Below, one piece after another: positions 1 to 64,000 of a DNA stretch of 64,000 nucleotides. The DNA is taken from positions 62,001 to 126,000 of IMG/VR virus record IMGVR_UViG_3300045125_000071; one strand, written 5' to 3'. A program made the position numbers and the translations under genes. The first letter of the stretch is position 1; each line of letters starts with the position of its first letter. The notes beneath the pieces were generated by a model. The model made no database searches. It saw only the letters and a program-made list of their open reading frames with translations, and had not been told where the DNA came from.

Positions 1-2
1 AA

Positions 3-656
3 GGAATATCAAGCATACATGCATCTTATAAAGATAAAGTTCAATTTGTTCTTTGTGGTTTTGATTTAAGAGGGACGGTAACAGAAATCAAAAAAGAAAC
101 TGGCGAGCAAGTACAAAGACCAATACAACCACTAGAAACTGTTTGGTTTAAATATGAAAGCATATTCACAGACAAATATAGAACATTAGACCAAGAATAC
201 AAAACATATTTGTTTAATTTCACAGAAGCACCGTATAATGATACTAATAAACCATATGTTAGAAGATGGACAAAAAACATTAATACATATGCAACGAATT
301 ACAATCATTTTGATGTTTCATTGGCCCCTCTTGTAGAATCAATGTTTAACGCTAACAAATCACAGTTAAAAGTTATCGAAGCTGGTTTCCATAAAAAAGC
401 TATTATTGCAAGTGAAACAAATCCTTATACCATAGATTTGGTAAATTCAATAGAAAATGGTATATTTAACAACAAGGGCAATGCGCTTCTTGTTTCATCG
501 AGAAAAAACCATAAACAATGGGCGCAACATATGAAAAAATTAATCGAAAACCCTTCCATGATTGAAGACCTGGGAAATAGATTATACGAAACAGTAAAAG
601 ACACATATTCATTAAAAAAGTGTGTAACGATAGAGTTCAATTTTTTAAAACCATAA
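3..656 (+). CDS. Glycosyltransferase (GT-B/GT4-like), 5'-truncated by window edge
   Basis: Frame open from base 3; C-terminal FDVSLAPL...NKSQLKVIEAG...IIASE donor-binding motif. Confidence 0.7.
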   Translation, partial: GISSIHASYKDKVQFVLCGFDLRGTVTEIKKETGEQVQRPIQPLETVWFKYESIFTDKYRTLDQEYKTYLFNFTEAPYNDTNKPYVRRWTKNINTYATNYNHFDVSLAPLVESMFNANKSQLKVIEAGFHKKAIIASETNPYTIDLVNSIENGIFNNKGNALLVSSRKNHKQWAQHMKKLIENPSMIEDLGNRLYETVKDTYSLKKCVTIEFNFLKP

Positions 657-670
657 TAAACAAGTAAACT

Positions 671-904
671 ATGCATTATTTAGTAACAATCGGCTACGAA
701 ACGGAGCAAATGGACAGAAATGGAAATCCAAGACTCCAGAAATTAAAGTATGTTATTGAGGCAGAATCTGTTGAGGAAGCGACAATAATTGCTTCTAAAT
801 ACAGAGCAGAAGACATTAGGTCATCTGAAAGTATCTCTATTATGAAATTGCCAATAGAGTGTGTTATTGATTCAAAAAATACCCCGCAATACTATAAATC
901 CTAA
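671..904 (+). CDS. Hypothetical protein
   Basis: 77-aa ORF with ATG, fits operon spacing. Confidence 0.6.
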   Translation: MHYLVTIGYETEQMDRNGNPRLQKLKYVIEAESVEEATIIASKYRAEDIRSSESISIMKLPIECVIDSKNTPQYYKS

Positions 905-908
905 TAAA

Positions 909-1688
909 ATGGAATTCTACAACAGAGACATCCAAATTTTACGTCAGTCACAAAGCAAAATGGCTTTGGAATTTGTCACTCACATGGGTTTGACAATCAC
1001 ATTCGCAGAATTACAAAGAATTACCGATGTATTTGTGGAATGTTGTTTACGAGCCCAGGATGATGAATTAAAAGAAAGAATAAAAAAATTAGACGTTTGG
1101 TTAAAAAATAAAAAGATAACAATGAATAACATAAATTTAGAAGAACTAATCTCAAAATTAAGAGATGTTGAATCATCAATAAATGATGATACTGAGAATA
1201 GTACATCTTTTATGAAAGAATTAGATGACATTATGTTATTTTTAAATCCAAAAAATAACATTGTAAATGTCAATATCAAAAAACTCCATAAAGACGCTGT
1301 AATCCCTTCATACGCTAAAGATGGTGACGCTGGTTTGGATATGACAGCAACTGAAATTATATCAGAAACTGATGAAGATATAACGTATGGAACTGGTCTT
1401 GCTATGGAAATTCCAAGAGGATATGTTGGATTGGTATTTCCAAGGTCATCAATTAGGAAATATCAATTAAAGTTATCCAACTCAGTTGGTGTTATTGATA
1501 GTGATTATAGGGGTGAAATACAAGCAACATTTAAAAAGACAAGTGGATTTTTTAGCAAAGCGTATTTAGCGGGTGAAAGAGTTTGTCAAATTATAATTTT
1601 ACCATATCCACAGATAAAATTTAATGAAGTACAAGAACTTTCTGAAACTAATAGAGGGACTGGGGGTTTTGGAAGTACTGGTTTGTGA
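909..1688 (+). CDS. dut: dUTPase (trimeric) with about 110-aa N-terminal extension, or a fused upstream small gene (alternative start 1122)
   Basis: Motifs AGLD, PRSS, GVIDSDYRGEI, GERVCQ, RGTGGFGSTG. Confidence 0.93.
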   Translation: MEFYNRDIQILRQSQSKMALEFVTHMGLTITFAELQRITDVFVECCLRAQDDELKERIKKLDVWLKNKKITMNNINLEELISKLRDVESSINDDTENSTSFMKELDDIMLFLNPKNNIVNVNIKKLHKDAVIPSYAKDGDAGLDMTATEIISETDEDITYGTGLAMEIPRGYVGLVFPRSSIRKYQLKLSNSVGVIDSDYRGEIQATFKKTSGFFSKAYLAGERVCQIIILPYPQIKFNEVQELSETNRGTGGFGSTGL

Positions 1689-1728
1689 TATTTAATAATA
1701 TAATAAGTTATATTAAATTTTTAATTTC

Positions 1729-2445
1729 TTGAGAACAAAAACTAGGGTAGTTTCAGCGGAAGAAGAAAAAAGAACACCAAATAAAGAAAGAATTAGAGAA
1801 ATCATAAAAAAACCAAAAGAAAAGTTTTTAACAAAATCTCAAAAAGATTATTGGGATATTTTGGGTGAAAATGAAATAACAATTTGTATTGGACCAGCAG
1901 GAGTCGGAAAATCATATATTGCAATGAAAAAAGCAATTGATTTATTGCATGATGATAAAAACAAATATGAAAAGATTATCATTGTTAGGCCAGCAGTAGA
2001 AGCGGAAGAAAAATTGGGTAGTCTTCCAGGCGACCTTGAACAAAAACTCGACCCATACATCTTTCCATCATATTACCTATTAAACAAGATTATAGGTAAA
2101 CAAGCGAGGGAAAGATTAAAGAATGAAGAGTTTATTGAAGTTGCAGCTCTTGCCTACATGCGTGGTTGGAACGTCGATAATTCAATTCTGATATTTGAAG
2201 AAGCACAGAATTCCACCATTGGTCAAATGAAGTTGTTATTAACAAGAATTGGTTTTAATTCTAAATTCTTTATTTCTGGTGACTTGGAACAATCCGATAA
2301 ATTCAAAAATATCGAACACTCTGGATTGTACGATGCAAAAAGGAGAATGGAAGGTCTTCCAAATATCGGTGTATATGAATTTAAAAATCCTAAGGATATT
2401 GTTAGAAATCCGTTGATTACCGAAATTTTACATAGGTACGATTAA
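1729..2445 (+). CDS. phoH: PhoH-family ATPase
   Basis: GPAGVGKS Walker A, IIIVRPAVE, LGSLPGDL, AYMRG, EEAQN, GDLEQSD. Confidence 0.95.
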   Translation: MRTKTRVVSAEEEKRTPNKERIREIIKKPKEKFLTKSQKDYWDILGENEITICIGPAGVGKSYIAMKKAIDLLHDDKNKYEKIIIVRPAVEAEEKLGSLPGDLEQKLDPYIFPSYYLLNKIIGKQARERLKNEEFIEVAALAYMRGWNVDNSILIFEEAQNSTIGQMKLLLTRIGFNSKFFISGDLEQSDKFKNIEHSGLYDAKRRMEGLPNIGVYEFKNPKDIVRNPLITEILHRYD

Positions 2446-2489
2446 AATTTATCATTTATTTTTAAATCTCCATGTGTTATATTTAATGC

Positions 2490-2990
2490 ATGGAGATTTT
2501 TATTAGTATAGATGGCGTATTAAGAAATTTCATACAGAAATTTGATTATCACTATAAAGACGCATTCTTTGATAGTGAATTTGAAAATGATAACAATTTT
2601 GAATATAAAATAACTGAACCAGTTCAGAATAATAATTTATTAAACTCGTATAATTTTCAATCTATTGAAGAATACGAGTTTTTTCTTTTTGTTGAATATC
2701 CAATAGAAATTTTTGGGCACGCTGGTTTAAGTTATCCAAATGTTTTTACAGAATTAAATAAAATTATTTATGATAATCCAGAACATAATTTTACCATTGT
2801 TGGATTAAATGAGGTTGGTAAAGCAAAACCTGCAACATTGTTCTTTTTATCTAAAAACGGTTTCTTAGGTAGTAATATCAAATTTATAAAAACAGAAGAT
2901 ATTGGTAAATGTTGGTATAAATGTGATGTATGGATAAGTGATAATATTGATATTTTAAAATACGGACACAAAAAAATTATTCACCAATAA
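2490..2990 (+). CDS. HAD-like / 5'(3')-deoxyribonucleotidase-like protein (3' end frameshifted)
   Basis: N-terminal ISIDGVL and C-terminal DVWISD resemble HAD motifs; first catalytic Asp not canonical. Confidence 0.45.
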   Translation: MEIFISIDGVLRNFIQKFDYHYKDAFFDSEFENDNNFEYKITEPVQNNNLLNSYNFQSIEEYEFFLFVEYPIEIFGHAGLSYPNVFTELNKIIYDNPEHNFTIVGLNEVGKAKPATLFFLSKNGFLGSNIKFIKTEDIGKCWYKCDVWISDNIDILKYGHKKIIHQ

Positions 2991-3063
2991 AATTTAATAC
3001 AGATTATAATAAATTCTTTACTTGTGAAAAAGAAATATCTAAATTATCGGAAATAAAAGAATT

Positions 3064-3369
3064 ATGGTTAAAATATTCGGAAAATACTACTACATAGATA
3101 TTGAAGGTATTGTTGATAAATGTACGACAGTAATATCAACAGAAAATAAAGACAGTGAAATTGAAAATGAAATTAATTCAGGTCTTGAAATAAATGTATT
3201 CAAATACGAAATAATTAAAATGTGTCTAGAAAGAGTATTGAGTGAATTTCAAGAAAGGAATGAAGATGAAGATATTGGTATTTTTGCTTTATCTGATGTG
3301 AATATTTCATTAAAAATTGCTTTTAATACATTAATAAAATATAATATTTTAATTGAAGATGATGAGTAA
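3064..3369 (+). CDS. Hypothetical protein
   Basis: 101-aa ORF in operon. Confidence 0.6.
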   Translation: MVKIFGKYYYIDIEGIVDKCTTVISTENKDSEIENEINSGLEINVFKYEIIKMCLERVLSEFQERNEDEDIGIFALSDVNISLKIAFNTLIKYNILIEDDE

Positions 3370-4437
3370 AACGCAGGAAAATATAGAAAAATTAGAAACA
3401 TCGTTATTATCATTACATAACAACGATTGTGTCATATATTTTTTAACATATGATACAAAAATAATCCCAGAGCGTCTGTTAAACATATATACGACATTGC
3501 TCTAGTACTTAAAAAAACGGATTCAATTCTAAAATTTTAGTTGAAGATAAAACATATGTTGGTGTAAAAATTGGCTTGGTGACACATACAACGATTTAGA
3601 AATTGTATCAATTAAAGAAGATAAAATACAAATTAAATTAGAGGATGTGTTAGTTGTGCCTGAATTATATTCCAATGTTTTACAACAATTAAGTAATATA
3701 AAATGTACTAAAGTAATGCTTGTACAACAAAAAGAATATATATTCGAATCATTACCTATTGGTAGTAAATGGGATGATTATGGATTTGAGCAAGTAATAA
3801 CAACCACAGAAAAGGCAAAAGAGTATATTGAAGAATTTTTCCCAAAAGCAATGTATCTATCATTCCACCTATTATTGGTGACAATTTTAAAAAATCGGAA
3901 TTTCCGATTAAACCGTACATTGCAATATTAACTAGGGAAAGAGTTATTAGTAGAAAAATCATATCTGAATTTTATTTGAAATATCCACATTTACGTTGGA
4001 TTACATTTAAAGATATGGTACAATTAACATACGATGAGTTTGCCGACGCTCTTAATGAATGTATGGTATCTGTATGGGTAGATGACGAATCTACATTCGG
4101 AACCTTCCCACTAGAATCTATGAAATGTGACGTTCCTGTCGTTGGTAAAATTCCCGATACAGAACCAGATTGGTTAACAGAAAACGGTATGTGGACTTAT
4201 GATTCAAATAAGATAGTTGAAATATTGGGGACATATATTATTGCTTGGTTAGAAGGTATTGAATTAACGGCAGAAGTAAAAGAAAAAATGAAAGAAACAT
4301 TATTACCTTATTCATATGATATAACAGAAAAAAATATTGTAAAAATATTCACATCATATAAAAATAATAGAATTAATAAAATTCAATTAGCAATCGAAAA
4401 ACTTAAAAAGAGGAGGTTTCCGAATGAAAAATATTAG
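3362..4437 (+). CDS. Glycosyltransferase-like protein, split by indels
   Basis: Fragments 3647-3931 and 3976-4437; DDESTFGTFPLESMKCDVPVVG is a GT-B E-x7-E-like motif. Confidence 0.6.
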
Positions 4438-5211
4438 CATAATTTTACCATTACATAAGTTTAACGATGATTACCATAAGATGCTTACAAAATGCCGTCA
4501 ACTCAATTGATAGTTTCCATAATGATGTTAAATTGATTATGGTTTGTGTTGAAGATATTAAAAACGATATTGATAATCTTAATTTAACTGGTCAAATTAG
4601 AAGTTGTTAAATTATACTATAAAGGAGTATCTGACTTTTGTTCTTTAGTTAATTTAGGTATTAAATCTTGTGATACAGAATGGTTTTCAATTTTAGAAGT
4701 TGATGATGAATTTAAACCAATTTGGTTGAGTTCTATGAATGAATACATGAACGCTTACAAAGACGTATCGGTATTTTTACCTATTGTTAAAGATATAAAT
4801 AGTGAAGGTAATTTTATTAGTTTTACCAACGAATCCGTTTGGGCGTATGGTTTTACTGAAAACCAGGGATTCTTACAGAATGATGTTTTGTTAGAATATC
4901 AAAATTATCAAATATGCGGCGGTCTTTATAAGACTAAAGTTTTTATTGATAATGGTATGTTAAAAGAAAATATAAAATTAACATTTGGATATGAGTTATT
5001 ATTAAGATTAACATACAACGATGTTAAAATTATTACAGTACCAAGAGTCGGATATCAACATGTAAATTTTAGAGAAGATTCACTATTCTGGAGATATAAA
5101 AACGACCCAGAATTATTGCTTAGTGAAAATGAGGCTAAATTTTGGATTGACGCAGCCAAAAAAGAATTCTTTTTCAAAAATAAACGAGATTTAAATTATA
5201 TGGAAAAATAA
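4424..5211 (+). CDS. Glycosyltransferase family 2-like, split by indels
   Basis: Starts MKNISIILP; WFSILEVDD (DxD) motif; C-terminal ORF 4726-5211. Confidence 0.65.
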
Positions 5212-5907
5212 ATGCCGAGAAAGAGAACCCAAAAAATGTATTTTGGGGATTCTCAAGAAGAAGCGGTTGTAAGATATTTAAAATCTGATTCCGAAGAAGA
5301 AAAGAACAAGATATTCAATGAATATTTAAGAGAACCCTTATTATAATGGTCGAATCAATTATTCGACGATATAAGTTATATAGAAAAGATTATGAGTTTC
5401 AGGATATACACACCGATACTATGTCTTTTTTAATAACTAAAATAAACAAATTTGACCCATCAAAAAACCATAAAGCATACTCTTATTTTGGTACCATTTG
5501 TAAAAACTACTTAATGGGTGCCATTCAAAAAGACAATAAGGACAATAATCGAAATGTTTCATATGAAGATATTTCATCTGATATTGAAGATAGTCCAGAA
5601 CACTCATATGTTATTGACGCATATCAAATAGATTATCATAATGTTATAATTAAATTAGTAATCGAATTGGAAAATTTCATGGAATCCGAGGAATTATCGG
5701 ATAATGAAAAAAATTGGGTTATGCTCTTTAGAAATTTTTGCAAATTTTGATAAAATATTTCAGATAGGTGACGGTAATAAGTTCAATAAGAATTTAATTT
5801 TATTATCCATTAGAGAAATGACTTCGTTAAGCACAAAAGAAATCCGAATTTCTATGAGGAAATTTAAGAAACTATATGAGTGGTATTCTAATGGTTTTTT
5901 AGATTAA
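5212..5907 (+). CDS. RNA polymerase sigma-factor-like protein (possible late sigma), frameshifted twice
   Basis: Region-2-like KFDPSKNHKAYSYFGTICKNYL; C-terminal helical region. Confidence 0.65.
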
Positions 5908-5920
5908 TCTATTTATAATT

Positions 5921-6301
5921 ATGAAAGAAAAAAGAAATTTAATAACTCTAGAGGTTGATTCTGCATTGGCTTTAATGCAAGAAATCTATAATGATATTGT
6001 AGAACAAAAAAACTACGCCTCTATGATTATGAAAAAAATGTTGTCTTTTATGAAAGACCAGGAAGATATGAGTATGATTGGTCCAGTTATAAAAGAACAA
6101 CAAAAAATTATGAATGAATGTACAGAAAAGAAAATTTCATTAGTAAAGTTACAAGGTTTGTTATTAAAACAAACACAAGGTACTGGTAGTAAAAATATGC
6201 CAATCGGAAAACTTAATTTAACTGAAGAAGAAAGAGAATTATTAGATAAATTAGTAAAAGATGATGAAAAATCGGATGATGTAGGTAAGTATAAATTATA
6301 A
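5921..6301 (+). CDS. Hypothetical protein
   Basis: 126-aa ORF preceded by TATTTATA motif. Confidence 0.65.
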   Translation: MKEKRNLITLEVDSALALMQEIYNDIVEQKNYASMIMKKMLSFMKDQEDMSMIGPVIKEQQKIMNECTEKKISLVKLQGLLLKQTQGTGSKNMPIGKLNLTEEERELLDKLVKDDEKSDDVGKYKL

Positions 6302-8172
6302 TGAAAAAGTACAAGAAATAAAATCAAAATTAGGTGCGATAAGAAATACATTAGATGACAATAAATTAAATGTTAATGATGTATATGACACCTATTTGCA
6401 AGATTTACCAACAACTGATTCATTATTTGGTAAAAAACCAGACCAATTTTTAAGCAAAAAATTAAAAAAAGAGAAAATAAAAAAGATATTTTTCTGAATT
6501 ATTAGATATTGTTGAAACTTTTGTTGGTACTGATAAAAAAATTAAACTTGAAGACAAGTATCAAATAAAACAAATCATAAAACAATATATTTCCGAATCA
6601 ATTCAAGTAACACAAAAAGATAGCAAACAAATTATTCAAGATAGTATAAAGAAAATTTCTTTGCTGGTGAAGGTATTTGTGGTGGTAATTCTAAAATACC
6701 GATTGATAGTATTAAAATCTCACCAAAAGAAATCGATTTTATAAACCTACTGACTTTAGACCCTACATCAAATGCTGGTAAAATATTATATGAACCACAA
6801 TCAAATGTTGTAGACAGTTTTAATAGAGAACTGTATAATGTTTTTACAAATGGTTCATACGATTTTAAAAAAAATAATGGTGATACATTATTTTCAATAA
6901 ATTGGAATGTTACAAATCAAGAATTTGAATTATCTGGATTAAAACAAAATGGTAATGTTAATGTAATGGATTTTTTCGATGATTATTTTTCATCGATAAC
7001 ATTTCCAGATATATCTGGTGTAACAAAATCAGCCATGTTATTAACAATTCAAGGTGATAAAACAGAATCTTTAGACTTTAATGTTAGTCTTAATAAATTA
7101 GATAGATTGTTAAATAAATTATTTGCGATATGTGGCCAGCAAACAAATAGGAATAGTATAAAAAATCAAAATCCTACGGATTTATTTGATGAAAATGAAG
7201 AAGATATTGAATCTTATTTTGATTTTGATAATACAGATGAAGTTGATTTTGAAGCTGAAGATGCTCGAATTAGGGGTGTTTTAAAATTTGTTGATTGTGA
7301 CAACTTTGAGATTCCAGTAAATAAAAACAATATAGAAGATTTTGTTTATTTCGTACAAAAAAGAATCTCAATGATGTTGTTAATGAAACATTAGATAAAA
7401 CAGCAAATGATGTTTATGAAAAGTCAGATAAAGTTATTAGTGCGTCACAATTCAAATTATCATTATTAAACGAATTTAATTTAAAACTGCCTAAAGCATT
7501 AATTCTTAATATATTAACGCCAAAATTATTTTTACCAATAGTTACAATATATAAAATGTTTAAATCATTAACATTACAAAAACTAGATATTAATGATTTA
7601 TTAAAAAATTATCTAAATTATTTTATACGATTGTAAAAAATTTATTCTGGAAATTTATTACTGAATTTTGGGTAAGAATAAAAGCCGAATTGTTATCCTT
7701 TGTTAAAAATTTTGTTATAAAAATATTGAAAGATAAGTATAAAAGATATGTTGATATACTAACAGCAATTTTACAATCTTTAAAGAAAGTTGGTATAAAA
7801 GAAATAGATAATTGCGAAAATCTTTTTAATATTATTTTACAAACATTAGAAAGTACTGGTATGCTAAAAGGTAAACCAAGAATACCTGGTTTATTATTAG
7901 CGGCCTCAAGTGCTTTACCAGGGTTAAGTAAAACTAAAATGATGACTGATGTTATAGAATTTTTAGAATCTAAAAACATCCCAACAGGTGATATTAATGG
8001 TGATAGAAATGAATTAATATTAACTATTGATTCTGTTTATGGTACTTTATTGAAAAATTTAGATAAATACGCTTTTGTTGACGCATCTAATAAACCTTTA
8101 GTATTAACATCACCATCTGGTCCAGTAATAGTACCACCAGGTGTTTTGAAAATATCAGGGAAACTATTTTAA
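6301..8172 (+). CDS. Large hypothetical (probable virion) protein, fragmented by indels
   Basis: Consecutive same-strand fragments including 6966-7394 and 7690-8172. Confidence 0.45.
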
Positions 8173-8173
8173 T

Positions 8174-8377
8174 ATGACGCAAGAAAAAATTTATGAGGTT
8201 GTCAAAAATGTTCAAGACAAACCTAACAAAGATTTGATGGCATGTTTAAGTTATTTAAGCGAAGAATATGAAAAAACAAAAGAATTGATTATTGATTTAA
8301 CAAATCATATGGATAATGTTGAAGACATGTATAATATTATAAATAAAGAATTAAGTAAAAGAACAGTAATTAAATGA
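8174..8377 (+). CDS. Hypothetical protein
   Basis: 67-aa ORF abutting neighbours. Confidence 0.55.
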   Translation: MTQEKIYEVVKNVQDKPNKDLMACLSYLSEEYEKTKELIIDLTNHMDNVEDMYNIINKELSKRTVIK

Positions 8378-9902
8378 AAATAATTGATATCGCAATATGT
8401 GTTGATAACATTGACCCTAAGGGTATTGGTAGAATCAGATGTGTTCGATATAATGATTATGTTGGTGAAAAAGAAAAAGCATTAAATTATGATAAATGGG
8501 GTGATTTGGACCCATTTGTCGCTTTACCATTTTTACCAAATAATATTAATATGATTCCAGAAATTGGTCAATCAGTAAAGGTATTAAACTATAATGTTGA
8601 TAAAGAAACCGTAAACCAAGAATATATTGCAGGTCCATTCACAACAATGTATGATTATAATTCACAAAGCTTTTCTCAACAAATTGAAAATACTACATAT
8701 GGTGTTGCTGTTAAAAGAAAAGATGGTATTAGAAGAGCTACTGGAGAATATATTGAAAAAAATAGCGAATATGTTTTTGCCAAAGAAACTGATTATGGTA
8801 TATATGGTAAATATGGGTCAGATATTTTATTTACTGAAAATGGTTTGGAATTAAGAGGTGGTAAATTATTATCTAAAGACGCTGCAAATGTAACAAATAG
8901 AAAAAAACTAGTATCAAAACCAATTTATGCTAATAAAATATCAAAATTACATTTAAAAAAATATCCCAAAAGTGCTAGTTTAGTTGATTTAAAAGAACAT
9001 TAGAAAGAACTGAAAACATAAGTTTAAATTACATTATAGAATACGAAATTGATAATTTAACAACACCAACCGAAATTAAAATATATGCATACAAAATTAT
9101 CAAAGATTTAGGCGACATATATAAAACAGATAATTTTAATGATAATAGCCCAATTGCAATTATTGGTGATGCACCACCGTTAAAACTTATAAATACGGAT
9201 AATTCATTTACAGGAGCAACATATACTATTTCAGTTGATTCAGAAACAAATAAAACAATATTAGCTAAAAATATTGCAATTGAAATTAGAAATATAATTA
9301 ACCAATTAAGCCAAAGTGGGCTAAGTAGTTTAAATGCGATATATGGTGGTGGAGATATTCACCCATTTTATTTTAGAGCGGCAGAAAACTTTAAAATTTT
9401 TACAGGTACGACAGAGGAATTAAATTTCAAAGATTTAATTTTAAATGATATTAAAGTAAAAAATGTTGGTCCAGCTAATGGACTGATTTGGTCATATTCA
9501 GATGCAATACAACCTCCTAAAACTTATGATGTTTTAGAAAAAGTATTCAAATATGATAATGATGCTAAAGAACAAACTTTCGCTTCTTTATTATCAGATA
9601 GAATATTTTTATTATCCACAGACGCTAATGAAACAGAATTAAAAATTGATTTTGACGCATTAGATAAGTATGAATTTAGCCATGAAAACTATATTAAAGA
9701 TATTGAACCTAAGACATACGCATCAGTAAGAGGTGAAAACTTATTAAAATTTTTAGAAGCTTTATATATTGTTCTTATAACACATAGACATAATTTACTA
9801 AAACCTTATGCAAGAACACAATACGAAGAACATAATGTTTTAGAAAGATTATTTAATAATTTAAAAAATGACATATTAAATAACTCAATTAGAATTAACT
9901 AA
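8374..9902 (+). CDS. Baseplate hub/spike (gp5/VgrG-like OB-fold N-terminus), frameshifted
   Basis: IAICVDNIDPKGIGRIRC matches the gp5-type V.D..DP...GR.R motif. Confidence 0.55.
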
Positions 9903-9924
9903 TTGATATTTATAGAATAAAAAC

Positions 9925-11298
9925 ATGTCATATTTTCGTTCATATTTTGAAAAAAATAATACTATTATTAAGGATTCTTTGGTTAATACCGCAAAAAACC
10001 CTACCACACAATTATATTACGGTGATGGTTTTTCAAAATATATATTTAAAATAGATTTTACTGATTTACAAAACAAAGTAGATAATGGTGATTTGATTAT
10101 AAATGAATATACAAAACATTATCTTAATTTAACTAATACAATTTTTGGTGATGAAACATTCCTGGGTGCAATGAGGGGGGATGGAAAAGAAAGAACAAAT
10201 TCTTTTGATTTAATATTATTTAAAGTAAATGAATTTTGGGATGAGGGTGTTGGTTTTGATTACAACGATGCTGGTTATGATTTTACCGCTGGAAATAAAA
10301 CTTATGATGTTAGAGCATCAAACTGGTATAATAGAACAACCACAAATACTTGGGCGATAAATGGTATATATTCTACGGGTGCAACAATTGTAAATACAAT
10401 ACATTTTGATAGAGGTAATGAAAATATAGATATTGATATTACAGATTATGTTAATGGAATTATCGTTTCTGGTAATACAAATCATGGTTTAGGTCTAGCA
10501 TTTGCAATAGAATATCAAGATTTAGAACCAGCAAATGAACAATCTGTTGCTTTCTTTACGAAATACACTCAAACATTTTTTGAACCATTTGTCGAATCTA
10601 TTTTTTTAGATAATATCACCGATGCCAGAAATAATTTTGTTGAGGGGGTAACACAAAATCTTTATTTATATGTCACAAAAGGAAGTAATTTTTATAATTT
10701 AGATAATTTACCATTAGTAAACATATATGATAATACAAATACAATAATTCCAGGATTATCTGGTTTAACAACCACACAAGTTAGAACTGGTATTTATGAA
10801 CTTTCTTTTGGTATTTCTGGTTTAACATGTGATGGTAAGAAATTTTTTTATGATAAATGGACAAATTTATCTATTGATGGTGTTTCAATAAGCGATGTAA
10901 CTCAAAAATTTATACCTAAACCACTTAGTTCAAAATATTCGATAGGTTCAAATCCAACAGAATCCAAGGATTACAAAATCCAATATCAAGGAATTAAGCA
11001 GAATGAAAAAATTAGACGTGGAGAACTTAGAAAAGTCTCTGTTATTTTCAAATCTATACAATCATTAAAAGCTGATATACTTGATGAAGTATATTTTAGA
11101 ATGTATATATTTGAGGGTAGAACTGAAGTTATTGTACACGATTGGACATTATTAGATGTCACAAATGAAAATTCTTTTATTTTAGATACTTCAATCTACA
11201 TACCTAGAGAATATTTTATAGAAATTAAAGCAAAATCATTTGGTGAAGAAATTTATTATGATAACATAATAAAATTTGAAATTGTATCAGAAAAATAA
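9925..11298 (+). CDS. Probable virion structural protein
   Basis: Intact 457-aa beta-rich ORF, late-type motif upstream, next to baseplate gene. Confidence 0.6.
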   Translation: MSYFRSYFEKNNTIIKDSLVNTAKNPTTQLYYGDGFSKYIFKIDFTDLQNKVDNGDLIINEYTKHYLNLTNTIFGDETFLGAMRGDGKERTNSFDLILFKVNEFWDEGVGFDYNDAGYDFTAGNKTYDVRASNWYNRTTTNTWAINGIYSTGATIVNTIHFDRGNENIDIDITDYVNGIIVSGNTNHGLGLAFAIEYQDLEPANEQSVAFFTKYTQTFFEPFVESIFLDNITDARNNFVEGVTQNLYLYVTKGSNFYNLDNLPLVNIYDNTNTIIPGLSGLTTTQVRTGIYELSFGISGLTCDGKKFFYDKWTNLSIDGVSISDVTQKFIPKPLSSKYSIGSNPTESKDYKIQYQGIKQNEKIRRGELRKVSVIFKSIQSLKADILDEVYFRMYIFEGRTEVIVHDWTLLDVTNENSFILDTSIYIPREYFIEIKAKSFGEEIYYDNIIKFEIVSEK

Positions 11299-11310
11299 AT
11301 ATTTATTTAT

Positions 11311-12065
11311 ATGAATTTAGAAAATAAAATCAAGAAGCAATTAATGCAATTAAAAGAAAGTCATGACGATGCTGGTCATCAAAACTACATGTTTTTTGGT
11401 AATTTACAACAAATGCATAGACAAACTAAATTGTTAATGCAGGAAGACCATAATATGATTGATAATATATTAAAAGAGCATGATTGGGCGCAAGACCATA
11501 TTGCTGAAGCAAAAGTCTTCTTGACCAAGTTTTTGATTTTTTAATGAATGAAACAAAAAAATCACATGGTCAGGAAGAACATGATATAAAAAACATGGCC
11601 ATTGGTTTTGTTGGCGATATGATGAATGAGTCGCAAGAGATTGACGAAAGTAAAAACAAACCCACAAATCCCAAATTATGGGCAGCATCTTTAGCGTGGG
11701 CAAAACGTAGATATAAAGTGTGTCCAAGTGCATATTGTAATGGTGCCGCTGCAAAACATTATAAATCAAAAGGTGGAGGTTGGAGAAAATCAACAAATGA
11801 AAGTTTGCAAGAAGAAAAGAAATCAGAAAAATCTGATGTTTATCATAAATCATACACATCCGCAATAAATTCGGCATTAGACTATGCTGAAAAAAGAGGG
11901 TATGAATATGACAAAGAAGAAACAGCAACTAAAATAGGTTCTGGACCCAAAAAACCTGCTGATGGTAAAACTAATAGATTTACAATCTCTTTATATAAAG
12001 ATGGTAAAGAGCAAAAAAATCATTACATATACAGGTCTATGGTATGGGTGAAAAATATGAATTAA
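11311..12065 (+). CDS. Hypothetical protein(s); probably one gene split at about 11540
   Basis: ORFs 11311-11544 and 11544-12065; KPTNPKLW...PSAY..G...K.YKSKGGGW domain recurrent in large phages. Confidence 0.55.
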
Positions 12066-12083
12066 ATTGTTATATAAGTTAAT

Positions 12084-13091
12084 ATGAATATTAGGGTATC
12101 TAAAGAAGATTTAGAATATATCAATGAGTCATTAGAATCTGGTGAAGTCCTACAAGAGGATTTAAGAAGATGGTTTAAAGAAAAATGGGTTGATGTGAGT
12201 AGAAAAGTAGGTGGGAAACATCCGCCATGCGGAAGAAGTAAAGCATCTACAAAAGGATACCCCAAATGTAGACCATTAAAAAAAATATCTAAAGAAACCC
12301 CTAAAACTGCTGGTTCTTTTTCTAAGAAAGAAAAAAGTCAATGACAACACAAAAAAGAAAGGCAGAAAAGAAAGAACCAAAAACAGGAACTGGAAATAAA
12401 CCAACCATGACTCATTATGATGAGGGTAAACAAATAAATGAATCATATATGAATATTAATTTACAAAATAAAATTGTAGAACTTGTATTAGATGAAATAC
12501 ATGATTTACATGAAAATAGACCCCCCAAATTAGTTTTAAAAGAATCGATAGAAATTATATCTGAAGGTTTAATGTACCATATCAACAATAGTAAACCATT
12601 AACAGAAAACGTATATAGAGTTTATTCAAACAATTTTTTTAAATTATTTAATGAAGCTAGAGATTTATATAATTTAGGAACTATAGAATTTTTGGAAATG
12701 ATTTAGAATTAATTAAAACAGATATTGGAAAAGTAGGTATATACGAAGGAGAATACGTTTATTTAGATTTACCATTTATTGATGGTGAAGAAAACCATTT
12801 AGTTGAGGCAAAACATAGGGGTAGAAATGTTAAATTAAATAAACCATTCAGAACACCAGGTGGTCCAAAAAAATTCGCCGTATATGTGAAAACTCCAGGT
12901 GGTACTATAAAAAAGTGACATTTGGTGACCCTAATCTAAGAGTTAGAAATGCTAATAAGAAAGCTGCAAAATCTTTCAGAGCAAGACACAAGTGTAACCA
13001 AAAGAAAGATAGAACAACTGCGGGGTACTGGAGTTGTAATATTTCTAGATATAGGTCTTCCCTCGGCTTATCCTCAAAAAGAAAATGGTGA
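12084..13091 (+). CDS. Conserved large-phage hypothetical protein(s), fragmented
   Basis: LRRWFKEKWVD...PCGRS...YPKCRP and KLNKPFRTPGGPKKFAVYV...RARHKC...TAGYWSC modules. Confidence 0.55.
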
Positions 13092-13167
13092 GGACTAAAA
13101 TCATTTCTACCATGGTAAAATAGACTTTACTTTTATAGTTTTCTTGTGTATTTATATAAAAAAGAAT

Positions 13168-14298
13168 ATGCAAGTCTATAAAATAACAAATGTTGTTAAT
13201 GGTAAAATTTACATAGGAAAAGACACTATTTCTGACAAAAATTATTATGGTTCTGGTGTTTTAATTAAAAGAGCAATTGAAAAATACGGTAAAGAAAACT
13301 TTAAAAAAGAAATATTAGAAGAATGTAATTCTAATAATGAATTGTGTGAAAAAGAAAAATATTGGATTAATTATTACAATTCCACAGATTTAAATATTGG
13401 TTATAACATATCCAAAGGCGGTGATGGGGGTGACACACTATCCAACAATCCAAATATTGATATTATTAAATCTAAAATTTCAAGAGTTAGAAAGGGAAAA
13501 AAATATGAAGATTTTTTACCATTAGAAAAAGTAAAATCATATAAAGAAAAATTAAGTAATATTTCAAGAAAAAGATTGAAAGGAAAAACATTCGAAGAAA
13601 GATATGGTATTGAAAAGGCAAAAGAAATAAAAAATAAATTATCTATTTCACAAAAAAAAGACAAGATAATATACAAAAAAAGTAAAAATAAAATTAACAA
13701 AAGAAGAAATAGAACAAAAAAGAATTAACAATTTAAAAATTAAATATCAATTTATTGATAATATTGAAATTTTAAAAAGAAAATATTTTGGTTTTAGACA
13801 AAGAAATAATTTAAAATTGTTTATTGAACTAATTGGGGAGGAAAAATATCAAAAAATAATTGATGAATTAAAAAAACCATTCAAACACAAAAAAGAATCA
13901 ATAGATAAAATAATTGATATTAAATTAAAAAAATATCTAAAAAGAAAAAATGAACTAATAGAATTTTTAAAAAATAATCCAACATCCACAAGAAATGACT
14001 TTTATCAAAATTTATCTTCTAAAGAAATATCTAATAGGGTTAGAAATTTATTACACAATAATTTTTCATACTTATTAACAGAAGAAGAAAAAATTTAATT
14101 AAAAAAATACCAAAACAAAAAAATAATATTTCTCAAGAAAAATTGTCAGAATTAAAAAGAAAACTTAGTCGCCCAATTATTATTGATGACATAGAATACA
14201 TATCCGCATCTGAAGCATCAAAAATATTAAATATTGATAGAGGAACGATAAGATTTAGATTGAAAAGTGATAATTATCCTAATTATAAATATTTATAG
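13168..14298 (+). mobile_element. GIY-YIG homing endonuclease gene (free-standing), frameshifted
   Basis: VYKITN...IYIG, YYGSG, GYNI..GGDGG, C-terminal NUMOD1-like helix-turn-helix. Confidence 0.85.
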
Positions 14299-14316
14299 TT
14301 ATTATATATAGGTAAT

Positions 14317-14685
14317 ATGAAAAGACTAATAATAACTGAAAATCAATTAAAAAAATTAACTAAGTCATTGGTTAATGAACAAGTCCAAACAAGTTTATTT
14401 GATGTACCTGTCACATTAAATTTATCTGGTGATGTTGAAACTAATCCATCTTATGGTGCATTAACATTTAATGTAGGTAATAAAAAAATAAATGTAAGAT
14501 TATTTACAACAAGATATGGTAATGTAAACATTGTAAAATTAATACCAAAGGATAATGGTGCCTATATAAAAACATTAAAAGGTAGAGAACAAGTCTTAGA
14601 TAAAGATACAGTAAATAAACTTATTGATTATATTAAGAATCCTATTGGTGAAGTTGAAGTTAGATTCAAGTTTATTGATTGGTGA
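14317..14685 (+). CDS. Hypothetical (possible internal head) protein
   Basis: N-terminal MKRLIITENQLKKL leader. Confidence 0.6.
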   Translation: MKRLIITENQLKKLTKSLVNEQVQTSLFDVPVTLNLSGDVETNPSYGALTFNVGNKKINVRLFTTRYGNVNIVKLIPKDNGAYIKTLKGREQVLDKDTVNKLIDYIKNPIGEVEVRFKFIDW

Positions 14686-14708
14686 TTTAATGGTCAAAAA
14701 ATTATAAT

Positions 14709-15587
14709 ATGAAATTACCATTTGAAGAAAATATTGAAAATGGATTTAATATTAGAACATTTTCATCAGATATAAATGAAAATGAACTAAAATGGCATTT
14801 TGACGAGGAAGATAGAATTGTTGTGTGTGAACATGAAACAGATTGGCAATTACAAATAGATAATGAATTACCAACAAAAATAGAAAAAAATAAAAAGTAT
14901 TTTATACCTGAAGGAGAATATCATAGAATAATAAAAGGTAATGGGGATTTAATTGTTAAAGGTAAAAAAATAAAAAATTTACAAGAACAAATCGATACTA
15001 AATTACCAAGAGTATCTAAAGATGCTACATATGTGGCTAAAAATGATTATTCACATTATAATTTAAAAGAACCTAATAAAAAACCATCATATAAAGATAT
15101 TTCATTTGATAAAATAGTAACTCTAACAATAGATAATATTGAAGGCGGTTATTATAATCCAAATACACACTATGATTCTGGTATGGGTTCTTCTGGTGAA
15201 ACCATGTTTGGTATGGATAGAAAACATGGTTCAGATTTCACAAAAAGTAGTGCTGGTCGTTTATTTTGGTCTTTAATAGATAATGATAGAAAAATAAACC
15301 CCAAAAAATGGAAGAGATATTATAAATTAGATGATAACACACAATTAAAAACAAAATTAATACAAATTATAACCAATAATTGGTTGATACCAAAATATGA
15401 GACATTAACCTCTAGGTATCTTACAAAAGAAGCAAAAAATATTGTTGATAAAGATGGTTTTCTTAAATATCATTTTTCATATGCTATCTGGAATGGTGAG
15501 GGTTGGTTTAAAAAATTTGCGAATGTGATAAATAAAATCTTAAATTCTGGATATAATGATTTAAAACCCTTCACGGTTATGCCATAA
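14709..15587 (+). CDS. Cupin-like N-terminus fused to GH108-like lysozyme domain (3' end frameshifted)
   Basis: WHFDEEDR...FIPEGEYHRIIKG; NIEGGYYNP...GETMFG resembles the GH108 EGGY...GET motif. Confidence 0.5.
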   Translation: MKLPFEENIENGFNIRTFSSDINENELKWHFDEEDRIVVCEHETDWQLQIDNELPTKIEKNKKYFIPEGEYHRIIKGNGDLIVKGKKIKNLQEQIDTKLPRVSKDATYVAKNDYSHYNLKEPNKKPSYKDISFDKIVTLTIDNIEGGYYNPNTHYDSGMGSSGETMFGMDRKHGSDFTKSSAGRLFWSLIDNDRKINPKKWKRYYKLDDNTQLKTKLIQIITNNWLIPKYETLTSRYLTKEAKNIVDKDGFLKYHFSYAIWNGEGWFKKFANVINKILNSGYNDLKPFTVMP

Positions 15588-15666
15588 ATTCAAGATTATA
15601 CAGTGGTAATAAATATTTAGCAAAATCTGGCAGAATTATTAGAGATAAAATATTATCTAATTTATT

Positions 15667-16152
15667 TTAATCATAAAAAATAACTTCTACCCCACATTCT
15701 AAAAATAATTGTAAACTTCTCTTTTGAGATTCTTCCCATTTTTCTTTATTCTTTGTTGTACAGACTTCTTTACAGTAAACGATTTTTATTCCAGCATTTA
15801 CAATTGCCTTTGCACAATCAACACATGGGATACCAGATGTTATATAGATTGTCGAATCTTTAAGTTTTGTACCAACCCTAGCAGCGTTTAATATTGCATT
15901 AAGTTCGGCATGTACCATCCAGAAGTATTTTTCGGGCCTTTCCTGGCGTTCTTTTAAATTATCATCTAATCCCCTTGGAAAGGAATTATAACCTGTAGAA
16001 AGCACCTCATTGTCCTTACCAACGATAACCGCACCAATCTGTGTTGATAGGTCTTTAGATTTGAGTTTTACTGTTTCAGCTATCGCTAAAAATATTGAAT
16101 CCATTCCATATTGGAAATATAAGAAAATTATCCAATAATGAAATGGATTCAA
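15667..16152 (-). CDS. dCMP deaminase (ComEB-like)
   Basis: STQIGAVIV, GYN, HAELNAI, PCVDCAKAI zinc motifs. Confidence 0.92.
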   Translation of the reverse strand: MNPFHYWIIFLYFQYGMDSIFLAIAETVKLKSKDLSTQIGAVIVGKDNEVLSTGYNSFPRGLDDNLKERQERPEKYFWMVHAELNAILNAARVGTKLKDSTIYITSGIPCVDCAKAIVNAGIKIVYCKEVCTTKNKEKWEESQKRSLQLFLECGVEVIFYD

Positions 16153-16173
16153 AAAATAATTATTATAAATTAA

Positions 16174-16446
16174 TTATCCCAAAGCACCATCACCTTCAGC
16201 AAATTCATCTGATACTGAAAAATCGTCTGAATCGTCGGAAACATCATCATCTTCATACATAGACATATCTTCACTAAAATCATCTGTTTCATCCATAGGC
16301 ATTTCTTCTTCAAATTTGGCCATATCAATATTTGACAATTCCTCCTCCATTTCATACGATTCATCGTAATTTTCATTAAGCAATTTTTTATTCATTCTTT
16401 TAATTGCCAATATTTCTTCTTGTAATGTTAGTTTTACTTTTTTCAT
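16174..16446 (-). CDS. Small acidic hypothetical protein
   Basis: 90-aa D/E-rich ORF with late motif upstream. Confidence 0.6.
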   Translation of the reverse strand: MKKVKLTLQEEILAIKRMNKKLLNENYDESYEMEEELSNIDMAKFEEEMPMDETDDFSEDMSMYEDDDVSDDSDDFSVSDEFAEGDGALG

Positions 16447-16510
16447 AATTTATTTTACTAATAAATATCTGAAAATTTTTAATAACCAATTTTTTATATA
16501 TATTTTTTCA

Positions 16511-16879
16511 ATGAAATTTAATAGTAATTTTGAATATGACTTACAAATTGGTCAAGAGGGTGAACAAAAAATTGCAATGATTTTTGATTCTCCAGTTGAA
16601 AAAATTGAGGTCAAAAGAGACATGAAAGCAATTAAAACTGGAAATTTATATTTTGAATATGAAAGTAGAGGAAGAAAAAGTGGTATTGCAACAACAAAAG
16701 CAGAATATATTTTTATAATTGTTGAAAATAGTGTCGGTGGTCTATTTTTTGAAACAAATAAACTTAAAAAAGTATTAAGACCACTTATACCAACGCATAC
16801 AAAGTTAGGCGGTGATTCTGATACTAGTAAAGGAATATTAATAAGTATATCTGAATTAATGAAGTTATATACTAAATAA
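16511..16879 (+). CDS. PD-(D/E)XK-like nuclease-fold protein
   Basis: KIEVKRD...TGNLYFEYESRG..SG. Confidence 0.55.
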   Translation: MKFNSNFEYDLQIGQEGEQKIAMIFDSPVEKIEVKRDMKAIKTGNLYFEYESRGRKSGIATTKAEYIFIIVENSVGGLFFETNKLKKVLRPLIPTHTKLGGDSDTSKGILISISELMKLYTK

Positions 16880-16882
16880 AAA

Positions 16883-17056
16883 CTACTTTTTAGTTCCTTT
16901 TATTTTTAATGGATTTTCATTCACCAAATCTTTATGGTTTTTTACATCGAAACTTTCTTTTTTTCTTGTTAAATCTTCTTCGTTAAGATTTGTAATAATA
17001 TTTTTTATAATATTTTTCAATTCCGTTTCTGTTAGTGTTATCGTTTTTTTCGCCAT
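16883..17056 (-). CDS. Small hypothetical protein
   Basis: MAKKTITLTETELKNII leader; TATTTATA motif upstream. Confidence 0.55.
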   Translation of the reverse strand: MAKKTITLTETELKNIIKNIITNLNEEDLTRKKESFDVKNHKDLVNENPLKIKGTKK

Positions 17057-17090
17057 AATAATATTTTTATTATAAATATTTAAATAAAAC

Positions 17091-17119
17091 AAAAAACCCC
17101 TCAATGTTGAGGGGTTTTT
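17091..17119 (-). terminator. Intrinsic terminator downstream of major capsid gene (bidirectional shape)
   Basis: aaaaaacccctca-atgt-tgaggggttttt. Confidence 0.8.
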
Positions 17120-17144
17120 GCTAAAATAATCTTACGGGATTATC

Positions 17145-18863
17145 TTAAAGTGTCGAGACTGAATGTAGCCAACCTTTCACATCAATTACACCGAAGTAAC
17201 GGTTGTTAACCATTTTCTTAGCGTAACGGGTCATTATACCCTTGATTGGTGTGAAATTGAATGGGTTATACATTGTTGGGGTTAATTGTAAGGGCACATA
17301 AGGTGCATATACATAACCAGCGTCTAACAAGGACTTACCCTTATGTCCGATAAGGACTTTACCAGCTGGGAAATATGGGTCACGATATACCTGATATCTA
17401 CCTGCGAGAGTACCGATTTTCTCAATACCCATGTTGTATTGGTCTTGCTCAGGATGAGCGTTAGACACATGGAAATATTCAAGGTCATCAAACACTGCGG
17501 AAACTTCAGAGGATACAACAATCCAGTTAGCACCACCTCTTAAAGTTGTTTTATGGATTTGAGCAGAAACCTGGTTGATTTTGGTAATCAATGTTTGGTT
17601 CCAGTCTTTTTGTGTATAACCCTGGAATGTACCACCGCCAGATGCGCCGTACTTCCATTCGTTATAATCCCACTTAGCTTTCCATGCAGCACCTTTTCTA
17701 AGGTCACGGAGAATTTCCCTATCAACTTCAGCTGCGATTTGCTCGGAGAGAAGTGCGGTTAATTCAGCCTCAGCGTCGATATTGTGGAACGCGCTAACGT
17801 CTTGTGCTAATTCAGGAGACCAGCTAGCTCTGAGTTTTCTTTCAGTTACAGAAACTGTAACAGACTCAAGGTCAAAAGAAACTTCACCGATAGCATCTTC
17901 AAATTCGAGAGTAGCATATTGGCGATAAGTTGCTACGAAATCAGAACCTGCTAATGTTGTAGCTACTGTATGGTCAGTGAAACCAGATGTTGCACTGTAT
18001 GTTTGTAAATCAACACTTAAGTAAATTGTACCTTCTTCATCACAAATGTCATTGTATCTGCTAAGACCAGAACCACTCTTCTGTCCGTACTCAACAATAC
18101 CTTTACCATATTTCTGAGTTACAACGTTTAATGGTAATGATGCGCCGCTTTGAACTTTTGATGCTGAAACTTGTAATGATGCTAAGAATTCTTCACTATC
18201 CATTTCATTACCGTTAGCACCAATTAATTTACCCTCACCTGTCTTGCTGAATCCAGTAATCTTTAAAATTACACTTGATACAGTGTTACCAGTTGTATAA
18301 GTAACAGCGTTACCAGCAGAACCAGCGGAGAAGGTATGAAGTGAAGTACCTGTTAATGATATTGTACTGAAATCACCTTTTGAATAATCAAAAAGACCAG
18401 TAGATGCGTCATCACTTGTTTCATAGAAACGGTCATAAAGGTTGATACCAGTGTAACCAGTAGAAGGGTCTGTACCACCAGCAGTTCCAGGAATACCAAA
18501 TGGTGAATAGTGCGCACCATTATTTCTGTCCTGGATTTTAGGTACAAAATAGAACAATTTACCAATTGGTAAGTTCATAGCTTGTACGGAAACGATGTCG
18601 TTTGCCAACAACTTGGAGAATACTCTCCTGATGATTGGGAAAACCACAGTTTCAAATGAACCAGAAGCATCAGATACTGCTGCCTCGTTGATTAAATATG
18701 ATGCTTGGTTTTCATACAATTGCGCGATGTTATCTTTCTGATGGCCATCGAGACCGTCAAGAAATCCTAAATCATCCCATTTTCTAATAGTATCTTCTTT
18801 GATAACACGAAGGTGCTTAAGACCGATGTTACCAACCATACCTGATTCTAATAATGCTCCCAT
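17145..18863 (-). CDS. Major capsid protein, T4 gp23-like
   Basis: VSVQAMNLPIGKLFY, TERKLRASWSPELAQD..AFHNIDAEAEL, EIDRE-like VDREI, YAPYVPL, GIMTRYA. Confidence 0.95.
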   Translation of the reverse strand: MGALLESGMVGNIGLKHLRVIKEDTIRKWDDLGFLDGLDGHQKDNIAQLYENQASYLINEAAVSDASGSFETVVFPIIRRVFSKLLANDIVSVQAMNLPIGKLFYFVPKIQDRNNGAHYSPFGIPGTAGGTDPSTGYTGINLYDRFYETSDDASTGLFDYSKGDFSTISLTGTSLHTFSAGSAGNAVTYTTGNTVSSVILKITGFSKTGEGKLIGANGNEMDSEEFLASLQVSASKVQSGASLPLNVVTQKYGKGIVEYGQKSGSGLSRYNDICDEEGTIYLSVDLQTYSATSGFTDHTVATTLAGSDFVATYRQYATLEFEDAIGEVSFDLESVTVSVTERKLRASWSPELAQDVSAFHNIDAEAELTALLSEQIAAEVDREILRDLRKGAAWKAKWDYNEWKYGASGGGTFQGYTQKDWNQTLITKINQVSAQIHKTTLRGGANWIVVSSEVSAVFDDLEYFHVSNAHPEQDQYNMGIEKIGTLAGRYQVYRDPYFPAGKVLIGHKGKSLLDAGYVYAPYVPLQLTPTMYNPFNFTPIKGIMTRYAKKMVNNRYFGVIDVKGWLHSVSTL

Positions 18864-18917
18864 TTTAATTTTTGTTTTTTTTATTGGTTTATTATTTAAT
18901 TTTTACCATCAATTCCT

Positions 18918-20101
18918 TCATTCTCTTGAATTGAGGATTCTCGTATGCTTTAGATTCTGCGAGAACTTCTTTTGAAGAAGAACTTTTGGTGTTGCAGAGA
19001 TTTTATCAGCAACAGATTCTGTTACTGGTTTTTTAGAATTTAATTCGCCTTTAATTGTTGAATAAAGTGTTTTAGATTCGTTCATTGTCGAAACTGAATC
19101 GAATCTCTTTAAAATATTCAGTTTCTCTTGTTTTGTGGTTGAATGCTCAGTGAATAAACGTGTAGCATATGCAAGACTAGCATTAAATACCGCAACCTCA
19201 TTAAGTTTTTCTTTAAAAAGAACTAAAGCTTTTTTATATTCTAAATTTTGTTCTTTAAGTTTTTCAACTTCTTCATTAACAACACCAGAACCCGCTTTAT
19301 ACATTTTCTTAGATTTTAAACCACCATGAGGCGCAGGTCCCTTAAAGCCATGCGGATTTGATTTTGTTCTAGCTGCTTCGGTTGCTTCTACTTTTTTACG
19401 CCCTTAGCTGCTTTAAACGGTTTTTCAATTTTGCTTTCTTTTGTTTCTTCTTCTTCAGGTTCGTCGAGTTCAATTTCATAAACAGTTTCTTCATCATCTG
19501 CTTGCATTGACTCTTCTTCCATGTCCATTTCTTCAGACATTTCTTCTTCCATATCCTCAGTCATGTCTTCTTCCATTTCTTCGGACATTTCACCACCTGG
19601 AACCTCATCCAATTTAATGACGTACTCATCGCCATCAATGTTTATATCAAGGTTGTTACCATCTCTTTTTACCACAATACCATCATCTGGTTTCATAGCT
19701 TTAAAAACTTTAACGACTTCTTCATCAGATGCATTTGTCATATCCATAACAGTATCATCGGACGCCATTTCGTCGTCTTCATCTTCTACACTAGACATAT
19801 CATCTGGTTCAACAACCCCATCTACTGAATCAGACGAATCATCATCTGCTTCCATGTCTTCTTCATCATCTTCCATTGAATTATCGTCGTTCATTTCAGG
19901 CATTTCGTCGTCGTCTTCTTCGTCGACATCTTTTTTGCTTTCATCTTCGACATCATCTTCTTCTTTCATTGATTCTTTAAGCAACCCATTGAGTTCTTGT
20001 TTCACAACTGAACCAAGTATACCTTTTGCATTTTGCTTTACAGCTTCTTCAAGATTTTCAATCTGAAGCAACGCTTGTTCTAAAATTGATTTTTCAGCCA
20101 T
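18918..20101 (-). CDS. Prohead core scaffold protein (gp22-like), frameshifted
   Basis: Very acidic; between protease and capsid genes; C-terminal LNEVAVFNASLAYATRLF. Confidence 0.7.
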
Positions 20102-20180
20102 TTTAAAAATTGTTTTATTATCAAATAAATATTACGATTTTAAAAAAATCTTTTTTAACTATATAATAACTTTATATTTT

Positions 20181-20869
20181 TTACCTTTTTGTCAAAAAAT
20201 TATCAAGTTTACCCATTAAATTTTTCATTTTATCTGTTTGTGGGGTTTTTTCTTGTATATTTTCTTGATATTGTTCTCTATCTGATGGGTCATTAAACAC
20301 ATATGCACCTGGGGTAGATGGTGATGATACTAAATCAAAACACACTAATTCAAAGTCATCTTGAACCATGTTTTGACCTTTTATTTGTTTTAATGAACCA
20401 ACACCTCTAGAGGATATACCAAGTGTTGCGCCATTCATAATAAGATTTGCTGCTTGGTCGCCTTTTGTTGATACAATACCCATTTTCTTCCAACCTGGGG
20501 AAGTGTATAATTTAATTTTACCCATGAGTATTTTACCATCCCACCATGTTTCTAAAATGGAATGTGATACTCTATCTAAATCAATATGGGATGATGTTGG
20601 GTGATTTAATTCGCTGAGAGCACCACCCTTCTTAATTAGTGTTTGATATTTTTCAATTTCTCTTTTAATATCGCCTCAGGATATATTCTTCCGTTTTTGT
20701 TTGGTGTATCATATTTCTGTAAAACAGCATAAAGGACTAGGTCTTGCGAAAAGTCCATGTCCTTTATTTCATTTATAAAATTTCTATTTTCAGATTGTGA
20801 GATATAACCAGCATCTTGCTCAATCAAATAACCCTTAACACCAAATTCGTTTGGTCCTAATATCTTCAT
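20181..20869 (-). CDS. Prohead protease, T4 gp21-like, frameshifted
   Basis: LQKYDTPNKNGRIYP, GALSELNHP, LGISSRGVGSL, FDLVSSPSTPGAY. Confidence 0.92.
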
Positions 20870-20906
20870 TTATAGTTTTTATACTATAAATACTTAGATA
20901 TTGATA

Positions 20907-21332
20907 TTAATTTTTTGTTTTATAAAAATTAAATAGGTTTTTATTAATTAAAGCTTGATTAATTATCTCAATACTTAAATTTTTAATATATTCTCTTACA
21001 ACATTATCCTTAATATCAAAATGATTGGTAGTATATAATGTAATCTCTAAATTCATAAAAGATTTTTTATCCGCTTTTATTCCTTTAGATTTTATATCCA
21101 AATCAACAATACTTTGTGGTCTGAATAAATTATTTGATTTGTTATAAATAATTTCTTTCACTAATCTTCTAGTTGTAGATATGATTAAATCAAAATCATC
21201 ATCATCATTTATTGGTAGCAACCAAGAATTTAATTTTACATATATTGTTTTTAAATTTCTAAAATCAACAGTACCAAATCCTAATTTTACATTTTCATAA
21301 TCACCTAATCGAATATACTTTCCTACTTTCAT
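20907..21332 (-). CDS. Hypothetical protein
   Basis: 141-aa ORF in head module. Confidence 0.65.
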   Translation of the reverse strand: MKVGKYIRLGDYENVKLGFGTVDFRNLKTIYVKLNSWLLPINDDDDFDLIISTTRRLVKEIIYNKSNNLFRPQSIVDLDIKSKGIKADKKSFMNLEITLYTTNHFDIKDNVVREYIKNLSIEIINQALINKNLFNFYKTKN

Positions 21333-21432
21333 TATATTTCATATTATTACATTTTTATGGTTATAATAAAATTTATAAAATTATTTTGTAAATTCCAAAT
21401 TTTTAACTATATTTAATATATAAAGAAAAACC

Positions 21433-21623
21433 ATGATTATTATTGACGTGAGCAAAGAGAGGGAATTGAATCTGCATTAAAAGTATATAAAGCTAAAGTT
21501 CTTAAATCAAAACAATTGCAGATTTTAAAAGATAGACAAACTTATGTGAAACCTTCTGTCGCAAAACGAGAGCAAATACAAAAAGCAATCTACTCTCAAA
21601 AATTAAAAAATGGTCTTGATTAA
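21433..21623 (+). CDS. rpsU: Phage-encoded ribosomal protein bS21 (one G missing near 21460; absent from ORF track)
   Basis: Corrected translation MIIIDVSKERGIESALKVYKAKVLKSKQLQILKDRQTYVKPSVAKREQIQKAIYSQKLKNGLD has the bS21 I..ALK.YK.K and KPS..R motifs. Confidence 0.85.
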
Positions 21624-22267
21624 TCAAGACCATTTTTTAATTCAAGTAATTTGTAATAATAGTATTTTGATGGTTTAATATCTCGTACTTCTTTTTCAAC
21701 ATTTTTTAATTTATTTTTGAGTTCATCATCTGTAGATTCCGATAATATATTTGAAAGTTTTTGTAAAATTTCTTCAGATAATTCTTGTGATTTTTGAACG
21801 ATTTCTTCATTATTTAAATTCAAAATGTTCTTTAATTTTGTTTTATCTTCTTCGGATAATGTTCTACCATAATATGAGTTAAAATCAGTACTGAATAATG
21901 ACATTAGTAATTTTTCTTTATTTGTGTGTTTTGTACTATATGATTCGTTTATATTCTTATTATTAGTTAAAAGTTCAACAAGTTTAATTTTTGCCTTAAC
22001 TTTATTTTCTAAATTTAAAATATTATCATGTTCCATTAACATGTCTAAAGTTTCATATAATTCGTTATTTTCTTGTTCCGATATATTAACTATGTTTTGT
22101 AGTTTATTACATGTTTTTGCGATGGTATTTTTTTTACCAGATAATGATTTACTTAGTTCCTCAACATAATATTTAGCCACATTTTCATTTTCAAAATTCA
22201 TATTTTCAATATTTTCATATAAAAGATATGTTTCTTTAAATTCTCTATCTTCATTAATCACATTCAA
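21620..22267 (-). CDS. Hypothetical protein (5' end probably frameshifted)
   Basis: 215-aa ORF between portal and bS21. Confidence 0.6.
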   Translation of the reverse strand: MNVINEDREFKETYLLYENIENMNFENENVAKYYVEELSKSLSGKKNTIAKTCNKLQNIVNISEQENNELYETLDMLMEHDNILNLENKVKAKIKLVELLTNNKNINESYSTKHTNKEKLLMSLFSTDFNSYYGRTLSEEDKTKLKNILNLNNEEIVQKSQELSEEILQKLSNILSESTDDELKNKLKNVEKEVRDIKPSKYYYYKLLELKNGLD

Positions 22268-22361
22268 TATGTTTTTTATTTTTTTGTGTCTTTCTTTGTA
22301 TATAAATCAGTAAACGTATTTAATATTGCTGATTTTGTTTTACCAAATGTATTTTTCATTT

Positions 22362-24178
22362 TTAATCGTTTAATATGTCTTTTATTTTAGTTTCCATTTC
22401 ATAAATATTCTTCTGTGCTTTTTCTATATTAAATAAATCAGATAAATTATTACCTTCGCCAAGAATATTCGTAAATTTATTTTTTGTTGATTCAGATAGT
22501 GGTGGTTCTCCCGTATCACCTGGCGGTGGTGCTGACATGGATGGACCCATTTCAGCACCTGGTGGTGCGGTTTCTTCACCACCAGTTTCATCGGCTTTTT
22601 TCTATCTTCTTCTGGTATACCATATTTTGAATCGACTTCATCAAATAATCTAGTTCTCTTAATTACATTCTGTGTGTTTGTTAATTCAAAACCAATAGCT
22701 CTTTCAAGTCTTTGTTGCTGTAAATCAAGAACTACTTCACTATCACTCATACCAAGTATATTCTTTTTAGCCCAAGTATGTGATACAGGTAATATACCTA
22801 TTTGTGATTGGTCAGATGTCGCGTCTTTATATAATGTTATTTTTTCCTTCCACTGTTCAATTTTTAACAAATCAGATTGTGATGATGGATTTGTTAATGC
22901 TAAAGTAAAATTACTTAATTCATCTTCAAGGCCTAATAAGTATAAATGAATTAACGCTATTTTATTTAATTCTTGTATTAATGATTTTTGTATTCTATTA
23001 ACAGTTCTTGCAAAACGAATATCCATCAAAGCTAATTGCTTACCATCACCAACAATTTCCTCAAAACCTAAAAACGCTTTTGGTATTCTTAATGCTGCTA
23101 GCATTTTCTTTTGAATATATTCAATATCCGCAATTTCACCCAAATTTTGAGCACCTGGTAAGGTATCTATTGGCGATGCCTGTGCTGGGTCACGAATAGG
23201 AATAAAGTAATCTTGGTCGATAGCCATTTGATTATAACGCATATCTACTTGACCATTTCTTGGGTCTTGTATAGGGTCTCTTTTAAACTTGTTTGCTACT
23301 CTTTGTACGTATGGTTCAATATCCTTATCGTCCATATTACCCACAAAGATTTTGAAAACTCTTCTTTCTGGTGCTCTCGATGTTCTATAAATTAACATCG
23401 CATCTTCAGCAAGAAGTAATTGTTTCCAAATCCTTCTGATTTTATCCAACATGGATGTACCATATGGTAGTTTTCTATCATCACCTAAAAGCCTGAAATG
23501 TGCTATTTCCCATGATTGAAATTCCATTTCTTTATTAGACCACTTGAATCTCAACTCACGACTAGGCATTGTTGTTTCAATGTTATTTGGCGTTTTTGAA
23601 GATGCTCCTTCCCATCTTTCAATTTCAATATTTGGTAATTGTTGACAACCAACAATACCTTCGTTTTGGTCTATCTTAAGATAAACAAAATTATCACCAT
23701 ACTTACACAAACCTCTCGTCCACATTTGTAGATTCGTATTGACATCTAATTTATTAATAAATAAATCTGTCAATATTTCTTTAACTCTATCCGACTCTGA
23801 ATATATTGATAATATTTCACCTTTTTCTGACATTGTTGTTGATTCTTCAGCATATATATCCAATGCTGCCGATATTTCGGGCGTGAACTCCATCGATTCA
23901 TAATCATAATACGCTGATAATCTATTTGGTTCGTAATAAACAGATTGATTATATAATGATTGGTCTAATTTCGTCCACTTATCTGCAATATATTGTGATT
24001 GTTGTGCTTGTAATAAAGCTTTTTCAAACTCCTCTTGCTTTGTGTTTTTAACAATTCATCTTTTCTAAAACTTACTTTTGGTACAGATTGCTGTTGTTCT
24101 CTGTCTTTTTTCATTAGGAAAACCAAATACTTGTGTAAGTTTTTGATATACTGTTAAATCTTTTTTAATATCTGCCAT
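22362..24178 (-). CDS. Portal protein, T4 gp20-like, frameshifted at both ends
   Basis: PEISAALDIYAEE, EDAMLIYRTSRAPERRVFKI.VGNM, DYFIP.R, IDTLPGAQNLGEIADIEY. Confidence 0.93.
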
Positions 24179-24230
24179 ATGTATAAATACCTTTTTATTT
24201 AATATAAAACAATTAATTTATATATTGTAG

Positions 24231-25436
24231 TTATCTTTTCCTACCAAATAACCAAGAATATTCTTTATACATCTCTTTAGTGTTATTCATTGGGTTATTA
24301 GCATGAAATAAACTATCATTTGTTTGTAATGCACCTAATGGGTCCATTGTTTGTCCATATGAATAAAATGATTTATTGACTTCATATGTTCTTTCAGATA
24401 ACATCCAGGAATCAATAACCGCCTTATTAACAGAATCTGTTCTTTCCAATTGATTAAAACACAAATCACCAGCATATAATGCAACGGATAAACTCATAAT
24501 AGAGTCATCATGCGCACCTTTCATGTGGTCTGGTCTACCATTTATATAGACAAATGTATTTAATTCGTTCAATAATCTACTTGACCTGATTTGAAATCCT
24601 TTTCTTAATTGTTCCTCAAATGCTGCAATAATTTGTGTTCTTTTATTATTGAAGTTGATACCAGGAATTTTTTCTAAAGTCTTTTTGTTGTATTCCCAAA
24701 TATTTTGAGTATTGATACCGTCGATGAATAAATTTTTATAATTCATTTCTTGCAACTTTCTAGATGTTGCAATACCCATACCACCTGTAATATCTATAAC
24801 AATAAAAGCATTACCATATAAAATACCCCATTTATATGCAATAGCGGCTAAATCATCTGGCGGTATTTTTCCAATATATTCAACAACTTGTTCTCTTTCA
24901 TCAAAATCAATTATATTAATAGAGGAAAAGTCTTCACTATCCCCTCTTGATACGTCGATTCCAGCAATATATCTATGACCTTGAATTGGTTCTTTCCATT
25001 GCCAAAATGTACCTTGCATATATTTTTCTTTCGGAACTCTAATCATGTTCTTGGCAATGTTTTCCTGTACATCATTTGGTATAACACCATCACCCGAACC
25101 TAAAAAGTCACAGTTATGTGATACAATATTATTTGTAAAATATAAATGCATTTCACCTGCGTCTACAATATCATAAACATCGCTTTCATATTCGTAATCA
25201 ATTATTTTTTCAATTGTAAAATACCCATCGTGTGATTTAATTAAATCTTCTTTTTTTACATTTTTTATTAATATCTCATTACCATCGAAATCAAATATTT
25301 TGTGATTATAACTTGCTCTTAATGTTAATCCATTAGTAAAAAATATTTCTCTTGTTTTCTTTTTCAATTTTTGTATACCCAAAAAGTCAACAAACCCTTC
25401 GGGTGATAATATTTCATATTTTGTATTAAGTTTCAT
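24231..25436 (-). CDS. terL: Terminase large subunit C-terminal (nuclease) half with N-terminal IntC split-intein fragment (25113-25436, 108 aa)
   Basis: IntC ends ...YFTNNIVSHN then CDFLGSG; downstream YIAGIDVSRG, HDDSIMS nuclease motifs. Confidence 0.9.
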   Translation of the reverse strand: MKLNTKYEILSPEGFVDFLGIQKLKKKTREIFFTNGLTLRASYNHKIFDFDGNEILIKNVKKEDLIKSHDGYFTIEKIIDYEYESDVYDIVDAGEMHLYFTNNIVSHNCDFLGSGDGVIPNDVQENIAKNMIRVPKEKYMQGTFWQWKEPIQGHRYIAGIDVSRGDSEDFSSINIIDFDEREQVVEYIGKIPPDDLAAIAYKWGILYGNAFIVIDITGGMGIATSRKLQEMNYKNLFIDGINTQNIWEYNKKTLEKIPGINFNNKRTQIIAAFEEQLRKGFQIRSSRLLNELNTFVYINGRPDHMKGAHDDSIMSLSVALYAGDLCFNQLERTDSVNKAVIDSWMLSERTYEVNKSFYSYGQTMDPLGALQTNDSLFHANNPMNNTKEMYKEYSWLFGRKR

Positions 25437-25463
25437 CTATTAAAAATTTTATACATTTTTCAA

Positions 25464-26588
25464 TTAAATTATTTGGTTTCTTTTTTTGTTGTATTCATCC
25501 GAATCAATTACAAGTAATTTGTAACCATGATTTGTATAAAATTGGTTTCTTTCATCGTCCTTATCTTTGTTATGCCAATATTTTCCATCATATTCAATAA
25601 TTTTATTTTTATATACAAAATCAGGAAAATATAATTTACCATCATTATGTAAAAAAATTTCTTTATTTAATTCATGAAAATAACAATTGTTCTTATCTGA
25701 TAATCTATTATATATTTCCCAAAATAATTCTTGTGAAATTTTAGAAACTCTTTTAGTTTTTAATTTTAAAATTCTTTCAACTTGACTATCAATATATTTT
25801 TTTCTTTTTTCTTCAAAATCATCACCATATTTTTTTATAAACCAATTAACACTATTCACTTTAAATTCAGTAATTTTGTCTCTATTAATTTTATAGTGAA
25901 CTTCCCATTCTTCACCATATTTTTCTTTGAACCATTCTTTTTGTGGATATTTTATTATTTTTTCATTAAAACATTTTTTACAATATTTGTTAAAATAGTT
26001 TTTTTCATAACTAAATAAACAATAATTTTTATTACATATCGGACATTTTAATTTATTAAAATCACCATTATAATCTCTTATAAATAAAACTCTTGATGGA
26101 AATTTTTTTGTGGGTGTATTTAAAATATCTAATGATGATGAATAATGGTATATTGATTTATATAATTTAGGATTTTTCGACATTATTTTTCTGTTTGTTG
26201 ATTTACCAAATATTTCATTATCAGAAAGACTTTTTTAAAATTTCTATCGTTTCTTCTAAAGAAAATATATCAACAGACTCTATTATTTGATTTTTTCTTC
26301 CCATCCAGTTTTAGCGGAATTTTTTGATTTTTTTACGAAATCATCTTTTTTTCTGTCAAAAGTTAACCATCTATCATCATATCTTAAAAGATTCAAATTA
26401 TTTTTATATTTTAAAAGAAAAATAACTCTACTTCTTAATGTTTTATTTACACAATATGTTTTTTCAATTTGACTTGTTAATTTATATATTTCTGTAAATA
26501 ATTCAGGGTATTTCATGTGGAATGACATACCAATTTTTTTATTTTCTAAATATCCAGTATCAATTATATCTTTAATTATTTTTTCCAT
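25464..26588 (-). mobile_element. Vsr/DUF559-like homing endonuclease between the two terminase halves (fragments 26283-26615 and 25464-26183)
   Basis: CPICNK...YCKKC zinc knuckle; YFPDFVYKNKIIEYDGKYWH catalytic motif. Confidence 0.75.
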
Positions 26589-26627
26589 ATTAATAAATAT
26601 TGAAGAATCACACAAAAGATAGTACCA

Positions 26628-27613
26628 CTACAAACTATTGTATAATTCTTCTATAGTCATATTTATAATTTCATTAGTTTCTTTATTTCTTACGGTAACA
26701 GTAGTCGAACCATCAACACATTCCAATTCTTGGGCAATTTTTCTTCTATCGTATTTAAATTTTTTAGACATTGATTCAAACCACGAAGAAAATGGTTTAT
26801 ATCCTTGCTCTTCGTATTCTCGATATTTTTCAATGTCAAAATCCCACAACGTAACTTCATCATCATTGTATAGTTCTCTATTTAACATATAATGTACAAT
26901 GTCATTACATTTTACCCATTTTAAATCTTTTGTATAACGAGGGTCTTTAAACCAACGTAAATCTGTTATATGAAAATCATTTATTCTTCTTATTGCTTGG
27001 TCATATACACCATAATAAATTGGGTCGTAGCCATTAGGTGTTGAAATAAGAATAATCTTACCACCAGTTGAAAGAGATGCCATAGATGCGGCCCAAAAGT
27101 CCTCACCAGCCTCAATATATGCAGCCTCATCAAATACTAGAATGGTTGGTGTATAACCACGAAGTGCGTCAGGAGAAGTTGCTACCGCCTTTACTTCACA
27201 ACCATTGTTTAATCTAAATCTACTTTCAGAGTTCTTATCTGGTGAAAAACCCACATTAATCCATTCTGGCCATTGGTCTAAAAAGTTTCTTATCTTGTTC
27301 GCCATTTCAATGGCGGTATCTCTTTATTCGCAATAATCAGAACTCTCTCAGGATTCTCAGGTTTTGCCACTTGCAATAGTTTTGATACCCATGCTGCGGT
27401 TACAGTTGTAACACCCGCTTGTCTATATTTTCTTGTTATATTTTCATTATATCTTTCATAATCATTAATGAGTTGTATCTGGTCAGGAAATAATTCTAAT
27501 GGTACATATCTTTTTTGCGTATTATCATATGTTTGCAAATATGTTCTTAATGCGTATGGAGTGTCTCTGATAATCTTCGCATATTCTTTTAATTGTTCTA
27601 ATTTTTGATTCAT
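26628..27613 (-). CDS. terL: Terminase large subunit N-terminal (ATPase) half ending in IntN split-intein fragment (26631-26720, 30 aa); one indel near 27325
   Basis: KYRQAG.TT Walker A, ILVFDEAAY Walker B, ISTPNG; ends QELE-CVDGSTTVTVRNKETNEIINMTIEELYNSL-stop. Confidence 0.9.
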
Positions 27614-27674
27614 ATATATAAATATAAAAAAAGTGGTCAAATTTGACCACTTTTGAAATTCATGATGTTTTTTG

Positions 27675-28935
27675 CTATTTAGATAAACCAATACCTAATC
27701 CTGCAAGCATGTTATTTATATCATCATCTGATGTTTTATCAGATAATTCTTTGATTAGTTTTTTAAATTCTGATTCTTCCTCAGTAACAGCGTCCTGACT
27801 CCTTAACCTTGACATATCATAGTGAAGCGCAGCCATTAACTTTTTTGATTCTTTACTGTCCGAGAATATTTCTTTATATAAAATCAAATATTCTTTAGTT
27901 GGTAAATTTGCTACGTTAGAAACCAAATAAAAAATAAATTTTCTTTTATCATCTTCAGTTCTTAATGATAATGGTAATTTAGAATAGAATTTTCTCCATA
28001 TTGCTGGACCTAATCTTATATCCCAAGTTTCAGCCTTTAAAGTATCTTCCAATCTTTTAGCTTCAACGTATGTTGGTTTATGCTGAGGTTTTCTTTTATC
28101 CCCAAGATATGACATTACACCTTTAATCCCTTCATGTATTAAAAATGGAAACACAACAGCTTCAGCCCAAACTTTTGGCGGTTTTTCCTTGTTGTGAATC
28201 CGCTCTTACCACCAGCACTCGCTTCATTTATAGATATTTTAGATTCTTCTAAACCCATTTGTGATTCTGACATTTGCCAATATCCAAATAACATAACTGA
28301 AGTAAAAAAACCATATTTTTCAATTATTTTATCATCACCAGTCAATTTTATTAATTCATCTTTAGAATTTTCATAAATCCAATGCCCATCAACAGATAAT
28401 CCATGTGTCATGGCATTCTGTATTCTCCTTTGCATTCTCTCCTCATCTAGATTAACTAAATCTTCAGCCAATTTTTCTTCCTTTTTTTGTAATTCCATTT
28501 CACTTGGCTCATCATCAATTTTAATTGACTCCCTATTCAATTTTAATTCTAAAACCAACGCTTGTTTTGGTATTCCAAAATAATCTCTTAATATCTTTTC
28601 TGCTAATTCTTCTAATTCATCTTTTTTATTGCTTTCTAAAGCTATTATTTCTTGCATAATTTGAAATGCTTTAGAAGATAATTCAAAAAACTTACCAGAA
28701 GTACCAGTACCAATATCACCAACACCAGTATATTGAATTAATTTTGAAAGTGCATTTTGATATTCATCTGATGCTAAAAATTCTTCATAATTTGAATAAT
28801 CAGTGTCTTTATGCTTTGGAAAATCTATTTTACCATAATCGGTATCCCTGGCTTGTAATTTTTTTCAACCTCAGGATTAGGACGACTTCCATGATAAAAT
28901 TTCATCGCTTCATTTTGCTCTCCGTGTTTTGGCAT
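27675..28935 (-). CDS. Conserved hypothetical protein, fragmented
   Basis: Consecutive fragments 28139-28657 and 27675-28154. Confidence 0.5.
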
Positions 28936-28936
28936 A

Positions 28937-29834
28937 TTATTTATTTTGGTTATAATAACGAATTAAATTATCTAATTTCATAAACTCAGGCATTTCAGAA
29001 TCACTTTCATATTTAGGTGCTTCATCTGGGTTTTCTCCTGGTGTTTTCCACGGGTCAAAAAATGGTTCATCATCGGTATCTGGATTTGGGTCAAAATCTG
29101 GCGATGTGTATGGTGCTACTTCAGGCGCAACTTCAGGTTCGGCAATAGCTGGACTTTGTTCATTTAACTTCAACCTGATTAAATCTAAAATTTCTTGTTT
29201 AGATGTTATAGGATGATATTCCATTTCAACTAAAGCGTTTAGCCAATTTCCAACTTCATGGTTTTCTCTTTTAATATTTTTCCACATTGCAGCAGCAGCA
29301 ACTTTTTTACCCTTTTCTTCGCTACCATATTTCTCAGCGGCTTTAGATGCTATTTTTTCAAAACCCTTACCTTTTTTACCAATATCTTTACCTGTTTTTG
29401 CGGCTTTTACTACTTCTGATTTTTTCTTATCTGTTAATCCAGCCGATGGTTTTTTCTTTTCTTCAACTGATTGCTTTTTAGATTTTAAAATTTTAAAATC
29501 TTGTGCATCAATTTTACCATTATGATTTTTATCTAATTTTTTTGATTACCTTTCAAATTCTCACTCACTTCTGCTTGTCCTTCACCAGTCGTAACAACCA
29601 TACTACCATTTGGCTGTAATGATACTGTGCCGTCTTTAACACTAACACCCTGTCCCTTTTGTTTATTGGTATTAACTTCTGATGGTGAGTAAACAGTTTT
29701 TTAACAACAGATTGTGTTGCTTCATTAAGCATTCTTGATGCTAATGCGTTAATTTGTTTATCACTAAAATTTGCTAAAGTTTTCTCAGTCATACCTTCTT
29801 TGACCAATCTTTTTATAATGTCTTTACGATTCAT
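28937..29834 (-). CDS. Hypothetical protein, fragmented
   Basis: Fragments 29565-29834 and 28937-29287. Confidence 0.45.
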
Positions 29835-30232
29835 ATGTCATTAATTTTAATTTCTTGATTTATTAAAAAATAATTTCTTTCTTTCAATTTTCTTGAAACA
29901 TTTTCAATTGTTTCACCAAAACGAAAATAAAGTCTGTCTTCCTCTAATTCATTATCATACTTTTCCCACGCCAATGAAACAATACCATCAACAGCATCTA
30001 TAACACCAAAATAATCAGAGTTTTGTATCAACTCTAATTGTAAATTAGTATCTTTTAATAAACCTACTGCATTTATATATTCTATATCTGGTGATAAAGA
30101 TTCTAATGAGGAGGATGCGGGTATTGTAAACCAACCATCTATATCAAGTTCGGTAGATTTACTAAAAACAAATTCATATTGTTTTTGTCCTTTATAATCA
30201 ATACCGATTTCATTGACATATATGAGTTTCAT
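29831..30232 (-). CDS. Hypothetical protein
   Basis: Intact 133-aa ORF. Confidence 0.65.
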   Translation of the reverse strand: MKLIYVNEIGIDYKGQKQYEFVFSKSTELDIDGWFTIPASSSLESLSPDIEYINAVGLLKDTNLQLELIQNSDYFGVIDAVDGIVSLAWEKYDNELEEDRLYFRFGETIENVSRKLKERNYFLINQEIKINDI

Positions 30233-31265
30233 TTATTTGAAATATTTACCCAAAGTTTCATTAACGCTTTTTGCGATTTGTTTCTTAATTTCATCCATAT
30301 CTATTTCAACAACCTCTTCTTTTTCATCAGCCATACCTTCAGTTTCTTTTATAGCATATGTCGCAAGGTCGTCAGTCCTCATTCATGTCATAAGAATTAT
30401 CAGAAATAAATCTTTCTAGTTTCATCATAGGGTCATCTATTTCACCTAAATCTTCCTCAGGTTCTTCTGGTTCTTCTTCTGGTACCTCTGGTTCTGCTGG
30501 CATTTCTTCACCACTTTCAATACCCTCTTCTTCCCTTTCAAATTTTTTTACCGATTTCTTCTAAATCTTCTAAATCTAATTTATCTAAATCAACAGCAGA
30601 AATAATCATATTAAGAACATACTTAATATCGTCACTTTCCATTTTTCGCCCTGGTCTCTAATTTCTTGACCTAATTTCCCAGCATATTTTTGTATTTCCG
30701 CCATATAATCGGACTTCTTAGCAGCTTCAGACTCACCACCTTCGGAACCGATACCTTCTGGTTCTGCAGGCATTTCTTCACCACCCATATCATCTACTGG
30801 CGGCATTTCGGCTGGTACATCAGCAGATGGTATGTCACCTCCTGGTGGGGGTGGCATTTCATCAGATGGTGGCGGCATAGGAGCGTCCATTTCAGGTGCT
30901 GGGGCAACGCCCTCTTTGGGTTTTTGTTTTAAAACATATTTAGTTGCTTCCTGTATTTGCTCTTGACCTTTTAATAATTCTAATCTTTTTAATGCCTCAG
31001 CATATGAAGAAAATTTATTTTTGTTCTTCATAAACATACCACCGATATAATCTAAAGATGATTCATTAATACCTTTTTTTACATAATATTCATCTTTTTC
31101 TTTAACGATACCGTATACGCCGCCAGAATTAGATTCTTTTACCAATTCTGCTTTTGTATTTTTATTTTTTGCATTATCTCTATTGTAGTATGTTAACTCT
31201 AGAATTCTTTTTAACTTTTCATCAGAATTCAATTTTTCACTACCTAGCGGTTTGTATTCTCCCAT
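30213..31265 (-). CDS. Acidic, Pro-rich hypothetical (probable head-associated) protein, frameshifted
   Basis: ORF 30606-31265 plus downstream continuation. Confidence 0.5.
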
Positions 31266-31333
31266 TTTAGTTTTATTAATTAAAATTATTCTTATCTAAT
31301 AAATACATAGATAATATAAAAAATATGTTATTG

Positions 31334-32074
31334 TTACTGTTTAAGCGATAATTTTTTGTCTATTGAATGGTTTTTTAAATTTATTAATTTTTCAATTGTA
31401 CCATTTCTTCTCAAAAGTTTAAATGTTAAATTTTCATATGAAAACTCACCATTTTTAGTTAAACCACTTTTTCTGAACTTAGAAAGTTTTTTTAATAATT
31501 TATCTACACGCACACTTATATCTTTTTGTTTAGATAATTTTAATAAATTTTCATATTGTAAAAAAATATCGTCAGCTTTATCTAAAATTTTTTTGTCATC
31601 TATATTTGCCTTTACTTTTATTGGTTTTCTCACCCATTTATTTCTTAATACCGAATAAATACCAGAAGCGGTATGTGTTTCATTCACATCCTGAACATAA
31701 ATCTCAACCTCAAAATTTTTAATTTTTATATCGTGTGTATTATTCCATGACGATTTTTTAGCTGCAAAAAATTCTTTTAATAATTCTAAACTATATTCAC
31801 TATCTTCAAAATCGACTAATATATGTAAATCAACATCCGAATACTCTGACCACATATAATTAGATAAAGAACCTGTTAATATTATATCATGAATAAAAAA
31901 TTCAATCCCAAGATATTCTAAAAAATTATCTGATATTTTTAATAATTTATTTCTAACATCTTCATGCATTTTTTGATTTTTATCAAAAATAGAATCAGAT
32001 AATGTACTCCTAATATCAAAAGATTGTATTATATTTTCATCTTCTTTTGTGTATTCTTCAAGTTCTTTATTCAT
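31334..32074 (-). CDS. Pol-beta-superfamily nucleotidyltransferase-like protein
   Basis: LTGSLSNY...SDVDLHILVD (GS + DxD) and VEIYVQD third Asp strand. Confidence 0.7.
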   Translation of the reverse strand: MNKELEEYTKEDENIIQSFDIRSTLSDSIFDKNQKMHEDVRNKLLKISDNFLEYLGIEFFIHDIILTGSLSNYMWSEYSDVDLHILVDFEDSEYSLELLKEFFAAKKSSWNNTHDIKIKNFEVEIYVQDVNETHTASGIYSVLRNKWVRKPIKVKANIDDKKILDKADDIFLQYENLLKLSKQKDISVRVDKLLKKLSKFRKSGLTKNGEFSYENLTFKLLRRNGTIEKLINLKNHSIDKKLSLKQ

Positions 32075-32316
32075 TTTACTTTTTGATATTGATATTTTCT
32101 CGCTATATTAACATTAAAATATTTTCCCTGGGATTCTGCTATTCTTAATTTAACAAACACTTCCCATGGAACATCTTTGTATAAATAAATACTTTCATTA
32201 ATAAATGTGATAGTCAAGTCTTTAGTTTCTGTATCATATTTAGCACTCTTCAGATTTGTTGAATTAATATCAACCTCTATTGTTTTTCCTTCAATACGTT
32301 CAGATAAAATTGCCAT
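32071..32316 (-). CDS. KTSC-domain protein
   Basis: INSTNLKSAKYD...L.ITF...Y.Y.DVP....L..AES.GKYFN..I. Confidence 0.85.
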   Translation of the reverse strand: MAILSERIEGKTIEVDINSTNLKSAKYDTETKDLTITFINESIYLYKDVPWEVFVKLRIAESQGKYFNVNIARKYQYQKVK

Positions 32317-32355
32317 AATATATTTTTTATATAATATAAATAATTAAAACAAAAT

Positions 32356-32385
32356 AAAAAACCCCTCAATTAAAAGGGGTTTTTT
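32356..32385. terminator. Intrinsic terminator-like hairpin
   Basis: aaaaaacccct-caattaaa-aggggtttttt. Confidence 0.65.
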
Positions 32386-32576
32386 ATTATTCTATCGGTA
32401 TTAATCTTTAACAGATATACATAGTTATTATTTTTATATGCGAATATTATCAAAATATTTACCAAATTACTAATATATGACATTATGTCAGCTATATCTA
32501 AAAAATTATGACATAATGTCTTACTTGATTTTGTTGATTTTTTTGTTATGTTTGTAATATTAAAATCAAATAAAAT

Positions 32577-34592
32577 ATGTCTGTAGATTATTTTGAGGAA
32601 GGACAAACTATGAACCCAAAAAGAGTGAAAAAAGTTCATCAACACCTATTCTTGATACATTTTCAAGAGATTTGACAAAATTAGCTGGAGAAGGTAAAAT
32701 AGACCCAGTTGTTGGTAGAGATAATGAAGTTAAAAGAATTGCACAAATTCTTTCAAGGAAAAAGAAAAATAATGTTGTAATTGTTGGTGACGCTGGTGTT
32801 GGTAAATCCGCATTGGTTGAAAAATTGGCATTAATGATTCATAAAGGTGATTGCCCAACCAACCTCCTAGATAAGAGAATCGCTTCTTTAGATTTAACGT
32901 CATTGGTTGCTGGTACAAAATATCGGGGGCAATTTGAAGAGAGGATTAAGGCAATTTTGAATGAATTGGTTGAAGCACCAAATGTTATTGTTTTCATTGA
33001 CGAATTACATACTATGGTTGGCGCTGGAAATGCTAGTGGCGCAATGGATGCTGCAAATATTTTAAAACCAGCATTAGCAAGAGGTGAAATTCAATGTGTT
33101 GGAGCAACAACATTTGATGAATATAAAAAACACATTGAAAAAGATAGTGCGTTGGTAAGAAGGTTTCAAAATTAATACTCAAAGAACCAACAATAGATGA
33201 AACCATAGAAATTCTAAAAAATTTGAAAAAAACATATGAAGAATTTCATAAAGTATCCTATCAACCAGATGTTATTGAAACAACTGTGAAACTCTCCCAT
33301 AGATATATTACCGATAGACAATTTCCCGATAAAGCCATAGATTTATTAGATGAATTAGGTTCGGAAAAGAAAGTAACAAGTAAAATACCAGAATCAATTG
33401 AATTATTAAAAAAGAAGTTGAAGAAATAAAAAGAAAAGAAACTGCACGTTGTTAAATCTCAAAATTATGAACAAGCGGCAAAATTAGAGAGATGAAGAAA
33501 GAAAAGTTCTAAAAAAATTAGAACAAGAAAAACAAATTGGGAATCAAAGTCAAAAGAAAATAAGAAGCCAATTAGTATTGATGATGTTTATGAAATGATA
33601 AGCACTAACACTGGTGTACCAATCAACAAATTGGATGCTAAAGAAAGTAAAAAATTATTGGAATTAGAAAAAGACATTACAAGAAAATATTATCGGTCAA
33701 GACGAAGCTATTAATCTTATTTCCAAAGCAATTAGAAGAAACAGGGTTGGTATTAAAGATTATAATAAACCAATTGGTTCATTTGTTTTTCTTGGTTCAA
33801 CTGGCGTTGGTAAAACACATTTAGCTAAAACATTAGCACAAGTTTTATTTGGAGATAAAGACAAAATCATAAGAATTGATATGAGTGAATATATGGAGAA
33901 GCATAATGTTTCTAAATTAATTGGTGCACCTCCAGGTTACGTTGGTATATGATGAAGGGGGCAATTAACCGAAAAAGTTAAAACAAACCCATTTTCGGTC
34001 ATTTTATTAGATGAGTTAGAAAAGGCACACGGAGATGTTTATAATATTTTATTACAAATTTTAGATGAGGGGCATTTAACAGATCTTTTGGTCGAATGAT
34101 TAATTTCACAAATACACTCATTATCATGACATCAAATGTTGGTGCCAAAGCGGTATCTGATTTTGGTGATGGTATTGGTTTTCAATCCTCAACAAGTAAC
34201 AAACAGAATTACGAAGTTAAAAAATCAATTATTCAAAAATCATTAAAAAACAATTTAATCCAGAATTTTTAAATAGAATAGACGATATTATTTTATTTAA
34301 TTCTCTTGATGAAAATGTTTTGAAAAAAATTATTAATATTGAAATTGATAAATTGTTAAAAAGATTGAATGAAAAAAATTATAAAATAACGTTTGATAAA
34401 TCGGTAATAAACAGAATTTTTGAATTAAACAGTGAAGAACAATATGGTGCAAGACCAATAAAAAGAATTATTCAAAATTTATGTGAAGATTTTATTAGTG
34501 AAGAAGTATTAAAAAATAACATTAAAGAAAATCAAGAAATTATCATTAAATACAAAAACGATAATTTATTTATACAAAAAGTTGATAAATAG
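32577..34592 (+). CDS. ClpC/ClpB-family AAA+ ATPase lacking the N-terminal Clp domain; multiple indels
   Basis: [40 protein letters not shown]-like [33 protein letters not shown]. Confidence 0.88.
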
Positions 34593-34766
34593 TTTGTCTT
34601 TTTGAAATTTTTTATATATTTATATTTTCAAGGGCAGTCTTTGCCGTATGCTCTTTTCGTTTAAAATTACAAAGTGGTGTTGAAGCCACGCATGACCTTA
34701 AAAACCCTAACACCTAGTTGGGGTTTTTTATTTTATTCAAAAACACTATATTTGTAAAAAAGAACT

Positions 34767-35183
34767 ATGGTGAAAATTTATCTCGATGATGTTAGAGTTC
34801 CAGTTGATAAAACGTGGATTGTTGTTAAAAACTATGATGAATTTGTATTAAAAATAAGATATATTGGTTTAGAAAATATACAATTAATTTCTTTAGACCA
34901 TGATTTGGGTAAGCAAGCAATGCAAGAATACTATAATAATGTACAAAATAATTACACATTAAATTATGATAATATCGTCAATGAAAAAACTGGTTATGAT
35001 TGCGCAAAATTTTTAGTGGAACAAAGCATTGACAAAAATATACCGCTACCTAAAATCCAGGTTCATTCAGCAAATCCAATAGGTTCTGCAAATATTATAG
35101 GTTATGTAAATAATTATTTGAAAAATTGTAGACTACCACAAACTTGCGATAGGGCTATTGTTCAACATTTTATAAACTATTGA
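34767..35183 (+). CDS. Cyclic-phosphate-processing receiver (cREC)-like protein
   Basis: IYLDDVR.P, ISLDHDLG, KTGYDCAKFL, VHSANPIG. Confidence 0.75.
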   Translation: MVKIYLDDVRVPVDKTWIVVKNYDEFVLKIRYIGLENIQLISLDHDLGKQAMQEYYNNVQNNYTLNYDNIVNEKTGYDCAKFLVEQSIDKNIPLPKIQVHSANPIGSANIIGYVNNYLKNCRLPQTCDRAIVQHFINY

Positions 35184-35240
35184 CGCTCTTTAATAGTTTA
35201 ACCCTATTTTTTGAAAAATTCGCACTAAAAACGCAAAACC

Positions 35241-35576
35241 ATGAAAAAAATTGAATCACAAAAAATTAAAACACTCAAAATCGATGGTAAATACAATGAT
35301 TTCCATACTTTCTATGAAAAAAATAAAAAAATTATATATGATTCAATATTAGAAACTTTTTGATGAATTTGTTGATAATTCAGAAAACAAACATCTAATA
35401 CTTTTTATATCAACAAATATCGAAGAAGAGGGTTGGGATACTGAATTTAAATTCAAAAAAGAAGATTATATAATTTTGAAAAGGGATTTGAATGCCGATA
35501 TTATGAAGAAATCGAAGATTATGAAATGTGTTCAAAAATAATTGAATTGGATAAACACTTTACATCTACATTATAA
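35241..35576 (+). CDS. Hypothetical protein, frameshifted
   Basis: ATG at 35241; EEIEDYEMCSKI C-terminal helix. Confidence 0.4.
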
Positions 35577-35657
35577 TTTTATAAATTATATTATATAAAT
35601 GTAAAGTACGTTTATTATTTTTTTGTCGAAACCCTAATGTATCCACATTAGGTTTTT

Positions 35658-35950
35658 TTAATCAATTACCTCATCATCACCATAAGATTGGACTGATGAA
35701 TTTTCATCTTTCTCTTTATCTTCTTTTTGAATTAATGTACTTATCAACAGATGCTATTCCAAAACACCTCTAATGTTAAAATTAAAAATGAATTAAAAAT
35801 AAAATCTGTAATTATCAGTTCTTTCCCTATATAACCAGTTACAATATCGGCAATAGCAAATATTGTCATTATTGTAAAAGATGCGAAACCGATGATTGAT
35901 TTTTCATTAATATGATTATCGTCAGAAAATAAATTTTTAAAGAATCCCAT
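35658..35950 (-). CDS. Small membrane protein (holin-like), frameshifted
   Basis: MGFFKNLFSDDNHINEKSIIGFASF with two hydrophobic segments. Confidence 0.45.
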
Positions 35951-36034
35951 AGTTATATTTTTTTGTCTACATATAAATATACACAAAATCAGTAGAGCAA
36001 TTGTTTATTTCTAATTAATATTTTCTTACCTAAA

Positions 36035-36361
36035 TCAATCCTGGTTTCGATTTGTGGTATAGAAAAAATCAATAATTTCGACGATTTCATATATTAAATG
36101 ATTCTCTAAACCTTTTATTTTAGAATTATTTTCAAAATAAATGTATTTGTGTTTTTCTAAATTGAACTTTACGTCTTTATATATAAATTTAAAATTATTT
36201 AATTCATTCCTAATTTTTTCCAAATTTAATAAATGAGGAGACAATTTTTTCTCAATAAACGAATTATCAACCTTTTGTAAGTAATTTAATAAAACATATT
36301 GTTTATGTTCGAAATCTATGGGGGGTTCTATGTACCAATCAATTTTTAATATATCCAACAT
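36035..36361 (-). CDS. Hypothetical protein
   Basis: MLDILKIDWYIEPPIDFEHKQYVLL; late motif upstream. Confidence 0.55.
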   Translation of the reverse strand: MLDILKIDWYIEPPIDFEHKQYVLLNYLQKVDNSFIEKKLSPHLLNLEKIRNELNNFKFIYKDVKFNLEKHKYIYFENNSKIKGLENHLIYEIVEIIDFFYTTNRNQD

Positions 36362-36467
36362 CGCATAATTTCTATATAAATATTTTTTCAAAATTAATAT
36401 TGCTCTTATGTTTTTATTCTTTTTTTGATTATTTATTGTTGTAATAATCATAATAAAGATTCACTAA

Positions 36468-37533
36468 ATGTATTTGGAGCCTAAAGTTTTATTCATCCTA
36501 AAAAGAAGACATGATTATAATTCAGAAAAACATATAAATGTTAATTTAAGTACTGGATTATATAATTCAGCATCATTCATGAATGATATGTTAAATGAGA
36601 ATGAGTGCTGAGTCTAACATTGTTGTTGTGCTTGATAATAATGAAATAGATAAGTATGTTACAAAATACAAGCCAACACATGTTATTATTGAAGCATTAT
36701 GGGTTGTACCAACAAAATTTCATATATTAAAAAGCTCCATCCAAACGTAATCTGGATTATAAGATTACATAGTGAAACTCTCATTTTAGCAAATGAAGGT
36801 ATTGCATTTGACTGGTTAGGTGATTATTTAACATTTGATAATGTAATTATTGCAGTAAACGCTAAAAGAATATTGAACGAATTAAGGGAATTTATAAAAA
36901 GTAAATTTCATCCTTACGTTCATATAGATTTTATTGAAAATAGAGTTATATATTTACCTAATTATTATCCACAAACATATACAATAAAAGAATTTGATAG
37001 AGAAAAAGACCATGTGGATATTTCCTGTTTTGGCGCAATCAGACCATTAAAAATCATATGGTACAAGCATTAGCTGCTCTAAAATTTGCTGAAAGTATTG
37101 ATAAAAAATTGTATTTTCACATAAATACTGGCAGAATCGAACAAAAGGGGGATTCAATTTTAACTAATTTACAATCACTTTTTCACATATTCATAATAAC
37201 GGACATAGGTTGATTAACCATGGCTGGATGCCAAGAGAAGAGTTTTTAAAGGTATGTAAAACAATAGATATTGGTATGCAGGTTTCTTTTTCAGAAACAT
37301 TCAATATTGTTGCGGCAGATTTAATTACACAAGGTGTGCCAATTGTTGGGTCTAATGAAATTCCCTGGACAACAAAATTATTTAGCACGAATCCAACTGA
37401 CAGTGATAAAATATCTGATAAACTTTATTTCACCTATAAATTCCCGAAATTGAATTTAAAAATACATAAATATTTATTAAAAAGATATACTAATAAAACC
37501 ATAAAAATATGGTTAAAATTTCTAAACAGATAA
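36468..37533 (+). CDS. Glycosyltransferase (GT4-like), fragmented
   Basis: FGAIRPLK, DIGMQVSFSETFNIVAADLITQGVPIVGS. Confidence 0.7.
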
Positions 37534-37536
37534 AAA

Positions 37537-37731
37537 ATGAACATAAAATTAAGACTTACAATTTTTGATTGGGATAATGGTGTATGGGGTAATAGAAATT
37601 ATTATTTTGCAACATTGGAAGAAGCGAAAAAAAGAATGAAAAAAGAAAAAGGTAGAGGAAAAATTTACAACATGAAAGGTCAGGTTATTCATTCTGAAAA
37701 CAACACAGGCAACAATTATTCCGAAAACTGA
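37537..37731 (+). CDS. Hypothetical protein
   Basis: 64-aa ORF. Confidence 0.5.
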   Translation: MNIKLRLTIFDWDNGVWGNRNYYFATLEEAKKRMKKEKGRGKIYNMKGQVIHSENNTGNNYSEN

Positions 37732-37735
37732 TATT

Positions 37736-38629
37736 ATGAAATTAGCCAATTTGCTAACAGAAGATAATAGTTACAAGGTATCATATTCTGGCGTTATCCT
37801 TGACGAAAATTCAAAAAAGATTTATTAAATCATGTTCAAATCCCATCTGGTTGGAAAACATATGCCCACCATATGACAATCTGTTTAGGACCCTTACCAG
37901 AAAATCTTAAAGATTTAAAAGGGAAAAAACAAACATTAAGAATAACTAAGATAGGTAAATCAGAAAAAGCAATAGCATTTGGAATTGAAACCGATTTATC
38001 ATTGAATAAAATACCTCATATTACAGTTGCCATAAATACATCTATCGGTGCGAAACCAAAAGACAGCAATGACATAACCGAATGGGAAGACATTGAACCA
38101 TTTGTTGTGTACGGACGAGTTGATGAGGTTATGGTACAACCACCATTTAGACCAAGCGGACAACCCTTAATACTAAATGTTTTGATTTTGATGGTACACT
38201 TATGGATTCACCCACACCAGAAATTGGTAAACCGTTGTATAAAGAATTAACGGGTTCTGACTGGAAATATAGAGGTTGGTGGGGACAAGTTGACAGCTTA
38301 AAACCTTTTGATGTAAAACCAATAGAGAAAACACAAAAATTGTATCACGCTTATACTTCATTACCCAACTCGGTGAGTATATTGATGACAAACAGAATAC
38401 CCAAGTTTGAACCTGTTGTCAGAGAAAAACTTAAAGATTATTATATCTTCGATTATTATGATTTCAAAATGACCATAGAGAAAAACCTGATAGGATTATG
38501 GACATTTTGAGGTTAAACCCATCAATTAAAGTAATAAATATCTTCGATGATATGGATGAACAAATCGCCAGGTTCCAAATATTCAAGGAACAACATCCAG
38601 AATATGAAGTGAATATTTATCAGATTTGA
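37736..38629 (+). CDS. RNA end-healing enzyme: 2H phosphoesterase (CPDase) plus Swiss-army-knife-type HAD phosphatase; three indels
   Basis: HHMTI and PHITVA 2H motifs; after correcting gtttt, NVFDFDGTLMDSP (HAD motif I), GWW..SL, LMTNR, IFDD. Confidence 0.75.
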
Positions 38630-38699
38630 TTGATTATCAATGAGTTATACATTTTTTAAAAAAATCTATCAAAATTCTTTTTTATAACCATTATTTCCC

Positions 38700-38744
38700 T
38701 ATATTTGTTATAGAAATGTCACAAACGACATTGTTCTTTGACAT
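38700..38744 (+). promoter_or_regulatory. Bacteroidota-type -7 promoter element plus boxA-like antiterminator
   Basis: TATATTTG at 38700-38707; GTTCTTTGACAT at 38733-38744. Confidence 0.6.
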
Positions 38745-38756
38745 AATGGTAAAGAT

Positions 38757-39047
38757 GGTCGAGTGATGAAATTGGTAGCACATGCAAGACTTATACAATT
38801 TGAGTGCACAAGAGGAAACTCTTGATGTAGAATTCCGTAAATTCGGTGAACCCTGTAAAATGGGAATACCGAGCCAAGCATCAGCAATGATGAAGGTGTA
38901 GAGACTAGACACGGAACACCTAAATCGTAAGATATGGTGAAGGTATAGTCCAGAGTACAAACACAGCAATGTGGTAGTGAAAACTATAGTACTAAGAAAA
39001 TCTTGTGGGCAGTAATGCCCGTGTGGGTTCGAACCCCACCTCGACTA
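38757..39047 (+). tRNA. trnL: tRNA-Leu(UAA), intron-containing (exons 38757-38792 and 38997-39047)
   Basis: Spliced: GGTCGAG/CTCGACT acceptor, CAAGA-CTTAAAA-TCTTG anticodon arm, long variable arm GGGCA-GTAA-TGCCC, GTGGG-TTCGAAC-CCCAC T arm. Confidence 0.92.
38793..38996 (+). mobile_element. Group I intron (204 nt, trnL/IC3-like), no ORF
   Basis: Inserted after U34, ends in G; P AAATTCGGTGAA, Q AATACCGAGCCAAG, R GTAGAGACT, S AAGGTATAGTCC; P3 TTCCGT/ACGGAA. Confidence 0.9.
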
Positions 39048-39093
39048 CAGGACGTATTTTGTACTTTTTCGTGGTATTTATTATAAAAAATAA

Positions 39094-39723
39094 ATGCCAA
39101 GAAAAGAACATGATTATCACTACATTTATAAAACAACCAATCTATTAAATGGTAATTTTTATGTTGGGATGCACTCAACAAGTGATTTAAACGATGGTTA
39201 TTTAGGTAGTGGTGTAAGAGTAACAAGGTCAATAAAAAAACATGGTAAAAAAATTTTAGTATTGAAATACTCGAATTTTTACCCAATAGAAAAGCCTTAA
39301 AAGAAAGAGAGAAAGAAATTGTAAATGAACAATTTTTACAAAATGAAAATTGTTTAAACCTCCAACCTGGAGGTGGTGGTGGGTTTGTCAATAGTAACCA
39401 CAAAGAAAAATTTTTTGAAGGTTCCAAAAAATATCAGTTTAAGACTGAAGATGCTGCAAAAGGAAAAAAGATTTTTTAGAGCGTTATTATAATGACGAAG
39501 AATTTAGAAAATATTATAAATCAAGATTAAGACCTTATAATTGGACAGGTAGAAAACATAAAGAAGAAACAAAATTCAAAATAAGTATAATCAATTCTGA
39601 AAAACAAAAGGGAGACAAAAATTCCCAATTTGGTACTTGTTGGATTACCAATGGTATAGAAAACAAGAAAATAAAAAAACAGACGAAATACCTATGGGTT
39701 GGAGATTGGGTAGAGTAGTTTAA
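39094..39723 (+). mobile_element. GIY-YIG (Seg-like) homing endonuclease gene, frameshifted
   Basis: YIYKTTN...FYVGMHST...DGYLGSG; NUMOD-type KHKEETK; C-terminal GWRLGR. Confidence 0.85.
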
Positions 39724-39815
39724 AATATCGTACTTTTTGATTAGAGCAGTTGGGTTCATCAACCCTTCGGAATGCAGACAGCGGAGATGAGCGACCCGTC
39801 TAATCATTTTTACAT

Positions 39816-39888
39816 AGTCAGGTGGCGAAATTGGCAGACGCAATGTGAAACGGTACAACTTATACTAAAGTAACATGGAGAAGTCCAC
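39816..39888 (+). ncRNA. Truncated tRNA-scaffold element (5' part only)
   Basis: 70/73 identical to 43040-43112 but lacks T arm and 3' acceptor strand. Confidence 0.75.
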
Positions 39889-40094
39889 GTACTATTAAAA
39901 TAATTAAAAACAAAAAGGTATGAAAAAATATCATTTAACAATTTTGAGAAACGATAACTATGAAACTGTTTTTGGTGAAATGAGTTCAATAGTGAGTTTC
40001 TTACTGATAGAGAAAGAAATTGGAAATAAAACCCATATATTGTATTCGCGAGAACTAACTGAGTCAGAGTGGGAATTAGTTAAGTAAAACAAAT

Positions 40095-40223
40095 AGTCAG
40101 GTGGCGGAACGGGGTATCAGATACTCTTTGGCAGACGCTAATATGCTGAGTCCTTTTGGAGCTAACATCCTTTCGCGATTGGATTAAATGGGGGACGTAT
40201 AGGTTCGAATCCTGTCCTGACTA
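40095..40223 (+). ncRNA. tRNA-scaffold RNA 1 (129 nt)
   Basis: AGTCAGG...CCTGACT-A; D loop with inserted hairpin; ATAGG-TTCGAAT-CCTGT; branched insert. Confidence 0.85.
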
Positions 40224-40401
40224 CAAAAACTATAAATCGTGGAAAAAATAAAAGTAAAATATCCTCACTTATTAAAGTTCCTAATAGGGTTTTACAAGCC
40301 TCTTTAGCTTTTTATATGATTTATCATTTTAACTTTTTACACTTAATAGGTTATTTAATTTTATTAATAAGTCTTCATAGTATTAAAATGTATAACATAA
40401 T

Positions 40402-40425
40402 CAGGTTCGAATCCTGCCCTGACTA
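40402..40425 (+). repeat. Orphan 3' half of a tRNA-scaffold element
   Basis: CAGGTTCGAATCCTGCCCTGACTA with no upstream AGTCAGG partner. Confidence 0.75.
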
Positions 40426-40441
40426 CTTAAAATTTAAAAAA

Positions 40442-40633
40442 ATGGAAAGATATAAGTGTATTCGTAATTATCCTGGTGGACCTGGAAAAGACGTGGTAGT
40501 ATACCATCCACATAAAGAAGTGGCCTATAAGGATAGATATTTCAAACAAAAGAATGAAGAAAATTCTCGTAACTATATTTTTTTTGATGAAGACTACGTA
40601 AAAAAGTTTCCGAAATATTGGAAAAAAATATAA
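40442..40633 (+). CDS. Small hypothetical protein between array elements
   Basis: ATG at 40442 after an A-rich leader. Confidence 0.5.
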   Translation: MERYKCIRNYPGGPGKDVVVYHPHKEVAYKDRYFKQKNEENSRNYIFFDEDYVKKFPKYWKKI

Positions 40634-40641
40634 TCTAAAAT

Positions 40642-40745
40642 AGTCAGGTGGCGTAGTGGTATCGCAGCACCCTCACGGTTGAGACTAACGGCTAATGGCA
40701 CTCTGTATGATAAAGCTGACGCAGGTTCGATTCCTGCCCTGACTG
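40642..40745 (+). ncRNA. tRNA-scaffold RNA 2 (104 nt)
   Basis: AGTCAGG...CCTGACT-G; GCAGG-TTCGATT-CCTGC; insert closed by CAGC/GCTG. Confidence 0.85.
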
Positions 40746-40765
40746 CTAATCATATTATCTTCTTT

Positions 40766-41249
40766 GAAACAACTGTTGGTCAACACTGAACAAGTAACAG
40801 ATAAATCAGGTATGTAGAACCTAAAATTCTATAAAAGAATGGATGGTGTCTACATTGAAATTATCTACAATCCTCAACGTCAAGGTTGGAATTAATGACG
40901 AAATATAAAGGACAAAAACCTTTGCAGCTCCCACTGCTAAAGAGATGGGTAGAAACAAGTGTAGAACTATATTATCTGTTTAGTCTCATGGTTCTAAGAC
41001 ATGAGTAGGGTTTGGGTTGACGTGTAGTTTATTGTAAGAAAACTGAGCAGTACCTTTTATACTGGTACAATTAAATTTCCCGTCTTAGAGGGCGACAGTT
41101 GTTTCTTTCTTATGTGCTTTACACTAGAGATGGTAACACAGAATGTGTGTATTGCAGTCAATAAGATGTGTGTTGTTCTCTTGAGAAAGGAATGAAGGAG
41201 TAACAAGTTTATCGTTAACACCACTGGGGACTTCTCATCCCCATTTTTT
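40766..41249 (+). ncRNA. Large structured ncRNA candidate (about 480 nt), family unassigned
   Basis: Long-range helices 40766-75/41096-105 and 40796-804/40972-80, many local hairpins, no ORF, boxA-like motif upstream, terminator 41225-41249. Confidence 0.7.
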
Positions 41250-41273
41250 CTATTCTGACTAAAAATTAAAATT

Positions 41274-41429
41274 ATGGAAAACGAATTGGAGAAGAAAGAA
41301 AAATGTAAATGTGGTAATTCACCACAAGAATTGCATACATGTCCTTATGCGGAAGATGTACAAGGGGATAGTATAACCTTGTGCAATTGTTGTTCGGATT
41401 GTGAGAATCAATGCATTGCAGACATATAA
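41274..41429 (+). CDS. Small Cys-rich protein (51 aa)
   Basis: MENELEKKEKCKCGN...HTCPYAEDV...LCNCCSDCENQC; below ORF-track cutoff. Confidence 0.6.
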   Translation: MENELEKKEKCKCGNSPQELHTCPYAEDVQGDSITLCNCCSDCENQCIADI

Positions 41430-41590
41430 AAATAGCCAGGTGGTATCAGTTGTTTCTTTTTTATGTGTTAATGTTCATATTTTCTCTTGTTCACGTAACG
41501 TGAACAAAGAAAAATAAAACAGACCCACGCTTCCCATCTCGAAGGATAATGAGAGGGAATAATACGTCCTTTAAGGTCTGTTTTTAATAT

Positions 41591-41720
41591 AGTCAGTGGC
41601 GGAATTGGTTAGACGCGGTAGAGTCCGAAAGGTTAGCACTCTATGACTGCAAGCGAAACTCTGACTGCTAACACAAAGAGGAGTATAATTGCAATGCAGG
41701 TTCGAATCCTGTCCTGACTA
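41591..41720 (+). ncRNA. tRNA-scaffold RNA 3 (130 nt)
   Basis: AGTCAG(G missing)TGGCGGAATTGGTTAGACGC...GCAGGTTCGAATCCTGTCCTGACT-A. Confidence 0.85.
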
Positions 41721-41857
41721 CCGATGGTTAAAGTCCCTACGAGTTGTGACAATTAAAACGATGTTGTCATTATCGAAAGATACCTCACCATAAAACTCTG
41801 GGCAAACTCCCCTAACAGGAAACTGAACGGGTTGACAGCTTGGAAAGACAAGCAAAT

Positions 41858-41947
41858 AGTCAGGTGACGGAATGACATCCGTTAGAAAAGGTGTGAGGGC
41901 GAACGTGGTCGGAAAGCACCTAGTAGGTTCGAATCCTGCCCTGACTG
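41858..41947 (+). ncRNA. tRNA-scaffold RNA 4 (90 nt)
   Basis: Same acceptor and T arm; D stem ACGG/CCGT; insert closed by AGGTG/CACCT. Confidence 0.85.
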
Positions 41948-42065
41948 CTGATTCAGTTTGCCCGTGGTAACGGATTGATGGGAGAAATCCTTGCAATCTT
42001 CTGTAATCAAAATCCAATTATTGTCTCACTGGTAATTGGGCTAAATGTGAGAAAAAACGGGACAT

Positions 42066-42183
42066 AGTCAGGTGGCGGAATGGTGCCAAAGTATAAAACA
42101 AAGGGCAGGACACAAAGTCACTGAACACAGAGGAGAGGTTGAGGAACTCCCATTACTTACAGGTTCGAATCCTGTCCTGACTG
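42066..42183 (+). ncRNA. tRNA-scaffold RNA 5 (118 nt)
   Basis: Same scaffold; multi-hairpin insert closed by AAGTA/TACTT. Confidence 0.85.
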
Positions 42184-42276
42184 CTAAAACAACTAAGTTG
42201 ATTAACACCAGACAGTAACAAGAGGAAGCAGCACTATACCAGTTAAAGTCTGGGATTGTTACCTCATAATCTAAGA

Positions 42277-42342
42277 TATGAGTGGTTTGGGTTAATGTAT
42301 GACAGTTTTGAACAGAGAGTGGTTCGACTCCACTATTCATAC
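42277..42342 (+). pseudogene. Degenerate tRNA-like sequence
   Basis: TATGAGT/ATTCATA acceptor and AGTGG-TTCGACT-CCACT T arm; no credible D or anticodon arm. Confidence 0.4.
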
Positions 42343-42469
42343 TCTACTTAGAAGGCAGCTTAGTTGTTTTAAACTTATACTGGTTTTTGATACCGCTTTA
42401 CCGTTAGGAACGGGTATACCCCAAAACAGAATACAAAATGGTATGACAAGCCTGGAGAGACAGGCAAAT

Positions 42470-42609
42470 AGTCAGGTGGCGGAATTGGTAGACGCAGGGT
42501 CTACCTCAAGCGATTAGAGTATACGAGACGGGTGAAAGTTCCTCATTCCAAGTTGACCACGCTTACCCTTTAAAGGCAATTATACAGGTTCGATTCCTGT
42601 CCTGGACTG
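42470..42609 (+). ncRNA. tRNA-scaffold RNA 6 (140 nt)
   Basis: Leu-type D arm GCGGAATTGGTAGACGC; insert closed by AGGGT/ACCCT; one extra G in 3' strand. Confidence 0.85.
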
Positions 42610-42722
42610 CAAAAAATTAAACATATAGTGTATATCGATAAATGCATCGTTAATTATTTTGGCGATTATGGGTATTGTGTTTTTGGGGTATTGTTACACA
42701 AAAAGGTGGATTATAAAGATAT

Positions 42723-42799
42723 AGTCAGGTGGCTGAATTGGTGACAGAGGCACACCGTTAAACGACGGGTGGATGCGGGTTCGAATCCTGTCCTGACTG
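42723..42799 (+). ncRNA. tRNA-scaffold RNA 7 (77 nt)
   Basis: tRNA-sized but anticodon-position hairpin CCGT-TAAACG-ACGG is non-canonical. Confidence 0.8.
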
Positions 42800-42885
42800 C
42801 TAGGTAAGTTGCAAGTAAATGTCGTGATTCATGAACTTACGACCACTAGAAAGGAGCTGACTGCTGGGAAACGAGACAGCACTAT

Positions 42886-42962
42886 AGTCAGGTGGTGTAA
42901 TTGGTAGCACAACATCCGACAAGGGATGGAGGAGTCTAAAGGTTCGATTCCTGTCCTGACTA
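42886..42962 (+). ncRNA. tRNA-scaffold RNA 8 (77 nt)
   Basis: CATCC-GACAAG-GGATG 6-nt loop lacking U33. Confidence 0.8.
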
Positions 42963-43039
42963 CGATTAGAGGTATAGGGGTACCCTGAGGCGAAGTACAA
43001 GCCATGGTCACTGAATGTAAACCAACTCTAAACTAATTT

Positions 43040-43140
43040 AGTCAGGTGGTGAAATTGGCAGACGCAATGTGAAACGGTACAACTTATACTAAAGTAGCTT
43101 GGAGAAGTCCACTTTACAGGTTCGAATCCTGTCCTGACTA
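43040..43140 (+). ncRNA. tRNA-scaffold RNA 9 (101 nt)
   Basis: Same scaffold; insert duplicated at 39816. Confidence 0.85.
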
Positions 43141-43157
43141 CAAAAAACAAAAAAACT

Positions 43158-43337
43158 ATGAGCAACAATTCAAGTTCCAGTGGTATTGGTTTACCAACAA
43201 TTCTTTTTATTGTATTTTTGGTATTAAAACTAACTAATTACATTGATTGGTCATGGTGGTGGGTAACTTCTCCATTATGGATTTCTGCAATATTATATAT
43301 CATTCTCATTGTTGTTATTGAGAAAATTTTTCGTTGA
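43158..43337 (+). CDS. Small membrane protein (59 aa)
   Basis: MSNNSSSSGIGLPTILFIVFLVLKL...IDWSWWWVTSPLW. Confidence 0.7.
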   Translation: MSNNSSSSGIGLPTILFIVFLVLKLTNYIDWSWWWVTSPLWISAILYIILIVVIEKIFR

Positions 43338-43355
43338 CTTTGAAAATTAAATAAA

Positions 43356-43583
43356 ATGGACTATTCGGATGCAAGAATAAAAGCATTGTATCTTAAATGG
43401 AAGACATCTACATGTGACCAAGGAGAAAAGTGTTGGTGTCGTGTGATTAAATGCGAAGAATCATTGATGTATAAGGAGTATGAAGGTGATGATGAACAAG
43501 AATACAATGTGGTGGGCCCAGGGCTATTGGACAAAGAAACTGTTGAACATATTGTCAAACTTCACAACGATTCAATTAAGTGA
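43356..43583 (+). CDS. Hypothetical protein
   Basis: 75-aa ORF with C.QGEKCWC motif. Confidence 0.55.
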   Translation: MDYSDARIKALYLKWKTSTCDQGEKCWCRVIKCEESLMYKEYEGDDEQEYNVVGPGLLDKETVEHIVKLHNDSIK

Positions 43584-43599
43584 ATCTCAAAAAACAAAC

Positions 43600-43945
43600 A
43601 TGAACAAAGTCGTAATTAACGGAAACACAGTAAGTGGTAATTTTGCTGCCGACAACCTTATTATAATTAACGGAAAGGTTTTTGTCAATGGGAAAGATGT
43701 TACACCTGATGCAAAAGAAATAAACATTACCATTCAAGGGTCTGTTGAAAAATTGGAGGTCGATGCTTGTTCAAAAATAACCATTGATGGTGATGTCCAT
43801 AATGTCACAACCAAAAGCGGTGATGTCGATATTTCGGGGAACGTTAGCGGTAATGTTCAAACCATGTCTGGGTGATGTTGATTGCGGAAATGTCAGTGGT
43901 TCGATTTCAACAATGAGTGGTGACATTAAGCACAAACATATTTAA
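43600..43945 (+). CDS. Beta-solenoid-like hypothetical protein (one indel near 43870)
   Basis: Repeating GDV/GNV..V.T.SG units. Confidence 0.6.
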
Positions 43946-43952
43946 ATAAAAC

Positions 43953-44068
43953 AGTCAGGTGGCGGAGTGGTAGACGCAGAGTTTAGGGTTACTGATGTAG
44001 ATAGGTAACTGGTCACGCAGCGAGATAGCGTACTCTTTCTATCGCAGGTTCGATTCCTGTCCTGACTA
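43953..44068 (+). ncRNA. tRNA-scaffold RNA 10 (116 nt)
   Basis: Insert closed by AGAGT/ACTCT with GTTAC/GTAAC hairpin. Confidence 0.85.
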
Positions 44069-44137
44069 CTAATCTTTTTTAACTTCAGATTAACCATAAA
44101 AAGAAAAGTTAATGACATCTTGGAAAGACAAGAAAAT

Positions 44138-44227
44138 AGTCAGGTGGCGCAAGTGTGAAGAATAATCACCATGGGTAAGCGAGCTGTGGAAACACGGAGG
44201 TTGTGGGTTCGAATCCCACCCTGACTA
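44138..44227 (+). ncRNA. tRNA-scaffold RNA 11 (90 nt)
   Basis: Compensatory T stem GTGGG/CCCAC; hairpin in D loop; anticodon position is CTGTG-GAAA-CACGG. Confidence 0.85.
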
Positions 44228-44241
44228 CAAAAATAAAACTT

Positions 44242-44394
44242 ATGAAAAAGTATAACGTCCTATTGGGTATTATTGGGTATATTTTGACAGTGTGTGTAGC
44301 GCCAGCATTGTTTATTGAAAAACATTACATATTAGCACTAATATCTTTTATAGGGGGAATTGCAGTAATCGATTATAACAGAGGTGGCAATTAA
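44242..44394 (+). CDS. Small membrane protein
   Basis: Two hydrophobic segments. Confidence 0.5.
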   Translation: MKKYNVLLGIIGYILTVCVAPALFIEKHYILALISFIGGIAVIDYNRGGN

Positions 44395-44400
44395 TTACAT

Positions 44401-44547
44401 AGTCAGGTGGCGCAATGGTAGACGCTGTAAAAGTAAGATATGGGGATTGTGCACTCGGTGTTATCCTACGCACAAGGCTTAGATAGTTTTAGCAAAAACG
44501 GAAAGTCTTACAAAACTATTATACAGGTTCGAATCCTGTCCTGACTG
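44401..44547 (+). ncRNA. tRNA-scaffold RNA 12 (147 nt, longest)
   Basis: Same scaffold; branched insert. Confidence 0.85.
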
Positions 44548-44562
44548 CAAAAAATTAAAAAT

Positions 44563-44778
44563 ATGAAACAACCTAAAATACAAATTACGGACATCCACGG
44601 AGAAGATTGGGGTGTTAAAAAAGTCACACATCTTGGTTGGAATATTAATGGAAACTTAGTCGAAATAAAAGTTGACTTTATGGGTAATTATTACGACTTG
44701 ATGGTAATGTATGATATTGATTGTACTGGTACATTTACCAATATTCATGGTAACTTAAAAGGTAAACTAATTTTTTGA
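44563..44778 (+). CDS. Hypothetical protein
   Basis: 71-aa ORF between elements. Confidence 0.55.
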   Translation: MKQPKIQITDIHGEDWGVKKVTHLGWNINGNLVEIKVDFMGNYYDLMVMYDIDCTGTFTNIHGNLKGKLIF

Positions 44779-44788
44779 ATAAAAAAAC

Positions 44789-44895
44789 AGTCAGGTGGCG
44801 GAATGGTAGACGTAGAATCGGAAACCTAATGAGGTAGTGAACGAAAGATTTGGATAACTGCGGTTATCGTACAGGTTCGATTCCTGTCCTGACTG
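44789..44895 (+). ncRNA. tRNA-scaffold RNA 13 (107 nt)
   Basis: Variable-arm-like GATAAC-TGCG-GTTATC; anticodon arm replaced. Confidence 0.85.
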
Positions 44896-44909
44896 CAAAA
44901 AGGAAAAGT

Positions 44910-45173
44910 ATGATACTTTGGAAGTGGCAAAATGGAAGACAACATAATTGCGAATATCAGAAGTTCCCACTATGGTATTTTAAGTTATGGAAGTTTGGGT
45001 TTGATTGTTACATTCTCAGTTATAATGAGAACCAAACATTACCCAAACATAAAGACCCTATTGTGAATGGAAAACACTGGAGATTGAATATCGGATATGG
45101 TAATTCAAATTTTCTTTGTGAAAAATTAATTTTTGGTAAAAAAGATTGGATTATTATCCGTATATTTGTTTAG
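44910..45173 (+). CDS. 2OG-Fe(II) oxygenase-like small protein (3' end frameshifted)
   Basis: Y......LPKHKDP....HWRLNI (HxD motif). Confidence 0.45.
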   Translation: MILWKWQNGRQHNCEYQKFPLWYFKLWKFGFDCYILSYNENQTLPKHKDPIVNGKHWRLNIGYGNSNFLCEKLIFGKKDWIIIRIFV

Positions 45174-45258
45174 GCCTGATTTATATGAACATTCCCTTCA
45201 TATAATTGGGAAAACAAGAAAACTCTCTATTGGGTTTGCAAAGTATATGTAAGTAAAT

Positions 45259-45374
45259 GGTCAGGTGGCGAAATAGAGCAGACGCATGATGATAAAGTAG
45301 GGTCCGAATGTACTCGGAGGAAATTGATTCAATTAGGTTGCAAACTAATATAGGTTCGAATCCTGTCCTGACTA
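45259..45374 (+). ncRNA. tRNA-scaffold RNA 14 (116 nt)
   Basis: GGTCAGG/CCTGACT; three-hairpin insert (TCCGA/TCGGA, AATTG/CAATT, ATTAG/CTAAT). Confidence 0.85.
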
Positions 45375-45491
45375 CGAGGGAAATAATCTTAACCAGCCTC
45401 AAATGTTGAATCTTGTTGACCATTCCTGGTTTATACAAGTGCGAACGGGCCTAATGATGGTAAGGTTGACAGCGGGGAAAGACCCGACCAT

Positions 45492-45577
45492 GGTCAAGTA
45501 GCTTATAATGGGTATATGGGTATTAACTCTTCCTTTAAGTAGGTTTAGCATTGTGGGTTCAAATCCCATCTTGACCG
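45492..45577 (+). ncRNA. Divergent tRNA-like element (86 nt)
   Basis: GGTCAAG/CTTGACC acceptor, GTGGG-TTCAAAT-CCCAT T arm, no canonical anticodon arm. Confidence 0.65.
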
Positions 45578-45591
45578 CAAAATAAAATGTT

Positions 45592-46206
45592 ATGAAAAGC
45601 AAGACAGTGGAACGCATCATGGGAGAAATGGAAAAAGACCCGTGGTATGTCAAACTAAGAAGGTGGTGGAATCTGAAGGTGTGGACATGGAAATGTTTAT
45701 CCAGGAAATATTGGGACAAAACACATTCTGGTTATATCTTTAGAAAAAGAATCATGATTTCAAAAGAAACATTGGAAGCAGTTCGGGTTGGAATACTAAC
45801 GGACAAGCAATTGAATGAAGCAATTGAACACTATACTAAGTTAGAAGAACTTCTAAGATGTCATGGAGAAGTATATTCTCTTGTATGGAGCAATGTTTTT
45901 TATATACTTCATACGCTTGAAGGATATCAAACATCAAGAAAAAAGAGGGTTGATTGGGAAGGGATATACAATAACCTGATGGTGGAGGTAGTATATCTGG
46001 AGTTTGGAATCATCATAGTAATGCCAATCGTAAAAGGAGTTGTCCACGGAACCATCTTCTCCTTTCCTTTTTCATATAAAACAATTATTATGTTTTCAAA
46101 AACAAGAGTCAAGTTCAGACTTAAAGGAAGTGACGAAATCCAATTGGGGTTTTTGGAAAAAAATAAAGAATACAAAAAACAAATATCGTGTTTTATCCAT
46201 GGATAA
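45592..46206 (+). CDS. Hypothetical ORF(s); probably several small genes read through
   Basis: 204-aa ORF with internal ATG-led segments. Confidence 0.35.
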   Translation: MKSKTVERIMGEMEKDPWYVKLRRWWNLKVWTWKCLSRKYWDKTHSGYIFRKRIMISKETLEAVRVGILTDKQLNEAIEHYTKLEELLRCHGEVYSLVWSNVFYILHTLEGYQTSRKKRVDWEGIYNNLMVEVVYLEFGIIIVMPIVKGVVHGTIFSFPFSYKTIIMFSKTRVKFRLKGSDEIQLGFLEKNKEYKKQISCFIHG

Positions 46207-46270
46207 AAAATCTGGATATTGTATTTCTTTGTTAGATATGTTGGAAAAATTTAAATATTTAATAGAACAT

Positions 46271-46345
46271 AGTCAGGGTGGCTGAATGGCAACGGCAGTT
46301 CACGAGGTGTTACGAAGAATGCAGGTTTGAATCCTGTCCTGACTG
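46271..46345 (+). ncRNA. tRNA-scaffold RNA 15 (75 nt)
   Basis: AGTCAGG/CCTGACT-G; T loop TTTGAAT; non-canonical central hairpin. Confidence 0.8.
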
Positions 46346-46548
46346 TAAACAACCTGTACCCTTGGGAAACTCGTATTATTCAGCAGGGTCCAGCTTCAAC
46401 GCTGGACGTTCTACTAAAGAGGAGCGGAGTTTTAAGGAACGGCTGATAGATAAGCAGGTTGGTCCCGATATAAAAGGGTAAGAGAATAGGGACACTTTTT
46501 GGTGAATTGATTTAAAAATTTTACATTTGTCATGTAAAAGTTACTACC

Positions 46549-46829
46549 ATGATATTACCAACAGATTATACCGAATTAACAATTAAAGAAAGAAATTCAA
46601 GTAAGGGAACAATACATAAAAGAACAAAATAACAATTGTATGTATTGTGGTGAAAATTTATATGCTCCACCACCCGAAAGAATTACAAATAAACCCATCG
46701 ATTGGAATTTATTTCCACCAAATTTTTTAAAATATCCAATACATCTCCAACATTGCCACAAACAAATATGACCGAGGTGCTGTTCATAGTTATTGTAATG
46801 CGGTAATGTGGCAATACGAGGGTAGGTAA
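46549..46829 (+). CDS. Endonuclease VII-like zinc protein, frameshifted
   Basis: CMYCG...IHLQHCH...HSYCN; TACATTTG promoter element at 46522-46529. Confidence 0.5.
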
Positions 46830-46850
46830 TTATAAAACAAATCAAATGCC

Positions 46851-49550
46851 ATGGAAGGTAAATTTTATTCCGAAGAAGAAATGAAACACTTATTGGACAC
46901 AATGTATGCCCAAACAATTAAAGGTTTCATGGAATGGGTTGAAAAAGAAACAATAATTATCAATAGAGACACGAAAAGAACCAATATTAGATTGTGTTAC
47001 GGTTTAAAACCAGACCCCAAAAAGCCAAGCGAATACATTTTTCCAAAATTGAAGGAACATGGAATAACCATGAACAACAAATTTGAAATAACCGATGGAA
47101 TATAGAATTGTTGAAAAGTTAAGGTGATTTTCACAGAAGAAGAGTCTTTTTGTCCCCAATATAAAAAATGGTTGTTTTGGCGAAGTTTGAAAGAACTGAT
47201 GCTCAAACCATTGAGGAATTTTTATACCACATATGATGATGCGTTATCATTCTTGAAAGAAAAAATATCAAAAACCGTGTATCATTGTAAATGTGTTGAG
47301 AAACAAAGAATTGACAGAAATAAAAATTCACAATATCACCAAAGAGTAATAATGAAATACAGAGAAGTTAAAAAACTGCTCAATGATGCTGGATTTGCAC
47401 CCTTGAGGCAATTCAAACATCTTCAGAACTTGAAATGTTAAGTTTTGGCATCCAACAATCAAAGGTGAAATCTTTGTCGATTTCGGTCTTGATGTTAATA
47501 TACCACAAGATATATTGGATGGTAAAGAATTCTCATATAACGATGAGAAGGAAGAATGGTTGATGAATACCAATGTCAATATGGTTTCGTTTGACATAGA
47601 TGTTTCAATGTCATTTATGTCTGAAGATATTTTGGATACTTGTGGAAATACAAGCGAAAATAAAATCATTTTTATTTGGCGAAGATGTTGATTTAACGCC
47701 AAAGGTTCTATCAATTACGAAAAGCAGGACCGCGATGTGGGTTTATGAAATTTCAAAAAGAACACTCTGAAGAAATGAATAAGTTCTTTGCATGGGTTGG
47801 AAACATTCTTTCCCATACTTGAGAAATACAATTTAAAACTCGAAGCATTTTCAACAAGTGGTAATGAAGGAACATTATATAGAAATATTGCGTTAAGATT
47901 CTCGAAATCAAATATGGAATATATTGATTTTTATCTTGATATTTTAACATGGAGAAAGAGTATCACAATAAATATTGAACCAGGTTTTCTTGAAGATTCT
48001 GCATTTTTGAAAAGTGATTGTTCTCTTGGAGAATTTAAATCGGAATTGGAAAAACAATGGGATGTGTTAATTAAATTTGAAGAAAAAACAAAAAATTTTA
48101 GGTTTTAAAATGTCTGAAAAATACAAGAGAAATTACCATTCGGTAAGTTTTAAAATAAAAATTGACTCGTGGCGTAACTGGTTAACGCGGCTCGCTCATA
48201 ACGAGAAGATTGTGGGTTCAAGTCCCTCCGGAGTCAACTTTAAAATTCGTATAAAAAGGCGATAATAAAAAATATCGACAAATAATACGAATTATTGATT
48301 TTATCTATATTTGAATTACAAAAACAAAGTATCATGAAAATCAATCTACAAGAAAGGCTTGACCTTGAAAAGAAAAAAGACATGGAGGTCTTGATTCCGT
48401 TAAGGAAGTCAAACTTCTGTTAGCTGGAGACAGAATCTGAAGATACCAGGATTTTAAGGGACTTATCCGAAAATTCGAAATCAACAGGGTTGAAAAGATT
48501 ACCCAAACGGCATTGGAGATTGAAAAAATAGAATCCCAATACACTGGAAATGTCTTTACCATTTCAATCAAATCAAAAAACTTGCTGTCGAGTATCGTTT
48601 GAGATTTTTGAACACTCAGGTATTTCACTGGTAAGTTTGATGTTGAGGTTGCCGCAAAAATAAAAGAATTCGGAAAGGATAATAATATTTCATTTCAAGA
48701 TTATCAACTGAAAAACAGTTTCTTTGTTCTTGGTCCAAAAGAACAATTTGACCTCAAAAGAAGAAAAGTATATTGACCCAAGACCAGTCGACCCAGTTCT
48801 ATTCTACAGAGATAGATGAGAACCATTATCGTTTGATTCACAAATGGGAGTCAGACTTCACCGTTATGAGGTACCTGAGGGTTTCAAATGGAAAAATACT
48901 CTAAATCTATTTTTGGTACACCATTGTTTGCATGTCTTCCAATATTTCGCATTTTTGGTTGGACTTTTATATAGACTATCAATTGTTACAATTAAGCGAT
49001 TAGTAATATATTACTTAATTTATTTTTCATAGCTTTCCCAACGTTAGGATTGGTCACATTCAGAAATATCAGACAGAAAATCAGATGGTGATTGGGATGC
49101 TATTCGAGAATTCTTTACAACTGGCAATTGGACAAGCTCAAAAAATCTAATACGATGAAAAAAGCAATCATTTTTGGATACTTTATTGGAATGGCGATTA
49201 CTGACATATTTCATGTTCCATCTTGGTGTGTGGCTTGAGAAACGGTGATGGTGAAATGGAAATAAGTATACGTGAAGCTAATTTAAGTGTCAAAGAAGCG
49301 ACAGAAAAGGGATATTTAGACCCAAACATGATGTATTCACAAAAATATCAATGTTCAGTATACCTTTCATAAAACAAGGTTTGGGTATGATATTCAAGAA
49401 GACACTCTTGATGTGACAGACATTTCATGAAACTCGTAGGTAACATATTTATGTAAATGAAATTTGTTATTATATCATTGTTTATAGCGTTTGCAATTGT
49501 CAGACTTATTGCCGTTCTGATTAATGACAATGATAAAAAGGGATAATATG
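46851..49550 (+). other. Run of small hypothetical ORFs (46851-47105, 47124-47441, 47788-48108, 48334-about 49150 and others), many fragmented
   Basis: ATG-led same-strand ORFs with phage-like composition; no recognisable motifs. Confidence 0.4.
48164..48236 (+). tRNA. tRNA-Met(CAU) (or Ile2 if lysidine-modified); one C apparently missing in acceptor
   Basis: CTCG-CTCATAA-CGAG anticodon arm, GGG-TTCAAGT-CCC T arm, GACTC/GAGTC acceptor. Confidence 0.8.
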
Positions 49551-49552
49551 TT

Positions 49553-49625
49553 GCGGCCATGATGTAATGGATTAGCATGAAAAACTTCTAATTTTTCCGT
49601 ACAGGTTCGAATCCTGTTGGCCGTA
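49553..49625 (+). tRNA. tRNA-Arg(UCU)
   Basis: GCGGCCA/TGGCCGT acceptor; AAAAA-CTTCTAA-TTTTT; ACAGG-TTCGAAT-CCTGT. Confidence 0.9.
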
Positions 49626-49702
49626 CAAAATTTTTATTACTTTTGGTTCGATTCATGATATTGGTATAATTTAAAATAAATTCGAGTTTTGTTGGGGGCT
49701 AT

Positions 49703-50383
49703 GTGACTTTTTTAAATTTTGACCATACTTATAATAAGTATGGCAAATTTAAACACAAAAAAAAGTATCATTTTATTTACAAAACAACAAATTTAAAAAC
49801 TGGTCATTTTTATATTGGGATGCACTCAACCAATAATTTAAATGATGGTTATTTGGGTAGTGGTAAAAGATTAACACGTTCCATAAGAAAGTATGGTAAA
49901 GAAAATTTTAAATTAGACATTTTGGAATTTTTACCAGATAGAAAAACATTAGAATTAAAAGAAAAAGAATTAGTCAATGAAGAACAATTAAAAGACCCAT
50001 TATGCATGAATATATGCGTTGGGGGTCAAGGTGGTTTCATATCAATAGAAGGATGCACTAAAGGTGGTGTAATCGCAGCAAAAATTCATGTTGATAGAAT
50101 AAAAAATGATTCAGAATATAGGGAAAAACATATATTGAGGTTTAGTGAAAAAGTAAAAAAACTTTGGAGAGATGGTGTTCTTAAACAACACGATTTTAGA
50201 GGTGGAAAACGGAAAGAAGAAACTAAAAGAAAAATAAGTGAAACAAATAAAATAAAACAAAAAGGAATTTTAAATTCACAATTTGGAACTCGATGGATTA
50301 CTGATGGTTCTGAAAATAAAAAAATAAAAAATACCGAGACAATACCAAATGGATGGGTCTTAGGTAGAAAAATGAAAAAATAA
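49703..50383 (+). mobile_element. GIY-YIG (Seg-like) homing endonuclease, paralogue of 39094
   Basis: FIYKTTN...FYIGMHST...DGYLGSG...GGQGG...GWVLGR. Confidence 0.88.
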
Positions 50384-50404
50384 TTTGAATTAAAATAAAA
50401 AACT

Positions 50405-50743
50405 ATGAAAACAATTTTATTAATTTTTGCATTTTTGTTAATCGGAACAACATCAACATTGAACACAAAGACGATTACTCATGAAATTTTTTATGAGAAA
50501 CTTGTTGAATATGATATAAAACATCCTGATGTTGTTTTTGCTCAAGCACTTCTGGAAAGTGCAAATTTCACATCCAAATTGTTCAAAACACAAAACAATT
50601 TATTTGGTATGAAATTGGCTATGAAAAGAAAAACAACCGCTGTTGGTAAAAATAAAAGTGGTTATGCAAAATACAATAGCGTTGACGATAGTATATATGA
50701 TTACTACTTATTCCAGGAATATGCTATGAGGAAAAAGAAATGA
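50405..50743 (+). CDS. Glucosaminidase (GH73-like) cell-wall hydrolase with signal peptide; 3' end frameshifted
   Basis: VVFAQALLES...NNLFGMK...YAKY. Confidence 0.75.
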   Translation: MKTILLIFAFLLIGTTSTLNTKTITHEIFYEKLVEYDIKHPDVVFAQALLESANFTSKLFKTQNNLFGMKLAMKRKTTAVGKNKSGYAKYNSVDDSIYDYYLFQEYAMRKKK

Positions 50744-50853
50744 GTAAAAAGGAATACATATCATATATCGGTAGAAACTATGCATATGATAAAGCATATG
50801 TGCAAAAACTAAATAAAATAATTAAGAATTATACGGAGATTCTGTATAAGGAC

Positions 50854-50926
50854 TAGGGTGTATATCAATCGGTAGATTTCGCGTTTTGGGTACGTGAGGT
50901 TGCCAGTTCGAGTCTGGCCACCCTAA
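50854..50926 (+). tRNA. tRNA-Pro(UGG)
   Basis: TAGGGTG/CACCCTA acceptor; CGCGT-TTTGGGT-ACGTG; GCCAG-TTCGAGT-CTGGC. Confidence 0.9.
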
Positions 50927-50928
50927 CA

Positions 50929-50958
50929 AAAAAGGTGCAATAATTAGCACCTTTTTTT
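50929..50958. terminator. Bidirectional terminator
   Basis: aaaaaggtgc-aataatta-gcaccttttttt between convergent units. Confidence 0.75.
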
Positions 50959-50977
50959 ATTTAAAATATTGCAGATA

Positions 50978-51166
50978 TTATTCTGCTGGATTTTCAGGTG
51001 CGACAGCTTTTTTAGAGGTCACTGACCATACAGCACCAACCAATGTCATAATTGCACCGAGAGCTTCTTGTAACATTCCATCGTCTAAAAGACCTTTGGT
51101 AACCAAAAAGCCACCTATGAATGTCAACCCGTGTCTAATAACACCTAATACTTGTTCTTTTGTCAT
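50978..51166 (-). CDS. Small two-TM holin-like protein
   Basis: VLGVIRHGLTFIGGFLV...GAIMTLVGAVWSV; adjacent to hydrolase. Confidence 0.55.
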   Translation of the reverse strand: MTKEQVLGVIRHGLTFIGGFLVTKGLLDDGMLQEALGAIMTLVGAVWSVTSKKAVAPENPAE

Positions 51167-51639
51167 AATTGTTTTTTTAAGATTTATTATATACCATAAA
51201 TATCTTATACTTATAAATAAACAACATTATGTTTTCAATTATTGCAGATATGACGATGAAAATCGTCGATTTGATTAATCAAAATGAAAAATTAAAAAAG
51301 AAGACAAAGAAAAAATAAGCAATGTTTTAAATGAAATATCTGAAATTATTTTAGATACATCGGTTAAATTAAAAAAAGACGAATATCCACATAATAATTG
51401 TATCGTTTTGGAGCGTCTATCAAATAGTTTACATTTTAGTTTGATTGATTATATCGAACAAAACGAATTGGATAAATTACATCAACTACTAGTTGAATCT
51501 TCAAATATTGAAAAATTATACGCTTATAGACATAATAAAGATATTATCAGAGATTTAATGAAAATTTCTGGTGAATTTAAAGCTATGTCAATTTTGTTAT
51601 TAGTTTAATTTTTCTTATATTTTTATAAAAATCATTTGT

Positions 51640-52104
51640 ATGGTTGACAAATTCAGAACGTTATATGGTAGAACAATTCCCAACATTGTTGAGTATATAA
51701 AAAATTTCATGTCTGAAAATCCGAATTCAGAATTATTAATTGGCGCGGATTCCCAATCTTATGAGAATAGGATAACAAAATACGGTATTGTTATTGCACT
51801 TTATACACAAGGTAAAGGGGCGCACGTTGTTTGCATGAGAGAAATTGTTCCCATTGAACATAATATGCAAATGAGATTAATGAATGAAGTTTGGAAATCG
51901 GTTGAGGTTGCTGAATTCTTAAAGGAAAACAATTTACCGAAACCTAAATTCATTGATATTGATTTGAATCCAGACCCAAAATATAAATCAAATACAATAT
52001 TGCGCCAGGCTATTGGTTTAGTTGAGGGTATGGGTTATAATGTGAGATACAAGAAGAACGGCGCAGCTATTCAGTATGCGGCAAATCATTTGGTAAGAAT
52101 TTGA
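51640..52104 (+). CDS. RNase H-like YkuK/DUF458 family protein
   Basis: LIGADSQ...GKGA...RLMNEV.KS...IDIDLN...KSN. Confidence 0.75.
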   Translation: MVDKFRTLYGRTIPNIVEYIKNFMSENPNSELLIGADSQSYENRITKYGIVIALYTQGKGAHVVCMREIVPIEHNMQMRLMNEVWKSVEVAEFLKENNLPKPKFIDIDLNPDPKYKSNTILRQAIGLVEGMGYNVRYKKNGAAIQYAANHLVRI

Positions 52105-52153
52105 TACTTTCTTTTTAGAAATAATTTCTTATAATTAAACATATATAATTAAC

Positions 52154-52548
52154 ATGGAAAAATTTGAACAATTTGAACCGAAAACAAAAAATAGATTTAT
52201 TATAAATGTTGTGGGAACCGATATCCCGCATCATTTATTTAAAAGCTATAAAATGTATAATCAGGGAAAAACAATTGTTGTTGATGTGGAATTTTATGAA
52301 ACAACTGAATGGACATTCAACCCCAAGAGTTTTTTGATATTGAGGATTTATTGATTCAACACGTAAACGCTGTGGGCGATGTAATCACAACATTAGATTT
52401 TAAGGTTGATGAAATTGAATATGAACAAGTCGGTAGTTATGCTGATGATGGATTATTAATGAATAAACTAAAGTTTATAACTAGCAATTGTGAACTAATT
52501 AAAACAGATAGTGAAATCATAAAAACAAAAGAAAATGAAGTGTATTAA
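52154..52548 (+). CDS. Hypothetical protein, one indel (tail-tube-like FEPK.KNRF start)
   Basis: Fragments 52154-52354 and 52309-52548. Confidence 0.4.
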
Positions 52549-52816
52549 AGTAATCAAAGAATTGAAAACCCAGAAGATAGGGGATATCAGTAGAGTATCT
52601 AATGAAGATGCTGATGAAAAAGTAAAGTCTGGATATTTTATGTATGCCCCAAAGTCAGAATGGAAACAGATGACAAAACAAAAGGTTGAATCCACTGAAA
52701 CATCTAAAGAAAACACTAAAACATTGAAAAAAATCAAAGAAATAACGAAACCGATAAAAAAACTAAAAATCCTAAAAAAACAAAGCAAAATAGTTGATTA
52801 TATCAGAATTAGTTCT

Positions 52817-52859
52817 TACTTTTGTATTGTTATCGGAAACGAAACAAGCTCTTTGAGAA
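52817..52859 (+). promoter_or_regulatory. Bacteroidota -7 element plus boxA-like motif
   Basis: TACTTTTG 52817-52824; GCTCTTTGAG 52848-52857. Confidence 0.55.
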
Positions 52860-52864
52860 AAAAT

Positions 52865-53045
52865 AAGCAAACGAAGACTGTGGTGTAACCCCACGGTATA
52901 TGAATCCTAAGACCCGTTTTATTCGCGGTATGGGCGGTGAAGGTAGAGACCACTATAAGTTGGGAGTTGCTGCCTAATACGAAATGTGGCCGCTGGCGCA
53001 GGGATGTGTTAGTCATGATGTGTAACGGGCACGAAAAGTTTGCTT
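52865..53045 (+). ncRNA. Structured ncRNA candidate (about 180 nt)
   Basis: Ends pair (AAGCAAAC/GTTTGCTT); CTGTGG/CCACGG hairpin; CCCGTT/AACGGG; GC-richer than flanks; U tract after. Confidence 0.6.
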
Positions 53046-53058
53046 TTTTTTAAAATAT

Positions 53059-53125
53059 TTTGGTAATTCGATTTTTTTACTTACCTTTGTTTAAGAATCG
53101 GAAAACGATAAAAGTTCTTTGAAAA
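53059..53125 (+). promoter_or_regulatory. Full Bacteroidota sigma-ABfr-type promoter plus boxA
   Basis: TTTG 53059-62, 19 nt, TACCTTTG 53082-89; GTTCTTTGAAAA 53114-53125. Confidence 0.75.
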
Positions 53126-53129
53126 TATA

Positions 53130-53975
53130 AATGGGCGGTCTATAGTCCAGTAATGACTCGAAAGAGTTGTTATAAAAATAAACTATGAAAGTAGTATAAA
53201 GTGGTCTCCTTGGTTAAAAGAGACTGCGGTTTATCGCAAGATGAACTTGAGTAGAAAAGCGAGACATCGTTTGACCCGTAGTAGCGAGGGTAACACTGTA
53301 GTGAAAGGGGTTGAATGACTGGGCGATGTGGGTCGTCTGGTTGAGGTGGGAACACCAATAAGAGTAACTCGTAGGGTAGTTGCAAGAAATATGGTCATCC
53401 AACTATATGATTGCGGTATCCAATACAATGGGTGTCTTAAAGTTGAAAGACATGATGAAAAACAGGTGGTGCTGTTATCATCCTTAGTTAGAATCTACCA
53501 AGGTTCTGATTATGAAGAAATCCAAAAGTATGGAGGTAGGGATATCTCAGAGAGTAGTTGTGTATTTTGCGGTTCAAAAGACTGTGAAGCACTGGTGACG
53601 GACCACTACTTTCAAAATCCACAAACCAAAAACTGTTACTTTTGACTAACAAGTTTAAAAAAGCAGGAAAAGTGTCCGTCAGTCATCAGAGACAGGTGGC
53701 TACTCAGTAACGAGTTGTTCGTTGCCACAAAGGGTCCCAAGCCCAATGTGATTTTTGTGAAAGTTCTCTAATCCCGCAAGGATGAGTTGGTGAGGCATCA
53801 TCGAAGAGCAGCGATTAGCAAGAGAGTATCTGGTGACTCAAGGATTGGTTAATCTAATTGACCGCCATTGATTGGTACTACTCAAAAGGTAGTGGATAAG
53901 AAGAGAACCTCAAAAGGGATAATGCTTCGAAAGTCAATCACAAGAACTTGTAATCTCAGAGTTTTTACTTTAATT
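53130..53975 (+). ncRNA. Giant structured ncRNA (about 850 nt), probably GOLLD-like
   Basis: Own promoter and terminator; GGCGGTC(53134-40)/GACCGCC(53860-66) long-range helix; numerous hairpins; phage tRNA-island context. The family name is inference from size and context. Confidence 0.65.
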
Positions 53976-53979
53976 GCTT

Positions 53980-54005
53980 ACCCAACCCAATCGGTTGGGT
54001 TTTTT
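53980..54005 (+). terminator. Intrinsic terminator
   Basis: acccaacc-caatc-ggttgggt-ttttt. Confidence 0.85.
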
Positions 54006-54076
54006 ATTTTTATATATTTATGAATATATTTGGCTCGAATTTTGTACTTTTACCATAAAATTCATATATTTATTTT

Positions 54077-54535
54077 ATGAAAGAAAACATTATCAACTTG
54101 AATAAAGCAATGCCCAAAAATAAGTCAGACAAACAATCAATAACCTCCAGGTTAATTGAATTTATAATATATGTGATGAGTGCTGCTGTCATCATGTATT
54201 ATCTTTTTAAAATTGTTTTTGGGTCACCAGGTCAACTTAAAGAAAACAATGAAACTATTGGTGCGATAAATAGTAAAATAGATTCGATATATGCATTACA
54301 AGATTTAACGCAACAAGGGATAACTAATTTAAAAGATGACCAAATCGAATTAAAAAATATGATTAACAATAATCAGATAATGATTAAAGAGAATAATGAG
54401 GAAATTTCAGCGTTAAAAAAAGTTGTTAATCAAAAAATCAATATGGCTAATCAAACTATTAATACACAAAATAGAAGAATAGTTGAATTAGAACAAAAAA
54501 GTTACAATAGTCTTGATAGTTTTTTTAGAGCATAG
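54077..54535 (+). CDS. Membrane-anchored coiled-coil hypothetical protein
   Basis: One TM segment then heptad-rich region. Confidence 0.6.
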   Translation: MKENIINLNKAMPKNKSDKQSITSRLIEFIIYVMSAAVIMYYLFKIVFGSPGQLKENNETIGAINSKIDSIYALQDLTQQGITNLKDDQIELKNMINNNQIMIKENNEEISALKKVVNQKINMANQTINTQNRRIVELEQKSYNSLDSFFRA

Positions 54536-54567
54536 ACAAAATAAAAATAAATAATTTTTTATGACTT

Positions 54568-55029
54568 ATGAAAAAAGTAATTCTATTATTATTTTTATTA
54601 ATTTCATATGTACAAGTAAATTCTCAAGATTTTATATCTAAAAATAGATATGCTGGGGATACTCTTTTGATTTTATTCATAATTGGTGGGGAACTAAATA
54701 CAGATACGGGGGTACAACAAAAAAAGGGATAGACTGTAGCGCTTTTACATTGAAATTATTTAATGATGTTTATGACGTTAATTTACCCAGAACCGCACAC
54801 GAACAATACAGAGCAACAAAAGAATCTCAAAAGAAGATTTAAAAAACGGAGATTTGGTTTTTTTAGAACCAGATACAAGTCTGGTTGGCATGTCGGTGTT
54901 TATTTAATCGATGGTTGGTTTGTACATTCAAAATCAAGGGTTGGGGTTGCTATTGACAATTTGAGAAATCCTTCTTATACTAGAATTTACTATGGTGCTG
55001 GTAGACATAATGAAATAAAACAATTTTAA
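54568..55029 (+). CDS. NlpC/P60 peptidase, frameshifted
   Basis: WWGTKYRYGG...GIDCSAF...LPRTA.EQ...VFF...HVGVY...FVHS. Confidence 0.85.
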
Positions 55030-55086
55030 TTTTCCTTATTTTTTAAAATAAGGTGGTGGAAGCATAACTATAACGGTTTGCCCAAT

Positions 55087-55112
55087 AAAGTCAGGTTTTC
55101 CTGACTTTTTTA
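55087..55112 (+). terminator. Intrinsic terminator whose stem equals the array acceptor stem
   Basis: AGTCAGG-TTTT-CCTGACT-TTTTT. Confidence 0.75.
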
Positions 55113-55142
55113 TTTGATATATTTATTTAATAAAGAGTTATA

Positions 55143-55811
55143 ATGGGTAAATTTATATTAACAGAAGAAGATAGGAATAGAATAAAAAAACTACATAATA
55201 TACAAGAACAATCAACAATTTTAGCACAAGTAAAAGGTGACTATACTGCTAGCAATTGTGATGAATTACATGCGTTCCAAGGTACTGGTGGTAAAACAAT
55301 TGGAAATATGAATGGTATCGTTAAAGATAAGATTTTGGAATTAAACAAACAAGGTCATAAAGTAAAAGTCACAAAAGTTAGTGTTGTTGTAAAAGGAATG
55401 AATGTTATTTGGACGGTTGATATAAGTAAAAGTGATGATAATAAAAATTGGGTAGGGTTTACTAGTAGAGGTGCTGGATGTAATAGTGATATTCAAAGAA
55501 GATGGAATAATGATAGTGTCGGCAATGGTGCTGCCTCAATAAAAAATAAAATTGAAAGTTCTGGATATGGTGCTGTTGATGAAATTGAATTAGTAAACAC
55601 ATTTACACATACGAGTGATGAGAATTCTTTCATTCAAGGATTTTATAGGTATTGTTTAATGGAAAATAATCAATCAACAAATATACAACCATCAACCAAT
55701 CAGCAAACAAACCAAGAAGAATATATTGTAGCATCATCAAATGATGCGAACACTTTTTACAAGAAATTAAAAATAAAACAAGAAATCAAAATATTGATAC
55801 AAGCTCAGTAA
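55143..55811 (+). CDS. Hypothetical (possible internal head) protein; continues to about 56040 after indel
   Basis: MGKFILTEEDRNRIKKLH leader. Confidence 0.55.
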   Translation: MGKFILTEEDRNRIKKLHNIQEQSTILAQVKGDYTASNCDELHAFQGTGGKTIGNMNGIVKDKILELNKQGHKVKVTKVSVVVKGMNVIWTVDISKSDDNKNWVGFTSRGAGCNSDIQRRWNNDSVGNGAASIKNKIESSGYGAVDEIELVNTFTHTSDENSFIQGFYRYCLMENNQSTNIQPSTNQQTNQEEYIVASSNDANTFYKKLKIKQEIKILIQAQ

Positions 55812-56042
55812 AAATTTCTTTTGAACCAGCGAGTAATTATTACAAATTAAAAATAAAAAAAGGAAAAACAGCTGTAAAACTTTTAGTATTAACATTAAAT
55901 ACAATTGATGATGATAAAGCTAACGTGTTTCCATCGAAAGATAATATATTAGCAAAAAATCCTGGTTCATATGTTATTAACCAAGAAAGATTTTCAGATA
56001 CCAATGGTATGAGAAGTTGGGCATTAATTGCTATTATCTGAT

Positions 56043-57515
56043 TTATTTTATCAAATATTTCATTATTCTTTTCATCTCGTTGATTTGATTATCAACTTGT
56101 GTTCTCTTTGCAATTTCAATTGCATCATCATAACTTAAATTAGGATTTTCATAATATGCATCCTCAACCGCAGCCATAGCAGCACCAATAGCTTTACCTT
56201 GTTTAAACCCGATGTTTATCAAATCATTTCCATTAATTGGTAATTTTGGCTTATTCTTATCCAATTGCATATTTAATTTTTCTAATCTATTCTTAACAAT
56301 TTCAATTTGTTCTGGCATGGAAGAATGTTCGCTATGCGCAATATTGTCCGCATGAATTAAATCCAAAATATCCTCAAGATTTTGACCAACTGTAACAACG
56401 AATTTCCTTAATGTCTTATCTGATATATTTGCAGCATCTGGTCCTCCATGTTTTAATCTCATATGGTTTTTTACACCAGCAACGACAGCATCAATCAATT
56501 CATTTGGATATTTTAACCTTATCATAATTTTTTTGACCATATCAGCCCCAACTTCCTCATGTTGATAAAAATGGACCGAACCTTCTGGTGATACAGTCTT
56601 CGTTAGAGTCTTGCCAATATCGTGAAATAACCCCATTAGACGCGTTTTAAGCCTGGGCGGTGTCTTTGATAGAACATCCATGCTGTGCATGAAAACATCG
56701 TCTTTATGGTGCGCATTTTGCCTCATACCAACAGCAGAATCAAACTCCCCTATGATATGTGACAATAGACCCGTAACCTTCATTAATCTGAACGCTTTTC
56801 TTGGGTCAGTAGTCATTAACATCTTATCTATTTCATCTCTAATTCTTTCAGATGAAATTGTTTTAATAAGTTCAGCATTCTTTTTAATATTTTTTATTAC
56901 GCTGGTTTCCATATCGAACCCATATTTGCAAGCAAATCTAATTGCCCTTAACATCCTCAATGGGTCTTCTTTGAATATTAATTCAGCGTCCTGCGTGGTT
57001 CTTATAATACCATTTTTGATGTCATCAATACCTTTACCACTAATATCTAAAATTTCACCTGTTGAAACATTTTTTAATAATGAATTTATAGTTAGGTCTC
57101 GCCTCAAAGCATCGTCCTCAATTTTACCAGCAACAACTTCAGGTTTTCTTGAACCAGGTGTATATTCTTCTTTTCTTGGTGCAACAAATTCTAATTCAAT
57201 TGATGGTAAATCTTGATTGTTATTATTAAGTGACAATTTGGCAGTTCCAAACTTAGGATATATGACAGGATTGCTGTCTTGTTTAAAATTACCCAATTCT
57301 TTACCTAACCATGTTGCGAAATTTATACCAGCATCTAAATTACCGATAACAGTAAAATCTAAATCCTTTGCTGGTTTACCCATTATTTCATCTCTCACAG
57401 CACCACCAGCTAAAAATACTTTATTCTCCCATTCTGTACCTTGAATTTTATTTTTCAAAAATTCTAATACAGTATATTCATCTGTTGATTCTAAAATTAA
57501 TTTTTTATAATACAT
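56043..57515 (-). CDS. cca: CCA-adding tRNA nucleotidyltransferase with HD domain
   Basis: LAGGAVRD...KDLDF, RKEEY..GSRKP loop, EDDALRRDLTINSL, EDPLRMLRAIRFA, ERI.DE, HH..DV..HS, FHDIGK. Confidence 0.92.
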   Translation of the reverse strand: MYYKKLILESTDEYTVLEFLKNKIQGTEWENKVFLAGGAVRDEIMGKPAKDLDFTVIGNLDAGINFATWLGKELGNFKQDSNPVIYPKFGTAKLSLNNNNQDLPSIELEFVAPRKEEYTPGSRKPEVVAGKIEDDALRRDLTINSLLKNVSTGEILDISGKGIDDIKNGIIRTTQDAELIFKEDPLRMLRAIRFACKYGFDMETSVIKNIKKNAELIKTISSERIRDEIDKMLMTTDPRKAFRLMKVTGLLSHIIGEFDSAVGMRQNAHHKDDVFMHSMDVLSKTPPRLKTRLMGLFHDIGKTLTKTVSPEGSVHFYQHEEVGADMVKKIMIRLKYPNELIDAVVAGVKNHMRLKHGGPDAANISDKTLRKFVVTVGQNLEDILDLIHADNIAHSEHSSMPEQIEIVKNRLEKLNMQLDKNKPKLPINGNDLINIGFKQGKAIGAAMAAVEDAYYENPNLSYDDAIEIAKRTQVDNQINEMKRIMKYLIK

Positions 57516-57564
57516 ATTTTAATAAATATTTGGTTTTTTATGTTCAATTTGTTATATTTTAAAT

Positions 57565-58321
57565 ATGAGACTCGTCTGCATATCGGATACCCATACAAAA
57601 CATAGGGAAGTTTTCAATGATTTAAAAAATATATTAATCCGAATGACTTCAATGTTTTGATTCATGCTGGTGATATTTCTTTTAGGGGTACTGAAAATGA
57701 AGTTACAAGATTTATATATGACTTGATGAATATTGATTTTTTGATTATAAAATATTCATTTCAGGTAATCATGACTGGTGTTTCCAAAAGATAAATGAAC
57801 CACATCATAAAGGTGATTATGATTGGTTTAAACATTTGATATTTGAGGAGAACTTAGCACAATCTAATGTAATTTATCTTGAAGATAAACAATTAATAAT
57901 TAAATCACCAGAGTTATCTAGACCCATAAAATTTTATGGTACACCATGGCAACCTGAATTCCATAATTGGGCTTTCAATTTACCCAGAAATGGTGAGGAA
58001 TTAGAATCTAAATGGAGCAATATTCCTGAAGATACTGATGTCTTAATTACACATACACCACCATATGGAATTGGTGATTATACATTAAGTAATCATCGCG
58101 CTGGATGTGAATTATTAATGTTTCGTTTGGAGCAAATAAATCCATTAGTCCATATATACGGACATATCCATGAAGGATATGGTGTCCAAATCAAAAATAA
58201 AACGATATTTGTAAATGCGTCAACTTGTGATAGAATGTACAACCCAACAAATGCACCGCAAATAATAGATATTAATGAAATATATGGTGAAGTTATTGCA
58301 TCACATTTTTATGCAGAATAA
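57565..58321 (+). CDS. Calcineurin-like metallophosphoesterase, frameshifted
   Basis: ISDTH, IHAGD, GNHD, THTPP, GHIHE. Confidence 0.88.
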
Positions 58322-58366
58322 CATTTACAATATCCTAAATATTTATTAATTATATACAAAAACAAT

Positions 58367-58552
58367 ATGGTAAAGAAATTTTTAGATTTTTTGAAATTGT
58401 CTTTTGCAAAAACACCAATTACTAAAAATGTAGTTGATGTCGAATTGAAAAATTCCGTATCTTTGTCATCTGAACCAGCAACAGATGTTGTTGAAAAAAA
58501 GAAAAGAGGTAGGAAGAAAAAGAAGAGTCTGCACAATAATATATGGGGGTGA
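58367..58552 (+). CDS. Small hypothetical protein
   Basis: Late motif upstream; basic KKKRGRKKK tail. Confidence 0.45.
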   Translation: MVKKFLDFLKLSFAKTPITKNVVDVELKNSVSLSSEPATDVVEKKKRGRKKKKSLHNNIWG

Positions 58553-58941
58553 CAGGTTTTGACAGGTAGTTGAATGGCAAACAGGCATGTCGGAGCAGAT
58601 TTAACTCCGTATAATCTGAATCAAAAAACAAAAGGCGAAGTTTATCGCAACATGGAAATTGCAGGTCTTCTTGCAACTTCTAAAGTGGCTGCCTAATTAG
58701 CACCTACTTAACGGGTCGATGGACACATAACCTTGGAACAGAAGTCCCTACGGTGTGGTTTCTACCAAAAAAGGAATAAAGGTCTCGTTAGGGGTACTAC
58801 CGATTAAAGTGAACCCCCACAGTTGTAGGTGATGATGGAAAAATAAGAACCTTCTATTTGTTGGTTATGAACTAATCAAATAAGCATGTAGGCTGTTTGT
58901 TAATCATTACTCTGGACTTGGCTTCAATGCCAACACCTCCA
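58545..58941 (+). ncRNA. ssrA: tmRNA; predicted tag (A)GEVYRNMEIAGLLATSKVAA at 58634-58696
   Basis: GGGGGTG/CACCTCC-A acceptor with G3:U70, 5' GACAGGTTTTGAC, T arm, tag ORF ending AA-TAA. Confidence 0.92.
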
Positions 58942-58944
58942 CTC

Positions 58945-58975
58945 AAAGGAGTCACAACTGTGACTCCTTTTTTTT
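58945..58975 (+). terminator. Intrinsic terminator after tmRNA
   Basis: aaaggagtcaca-act-gtgactcctttttt. Confidence 0.85.
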
Positions 58976-59112
58976 GTTTATCAATAAGGTATATAACGAA
59001 CAAAGAGACCTTTAGGGCCTCTTTGCCGAGATTGAATACCTCCTTTTCGTTTAAAATTTATCATCTAACGGTGACCAAACCAATTAGAGTCTATAATAAA
59101 TATCATGAATTT

Positions 59113-62100
59113 TTATAAACTTTGGGCTAAATTTTTTAAAAATTGTAAACCAAAAAATTTTCCAAAACCACCTGTTTTAGTGGGCGCATTTTCGGACCTA
59201 GAACCTATCATAGAAAGTTCATCTTCTGTTGTAACATTACCAACTAAATTTGAAAATGCTGGATTTCTAGCTAATTCATCTCTAAAATCAGCATCATTTT
59301 CAAATCTTTCTTCAAATGTTGTTATGCTCGGTATACCAAACGTATCTAATAAATTATTTGCCATTATAAATTTTCGAATATATGCCTTTCTATCTCTTGA
59401 ACCTTTGTATACAATGTTCCACCAATAAGATAACCAATTAGATGGTACTTTACCATTTTTTTCTAAATATTTTGCAAGTCTATCACCTCTAAAATATTTT
59501 TTTACACCCATAGCAACTGGTCCAGTACCAGTAACGGTTTTTAAAAGTGAACCAGTATTTGTTTCTAACTCTTTACCTATTGATTTACCAATATTAATTG
59601 GTTTTTTAAATATTCTTTCTAATACACTAGCATGTTGCTTAATAGATTCTCTCATACCTTCAGCCGCCTTTACACCAATGCCTGGAACCTTTTCTACCTG
59701 ATTGATTGTTTTACCAATTAAAGGGCTATCAATGTGGTTAGCTAACCTCATATACATTTTTTTCGCTTCAGGATTTTTTCTAAATATCTTATTAAATCAT
59801 CAGTACTCCTAAGAGCCAAACTAGTTGCTTTTCTACCTTTTTAAAAGATATATAAATGGTTTTGCTATTATATCACCAACAGTTGGGATTAATGCAATTA
59901 ACATAAGACCCGCATAAAGATATTTTCCTTGTAACAAATATCTGATAATAAGAATTATATCGGCTATTTCACCTATAACTGGTACAAAACCGACAACCAT
60001 TAAGGCATTCTCTATAAAATCTTCATTTATTAATATCTTTTCGTTTTTCATTCATGAATAATTTTACATAATTGATTTGCTATTGCTTCTGATGTTGGTG
60101 TCTTTCTTATAACATCACCAACAATATTGCCTAATCCTATTTCTGGAATATCTGACCAATTGTATTCATCATAACTTAACATAGGTGTATATTTTTTACC
60201 TTCTTTTTTTGCAAGTTTAGCTTTTTCTAACTCAATCTCATCTTCCATTTTTGTTTTCTTAAACCTCAACTTCTTATTCATTATATCTCTAATTATTACT
60301 TCTAAAATTGCATCTAATATATTCGGTAAATGTTTATTACAATATTCTCTGTTTTTGAATGGTATAAGTAAATCTTTATATGATAAATCCGCAAGTGCTA
60401 TTCCTAATTTTGTTGAAACTGATGGGCTGAAACCTATATATTCTAAAATGAATTTGATAGCAAATTCTTTTGCCATTGAATACATAGAGTCTTTAAACGC
60501 CTGACCATAATCAAATTTTGTGTTTGTTAAATCTTGTATGGAATTGCTTGCTTTATCAATATAATCAGTTATTTCATTAATATCATATCCCTCATTGATT
60601 AAATTAACAGCAACTATTGCATGTTTTTTAATCAATTCGTTATATGTGTTAGTTTCATTAATAGCAAAAGATTCCTCTAAAATCTCATTTCTTTTTTGAA
60701 TAAGATTTTTTGATACAATGTTTTTAACACTTAGATTTATTTGATTATTATTTCGCATTTGGTTATAACTTATTTTAACGAATCTGGTGTTTTTATTGGT
60801 TCTGGATTAAACTTACGATACCCTTGAGTTTGATAGTCTTTTTAAATTTATCCATAACCGCACGTTTTATATTTTCCGATGCTTCAGGTTCAGTTGTTTG
60901 TTTACCAGGACAATTTGCCATTATAGTATCATACATATCTTTTGTAATTACTTCTTGACCAGTTGTTGTTCCAAATAATTTTCTTCTTGTTTTTGGTCCA
61001 AAATATCCCCAAGCTGGTTCGATACCCTTACATATTTGAATATCTTTAATCATATCATTTTTACAACCATATGGTATATTATCTTTAATATCTGGACAAT
61101 CGCGGTATCTTGGTTCAGTACTTTTACGTTTTTTCAGAATCATCGTCAGTTTTGACTGGTTCTTCACCAAATTTAAAATTAATTTTACTTAAATCATCAT
61201 CTGTTGTTTCTCCGCCACTAACAACTTCACCACTTTCACCAGATTCTATTTTATCAATTAAATCTAATAATTGTTTTTTGATTCTGGAACCTTGTGCGGT
61301 TGTCATATATGATGATTTCACATCACTTCTTAACTTTGTTTTTGGCAAGACCAGCATCATAATATGCGTCTAAAAATTTTTGTCCTTTATTTGCGTTACT
61401 ATATCGCAAGAGTGTATTATATGCGTTTATCAAATTATTAGTAAATACTGGAGTATCTAACCAATCTATCATTTTTTCAACATCAGCATCCATAGATTCG
61501 TCAGATAATTCTGGATTAGTGGTTGCTTCGTTAATGAGATTTAAAAATATGTTTTGTAATTTATTTTTTCCATTTTAAAATGTTTTATTTACAATTATAA
61601 CTTGTTGATTCCCCAGTTTTTTGCGTTTATTACGTTTCCGTTTAGATAAAATTTAAGTCCATCTGGATATGTTGGTGTTTTAATAAATGCATATCCTTCA
61701 TCAAATAATTGAGCTTTATTTGCATCAATTAATTCAGCTACACAAGGTGGAAACCCTTCTGATTTTTTTGGTGCAGGTCCTTTATTTGGGTCGTCACTTC
61801 TATTCCACACAAGAAACGCTGGAATACCAATAACGGCTAATGCAGTAGCTGCTGTTTTATATGGATTTTTCTTAATGAAGTCTTTCCAATTACCAATAGA
61901 AAATTTACCACCGCCTCCAGGACCAGGACCAGGTGTTGGTCCACTACCTCCTGGTCCTGGTGTTGGTCCACTACCTCCAGATGCGGCACCTTGCGCTGCT
62001 TTTGTTTCAGCTGCAACAGCAAATTGTCTACTTTTAGCTTTGTTTTTTTCTATTATTTTTATTATATCATCACCATTCAATACTGTTTTAGAATCCATTA

Positions 62101-63859
62101 TTTCCTTAACAGCTAGCATTTTTGACGCTTCTTTTGTTTTTGGACCAACAGAAATACCTTTACCTAAAAATCCTGCTCTAATATCTGCATTAATAGCTGA
62201 TTTTAATTCTTTTTCTAACAAAGAGAACTCTTTACCTAATGCTGCATTTATAGCTTTTTCAGTTGTTATGAATTCTCTCGCTAACAATGAAATTTTAGCA
62301 TCTCTACTTAATGTTTTTAATTCTCTAGCAACTTTACTAATATCAACCTCACTCACCTCAAATTTTGATTCATTGATAAAATCACTAATTGTTTTTTTTG
62401 GAATGGTTATATCTTTTTTCATATTAAATTTTTTATTTTTTTTTAATCAAATGGGTCTTTACCACCATAATATTGGCGTATATTACTTAAAGTTTCTAAA
62501 TTTTTTCGTTGTGTTTTATTTAATCCTGTTTTGTATGTTGCATATGTATCCACACCTTTTTCAAAACCATACAAAACACCACTAGTTGATGCACCAGCTT
62601 TTAAAGCTGCTGGTGATTTCTTGCCTAATAATGATTCCAAAGATGATACAAACCTTTTCATTATTGATGAAAACCAGTCTAATGCTTGTGAAATAAAGCT
62701 GGCACCTTTAGGAAAAGTTTTTGCCATTGCTGATTTTGCCTGAGTTAAAAATTTAGGAACTTTACTTGCACCAGAAATCATAGATTTTATTAAACTAGCT
62801 AATTTAGGATTTTTACTTACTGCTACCTGTGCTTGTACTGGACTCATTTTTTTAGCGGTAATAAAGACGCTCTAGCGTTTTTTGCTAATACGCCAGTTGT
62901 GACTAAACCTAAAATATCAGTACCTAAATCAAAAAAATGCCCTAGCATAGAATCATTTTTTCATTTTCTGGCCAATCATTAGAAGTAATCTGATATATAT
63001 CTAATGCGGTTATTATTGCCCATGGTATCCAATGAAATGCTAAACCAACACCCGTGGCAATTAAAATTGCGTCAGCAATCATAACAACTGTGCTATACAT
63101 AGCTTCTTTTAATTTTCTGAAAACCCAACGTACACCCTTTGCTAAGGAAACTAAAATTTCTTTCCACTCACCTTTTGAGATTACAACACCAAATTCTTTT
63201 AATCCTTCCCAACCTTCTATAAACGCATCTTTTACACCCTTCCCAGCATCAGCTAATTTTTCACCAAACCACGTATCTTGAAAAAATTCCATTCTAATAA
63301 TATATTTCTTAGACCATGTAAATTTTGCTTTTCTTCAAATATTGGTAATTTTAAAATATTTTCTTTAATATTTTGATATTCTTTATTATTTTCTAACGAT
63401 ATGTTATTAAATATTGTTTTGAAGATATCAATTGAATCCCATAAGTTACCCAAACTACGTTGTTCTTTTATATCAAATACATCATCTTGTAGAATGAAAT
63501 ATCTACCATCAACGGTTGTACATAATTCAAAAATGTAATTTCTTTTGTTTTTTAAATTATACAATCCCTTAATTCTATTTTTTCGGATTCGTTTAAGTTA
63601 AACGGTGTATACATTTTTCTAGTTTACAATATATAAATATACAATTATAGTAAAGTGTTCCCCTTTCCTCTTTTAAAGATTGTCCAACAACATCTTTCCA
63701 TTTTGTAACAGCAATTTGATTTGCAGGACCTCTTGTAACACCGCTTTCCCATTTTGTTACTTGTGGGTATCCAGTACCACCGCCTTGTGTTGGTGTTGTT
63801 GATGCAGCAGCTGCGGCATCCTGTTCTTTCATTTCTTTTTTATTATTATAATAATTCAA
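59113..63859 (-). other. Minus-strand run of hypothetical (probable virion/internal) proteins: 59113-60051, 60048-60758, 60793-about 61575, 61595-62422, 62443-63564, 63593-63859; several fragmented
   Basis: Contiguous minus-strand ORFs with I/L-x-E-rich N-termini, Gly/Pro linkers and TM segments; no catalytic motifs recognised. Confidence 0.5.
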
Positions 63860-64000
63860 TATAAAATCATTTCCATACCCAGTACTAGATATTTCTTCTA
63901 TTGAAACTTCAATTGGTTCAATATTATTTTTTTCTCTTTATAATCTTCTAATTTTTCGGCACCAAAACCCTCAAAATATACTATAGGTTTACCATTAACC

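Follow-up and report, generated by a model that had tools for sequence, protein, structure and literature searches.

The large terminase gene (terL) in this DNA is, as a whole, best explained as a fractured gene of a T4-like jumbo phage that carries a mobile cassette of a split intein and a homing endonuclease, a reading to which we assign a probability of roughly 85%. The source is an uncultured T4-like jumbo phage, represented by a 251-kb JGI metagenome contig, of which a stretch of 64,000 nt (hereafter the window) was analyzed. The cassette interrupts a TerL of otherwise 591 aa between codons E298 and C299, approximately where the ATPase domain meets the nuclease domain, and consists of a 30-aa IntN with its own stop, a gene for an EDxHD (Vsr-like) homing endonuclease, and a 108-aa IntC with its own start. 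Two polypeptides would be produced, TerL-N–IntN and IntC–TerL-C, the latter probably by translational coupling to the endonuclease gene, which would overlap the IntC ATG with its 3' end. The short IntN would dock into the near-complete IntC to finish the HINT fold, and class-1 trans-splicing via Cys1, the block-B His, the terminal Asn, and Cys+1 would join ...QELE to CDFLGSG..., giving normal TerL. During co-infection, the endonuclease would cut an intein-less terL near ELE/CDF, upon which the whole cassette would be copied in (homing).

The terminase gene and its insertion site

Judged by its matches in Pfam, PHROGs, and the PDB, the host gene is TerL, and all parts of the locus lie on the minus strand. 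The N-extein falls into two parts. The first (27323..27613, ATG at 27613) contains the Walker A region with RQAGVTT and is 80–92% identical to residues 1–97 of the relatives' TerL; its homologous reading stops at ~27323, and the ORF as sequenced continues out of frame to a stop at 27292–27290. The second (26721..27322) contains Walker B with LVFDEAAY and the ISTPNG motif, and ends with ...RKIAQELE at 26721; as sequenced, its ORF begins at an internal ATG at 27305. This second part matches Pfam Terminase_6N, the PHROG terminase large subunit, and the ATPase domain of T4 gp17 in the PDB, and shares 91–94% amino acid identity with L001 and L008–L010, four relatives from IMG/VR.

TerL-N is thus not one ORF as sequenced, and an earlier note on this DNA had overlooked the 1-nt frameshift between these parts. 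The apparent 1-nt deletion (27322..27323, minus strand) reads AATAAA-GAG, compared to AA(T/C)AAAAGAG or AAACGTG in relatives, and appears as exactly one gap relative to 69 of 71 aligned relatives. The TerL-N frame changes at this position, and owing to the frameshift TerL-N as sequenced was called as two genes, one of 107 aa and one of 225 aa. Programmed −1 frameshifting was considered in view of a hairpin downstream of the site. We rejected it, as a slippery heptamer is absent and similar breaks are scattered over other genes; the hairpin itself corresponds to conserved TAIEMA coding sequence, which is also found in relatives that need no shift.

The C-extein with the nuclease domain (24231..25112) begins with Cys+1 (CDFLGSG) at 25112 and ends with a stop at 24233–24231. 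It matches the PHROG terminase as well as the nuclease domains of gp17 and RB49 in the PDB, and shows 79–88% amino acid identity to intein-less relatives, beginning exactly at residue 109 of the 401-aa ORF. Identity to the nearest phage isolates is only ~25–31% (tblastn), and a megablast search with the fractured terL region gave no match among 50,697 phage records. Among the 80 best relatives from IMG/VR, at least 66 encode TerL in one piece without insertion, reading DRRKIAQELE/CDFLGSGDGV (the slash marks the junction). The boundaries of the insertion are therefore exact, and homology to intein-less TerL alleles breaks precisely between E and C.

Two intein halves and the TAG between them

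IntN (26631..26720) comprises 30 aa from CVDG to YNSL, with Cys1 and intein block A only. It is 90% identical to IntN of L082, a relative that carries a similar cassette, and 43–50% identical to those of L001–L006. In L001–L007 and L082, IntN likewise has 30–31 aa and is immediately followed by a stop, and it is missing from intein-less alleles. Cys1 is present in all IntN sequences compared (7/7); a search of the PDB with the 30 aa of IntN alone gave no match. IntC (25113..25436) comprises 108 aa, starts with its own ATG at 25436, and ends with SHN at 25113. It contains blocks B (SYNH), F (VYDIVDAGE), and G (IVSHN), and matches CatC (PDB 6DSL_B) with an E-value of 5.7e-10 (phmmer) and 36% identity. 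The AF2 model of IntC (pLDDT 95.3) was aligned to 6DSL_B by Foldseek with a TM-score of 0.84 and 36% identity, and the top 50 PDB matches of this search were exclusively inteins. H45, D89, and N108 are invariant among 49 sequences, and H107 occurs in at least 90% of them. The HN terminus is found in 134 of 141 IntC relatives, with Cys+1 as the next residue in 114 of the 141. No recognizable Shine-Dalgarno or sigma-70 signal was found before IntC; sigma-70-like promoters are unenriched (30 observed vs. 31.3 expected).

The HINT fold thus comes with the class-1 residues Cys1, SYNH, D89, and SHN followed by C. In addition, the halves are encoded by separate ORFs, with a 30-aa IntN that lacks block B and a 108-aa IntC, which is the split typical of the atypical TerL inteins. 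An atypically split intein of the AceL-TerL/GOS-TerL type is supported by sequence, profile, fold, and comparative evidence. The fractured terminase with a 30-aa IntN and a 108-aa IntC had been proposed in the earlier note and was borne out down to its coordinates; the match of IntC to Cat likewise upheld the class that had been suggested there.

From these sequence features, we infer that the TerL halves are joined by trans-splicing. The intein halves might instead act as a non-covalent dimerization module for the TerL halves, without splicing. A module of this kind is described as documented for a fragmented phage ribonucleotide reductase (PMC3045599), and the split is located near the ATPase/nuclease boundary, where two chains might still work. 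However, Cys1, the block-B His, the block-F Asp, the terminal His-Asn, and Cys+1 are all kept, the splicing residues are invariant or nearly so in 49–141 homologues, the dN/dS of IntC versus L082 is 0.08, and the characterized members of the class do splice. We therefore consider a module without splicing very unlikely and favor trans-splicing.

The ORF of TerL-N and IntN is closed by a TAG (26628..26630, minus strand) that is in frame with the next ORF (26615–26286), as the earlier note had observed. Readthrough or a sequencing error, which had been raised there, is contradicted by other assemblies with the same TAG and by relatives that stop within one codon. L082/L086 and L088 share the TAG within an identical stretch of 55 nt; these sequences were assembled from two other metagenomes, and the cassette in them is 88% identical to that of the window. 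In L001–L007, the IntN stop is a TAA at the same codon or one later. In the window, 11 of 50 long ORFs end with TAG and a suppressor tRNA was not found; TAG is an ordinary stop here, and recoding or suppression was rejected.

These observations also bear on a cis-splicing intein with a nested endonuclease, in which the TAG would be either erroneous or subject to readthrough, giving one long precursor. The in-frame position of the TAG relative to the following endonuclease ORF, both in the window and in L082/L088, would agree with such a precursor. Against it stand the identity of the TAG across three assemblies, the TAA stops of relatives within one codon of its position, and its use as an ordinary stop with no suppressor tRNA seen in the window. 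Furthermore, the endonuclease of L001 is out of frame with IntN, the IntN stop of L002 overlaps the IntC start as TAATG, and the window frame has additional stops ahead of IntC. Endonuclease and IntC of L082 overlap in different frames, so that an unbroken ORF for a cis intein is not a conserved option. A single ORF through IntN, endonuclease, and IntC is absent, with stops or frame changes in the window and in all relatives. A cis-splicing intein is hence exceedingly improbable, and the split intein remains the preferred reading. In the window, the four ORFs happen to lie in the same frame, a coincidence of the sub-lineage that is not conserved in L001.

The endonuclease gene and the frame breaks

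Two ORFs of 110 aa (101 from the ATG) and 239 aa are located between the intein halves. By comparison with relatives, both belong to one endonuclease gene, found as an uninterrupted ORF in L001 (~360–387 aa), L082, and L088. The gene is thus larger than the earlier note had assumed and not limited to the 239-aa ORF, and it is broken as sequenced. The N-terminal piece (26291..26588, ATG at 26588; the 101/110-aa ORF, with a stop at 26285–26283) is 88% identical to L082 and 49% to L001, with a dN/dS of 0.11 versus L082; nothing meaningful was found in Pfam for the 110-aa ORF. It is followed by a linker in a shifted frame (26231..26290), which is delimited by −1 nt at ~26290 and +1 nt at ~26231 relative to L082 and L088, both in or beside A-runs. 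The C-terminal piece (25488..26230; the 239-aa ORF from an internal ATG at 26183) comprises a Cys-rich CxxC...CxxC region and an EDxHD/Vsr-like nuclease core, with the residues E in FHELN, D in FPDF, E in IIEYDG, H in YWH, and D in KDKDDE; its dN/dS versus L082 is 0.33. The C-terminal tail, ending in LIEKCIKFLIDET (25426..25487, stop at 25428–25426), is found in a third frame after a 1-nt A-run deletion at ~25487. The tail overlaps the IntC start by 11 nt in a shifted frame, and the ORF as sequenced stops 27 nt upstream. In L082, L001, and L003, the same tail is in frame and overlaps the IntC ATG (by 11 nt in L082), an arrangement that would permit translational coupling of IntC–TerL-C to the endonuclease. 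The intact frame is absent from the window as sequenced (breaks at ~26290, ~26231, and ~25487) and is present in L001, L082, and L088.

The family profile A2 matched PDB 3R3P (I-Bth0305I) with an E-value of 4e-5. E171, D188, H204, and D209 are invariant in the endonuclease and align to E170, D196, H213, and D222 of I-Bth0305I. In addition, the L001 homologue scored 32 bits on Pfam DUF559 (cut-off 20.6). The 239-aa piece of the window alone was below significance against 3R3P (E = 0.14) and, with 19.1 bits on DUF559, under the cut-off of 20.6, so that the assignment is based on the family profile and the relatives; neither the window pieces nor the intact endonuclease of L082 had a match in PHROGs. 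The Vsr-like, free-standing endonuclease that had been proposed between the halves is supported by the profile match to 3R3P and the DUF559-positive homologue.

An RNA hairpin (26586..26650, minus strand) spans the last IntN codons, the TAG, and the 5' leader of the endonuclease, and is followed by a TATTTAT-N-ATG start motif. It has a folding energy of −16.8 kcal/mol (z = −3.6; 0 of 200 shuffles as good) and is kept in L082 (z = −2.35) and not in L001. Of the upstream motif claimed in the earlier note as the endonuclease's own, at most TATTTAT-N(1-6)-ATG can be retained, and it is shared with TerL-N and four other ORF starts. The locus had no Rfam match at E ≤ 0.1, and a group I intron or another type of RNA element was accordingly rejected.

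Altogether, four frame breaks occur within 3.4 kb, one in TerL-N and three in the endonuclease, all in or next to A-runs. Indels of 1 nt in or beside A-runs also break the portal gene (~22603) and genes at ~18986, 20664, and 30643/30549. As conserved genes such as that of the portal are affected as well, errors are probably frequent in this contig, and homopolymer errors of the assembly, rather than biology, are the most likely cause of the frameshifts in TerL-N and the endonuclease. If real, they would render this TerL and this endonuclease defective. The locus would then be decaying, with a dead endonuclease, a TerL-N broken into pieces of 107 and 225 aa, and a split intein that is a relic in a defective or minority variant. 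Loss of the endonuclease is expected after fixation and is seen in L003–L007 (65-codon remnant) and L002 (none), and the four breaks as sequenced would fit such decay. However, the same type of A-run indel disrupts several conserved genes within 14 kb, the portal gene among them, and a tRNA is distorted, with an anticodon loop of 6 nt; this pattern suits systematic assembly error better than viable biology. Moreover, the endonuclease is under purifying selection versus L082 with all catalytic residues kept, and the −1/+1 pair, 59 nt apart, restores the frame. Decay is therefore unlikely, and we retain assembly error as the explanation. With homopolymer indels this frequent, broken genes of this contig should not be taken as biology without reads.

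Relatives, mobility, and known systems

The closest TerL alleles (L008–L010, 82–88% nucleotide identity) lack the cassette. The cassette itself is 89–96% identical to that of L082 at the nucleotide level, compared to 75–78% for the flanking exteins, with dS values of 0.06–0.6 in the cassette versus 1.3–1.5 in the exteins and a GC content of 18–23% versus 30–40%. The cassette is thus younger than its host gene, and the locus is under purifying selection (dN/dS of 0.08 for IntC and 0.11–0.33 for the endonuclease). Cleavage of the cassette-free allele by the putatively active endonuclease is predicted from the sporadic distribution of the cassette and its younger age relative to the exteins. The cassette looks laterally mobile, and the chances are about even that IntN, endonuclease, and IntC are currently being transferred together among the diverged terL alleles of this lineage. 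If true, the lineage would offer a natural setting in which to test the gene-breaking model of split-intein origin and persistence.

The lineage appears to preserve every stage of the life cycle of a fractured gene. The stages range from the empty site, cis mini-inteins (at the same site in more distant terminases), and a split intein whose endonuclease is intact (L001, L082, and L088; probably also the window) to a split intein with a 65-codon endonuclease remnant (L003–L007) and one without endonuclease, in which stop and start overlap as TAATG (L002). Up to three inteins occur in one TerL of L082. Among the best 150 cluster representatives matching the IntC profile, 98 begin with IntC, and in the other 52 an IntN-like segment is fused to an IntC-like segment within a full-length terminase; the site ...QE/C(D/E)FLGS is common to many of these matches. 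A pattern scan of viral contigs found no second assembly of this strain (source contig and L082/L088 lineage only), and an exact-protein look-up returned the source contig only; two scans of metagenome contigs for exact patterns gave no match, the source contig included.

The locus is a genuine but unremarkable addition to a known and abundant family that already serves protein engineering. The new natural split-intein pair announced in the earlier note accordingly stands as a new sequence variant and not as a new kind, the family being large and already described. Few natural atypically split inteins are listed as characterized, i.e., AceL-TerL, GOS-TerL, VidaL, and PolB16 OarG. Cat (PDB 6DSL) is described as a consensus of atypically split TerL inteins, and the IntN lengths given are 25 aa for AceL-TerL, 37 aa for GOS-TerL, and 30 aa for Cat, whose IntC has 104 aa. 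AceL-TerL and GOS-TerL were compared by description, and the sequence comparison refers to the Cat consensus (6DSL_B); short peptides attributed to AceL-TerL matched none of the 150 cluster representatives and were not used. The window intein resembles all three in its phage large terminase host, the split N-terminal to block B, the short IntN and long IntC, and Cys1, the terminal His-Asn, and Cys+1. Its IntC begins at the same point as CatC (KLNTK...ILTPSGF), but is only 36% identical to it, and its host differs by a T4-like jumbo phage background with the nearest isolates at ~30% in TerL-C. With an IntN of 30 aa and 36% identity to the Cat consensus, the locus contributes a Cys1/Cys+1 pair to this class. 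In metagenomes, IntC-first terminase halves form on the order of a hundred clusters at 50% identity, a ready pool for engineering. Regarding phage biology, the locus would be a clean example of an essential packaging ATPase/nuclease that needs post-translational reassembly.

Fractured genes with a terminase host and a Vsr-like endonuclease were among those described by Dassa, London, Stoddard, and Pietrokovski in 2009, together with endonuclease/IntC overlaps of 6–69 bp and hairpins upstream of such endonuclease genes (PMC2677866). The window locus shares with them the ORFs for IntN, a free-standing endonuclease, and IntC in one locus and on one strand, the terminase host, the Vsr-like type of the endonuclease, and the hairpin in the endonuclease leader. 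However, the loci described there mostly have a long IntN and the canonical split site (PMC2677866). In the window, a single endonuclease ORF and the overlap of its 3' end with the IntC start emerge only after allowing for three frame breaks, and the hairpin is not conserved in L001. I-Bth0305I (PDB 3R3P), the EDxHD homing endonuclease prototype, is a protein of 266 aa with NUMOD/HTH motifs from a group I intron in recA (PMC3239194). The window protein resembles it in the C-terminal Vsr-like nuclease core with aligned E/D/H/D active-site residues and in a two-part architecture with an N-terminal, presumably DNA-binding region. In contrast to I-Bth0305I, it is free-standing between intein halves, is longer (~350–390 aa), and has a Cys-rich CxxC...CxxC region and an N-terminal part without Pfam or PHROG match. 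Cis mini-inteins at the same TerL site share the junctions ...QE/C...HN/C(E/D/S)F(L/I)GS, but are single polypeptides without an endonuclease; they carry a short variable loop exactly where the window intein is interrupted.

Layout of the terL locus

All features of the locus lie on the minus strand of the window. The gene for the large terminase (TerL) starts with an ATG at 27613 and encodes the Walker A segment RQAGVTT. Its N-extein (TerL-N) ends at 26721 with ...RKIAQELE and is directly continuous with a 30-residue N-terminal intein half (IntN, CVDG...YNSL, 26720–26631), which begins with Cys and is followed by a TAG stop codon (26630–26628). Two ORFs lie between the intein halves, the first with its ATG at 26588 (110 codons, 101 from the ATG) and the second comprising 239 codons (26183–25467). 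A new ATG at 25436 opens an ORF of 401 aa, residues 1–108 of which form the C-terminal intein half (IntC, ending ...IVSHN), followed by the C-extein (TerL-C, CDFLGSG..., 25112–24234) with the terminase nuclease domain. Re-reading of the window confirmed all coordinates, peptides, and the stop codon of an earlier note made from the sequence alone.

Searched against IMG/VR, the 401-aa product matched 527 relatives. In 73 of the best 80, the match was confined to residues 109–401, and at least 66 of those 73 contain the N-extein pieces in one unbroken frame (DRRKIAQELE/CDFLGSGDGV; the slash marks the insertion site). The 30 and 108 residues and the intervening DNA are therefore an insertion at a precisely defined position of a TerL that would otherwise have 591 aa. 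From alignments of the flanks to T4 gp17 structures, the site falls ~50 residues before the catalytic Asp motif of the nuclease, as an interpolated and not an aligned position, which would put it near the boundary between the ATPase and nuclease domains. The fractured-gene layout proposed for terL is thus borne out by the ORFs, the stops, and the exact empty site in these relatives. Overall, terL carries a bona fide atypically split intein and a homing endonuclease of the EDxHD type, arranged as in known fractured genes, and we infer trans-splicing by IntN/IntC and homing by the endonuclease.

The window is part of a contig of 251,358 bp (Ga0494335_367, JGI metagenome 3300045125) with genes for a T4-type portal and a prohead protease, and related IMG/VR contigs (L-numbers below) reach up to 333 kb. 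A nucleotide search of phage records and a translated search with TerL-C found no close isolate phage. A terminator-like hairpin of 11 bp followed by a T-run (27654–27629, minus strand) precedes the TerL start codon by ~15 nt. The motif TATTTAT-N(1-6)-ATG occurs in 10 copies in the window, six of which open ORFs of ≥ 60 codons (27613, 26588, and 57515 on the minus strand; 5921, 11311, and 54077 on the plus strand), compared to 12% for any ATG. It precedes the starts of TerL-N and the endonuclease, not that of IntC, and could serve the phage as an expression signal close to start codons.

Identity of the intein and the endonuclease

The best PDB match of the 108-aa IntC was 6DSL chain B, the "Consensus engineered intein CatC" (E = 5.7e-10), followed by weaker matches to DnaB, gp41-1, and DnaE inteins. 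An AlphaFold2 model built from an alignment of 49 homologues reached a mean pLDDT of 95.3, and Foldseek against the PDB returned inteins alone through rank 50, with VidaL at rank 5 and the top TM-score (0.84; 36% identity over 108 columns) for 6DSL_B ("Cat, with atypical split site"). In Cat, which represents the AceL-TerL/GOS-TerL group as its consensus, IntN and IntC measure 30 aa and 104 aa, and the IntN comprises 25 aa in AceL-TerL and 37 aa in GOS-TerL (PMC11766414). The IntN of the window equals that of Cat in length, whereas its IntC is 108 aa instead of 104 aa. Block A (Cys1) is located on IntN, and blocks B (SYNH), F (VYDIVDAGE), and G (SHN) on IntC, followed by Cys+1. The IntC residues H45, D89, and N108 do not vary among the 49 sequences, at least 90% of which also have H107; in 141 profile matches, HN ends IntC in 134 and Cys comes next in 114. 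The structural match and the conserved catalytic residues corroborate the proposed AceL-TerL/GOS-TerL type.

The IntC profile was further searched against 1.84 billion cluster representatives, yielding 177 matches at E ≤ 1e-10 and 1010 at E ≤ 1e-3. IntC stands at the extreme N-terminus in 98 of the best 150 matches, with a Met start in 95 of these, and most of the 98 are proteins of 350–420 aa consisting of IntC and the terminase nuclease domain. The remaining 52 matches are full-length terminases with a contiguous mini-intein at the same ...QE/C.F.GS site. In a few profile matches, the context does not resemble a terminase and the +1 residue is Ser or Thr. The window's intein accordingly belongs to a large family that had been recognised before; what is new about the supposed new natural split-intein pair is the sequence variant, with 63% identity to the closest representative among the matches listed.

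Homologues of the two ORFs between the intein halves are fused into a single ORF of ~360–387 residues in three related contigs (L001, L082, and L088), where the final endonuclease codons overlap the IntC ATG. Both ORFs (110 and 239 aa) thus make up one gene, which corrects the extent previously given for the endonuclease. A profile of the C-terminal half had 3R3P as its sole significant PDB match (E = 4e-5), which represents the catalytic domain of the EDxHD prototype I-Bth0305I. The invariant residues E171, D188, H204, and D209 align with the I-Bth0305I active-site residues E170, D196, H213, and D222, and the L001 endonuclease exceeds the Pfam DUF559 threshold. These matches uphold the proposed Vsr-like endonuclease, whose sequence assigns it to the family first described in fractured genes, with phage terminase among the hosts (PMC2677866). 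The same study lists overlaps of 6–69 bp between endonuclease and IntC, as well as leader hairpins of the endonuclease genes (PMC2677866). Likewise, the window has a stable hairpin (z = −3.6) that covers the end of IntN and the leader of the endonuclease; L082 shares this hairpin, L001 does not. Compared to L082, the endonuclease is under purifying selection (dN/dS 0.11–0.33).

Integrity of the split and additional frame breaks

The IntN TAG is in frame with the endonuclease ORF in the window, as the earlier note had pointed out, and read-through would turn the split intein into a cis intein. A cassette (IntN, endonuclease gene, and IntC) with 88% nt identity to that of the window is present on contigs of two other metagenomes (L082/L086 and L088), and the TAG lies inside an identical 55-nt stretch in both. 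In L001–L007, an IntN of 30–31 aa is immediately followed by TAA. IntN and endonuclease occupy different frames in L001, as do the overlapping endonuclease and IntC in L082, and in L002, which lacks the endonuclease, the stop of IntN and the start of IntC share bases (TAATG, 4437–4446). Furthermore, 11 of the window's 50 long ORFs end with TAG, and its five tRNAs include no suppressor. Because of these conserved stops, frame differences, TAG usage, and tRNA set, a read-through cis intein is untenable; the split is real, and the in-frame position of the TAG is a peculiarity of a sub-lineage and not a general feature. Pattern scans of viral and metagenome contigs and an exact-protein look-up found no second assembly of this strain.

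The earlier note overlooked four frame breaks. TerL-N is one base short at ~27323 (AATAAA-GAG) compared to 69 of 71 aligned relatives, so that it was called as two genes of 107 and 225 aa, and the endonuclease differs from L082/L088 by −1 nt at ~26290, +1 nt at ~26231, and −1 nt at ~25487, all within or beside A-runs. Programmed frameshifting at 27323 is unlikely, as a slippery heptamer is absent and the downstream hairpin is conserved coding sequence, also where no shift is needed. Within the 14 kb covered by relatives, single-base indels at or beside A-runs, judged against many relatives, likewise break several neighbouring conserved genes (~18986, ~20664, ~30643/30549) and the T4-type portal gene at ~22603, whose C-terminus resumes in another frame past ~22600. 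The ORFs 28657–28139 and 28154–27675 correspond to one ORF of ~450–510 aa in relatives (28139–28220 region). A tRNA gene at 42886–42963 (plus strand), listed by ARAGORN as "tRNA-???(ca)", has a long variable arm and six bases in its anticodon loop; it is probably Leu-type with one base missing, matching the indel problem. Such scattered single-base homopolymer indels in essential, well-conserved genes favour errors of the assembly, which may have used long reads, over biology, and assembly is also the most probable origin of the extra breaks in TerL-N and the endonuclease.

Probable mobility and relatives of the cassette

Comparison of the window with L082 revealed nucleotide identities of 78% for the last 321 nt of the N-extein and 75–76% for the C-extein, in contrast to 96% for IntN, 91% for the endonuclease, and 89% for IntC. 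Synonymous divergence was 0.06–0.6 within the cassette versus 1.3–1.5 outside. The closest TerL alleles (L008–L010, 82–88% nt identity) are without the cassette. L001 has a nearly identical N-extein (91% aa) but a far more diverged intein (47–57% aa). The GC content of the cassette is 18–23%, compared to 30–40% for the exteins (AT-rich span 25200–26700). Taken together, these differences show that the history of the cassette differs from that of the host gene, as expected for homing.

In L003–L007, only a 65-codon C-terminal remnant of the endonuclease is left (5817–6011), still overlapping the IntC ATG. Together with L002, these contigs appear to represent steps in the loss of the endonuclease at loci that retain the split intein. 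L082 (IMGVR_UViG_3300046006_002827) contains three inteins in one TerL (1501–6430): a cis intein in the ATPase domain (ILIS/TPNG), the split intein (EIE/CDF), and a second cis intein in the nuclease domain (GHRYLMG/..DVS). Besides the split intein, L002 (2676–3979) as well as L006 and L007 (4056–5362) have a cis intein of ~440 aa at ILIS/TPNG, with an endonuclease-sized insert and the end ...GHQ/TPNG.

What the first reader, a model, noticed from the sequence alone, without database searches (positions are those of the whole stretch)
38757..39723. Phage tRNA-Leu(UAA) with a self-splicing group I intron next to a free-standing GIY-YIG nuclease
Seen: a 204-nt ORF-less intron after U34 with recognisable P/Q/R/S elements; splicing restores a perfect anticodon arm. 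A GIY-YIG gene begins 46 nt downstream. Known: this insertion site is the classic cyanobacterial/plastid trnL(UAA) site, while described phage group I introns are mostly in protein genes. Inference: possible collaborative homing, with the nuclease cutting intron-less trnL alleles. This tRNA also resembles the array scaffold and may be its ancestor.
Basis: partly seen in the sequence, partly recalled or inferred. Interest (0 to 1): 0.62.

Follow-up and report, generated by a model that had tools for sequence, protein, structure and literature searches.

The report
Self-splicing intron in phage tRNA-Leu
A large freshwater-type phage carries a leucine tRNA gene split by a small self-splicing RNA intron of the kind known from bacterial tRNA genes, with a SegB-like mobile nuclease gene beside it. 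A 2014 review knew of no such intron in any phage tRNA gene, yet I found relatives in dozens of phage contigs.

Summary
Window 38757-39047 is a class II tRNA-Leu(UAA) gene. It is split after U34 by a 204-nt ORF-less group I intron (38793-38996).

- **Relatives.** 22 other distinct phage pre-tRNAs carry a homologous intron at the same site (36 IMG/VR contigs, Agrobacterium phage Atu_ph07, the 735-kb phage LR756501).
- **Fold.** In the alignment, 99% of pair cells are canonical and 24 of 51 intron pairs show compensatory changes. The anticodon stem pairs and covaries across the intron.
- **Type.** The intron is the IC3 type of bacterial tRNA introns. It has a U.G pair at the 5' splice site, a terminal G, a P3/P7 pseudoknot and GAAA loops at L2 and L9.
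- **The nuclease gene.** The gene 46 nt downstream (39094-39723) is a full-length GIY-YIG homing endonuclease. In this assembly it is broken by three -1 shifts in homopolymer runs, which are probably assembly errors. Through its intact paralogue it is kin to T4-type SegB, which lives in phage tRNA clusters and cuts inside tRNA genes.
- **Collaborative homing is not supported.** The other intron-bearing loci, including the closest relative, have no such nuclease next to the tRNA. Homologous nucleases sit beside intron-less tRNAs, including an intron-less tRNA-Leu(UAA) of nearly the same sequence.

Verdict: a new member of a known kind in a host context that a 2014 review says was unknown.

The parts
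38757..38792 (+). tRNA-Leu(UAA) exon 1: acceptor 5' strand, D arm, anticodon stem 5' strand, C32 U33 U34
   Evidence: Read directly. 7/7 acceptor pairs. Stems covary in 23 sequences. The same 23 nt occur in the intron-less genes L166-L170, which ARAGORN calls tRNA-Leu(taa).
38793..38996 (+). ORF-less group I intron, IC3 type, 204 nt, ending in the terminal G at 38996
   Evidence: Rfam RF00028, 41.2 bits, E 9.5e-9. nhmmer with the family profile, E 2.3e-54, single copy in the genome. 51 intron pairs are 99% canonical, 24 with compensatory changes, against 30-41% and 5-9 in slid controls.
38790..38804 (+). P1: CUUA (38790-38793) pairs with UGAG (38801-38804); U38792.G38802 wobble at the 5' splice site
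   Evidence: RNAalifold on A3; all four pairs invariant in 23 sequences.
38805..38829 (+). P2 hairpin with GAAA tetraloop (L2, 38815-38818)
   Evidence: The seven inner pairs (alignment columns 57-63) show compensatory changes; the loop GAAA is invariant.
38833..38916 (+). P3 (UUCCGU 38833-38838 with ACGGAA 38911-38916), enclosing P4 (38842-38848 / 38867-38873), P5 (38851-38853 / 38862-38864), P6 hairpin (38874-38898) and the 5' strand of P7 (GACUA 38903-38907)
   Evidence: P3: all six pairs have compensatory changes. P4 is invariant. The P6 hairpin is kept in all 23 with differing sequence.
38917..38950 (+). P8 (CACC 38917-38920 with GGUG 38936-38939) and the 3' strand of P7 (UAGUC 38946-38950); P7 crosses P3 to form the pseudoknot
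   Evidence: P7 is paired in 23/23, with an A-U to U-A swap in 12 of 23. P8 covaries.
38954..38993 (+). Closing helix AGUAC/GUACU (38954-38958 / 38989-38993) around the P9 hairpin (38962-38973) and the P9a hairpin with GAAA loop (38974-38987)
   Evidence: The window alone has G38955/C38992 where the other 22 have C/G, a compensatory double change in this lineage.
38997..39047 (+). tRNA-Leu(UAA) exon 2: A35 A36 A37 A38, anticodon stem 3' strand, 17-nt variable arm (GGGCA-GUAA-UGCCC), T arm, acceptor 3' strand, discriminator A39047; no encoded CCA
   Evidence: Read directly. The anticodon stem pairs across the intron and covaries. A CCA-adding enzyme is encoded at 56043-57515.
39094..39252 (+). 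GIY-YIG homing endonuclease, piece 1 (catalytic motifs YIY...YVG, R, H)
   Evidence: PHROG 314 homing endonuclease, E 6.5e-16. 66% identical to the intact paralogue over residues 1-67.
39249..39470 (+). Endonuclease piece 2, frame -1 relative to piece 1; break in the A7 run 39247-39253
   Evidence: PHROG 314, E 4.7e-12. 49% identical to the paralogue. A contig from another metagenome (X1, record 6) covers 39119-39275 with no mismatch and one extra letter.
39464..39679 (+). Endonuclease piece 3, frame -1 again; break in the A6/T6 runs 39464-39477; weak NUMOD3-like motif
   Evidence: 56% identical to the paralogue. NUMOD3 17.0 bits against a cut-off of 20.4.
39673..39723 (+). Endonuclease piece 4 (C-terminal IPxGWxLGR) and stop codon; break in the A7 run 39673-39679
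   Evidence: 56% identical to the paralogue's C-terminus. Contig X2 record 16 covers 39510-39732 with one extra letter.
49703..50383 (+). Intact paralogue of the endonuclease (226 aa), about 80 nt after tRNA-Arg(UCU) at 49553-49626; used as the full-length reference
   Evidence: SegE_GIY-YIG 24.3 bits, GIY-YIG 21.4 bits; about 41% identity over 87% of its length to T4-type SegB.

Best explanation
**What it is.** A jumbo phage (a 251-kb IMG/VR record; head, portal and terminase genes lie in the same window) encodes its only detectable tRNA-Leu. The anticodon is UAA, and UUA plus UUG make up 72% of the phage's leucine codons. The gene is split between U34 and A35 by a 204-nt IC3 group I intron.

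**How the intron most likely works (inferred from the family's known chemistry).**
- The precursor folds into P1-P9.
- A free guanosine attacks after U38792, which sits in the conserved U.G pair of P1.
- The terminal G38996 then enters the P7 pocket and the exons are ligated, giving the anticodon loop CUUAAAA.
- CCA is added afterwards; the phage encodes a CCA-adding enzyme.

**The neighbouring gene.** It is a SegB-like free-standing GIY-YIG homing endonuclease, probably intact in the real phage, since its three breaks are -1 shifts in homopolymer runs. It most likely does what SegB does: it cuts tRNA-region DNA of co-infecting relatives that lack it and is copied in by repair. Its start lies only 98 nt from the 3' splice site, so the intron could be carried along in the repair tract. 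Nothing indicates that the enzyme recognises the intron insertion site.

**Shown:** the sequences, the fold conservation, homology and gene contexts. **Inferred:** splicing, endonuclease activity and its target.
For: **tRNA and intron.**
- Anatomy read directly.
- Rfam Intron_gpI covers the full model, E 9.5e-9. Homologues pass the gathering score.
- 36 IMG/VR contigs plus Atu_ph07 and LR756501 carry the same intron at the same site.
- RNAalifold recovers the tRNA stems, including the anticodon stem across the intron, and P1-P5, P8, P9. P6 and P7 were checked separately.
- 99% of intron pair cells are canonical, against 30-41% in slid controls.
- The window has its own compensatory double change at 38955/38992.

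**Context.**
- Phage hallmark genes and a CCA-adding enzyme.
- Only one intron copy and no other tRNA-Leu in the genome.
- Codon usage.

**Endonuclease.**
- PHROG 314.
- The four pieces tile the intact paralogue.
- SegB homology and SegB's place inside a tRNA cluster.
- SegB cuts inside tRNA genes and often lies within 1 kb of tRNAs (PMC13096335).

**Breaks as errors.**
- Contigs from other metagenomes have one extra letter across two of the three breaks.
- A neighbouring gene (36483-37557) is in one frame in L027/L030 but split over three frames here.
Against: - No RNA evidence of splicing for this phage. No public run holds the source (largest share of words 0.09), and the RNA contigs laid belong to relatives and show no joint.
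- The window's intron scores below Rfam's gathering score (41.2 against 50).
- ARAGORN does not call the interrupted gene.
- The endonuclease is not an open frame in the sequence as given. The position of the extra letter in the other contigs was not printed, so repair of the frame is inferred.
- The endonuclease's Pfam GIY-YIG scores, taken on the paralogue, are just under the cut-offs.
- Its target is unknown. With 41% identity, its specificity may differ from SegB's.
Confidence: 0.75

Rival explanations
1. Collaborative (trans) homing. The free-standing GIY-YIG enzyme recognises the intron-less tRNA-Leu(UAA) anticodon region. The intron splits that site and protects the phage's own genome, and the two elements spread together.
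For: - The nuclease gene starts 46 nt after the tRNA.
- Intron-less alleles with an identical 23-nt D/anticodon 5' half exist in other phage contigs (L166-L170) and in a freshwater run (X1 record 1).
- Collaborative homing is documented for two phages, and an intron-encoded enzyme specific for a tRNA anticodon region is known (PMC3984707).
Against: - None of the 37 other intron-bearing loci searched by tblastn has a homologue adjacent; one, L031, has a copy 5 kb away.
- 143 flanking ORFs from 20 distinct loci give only 2 HNH_3 and 1 Endonuclease_7 hits.
- The nearest relative, L040 (93% core identity), has the intron without the nuclease.
- L170 carries an intact homologue 1 kb from an intron-less tRNA-Leu(UAA) of nearly the same sequence.
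- The in-genome paralogue follows an intron-less tRNA-Arg.
- SegB's mapped sites are T-loop-like motifs, not anticodon loops.
Confidence: 0.1
2. The nuclease gene is a real pseudogene. The intron and tRNA still work, but the neighbouring homing endonuclease has decayed after fixation, as the homing-cycle model expects.
For: There are three frameshifts in the assembly as given. Decay of homing endonuclease genes after fixation is well known (general knowledge of the homing cycle).
Against: - All three breaks are -1 shifts in runs of 6-7 A or T.
- There are no in-frame stops, and the pieces are 49-66% identical to the paralogue over the full length.
- Two independent contigs from other metagenomes have one extra letter across two of the break regions.
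- Another gene in the window shows the same kind of breaks where relatives have one frame.
Confidence: 0.12
3. The intron is a decayed relic and the tRNA gene is dead. No mature tRNA-Leu(UAA) is made, and the phage relies on the host tRNA.
For: The Rfam score is below the gathering score. There is no transcript evidence.
Against: - Every helix of the family consensus is intact in the window.
- Only six near-invariant columns differ. Two of them are a compensatory pair, and one is shared with the intron-less alleles L166-L170, which ARAGORN calls tRNA-Leu.
- The U.G pair, the terminal G and both GAAA loops are kept.
- It is the only tRNA-Leu in a genome where UUA and UUG are 72% of leucine codons.
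- Bona fide bacterial tRNA-Leu introns also score 45 bits.
Confidence: 0.04

Closest known systems
IC3 group I introns of bacterial tRNA genes: tRNA-Leu(UAA) of cyanobacteria and plastids, and Azoarcus tRNA-Ile(CAU)
   Same: - Same insertion point for Leu(UAA), between U34 and A35.
- Same small ORF-less architecture (about 200 nt): P1-P9, no P5abc, GAAA loops at L2 and L9.
- Same core strings (AAAUUCGG..., GAGCCAAG, GAAGGUGUAGAGACU, AGUCC).
- The exons pair in the anticodon stem.
- The core pattern occurs in at least 120 bacterial genomes, and at least 44 of these loci are tRNA-Leu(UAA).
   Different: - The host gene is phage-encoded.
- In a poorly resolved tree (138 columns), the phage tRNA(UAA) introns group with betaproteobacterial tRNA-Ile(CAU) introns and a Pelagibacter-phage capsid-gene intron, not with most bacterial tRNA-Leu introns (SH-aLRT 97).
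- Some phage hosts are 73-nt class I tRNAs.
Group I introns in phage protein-coding genes (here HTVC120P capsid and crAss-like cr116_1 DNA polymerase; classically T4 td, nrdB, sunY)
   Same: The same ribozyme core. HTVC120P matches the window over intron positions 100-252 of the query at 79% identity.
   Different: Those interrupt protein genes, and many carry their own endonuclease ORF. This one interrupts a tRNA and has no ORF. The 2014 review states that all phage introns known then were in protein genes.
SegB of T4-like phages (a free-standing GIY-YIG homing endonuclease in the tRNA cluster)
   Same: - GIY-YIG N-terminal domain plus a NUMOD-like C-terminus.
- About 41% identity over 87% of the paralogue.
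- The gene sits between tRNA genes, and that cluster also holds tRNA-Leu(UAA) and tRNA-Arg(UCU).
   Different: Activity and target are untested here. The copy beside tRNA-Leu is frameshifted in this assembly. T4-like tRNA genes have no introns.
Collaborative homing pairs (an ORF-less intron plus a free-standing endonuclease aimed at the intron insertion site; T3/phiI-type DNA polymerase and cyanophage psbA)
   Same: An ORF-less intron with a free-standing endonuclease gene next to the interrupted gene.
   Different: The pairing is not conserved among relatives, and homologous endonucleases coexist with intron-less alleles. The defining coincidence of cleavage site and insertion site could not be tested.

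Membership tests
Group I intron (Rfam RF00028) | Match to the curated covariance model at or above the gathering score (50 bits) | tested here: inconclusive
   The window scores 41.2 bits over the full model, E 9.5e-9, and is not listed at gathering. Homologues L040 (61.0), L006 (57.8), cyanobacterial L047 (64.8) and Polynucleobacter L044 (54.5) pass. Bacterial tRNA-Leu introns L042 (44.9) and L120 (45.4) also fall short.
Group I intron (Rfam RF00028) | P1 helix with a U.G wobble at the 5' splice site, and a terminal G at the 3' end | tested here: met
   U38792.G38802, and G38996. Both are invariant in 23 sequences.
Group I intron (Rfam RF00028) | Conserved core P3-P8 with the P3/P7 pseudoknot, supported by covariation | tested here: met
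   51 pairs are 99% canonical, 24 with compensatory changes; slid controls give 30-41%. P7 is paired in 23/23 with an A-U/U-A swap.
Group I intron (Rfam RF00028) | Guanosine-dependent self-splicing | not testable with these tools
   Needs in vitro transcription and splicing, or RNA from infected cells. No run holds this phage.
IC3 tRNA introns | Insertion in the anticodon loop, with the exons pairing as the anticodon stem | tested here: met
   The intron lies between U34 and A35. CAAGA (38785-38789) pairs with UCUUG (39001-39005), and three of the five pairs (alignment columns 29-31) show compensatory changes.
IC3 tRNA introns | Compact architecture without P5abc, with tetraloops at L2 and L9 | tested here: met
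   204 nt. P5 is a 3-bp hairpin. GAAA at 38815-38818 and 38979-38982 is invariant in the alignment. That these loops define IC3 contacts comes from my own knowledge of the Azoarcus structure.
IC3 tRNA introns | Sequence homology of the core to bacterial tRNA introns | tested here: met
   The pattern GAGCCAAG...GAAGGTGNAGAGACTNGAC is found in at least 120 bacterial genomes. Most hits are in tRNA genes and at least 44 are tRNA-Leu(UAA).
tRNA-Leu, class II | Cloverleaf with a long variable arm, anticodon UAA and discriminator A | tested here: met
   Read from the exons. 20 tRNA pairs are 99.8% canonical in 23 sequences, 16 with compensatory changes. The variable arm is GGGCA-GUAA-UGCCC.
tRNA-Leu, class II | Called by a tRNA finder | tested here: inconclusive
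   ARAGORN, with or without its intron option, does not call the interrupted gene; it looks for introns at 37/38. Natural intron-less genes with the same 5' half are called tRNA-Leu(taa) (L170 2818-2904, L166 1764-1851). The joined exons were not submitted to any tool.
tRNA-Leu, class II | Charged by leucyl-tRNA synthetase | not testable with these tools
   Biochemical.
GIY-YIG / SegB-like homing endonuclease | GIY-YIG catalytic domain | tested here: inconclusive
   The gene's pieces hit PHROG 314 'homing endonuclease' (E 6.5e-16 and 4.7e-12), but no Pfam GIY-YIG model. The paralogue at 49703 scores GIY-YIG 21.4 (cut-off 22.6) and SegE_GIY-YIG 24.3 (cut-off 25). The paralogue at 13144 scores SegE_GIY-YIG 25.8, above the cut-off. 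The motifs YIY...YVG, R, H and E are visible in the translation.
GIY-YIG / SegB-like homing endonuclease | Homology to SegB and a free-standing position among tRNA genes | tested here: met
   699 phage records match, the best about 41% identical over 87%. The hit in phage e11/2 is annotated SegB and lies between tRNA-Met and tRNA-Arg. Here the copies follow tRNA-Leu and tRNA-Arg.
GIY-YIG / SegB-like homing endonuclease | Uninterrupted open reading frame | tested here: not met
   There are three -1 shifts at 39247-39253, 39464-39477 and 39673-39679. They are probably assembly errors, but that is unproven.
Collaborative homing pair | The endonuclease cleaves the intron-less allele at the intron insertion site | not testable with these tools
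   Needs a cleavage assay.
Collaborative homing pair | The intron and the endonuclease travel together in relatives | tested here: not met
   no adjacent homologue in 37 other loci searched by tblastn. L040 has the intron only. L170 has the endonuclease with an intron-less tRNA-Leu.

The most novel reading that the evidence does not exclude
Phage-encoded tRNA genes host a widespread, so far unannotated lineage of IC3 group I introns. It is present in at least 36 IMG/VR contigs, the cultured jumbo phage Atu_ph07 and the 735-kb phage LR756501. Closely related tRNA-Leu(UAA) genes differ in whether they carry it, and it also occurs in 73-nt class I tRNAs with the same anticodon loop. This would mean the intron moves between phage tRNA genes that share the CUU/AAAA loop, by reverse splicing or by being carried in the repair tracts of SegB-like endonucleases. 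It would overturn the statement that phage group I introns occur only in protein genes.
Probability: 0.45. Interest if true: 0.62.

Novelty: new member of a known kind. Interest (0 to 1): 0.52.

Why it matters
- **A gap in the record.** Group I introns in bacterial tRNA genes and in phage protein genes are both textbook cases. A 2014 review noted that no phage tRNA gene was known to carry one, although phages encode many tRNAs (PMC3984707). The paper searches I ran found no later report.
- **tRNA counts in phages.** Standard tRNA finders miss these genes. ARAGORN finds 5 tRNAs in this 251-kb phage and not this one. Atu_ph07's record annotates a hypothetical protein over the 3' exon. tRNA inventories of large phages are therefore undercounted.
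- **A way to study intron gain and loss.** Closely related phage tRNA-Leu genes with and without the intron give a natural system for this.
- **A direct test is possible.** Atu_ph07 is cultured, so splicing can be tested in vivo.
- **A mobile neighbourhood.** The SegB-like nuclease beside the gene ties the locus to recent work showing that SegB reshapes phage tRNA clusters.

Tried and rejected
- **ARAGORN with introns allowed (0-400 nt)** on 38601-39200 found nothing. It expects introns at 37/38.
- **The genome search with RF00028 on the phage's own genome** reported no match, although cmscan finds the intron. I used nhmmer with a family profile instead.
- **cmscan of L001-L004 at E 0.01** found nothing, probably because of the filters on a larger input.
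- **Two first attempts to cut intron cores by regular expressions** were too strict and dropped most or all phage rows. This was fixed.
- **The intron tree** has only 138 usable columns and most forks are unresolved. I draw only a weak grouping from it.
- **The look-up of sequencing runs** found no run holding the phage (best share 0.09). The frameshifts and splicing could therefore not be checked on reads. Read laying showed only contigs of relatives, and the position of the extra letter in two contigs was not listed.
- **A PDB sequence search with the paralogue** gave only irrelevant designed 'Pizza' proteins.
- **Pfam on the three longer endonuclease pieces** gave nothing above threshold. 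One search failed because the fourth piece was too short.
- **The hairpin after the nuclease gene (39738-39805)** folds only modestly better than shuffles (z -2.1). The consensus scan found no terminator.
- **The T6 SegB motif RAWTSGAAC** is enriched in the window (19 against 6.9 expected). It is simply the T loop of the tRNA-like units, so it is no evidence of cleavage.
The cloverleaf was checked on the unspliced alignment and on natural intron-less homologues.
- **Not used because not needed:** the large protein searches, structure prediction and complex prediction.
Full report
**Setting.** The window is bases 62001-126000 of a 251,358-base virus record (IMG/VR type, linear, estimated 75% complete). 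The genome is 31% G+C. PHROG scans show it is a tailed phage:
- major head protein, 17145-18863
- portal, 22424-23893
- a terminase large-subunit match, 24231-25436
- a CCA-adding tRNA nucleotidyltransferase, 56043-57515

The same window holds a GOLLD RNA, a tmRNA and many tRNA-like units.

**The observation.** Read directly, 38757-38792 is the 5' half of a class II tRNA ending C32 U33 U34. The 3' half is 38997-39047, which starts A35 A36 A37 A38 and ends with discriminator A. Between them lie 204 nt (38793-38996) that start AUAC and end AAG. The exons give:
- a 7-bp acceptor stem, GGUCGAG/CUCGACU
- a 3-bp D stem
- the anticodon stem CAAGA/UCUUG
- the loop CUUAAAA, anticodon UAA
- a 17-nt variable arm, GGGCA-GUAA-UGCCC
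- a T arm

Rfam's group I model aligns over its whole length to 38787-38976 at 41.2 bits (E 9.5e-9 for the stretch searched). That is under the 50-bit gathering score, so the intron is absent from the gathering-level scan. ARAGORN does not call the gene, with or without its intron option. I did not build or submit the joined exons. The cloverleaf was tested on the unspliced alignment and on natural intron-less homologues, described below.

**Relatives.** A blastn search of GenBank phages found the same interrupted gene in the 735-kb uncultured phage LR756501 and in Agrobacterium phage Atu_ph07. It found the same ribozyme core inside the capsid gene of Pelagibacter phage HTVC120P and the DNA polymerase gene of a crAss-like phage. 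In Atu_ph07 the gene is not annotated: a 'hypothetical protein' is drawn over the 3' exon, and the genome paper does not mention introns. A pattern spanning P1 to P4 found 36 IMG/VR contigs. All but one (L005, which has no simple 3' splice-site match and is unresolved) show a tRNA with 7/7 acceptor pairs, a 5' exon ending CUU, an intron of 196-215 nt and a 3' exon starting AAAA. Atu_ph07 also appears among them, with a 278-nt intron. Together with the window and the GenBank phages they give 23 distinct precursors (alignment A3).

**Fold.** Given only A3, RNAalifold returned the following:
- the acceptor, D and T stems
- the anticodon stem pairing across the intron
- P1, with the invariant U.G at the splice site
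- P2, P3, P4, P5 and P8
- a closing helix and two P9 hairpins

39 of its 69 pairs have compensatory changes. P7, which crosses P3 and cannot be predicted by that program, is GACUA/UAGUC. It is paired in 23 of 23 sequences, with an A-U to U-A swap in about half. The P6 hairpin is kept in all sequences with different letters. Over 51 intron pairs, 99.0% of cells are canonical and 24 pairs have double changes. With the 3' partners slid by 1-3 columns the figures are 30-41% and 5-9 pairs. The 20 tRNA pairs are 99.8% canonical, 16 with double changes. L2 and L9a are invariant GAAA loops. The window differs from near-invariant columns at only six places. Two of them (G38955, C38992) are a compensatory pair unique to this phage, which argues that the helix is under selection in this lineage.

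**Which kind of group I intron.** Its features are those of the IC3 introns of bacterial tRNA genes. That assignment rests partly on my own knowledge of the Azoarcus and Anabaena introns. The features are:
- size of about 200 nt
- no P5abc
- the two GAAA loops
- the core strings AAAUUCGG, GAGCCAAG, GAAGGUGUAGAGACU and AGUCC

At least 44 of them are tRNA-Leu(UAA) genes interrupted at the same point, in Alpha- and Betaproteobacteria, Acidobacteriota, Bacteroidia and cyanobacteria. The site is therefore not confined to cyanobacteria and plastids. Calibration of the Rfam score gives cyanobacterial L047 64.8 bits, Polynucleobacter tRNA-Ile(CAU) L044 54.5, phage L040 61.0 and L006 57.8, but bacterial tRNA-Leu L042 44.9 and L120 45.4. 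The window's 41.2 bits lies just under that range. In a tree of the P4-P7 core (138 columns, most forks open), the window's nearest row is L040, at 93% identity. The phage tRNA(UAA) introns fall with the HTVC120P capsid intron and betaproteobacterial tRNA-Ile(CAU) introns in a set with SH-aLRT 97. I treat this as a weak hint only.

**Is the tRNA needed?** A family profile finds a single intron copy in the genome (E 2.3e-54). ARAGORN finds five tRNAs, none of them Leu. In long open frames, UUA is 54% and UUG 19% of leucine codons. The gene encodes no CCA, and the phage has its own CCA-adding enzyme.

**Intron-less alleles.** A 23-nt exon-1 pattern (searched exon by exon, not joined) found five more IMG/VR contigs in which the same D arm and anticodon 5' half run straight into AAAAU[CU]UUG without an intron. 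The shared stretch includes the extra C38779 that the other intron hosts lack. ARAGORN calls these tRNA-Leu(taa): L170 2818-2904 and L166 1764-1851. A freshwater run also has a contig identical over 38763-38793 that continues directly into exon-2-like sequence (X1 record 1). The run's type is only guessed as DNA. Closely related phage tRNA-Leu genes therefore differ in whether the intron is present.

**The neighbouring gene.** From the ATG at 39094, four frame pieces (39094-39252, 39249-39470, 39464-39679, 39673-39720 plus stop) tile an intact 226-aa paralogue at 49703-50383 from end to end, at 66, 49, 56 and 56% identity. Each break is a -1 shift inside a run of A or T: A7 at 39247-39253, A6/T6 at 39464-39477 and A7 at 39673-39679. 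There are no in-frame stops otherwise. Pieces 1 and 2 hit PHROG 314 'homing endonuclease'. The paralogues score at or just under Pfam's GIY-YIG and SegE_GIY-YIG cut-offs. The motifs YIY...YVG, R, H and E are readable. Two points suggest the breaks are assembly errors:
- Contigs from two other metagenomes cover 39119-39275 (no mismatch) and 39510-39732, each with one extra letter. The exact place of the extra letter was not printed.
- A neighbouring gene (36483-37557) matches a single frame in L027 and L030 but is spread over three frames here.

The genome holds four copies of this nuclease family. Two are in the tRNA region, after tRNA-Leu and after tRNA-Arg(UCU).

**What the nuclease resembles.** A tblastn search of GenBank phages gives 699 records. 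The best are T4-like phages, at about 41% identity over 87% of the paralogue. In phage e11/2 the matching gene is annotated SegB. It lies inside the tRNA cluster between tRNA-Met and tRNA-Arg(UCU), and that cluster also holds tRNA-Leu(UAA). A 2026 paper (PMC13096335) reports that:
- SegB makes breaks inside tRNA genes at a motif RAWTSGAAC, which is the T-loop sequence;
- it lies within 1 kb of tRNAs in many phages;
- it drives segmental amplification of tRNA loci.

The earlier work it cites showed that SegB promotes inheritance of the T4 tRNA region in mixed infections. The motif is common in this window's tRNA-like units, as any T loop would be. It is absent from this tRNA-Leu, whose T loop has C39034 where all 22 other intron hosts have T. 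I note this as a lead and not as evidence.

- tblastn with the nuclease pieces and paralogues against the 40 loci from the first round (L001-L040), which include the intron-bearing ones, finds a homologue only in L031, 5 kb from the tRNA.
- Pfam scans of 143 ORFs within 1.5 kb of the tRNA in 20 distinct loci give two HNH_3 hits, one Endonuclease_7 hit and no GIY-YIG.
- L040, the closest relative, has a small ORF, an ordinary tRNA and array units downstream of the tRNA-Leu, and no nuclease.
- L170 carries an intact 219-aa homologue. It is 61% identical to piece 1 and sits 51 nt after tRNA-Asp, in a cluster whose intron-less tRNA-Leu(UAA) lies 1 kb upstream.

The nuclease family therefore goes with phage tRNA clusters and not with the intron. 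What remains plausible is passive linkage. The nuclease's start is 98 nt from the 3' splice site, so repair tracts that copy the nuclease gene into a naive genome could also carry the intron. That is inference.

[quoted passage not shown] It also describes collaborative homing. Seven full-text searches (an eighth call, 57, failed on a too-short term) and the papers I read on jumbo phages, crAss-like phages and Atu_ph07 gave no report of a group I intron in a phage tRNA gene. Subscription journals are not covered, so an existing report cannot be excluded.

**Verdict.** The intron is a regular IC3 tRNA intron in an unusual host, a phage tRNA gene, and it is one of many such cases that standard annotation misses. 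The nuclease is a SegB-like free-standing homing endonuclease typical of phage tRNA clusters. Collaborative homing is possible but gets no comparative support. The claim that this tRNA is the ancestor of the neighbouring array cannot be tested from 28-nt similarities in generic tRNA parts.

Noticed in passing
window 39816-46345: An array of at least 16 tRNA-like units share one acceptor stem (GTCAGG/CCTGAC) and one T arm (GGTTCGAWTCC) but have different middles; units are 77-130 nt. Rfam calls several of them tRNA at 104-116 nt. A 74-nt 5' piece at 39815-39888, right after the nuclease gene, is 96% identical to 43039-43112. The same kind of array follows the tRNA-Leu in L040. Two SegB-like nucleases lie in or beside it, and SegB is reported to amplify tRNA loci, so nuclease-driven amplification is worth testing.
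   Followed up: partly
window 53550-53962, 58545-58944 and 56043-57515: The window holds a GOLLD RNA (307.7 bits), a phage-encoded tmRNA (85.5 bits) and a CCA-adding enzyme (PHROG 2244, E 7e-65), all within 20 kb of the tRNA region. L006, another intron-bearing contig, also carries a tmRNA (118.6 bits).
   Followed up: no
window 36468-37533 (and 39094-39723): A gene that is one open frame in L027 (653-1747) and L030 is spread over three frames here. Together with the three -1 shifts in the nuclease gene, this suggests that homopolymer runs are under-called across this assembly, so other broken genes in the window should be read with caution.
   Followed up: partly
L007 5025-5294, L012 2628-2896, L017 1379-1647, L020 12693-12961, L023 1069-1343, L029 653-927: Six of the 23 distinct intron hosts are 73-nt class I tRNAs (variable loop of 5 nt) with anticodon UAA and a Leu-like D loop. 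Bacterial tRNA-Leu is normally class II, so their identity and charging are open questions. The same intron in two tRNA classes hints at transfer between genes that share the CUU/AAAA loop, or at loss of the variable arm.
   Followed up: no
L041-L160 (genome contigs): The IC3 core pattern occurs in at least 120 bacterial and a few archaeal-labelled genomes. At least 44 are tRNA-Leu(UAA) interrupted at U34/A35, in Alpha- and Betaproteobacteria, Acidobacteriota and Bacteroidia. That is much wider than the cyanobacterial and plastid distribution usually quoted.
   Followed up: partly
L170 2370-7883 and L166 1674-2126: L170 has a 13-tRNA cluster with an intron-less tRNA-Leu(UAA), an intact SegB-like nuclease (3928-4587) and a tRNA that ARAGORN reads as a UAA suppressor (anticodon tta, 7095-7166). 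L166 has five tandem tRNA-Leu genes, including two with anticodon UAA.
   Followed up: no
L036 about 700-950: There is a second group I intron core of the same family in the same IMG/VR contig as an intron-bearing tRNA(UAA). It is not in a tRNA(UAA) context.
   Followed up: no
window 38730-38744 and L040 3107-3119: A shared motif, GTTCTTTGACATA, lies upstream of the tRNA-Leu in both the window and its closest relative, at different distances from the gene. It may be a promoter element.
   Followed up: no
window 38824-38962 (read laying, runs X7 and X9): Freshwater metatranscriptome assemblies hold contigs of related intron cores (13 differences) at word depth 215-265, much higher than other contigs laid. 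Related intron or precursor RNAs may be abundant in lakes, but contigs cannot show splicing, and DNA carry-over is not excluded.
   Followed up: no

Follow-up and report, generated by a model that had tools for sequence, protein, structure and literature searches.

The question raised by this locus is whether a gene-free stretch of about 490 nt, lying among the tRNA-like genes of a large phage, encodes a structured non-coding RNA and, if so, whether this RNA is a relative of the ROOL and GOLLD families or something else. The stretch (40760-41249) belongs to a window of 64,000 nt, positions 62,001 to 126,000 of the IMG/VR record IMGVR_UViG_3300045125_000071, and all coordinates below are those of the window unless a locus is named. 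An earlier note, made from the sequence alone, had described it as an ORF-free RNA of about 480 nt with nested helices, starting at a boxA-like motif and ending in a terminator, and had read it as a large structured RNA, either a distant ROOL/GOLLD-type relative or new. We find that what the note observed is confirmed. Its interpretation is supported in part only: the RNA is large, structured, non-coding, on the + strand, without an Rfam family and embedded in the tRNA-like array, and the nested outer helices are the true architecture, but it is not a distant ROOL or GOLLD relative, and the 480 nt are three modules rather than one fold.

A non-coding stretch inside a phage RNA island

The window is part of a 251-kb viral record with about 31% G+C, which encodes a T4-type capsid (Gp23) and portal (Gp20). 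From about 39000 to 59000, the + strand carries an RNA island. At least 19 tRNA-like units (39000-46350, for instance 40642-40746, 41592-41720, 42469-42606 and 43953-44068) share one acceptor stem (TAGTCAGG...CCTGACTA), a tRNA-Leu-like D arm and a T arm, whereas their anticodon-arm region is hypervariable and often 30-60 nt too long. They look like a natural "tRNA scaffold" carrying variable inserts. ARAGORN calls only 5 tRNAs in the window. The island also holds five regular tRNAs, a full GOLLD match at 53550-53962 (+) (307.7 bits, against a gathering score of 150) and a tmRNA at 58545-58944 (+) (85.5 bits), and a gene for a CCA-adding enzyme (PolyA_pol head, RNA-binding and HD domains) lies beside it at 56043-57515 (-). 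A GIY-YIG homing-endonuclease-like gene (49703-50383, +) and a decayed paralogue (39100-39700, +; 73-81% identical DNA blocks, frame broken) are found at the two ends of the tRNA-like array. A small conserved hairpin, TGACA-GCYUGG-ARAGA-CMRGC, with a covarying stem, lies 3-5 nt before several tRNA-like units (41832-41860, 42443-42472, 44112-44140 and 45467-45495, +), and also scores as a sigma-70-like TTGACA-17-AATAGT site.

The features of the locus, all on the + strand, are as follows.

40642-40746: upstream tRNA-like unit with a 33-nt longer anticodon arm and no encoded CCA (Rfam tRNA 44.5 bits; repeat family D1/D2); its 3' end lies 20 nt before P1
40759-40769: leader motif CTTCTTTGAAA (boxA-like), abutting P1
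40766-41105: module A, copy c1; P1 is 40766-40778 with 41093-41105 (13 bp)
40779-40791: P2 5' strand (GTCAAC, bulged A 40785, CTGAAC), pairing with 41010-41021
40796-40804: P3 base, 5' strand, pairing with 40972-40980
40805-40971: P3 interior, a copy-specific variable domain with four small hairpins
40985-41005: P4 hairpin CTCATG-GTTCTAAGA-CATGAG; loop bases 40993-40999 (UCUAAGA) pair with 41083-41089
41010-41021: P2 3' strand (GTTTGG GTTGAC)
41022-41078: P5 variable domain, including the GTACC/GGTAC hairpin
41079-41092: P6 mini-hairpin CCC-GTCTTAGA-GGG, presenting the partner UCUUAGA
41106-41165: module C, a hairpin domain closed by CTTAT/ATAAG
41166-41249: module B, with stem GTGTT/AACAC, candidate pseudoknot TGAGAA (41182-87) with TTCTCA (41232-37), terminal hairpin 41225-41243 and U-run 41244-49
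41274-41429: 51-codon ORF rich in Cys (CxC...C...CNCCSDCENQC), directly after the terminator-like hairpin, without Pfam match
41434-41475: remnant joining a tRNA-like 5' piece (AGCCAGGTGGTAT) to the P1 3' strand of module A (CAGTTGTTTC) and the start of module C (21-nt repeat with 95% identity)
42186-42370: module A, copy c2 (185 nt), a paralogue with short P3 and P5, starting 3 nt after a tRNA-like unit

Every helix listed in the note was found at, or within one base of, its stated place: GAAACAACTG (40766-40775) with CAGTTGTTTC (41096-41105), GTCAAC (40779-84) with GTTGAC (41016-21), AACAGATAA (40796-804) with TTATCTGTT (40972-80), CTCATG/CATGAG (40985-90/41000-05), GTACC/GGTAC (41050-54/41064-68), and the small hairpins inside 40805-40971 (AGGT/ACCT, ATTCT/AGAAT, CGTCA/TGACG, AAAGG/CCTTT). 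These small hairpins and GTACC/GGTAC lie in domains that differ completely between members, so that they have no comparative support. By folding energy alone, the whole 506-nt stretch was not special (z -0.96 on the + strand, -1.63 on the - strand).

The possibility that an indel hides a protein gene, which the note had named as a way to be proven wrong, was examined. All six frames carry 7-12 stop codons, and only short ORFs of 40-55 codons exist. In the conserved core of the family described below, stops occur in 5 of 6 frames and one-base indels break the sixth, while compensatory pair changes are present. A decayed protein-coding gene, which has nothing in its favour beyond length, is therefore already contradicted.

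A comparison with Rfam 15 gave no family for the stretch: no model, GOLLD and ROOL included, reached E 10 on 40300-41700 or on c2, and neither GOLLD nor ROOL was matched in seven loci holding members (searched at E up to 1 for ROOL). No tRNA model hit was found inside 40760-41249.

Module A and its relatives

While reading the array, we noticed at 42186-42370 a shorter look-alike (c2) with exchanged pairs in the same helices. It had been missed by blastn-short within the genome, and MAFFT misaligned c1 against c2 because of the 167-nt insert. A first scan pattern, ATGAGT..GGTTTGGGTT, gave 46 hits, none of which had the context, so that all were chance. A degenerate pattern common to both copies then found one homologue in IMG/VR, locus L148 (loci are hereafter named L plus a number, and sequencing runs X plus a number). 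A pattern from the three copies found 13 viral loci, and a tightened version about 30 metagenome loci and 2 contigs in metagenome bins, mostly from freshwater and wastewater. A pattern from the 5' block, which does not constrain the loops, added five more viral loci. In total, about 45 members were collected. By contrast, blastn of the stretch and of a typical member against 50,697 cultured-phage records (INPHARED) found nothing, blastn and a covariance model against the 26 records closest by capsid gave only chance-level hits, and a search for relatives with the 246-aa neighbouring protein found none.

Carriers include phages with and without a Gp23 match, with one copy each, whereas the present phage has two copies, from different sub-lineages: c1 is nearest L174 and L207, and c2 shares its P3 interior with L196. 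Members are 136-336 nt long (median about 200). They have a conserved core, with P1 stacked on P2 and a tight three-way junction of P2, P3 and P4. The consensus reads AACAACUACUG / AUUAAC-A-CUAAAC / A / GUAAC...GUUAC / CUCACA-G(U)UCUAAGA-UGUGAG / UG / GUUUAG-GUUAAU / GU...variable.../ CCU-ACUUAGA-AGG / CAGUAGUUGUU.

RNAalifold recovered P1, P2, P3 and P4 without guidance, with compensatory changes in 24 of 37 pairs, and changes on both sides in 9 of 12 P1 pairs. A covariance model limited to P2-P4 (R1), in whose seed c2 but not c1 was included, scored 44 sequences at E below 0.01. In the 251-kb genome, it gave 89.6 bits for c2 and 36.2 bits (E 2.8e-5) for c1, the latter score being lowered by the P3 insert, and it found nothing in the GOLLD region. 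On the 44 aligned sequences, 96.3% of cells are paired and 14 of 23 core pairs changed on both sides, including all 7 pairs of P3 and 4 of 6 of P4. P2 is 99% paired, with CG/UA exchanges, and in c1 all 12 P2 pairs are standard or G-U. None of 500 shuffles reached any of these measures, and slid controls pair at 28-41%. With the ends set by the family, c1 and c2 fold far better than shuffles (z -3.41, 1 of 100 shuffles, and -3.20, respectively), and into the family helices.

The P4 loop UCUAAGA is complementary to (U)CUUAGA next to P1 (7 bp in c1, 40993-99 with 41083-89), which would close the molecule into a ring. CTTAGA is invariant in members found with a pattern that did not ask for it, and L224 has UAUAAG with CUUAUA, a double change that keeps the pairing. 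This is one event, so that the contact is likely but not proven. Moreover, all homologues were collected with patterns from the conserved core, so that the invariance of the P4 loop and of the J4/2 region is partly due to ascertainment. P6, the mini-stem presenting the partner, is only 2-3 bp, weakly supported, and its closing pair fails in many members.

The P3 interior and P5 share nothing between members, with the exception noted for c2. In 3 of 39 members, c2 among them and c1 not, they hold a T-arm-like hairpin. In c1, the P3 interior is 167 nt, the largest seen, so that about 170 nt of module A is a copy-specific insert. An abundant wastewater relative in DNA runs X3 and X4 (contig depth about 125) joins 40790 directly to 40977, thus lacking the 186-nt P3 interior, and has the array pieces in a different spacing. 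The remnant at 41434-41475 looks like the scar of a deleted third copy. Behind it (41476-41585) lie a long hairpin and a 10-bp stem (AAAACAGACC/GGTCTGTTTT), and 41516-41585 is conserved in the X3/X4 relative.

Such observations, together with helix sequences conserved beyond what pairing needs and inserts swapped wholesale, could suggest a DNA-level element (a recombination or cassette-exchange site, or a replication element). We consider this very unlikely, since G-U wobble pairs are frequent and one-sided, which fits RNA on the + strand only, a compensatory loop-loop change exists, RNA libraries hold contigs confined to the element (see below), and no recombinase is linked.

Modules B and C, expression and surroundings

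Module B recurs in eight distinct homologues, after module A or apart from it, with invariant blocks UGUGUUGUUCYCUUGAGAAAGGAAU and ACAACACAGRGGACUUCUCAUCCYC. The loop of its last hairpin (UUCUCA) is complementary to UGAGAA, suggestive of a pseudoknot-like element. Modules B and C have almost no covariation, however, with only one covarying pair in B, and together they show no folding-energy signal (z +0.16). The last hairpin is the terminator of the note: 6 pairs followed by TTTTTT, terminator-like by the scan, with a conserved loop. A U-run also follows in L174 and L207, so that it can terminate transcription. In L159, L182 and L212 the same hairpin has no U-run, and in the L159 and L182 copies a tRNA-like unit follows at once, so that termination is not its only role. 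Module C has homologues only in L174, L194 and L207, where it lies downstream of B. The three modules (A 340 nt, C 60 nt, B 84 nt) thus occur in another order (A-B-C in L174 and L207) or apart, although here they may still leave the polymerase as one transcript.

We next considered whether the stretch is a cis-acting leader (riboswitch or attenuator) of the 51-codon ORF at 41274-41429. It lies directly upstream of this ORF, ends in a terminator-like hairpin, and module B has two mutually exclusive pairings, a local hairpin and a pseudoknot. However, in other members module A is followed by tRNA-like units, module B or unrelated sequence, and no downstream or neighbouring protein recurs (at most 3 loci share any ORF family). 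A leader function is therefore improbable.

Evidence for transcription was sought in RNA runs. The one run that holds pieces of this array (X1) has depth 0 over 40773-41166, but coverage of the phage there is very low. No transcript evidence exists for this copy. For the family, RNA library X7 holds a 160-nt contig at depth 79, lying wholly inside the L182 member, with depth 0 in the flanks. Further contigs lie on the neighbouring B module and on another short stretch of the locus, and metatranscriptome X8 holds part of another member, whereas raw-read runs X14 and X15 gave nothing. This supports stable RNA species, but X7 is labelled "METAGENOMIC RNA-Seq", contig ends are not RNA ends, and DNA carry-over cannot be excluded.

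Concerning the surroundings, P1 begins about 0-3 nt after the 3' end of a tRNA, or after a leader GTTCTTT(G/A)A(AATATT). In six of 36 members a tRNA-like unit begins 5-7 nt after P1, and the unit type of the present array follows the family copies of L150, L195, L198, L208 and L226. The leader motif TTCTTTGAA is conserved in front of about half of the members (TTCTTT[GA]A within 70 nt upstream in 17 of 36). It is not specific to module A, since GTTCTTT[GA]A also precedes tRNAs and ORFs in other loci, and it is not enriched in the window. It may be an antitermination site or part of a promoter.

Interpretation and comparison with known RNAs

Our explanation is that the stretch is a non-coding, + strand RNA locus inside the tRNA/ncRNA island of a 251-kb T4-like phage, made of three conserved modules, of which module A belongs to a previously unclassified family of structured RNAs found in the tRNA regions of large uncultured phages from fresh water and wastewater. 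Overall we hold it to be likely, a judgement that weighs mainly the identity of module A. Family membership, fold, strand and absence of coding are what the analysis shows, and of these we are highly confident. That the RNA is made as part of the island transcript and freed by tRNA-processing enzymes (RNase Z or P) at the abutting tRNAs is inferred from the geometry, and is about as likely as not. In this view, c1 would be freed at its 5' side only, the module B hairpin and U-run would end the transcript, A, C and B may stay together as one RNA of about 490 nt, and the phage CCA-adding enzyme would finish the CCA-less upstream units. As for function, nothing points to one directly, and it is no more than a tentative guess that the RNA acts in trans as a stable, nuclease-resistant constant scaffold displaying variable domains, in tRNA or translation takeover or in counter-defence. 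We favour such a scaffold, with low confidence, because helix sequences are conserved beyond pairing while the peripheral domains are replaced wholesale. The neighbouring tRNA-like units have the same design, with constant arms and a hypervariable anticodon-arm region.

A further reading, doubtful but of much interest if true, is that of a self-assembling RNA. The two complementary 7-nt loops could pair between molecules rather than within one, building dimers or closed multimers as in ROOL and GOLLD cages, with the variable P3 and P5 domains displayed on the outside. In a related reading, a boxA-bound 5' end held at the polymerase would help to close the long-range P1 helix, as in rRNA operons.

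A self-cleaving or otherwise catalytic RNA that processes the array, or a selfish RNA element associated with ribozymes (RAGATH-like), remains possible but unlikely. The fold is compact and pseudoknotted, and members lie near ribozyme-like elements. In L148, a twister-P1-like hit (6073-6148, -; 37.6 bits, E 9e-5, below gathering) lies 3.5 kb from the family copy. In L152, a complete 172-kb T4-like phage, a 183-nt RNase P RNA-like element (7793-7975, +; RF00373, 35.6 bits, E 1e-8 in the local search, below gathering) lies between a tRNA and the family copy. It has the P4 strands GAGGAA..UC and AACAGAA..GGCUAA but lacks most of the specificity domain, and none was found in the genome of the present phage. 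On the other hand, few conserved unpaired nucleotides lie in the junctions, conservation being mostly in helices and in the two loops, and no cleavage-site signature was seen. The resemblance to RAGATH-15 (RF03150) is a weak local one, on a hairpin region of L148 only (12.9 bits, E 0.36, against a gathering score of 199.5), and is not evidence of homology. The ncRNA arrays of UG27 reverse transcriptases (bioRxiv 10.64898/2026.09.22.753630) were also rejected, as the genome has no reverse transcriptase and the motifs differ.

Complex RNA folds of more than 150 nt with tertiary contacts are rare, and nearly every one found so far has opened new biology. What is new here is a family absent from Rfam 15, although it may be among the 10,006 unnamed viral RNA candidates of PMC10690425, with strong covariation, a testable loop-loop contact and a design of constant core plus swappable peripheral domains. 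It lies in an island that also holds GOLLD, a tmRNA and at least 19 tRNA-like units built on the same constant-plus-variable principle. It gives a small, tractable object (c2) for structure work, and a handle on what large phages do with their RNA islands.

Among known signals, the rrn boxA is GCUCUUUAACAA in E. coli, with GUUCUUUGAAAA-type variants in other bacteria. The leader GUUCUUU(G/A)A(A)CAA is one mismatch from the E. coli boxA in L165 and L186, and sits at the head of untranslated RNA genes. Binding of NusB-NusE to the GUUCUUUGAA leader, and an antitermination role, are suggested by sequence likeness only.

GOLLD (RF02032) is likewise a large ornate non-coding phage RNA near tRNAs, of unknown function, with conserved core parts beside variable parts, and one lies 12 kb downstream in the same island. 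However, family A shares no sequence or model similarity with it, is 2-4 times smaller (136-336 nt against about 600-800 nt), has a different architecture (a three-way junction plus one loop-loop contact), and is distributed independently of GOLLD, occurring without it in 4 of 5 carrier records. ROOL (RF03087), of about 580 nt, is a phage- or prophage-associated structured RNA near tRNAs, whose quaternary structure is built by loop-loop contacts (bioRxiv 10.1101/2024.12.08.627333), but its model did not match at E up to 10. Despite the similar setting, membership of either family is very unlikely.

The closest likeness is to the unexplained stable RNAs of the phage T4 tRNA region (species 1 and 2, rnaC and rnaD), small stable RNAs encoded among phage tRNA genes and released by tRNA-processing enzymes. 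Without similarity to any cultured phage in INPHARED, family A is larger than these RNAs, and has a likely tertiary contact supported by one compensatory change.

Follow-up and report, generated by a model that had tools for sequence, protein, structure and literature searches.

The five small hairpins that stand in front of the tRNA-like elements in this phage genome are genuine copies of a conserved RNA hairpin, composed of a UGACA flank, a covarying stem and a GAAAGA loop, and the same motif is present in the non-coding regions of many unrelated phages. It matches no family in Rfam, and any function attributed to it below is inferred. The sequence analysed (the window) is a stretch of 64,000 nucleotides, positions 62,001 to 126,000 of the IMG/VR record IMGVR_UViG_3300045125_000071, a phage contig of 251 kb. 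The main new result is that the motif is not specific to the tRNA-like array in which it was first noticed: it also lies before ordinary tRNAs, before ribosome-binding sites and before terminators, or serves itself as a terminator-like hairpin.

The hairpin family and its conservation

A first-pass annotation, based on the sequence alone, described five hairpins with covarying stems, a conserved GAC leader and a conserved purine loop, each (with the exception of one before a divergent element) ending exactly 4 nt before a scaffold element. This observation is confirmed, since all five hairpins are where it placed them (Table 1). In shuffled sequence, a hairpin with a GRARGA loop and a stem of at least 4 bp is expected only 0.6 times per window (maximum 3). 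Moreover, a covariance model of the motif (R1) recovers exactly these five copies, at 64, 63, 49, 42 and 28 bits (E 2e-13 to 2e-4), and nothing comparable elsewhere in the 251 kb contig. Two details must nevertheless be corrected. The distance of exactly 4 nt holds only in this window; across 92 unique array-linked copies the linker to the first base of the tRNA or tRNA-like element is 4 nt in 44 and 5 nt in 39, so that the stem ends at -5 in all the window copies and at -5 or -6 in 83 of the 92 relatives. In addition, the conserved leader is UGACA rather than GAC.

Table 1. Coordinates of the hairpin copies, tRNA-like elements and spacers in the window
Feature	Coordinates	Strand	Composition	Supporting observations
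Copy 1	41833-41857	+	TGACA 41833-37 (GACA 41834-37); stem GCTTG 41838-42 with CAAGC 41849-53; loop GAAAGA 41843-48; linker AAAT 41854-57; next element AGTCAGG at 41858	R1 63.3 bits, E 4e-13; folds as predicted, z -2.7
Copy 2	42444-42469	+	TGACA(A) (GACA(A) 42445-49); stem GCCTG 42450-54 with CAGGC 42461-65; loop GAGAGA 42455-60; linker AAAT; next element at 42470	R1 49.3 bits
Copy 3 (variant)	42858-42885	+	TGAC (GAC 42859-61); stem TGCTG 42862-66 with CAGCA 42877-81; long loop GGAAACGAGA; linker CTAT; next element at 42886	R1 28.1 bits; the same GAAACGAGA loop variant occurs in L160 (L numbers designate the relatives)
Copy 4	44113-44137	+	TGACA (GACA 44114-17); stem TCTTG 44118-22 with CAAGA 44129-33; loop GAAAGA; linker AAAT; next element at 44138	R1 64.4 bits; bases 44113-44136 match Bacillus phages MG-B1 and LY3 exactly over 24 nt
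Copy 5	45467-45491	+	TGACA (GACA 45468-71); stem (G)CGGG 45472-76 with CCCG(A) 45483-87; loop GAAAGA; linker CCAT; next element GGTCAAG at 45492	R1 41.9 bits
tRNA-like element after copy 1	41858-41946	+	89 nt; acceptor AGTCAGG/CCTGACT; T arm GGTTCGAATCC; non-canonical middle	Not called by ARAGORN
tRNA-like element after copy 2	42470-42608	+	139 nt; 3' end CCTGGACT carries one extra G	
tRNA-like element after copy 3	42886-42961	+	76 nt	ARAGORN "tRNA-???" with a 2-nt anticodon; Rfam tRNA 37.9 bits
tRNA-like element after copy 4	44138-44226	+	89 nt	Rfam tRNA 34.4 bits
Divergent tRNA-like element after copy 5	45492-45577	+	Acceptor GGTCAAG	ARAGORN tRNA-Val(aac); Rfam 31.6 bits
Spacer before copy 1	41720-41832	+	Non-coding; the preceding tRNA-like element ends at 41719	An RNA-library contig covers 41698-42008
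Spacer before copy 2	42346-42443			
Spacer before copy 3	42799-42857			
Spacer before copy 4	44068-44112			
Spacer before copy 5	45374-45466			Spacer family conserved with compensatory changes in L040 and L065

The consensus is (N)UGACA, a stem of 4-6 bp closed by G-C, a GAAAGA loop and then an A-rich tail. Among the 92 array-linked copies the loop is GAAAGA in 83 and the lead is TGACA in 84. The stems covary strongly: in 70 array-linked copies 99.1% of cells are paired, with 58 double-change cells, and 0 of 500 shuffles were as good. The covariation persists in a viral sample of 82 copies taken without any pairing requirement (the unbiased sample), where 91.7% of cells are paired, 95 cells show double changes and all 4 of the 4 variable pairs covary, whereas slid controls give 19-37%. 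The array-linked copies contain 15 G·U pairs against a single A·C, so the fold is on the + strand, presumably the transcribed one. No Rfam 15 family gives a hit on the hairpins at E up to 5 in the window, nor at E up to 0.5 (up to 1 for MG-B1) in the loci of the cultured phages.

Genomic context and distribution

In the window the motif is tied to the 5' end of tRNA-like elements, and in 71 of the 92 array-linked copies the 3' end of a tRNA or tRNA-like element lies 30-143 nt upstream. However, three tRNA-tRNA spacers in the same array lack it. A second, unrelated hairpin class (GAGGA-CUUCUCA-UCCUC) sits at the same distance from the following element and, in leaders without the motif, the best hairpin ends 3-5 nt before +1 in 32% of cases, against 8% in shuffles. 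The window also encodes a phage CCA-adding enzyme. In the unbiased sample, the copies lie 1-8 nt after ORF stops, 3-8 nt before tRNAs or directly before Shine-Dalgarno sequences, or are followed by T-runs or terminators.

The same module occurs before ordinary tRNAs with other acceptor stems, before ORFs and terminators, and in long unannotated gaps of cultured phages: P1, the lambdoid mEp390, the Bacillus phages MG-B1 and LY3, the crAss-like cr272_1 and the Acinetobacter phage Alexa, all six without a tRNA-like array, and others such as Pokken. It is shared by phages of Firmicutes, Bacteroidales, Proteobacteria and cyanobacteria, as well as by uncultured jumbo phages. Nevertheless, no protein family is shared at blastp 1e-4 by four motif-bearing phages (G000, G024, G020 and G006) with GC contents of 31-47%, although short peptides would escape such a search.

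The first-pass interpretation, a protein-binding or processing signal (a boxB-like antitermination hairpin or a leader-processing determinant) that belongs to the array system, is partly supported. An invariant loop and 5' flank set against a covarying stem is the signature of a specifically recognised RNA signal, but the distribution described above does not support the idea that the hairpin belongs to the array as such. The boxB-like reading remains possible, although the defining features of a lambda-type site were not found.

Possible roles of the hairpin

Our preferred explanation, which we hold only tentatively, is that the hairpin is a cis-acting RNA module, transcribed as part of long non-coding or polycistronic phage transcripts, that marks the boundary just upstream of the next functional RNA unit and acts as a punctuation signal for processing or stability. 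In this window that unit would be a tRNA-like element, whose 5' end is presumably cut by RNase P 4 nt after the stem. The cut would leave the upstream RNA ending in the hairpin plus AAAU-3'OH, a tail too short for 3' exonucleases to load, and would place a stable stem at the edge of the RNase P leader-binding region. In this view the invariant flank and loop imply that something recognises the sequence itself and, since the phages concerned share no detectable protein, the reader is most likely a universally conserved host machine. What the analysis establishes is the structure, its strand, its conservation and its positions; that the motif is transcribed, that RNase P cleaves beside it and is affected by it, that it stabilises or directs processing, and what reads it, are all inferences.

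Several findings speak for this view, namely the covariation and conservation of the structure, the positions of the copies, the tRNA-like elements and CCA-adding enzyme in the window, the hammerhead ribozyme of cr272_1 (see below), and the absence of a protein family shared by the four carrier phages. Contigs from RNA libraries cover the hairpin regions, but these are assembled contigs that may hold DNA and they provide no direct evidence of RNA ends. Stable stem-loops close to the cleavage site slow bacterial RNase P about 10-fold and order the processing of polycistronic pre-tRNAs (PMC10731613). On the other hand, a simple stability or processing barrier does not need an invariant loop and flank, no nuclease or binding partner was identified, and copies directly before ribosome-binding sites or terminators fit other roles equally well. 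Furthermore, copy 1 of MG-B1 and its orthologue in LY3 sit inside what looks like a genuine sigma-A promoter, whose transcript would not contain the hairpin.

The main rival, which is close to the first-pass idea but which we consider rather unlikely, is a nascent-RNA signal acting on the transcribing RNA polymerase, either directly like a miniature put or through a general Nus-type factor, to suppress pausing or termination and so let long, highly structured non-coding arrays and downstream genes be transcribed through. A universal partner would explain why phages of different phyla that share no detectable protein carry the motif. Copies lie 8-25 nt upstream of intrinsic terminators or are followed by T-runs (L291, L303, L304, L308, L297, L311, L312), and copies lie in early or regulatory regions: between the repressor and the early-left genes in mEp390, in the P1 ban operon and in the MG-B1/LY3 early promoter region. 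The 5-bp stem with a purine-rich GA-loop resembles boxB, and HK022 put shows that RNA alone can reprogram RNA polymerase through the conserved beta' zinc-binding domain (PMC9378689). Against this, the motif, at 22-27 nt, is far smaller than put, there is no boxA, both mEp390 copies lie in one locus rather than one per early operon, and the window has five copies within 3.7 kb with no terminators between them. Nor is the fixed 4-5 nt distance to tRNA 5' ends explained.

A further possibility, somewhat less likely still, is that the hairpin binds a small phage-encoded protein, such as an N-like arginine-rich peptide, a Cas6-like protein or another nuclease, too short or too divergent for BLAST to detect. 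The conservation pattern is typical of protein-hairpin recognition, as in boxB-N or coat-protein operators, and the arrays carry many small unannotated ORFs. However, apart from the absence of a shared protein family among the four carrier genomes, the most frequent neighbour families are GIY-YIG endonucleases and DUF458, and the latter is present in only 8 of 28 records and in 3 of 11 near-complete genomes. The motif also occurs in 27 kb phi29-like genomes with very few genes.

It seems very unlikely that the hairpin is part of a small self-cleaving ribozyme or of another larger structured RNA whose remaining parts we did not recognise. About 14 invariant nucleotides is a lot for a 22-nt hairpin and, in several spacer families, a helix ends exactly at UGACA with compensatory changes (TCAAC:GTTGA to CCAAC:GTTGG, and TCAAT:ATTGA to TCGATTT:AAATCGA); about 12 of 59 unbiased copies have a tight hairpin abutting UGACA, and a hammerhead lies in the same locus in cr272_1. 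Nevertheless, this helix is not supported overall (mean length 4.9 against 4.6 in shuffles), there is no match to the hammerhead core by eye, and no Rfam ribozyme family hits the motif.

The least likely reading, already largely refuted as a general explanation, is a sigma-70-type promoter (TTGACA-N17-nATAGT), with TTGACA as the -35 element, the hairpin as the 17-nt spacer and nATAGT as a -10 element overlapping the first three bases of the tRNA-like element: although the window copies score 9-10 of 12 in a promoter scan, the spacing clusters at 16-18 nt in array-linked copies and one orthologous copy in MG-B1 and LY3 has TTGACA-N18-TAAAAT/TATACT with an extended TG and an A/T-rich upstream region, transcription would start inside the D arm and destroy the acceptor stem. 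The -10-like hexamer is supplied by the AT of the leader plus the AGT of the scaffold and disappears when the downstream tRNA has another acceptor (only 2 of 10 such cases keep A2 and T6), the base before TGACA in the unbiased sample is most often C rather than T, and the strand-specific G·U excess points to RNA. The reading fails outside this array, and only copy 1 of MG-B1 and its orthologue in LY3 have the full set of promoter features. The motif also occurs in a crAss-like phage, and Bacteroidales hosts are not known to use TTGACA promoters; the present phage uses no Shine-Dalgarno sequences (9 of 207 ORFs), which suggests a Bacteroidota-type host.

A more speculative and doubtful reading, though one still compatible with the evidence, is that UGACA-stem-GAAAGA is an undescribed, phylum-spanning phage RNA signal read directly by a universal host machine, be it RNA polymerase, a Nus factor or RNase P. 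It would be a protein-independent "mini-put/boxB", or a processing handle, that phages place before tRNAs, tRNA-like RNAs, genes and terminators to control how long non-coding RNA islands are transcribed and cut into units. Such islands, which hold tRNAs, tRNA-like RNAs, GOLLD/ROOL, tmRNA and ribozymes, are abundant, and how they are expressed is largely unexplained; the motif would give a handle on how they are transcribed, punctuated or stabilised, in a question that is directly testable because it is present in tractable phages such as P1, a lambdoid coliphage and phi29-like Bacillus phages. If the reader is RNA polymerase or RNase P, the motif would also be a compact portable regulatory part.

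Comparison with characterised RNA elements

Like the lambda-type nut site, in which N binds the boxB hairpin, the motif is a short hairpin with a 5-bp stem, a purine-rich loop starting GA and a conserved 5' flank, on the presumed transcribed strand of phages and sometimes upstream of terminators. Judged from sequence alone, its loop is a hexaloop, GAAAGA, while boxB has a GNRA-like purine pentaloop; its flank, UGACA, directly abuts the stem, whereas boxA is CGCUCUUA set 8 nt away. There are up to five clustered copies rather than one per early operon downstream of PL and PR (in mEp390 the two lie 212 nt apart on one strand), it occurs in phages of several phyla, including phi29-like and crAss-like ones, and no N-like protein was found in a blastp comparison of four carrier genomes, which short peptides would escape. 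The put RNA of HK022 similarly needs no phage protein and has a universal partner, which is one way to explain a cross-phylum distribution, but it is about 70 nt long with two long irregular stems and an RNA triplex (PMC9378689). The present motif is a single 16-nt hairpin plus flanks, and no copy was found in the HK022 immunity and early region (23.5-31.5 kb).

The window copies do have the arrangement of the pre-tRNA leader stem-loops that modulate bacterial RNase P, a stable stem within a few nucleotides of the predicted cleavage site of a tRNA-shaped substrate in a polycistronic tRNA transcript. Those stems are not a conserved sequence family, however, whereas this motif has an invariant loop and flank and also occurs where there is no tRNA. 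Intercistronic stabiliser hairpins (REP elements, the T4 C(UUCG)G hairpins) and intrinsic terminators are likewise short stable hairpins between genes, and a minority of relatives are followed by a U-run and would act as terminators (L297, L311, L312, L129, L150, L175). The window copies are followed by an A-rich tail or by CTAT or CCAT instead, and none was listed by a terminator scan. REP elements are host-chromosomal and genus-specific, but this motif is shared, with the same loop, across phages of different phyla. A CRISPR repeat or Cas6 handle does not fit, since stems differ between copies in one genome and the spacing in the window is irregular (414-1355 nt).

Finally, RAGATH-type motifs, RNAs reportedly found near self-cleaving ribozymes in phage non-coding loci (Weinberg et al. 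2015), include small conserved motifs of unknown function in such islands. No RAGATH family in Rfam 15 matches the hairpin, but in cr272_1 a RAGATH-1 hammerhead lies 125 nt upstream of the first copy.

The tRNA-like array and its hairpins

The 251 kb viral contig from which the window (bases 62001-126000) is taken has 31% G+C and is about 75% complete by CheckV. Besides three ordinary tRNAs, the window carries a plus-strand array of tRNA-like elements and fragments that alternate with small ORFs, the ORFs stopping about 8 nt before an element and starting about 17 nt after one. The elements share the acceptor stem AGTCAGG/CCTGACT, a tRNA-Leu-like D arm and a canonical T arm, while their middle regions are 74-146 nt in total length and mostly non-canonical. 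One element is split: its 5′ half is nearly identical to a complete element over about 73 nt and then breaks off, and a lone 3′ half (T arm plus acceptor) lies 500 nt downstream, with an ORF and a complete element in between. DNA contigs of related phages join the conserved 5′ part to other T arms, and this looks like cassette shuffling through the conserved ends. Several further genes are encoded nearby, in an RNA-centred island (see table). Only 9 of 207 ORFs have a Shine-Dalgarno-like sequence, which suggests a Bacteroidota-type host. A scan of bacterial genomes, made with the array-linked pattern alone, gave 3 hits, all on short MAG contigs, and so did not identify the host.

All five hairpins are where the first-pass annotation had placed them in the window, and each ends 4 nt before a tRNA-like element; hairpins of this kind are expected 0.6 times per window by chance. 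A covariance model built from relatives finds exactly these five in the whole contig, at 64 to 28 bits, and the ordinary tRNAs, the tmRNA and GOLLD have no such leader. The accompanying interpretation, a protein-binding or processing signal that belongs to the array system, is partly supported: the motif is not specific to the array, and a boxB-like role is close to the main rival of the reading that we prefer.

Coordinates of features in the window and in other motif-bearing loci
Feature	Position	Strand	Description
Array	window 39816-46344	+	17-19 tRNA-Leu-derived scaffold elements and fragments; identical acceptor, D and T arms, arbitrary middle regions
Split element	window 39816-39890 and 40395-40424		5′ half and lone 3′ half
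Element resembling the split 5′ half	window 43040-43139		nearly identical over about 73 nt
Second hairpin class	window 41225-41243		GGGGA-CTTCTCA-TCCCC, followed by a T-run
Further tRNA-like fragment	window 42260-42345		T arm GGTTCGACTCC, different acceptor; precedes the spacer of motif copy 2
Match to a Bacillus phage copy	window 44113-44136		24 nt, exact
RNA-centred island	window 53550-53962, 58545-58944, 56043-57515(-), 34767-35183, 51640-52104, 49703-50383		GOLLD RNA (53550-53962; 308 bits), tmRNA (58545-58944), CCA-adding enzyme with an HD domain, cREC_REC protein, DUF458 RNase-H-like protein, SegE-like GIY-YIG endonuclease
crAss-like phage cr272_1 (NC_055903)	locus L253, 270-342		RAGATH-1 hammerhead ribozyme, 73 bits, above the gathering score
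Phage P1 (NC_005856)	71175-71197; locus L374, 1201-1223		motif copy
Phage mEp390	locus L375, 989-1010		motif copy 1
Locus L268	5126-5181	-	tandem or paired motif copies
Locus L293	3504-3678		tandem or paired motif copies
Complete 62 kb phage (46.5% G+C)	G024:C1:25073-25168 (locus L048)		element behind the motif

Conservation of the array-linked form

Three pattern scans of IMG/VR gave about 220 loci and 92 unique copies followed by an AGTCAGG-type element, the prevalence from our scans being a lower bound. The consensus is (N)TGACA, a 4-6 bp stem closed by G-C, the loop GAAAGA and then a 4- or 5-nt A-rich linker ending in U. The lead is TGACA in 84 of 92 copies and the loop is GAAAGA in 83 of 92, with the variants GAATAGA, GAAAGTA, GAAACGAGA and GAGAGA. 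The linker is 4 nt in 44 copies and 5 nt in 39, so the spacing of exactly 4 nt claimed in the first-pass annotation is local to this window. On 70 copies, 99.1% of cells pair and 58 cells carry changes on both sides; no shuffle of 500 reaches this and slid controls pair at 10-41%. G·U pairs outnumber A·C by 15 to 1, so the fold belongs to the plus strand, the strand of the tRNA-like RNAs. In 71 of 92 copies another tRNA(-like) 3′ end lies 30-143 nt upstream, and the motif therefore usually closes a short non-coding spacer between two tRNA-shaped units. Some of these spacer families are themselves conserved with compensatory changes, and the spacer of motif copy 2 is conserved in another locus, L028.

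A second, unrelated hairpin (CACAACACAG-GAGGA-CUUCUCA-UCCUC) occupies the same position, 4-6 nt before an AGTCAGG element, in more than 12 other viral loci; the window carries a member of this class as well. Moreover, among 183 scaffold leaders without the motif, drawn from loci that had been chosen by motif-containing patterns, the best hairpin ends 3-5 nt before +1 four times more often than in shuffles. A stem at -5 or -6 is therefore a general feature of these leaders.

Occurrence of the motif outside the array

Short BLAST queries against GenBank phages and pattern searches of whole records found the motif in unannotated gaps of cultured or complete phages. Bacillus phage MG-B1 has 2 copies and LY3 has 3, one copy being a 24-nt exact match to window 44113-44136; the crAss-like phage cr272_1 has 3 copies within 260 nt; Acinetobacter phage Alexa and the lambdoid mEp390 have 2 copies each; and P1 and P7 have one copy between trnI and ban, with the loop GAAGAGU. 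Further carriers are Pseudomonas Medea1, Cronobacter ESP2949-1, Stenotrophomonas Pokken and Klebsiella P7641. In the four records with two copies (mEp390, MG-B1, cr272_1 and Alexa) the copies are clustered on one strand, and in the annotated loci the motif has the orientation of the neighbouring genes. P1 and mEp390 copy 1 share a longer conserved stretch, GGCGAT(T/A)CGGTG-TGACA-stem-GAAGAG(T/A)-stem, about 50 nt of which recur in many temperate enterobacterial phages, including Stx phages, phiV10 and SPN1S; this may be a larger element built around the hairpin.

To sample the motif without asking for pairing, we scanned IMG/VR for TGACA-N4-GGAAAGAC-N4-A, which returned more than 120 stretches. 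Of 85 matches, 65 have fully complementary N4, against about 2% expected by chance. On all 82 unique matches, 91.7% of cells pair and all four variable pairs covary, with 95 double changes and 0 of 500 shuffles as good. The contexts are varied: nine ARAGORN tRNAs with assorted acceptor stems start 3-8 nt downstream, plus several tRNA-likes; four copies run into T-runs; several are followed within 25 nt by a terminator; many lie 16-40 nt before an ORF start and two sit directly before a Shine-Dalgarno sequence; and several lie 1-8 nt after a stop codon. The tandem or paired copies of loci L268 and L293 are directly upstream of a Shine-Dalgarno sequence and start codon, which hints at a role in the 5′ UTR of some mRNAs.

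In the window the motif reads TTGACA-N17-(A/C)ATAGT, and a sigma-70 promoter was at first an attractive reading. However, the -10-like hexamer is made of the generic AU leader plus the first three bases of the scaffold, and it vanishes when the next tRNA has another acceptor stem. Transcription would, moreover, start inside the D arm; in the unbiased sample the base before TGACA is most often C; the motif is present in a crAss-like phage; and the G·U asymmetry points to RNA. The promoter thus fails as a general reading, with one exception: an orthologous copy in MG-B1 and LY3 has a well-placed extended -10 in both phages, although the stems differ (GTGG/CCAC against ATTTG/CAAAT), and that copy probably overlaps a real promoter.

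Candidate readers and possible roles

Four carrier genomes (31-47% G+C, 62-251 kb) share no protein family at blastp 1e-4. The commonest neighbour families are GIY-YIG endonucleases and DUF458 (PF04308), but the latter is present in only 8 of 28 records and was rejected as a partner. No Rfam family matches the hairpin, and a search of the literature found no description of it, although the catalogue of about 10,000 viral candidate structured RNAs (PMC10690425) could contain it. In cr272_1 the RAGATH-1 hammerhead lies 125 nt upstream of the first copy, in the same unannotated region as the three copies; the motif therefore lives in loci that already contain RNA-cutting elements.

What the analysis shows is an RNA-strand hairpin with an invariant loop and flank, its boundary positions, and a cross-phylum spread without a shared phage protein. 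From these facts we infer, tentatively, a cis-acting punctuation signal that would be read by a universal host machine. In the window the simplest chain would be that RNase P cuts the tRNA-like element at +1, leaving the upstream RNA with a 3′-terminal hairpin and a 4-nt tail, the stem sitting at the edge of the leader-binding site. Stems in that position are known to slow RNase P and to order cleavage (PMC10731613). Nevertheless, this does not explain why the loop and flank are invariant, and the RNA evidence is limited to assembled contigs of two metatranscriptomes, which give neither ends nor strand.

The main rival, which on present evidence seems unlikely, is a nascent-RNA signal acting on RNA polymerase. 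HK022 put is a precedent for it (PMC9378689), but the motif was not found in the HK022 region examined, and those lambda-type and put-type defining features that could be examined were absent. A binding site for a phage-encoded protein is somewhat more doubtful, and a larger RNA or ribozyme considerably more so; a general P1 helix abutting UGACA is supported in some spacer families but not overall. A promoter is the least likely of all as a general explanation, and an N4-type template-strand hairpin promoter was rejected since the G·U excess is on the non-template strand.

The leader UUGAC can also pair with GUCAG of the tRNA-like 5′ strand, and this anti-acceptor pairing is predicted in all five window copies. 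UGACA is, however, kept before tRNAs with unrelated acceptor stems and where there is no tRNA at all, so the pairing cannot be the reason for its conservation. Nor is any anticodon enriched among the hairpin-preceded elements, 74 of 92 of which are not called as tRNAs. When ARAGORN does call AGTCAGG-type elements in relatives, they carry random and often 2- or 4-nt anticodons; these are not ordinary decoders. In the complete 62 kb phage G024, ARAGORN reads the element behind the motif as a class-II tRNA with anticodon UUA, a possible ochre suppressor.
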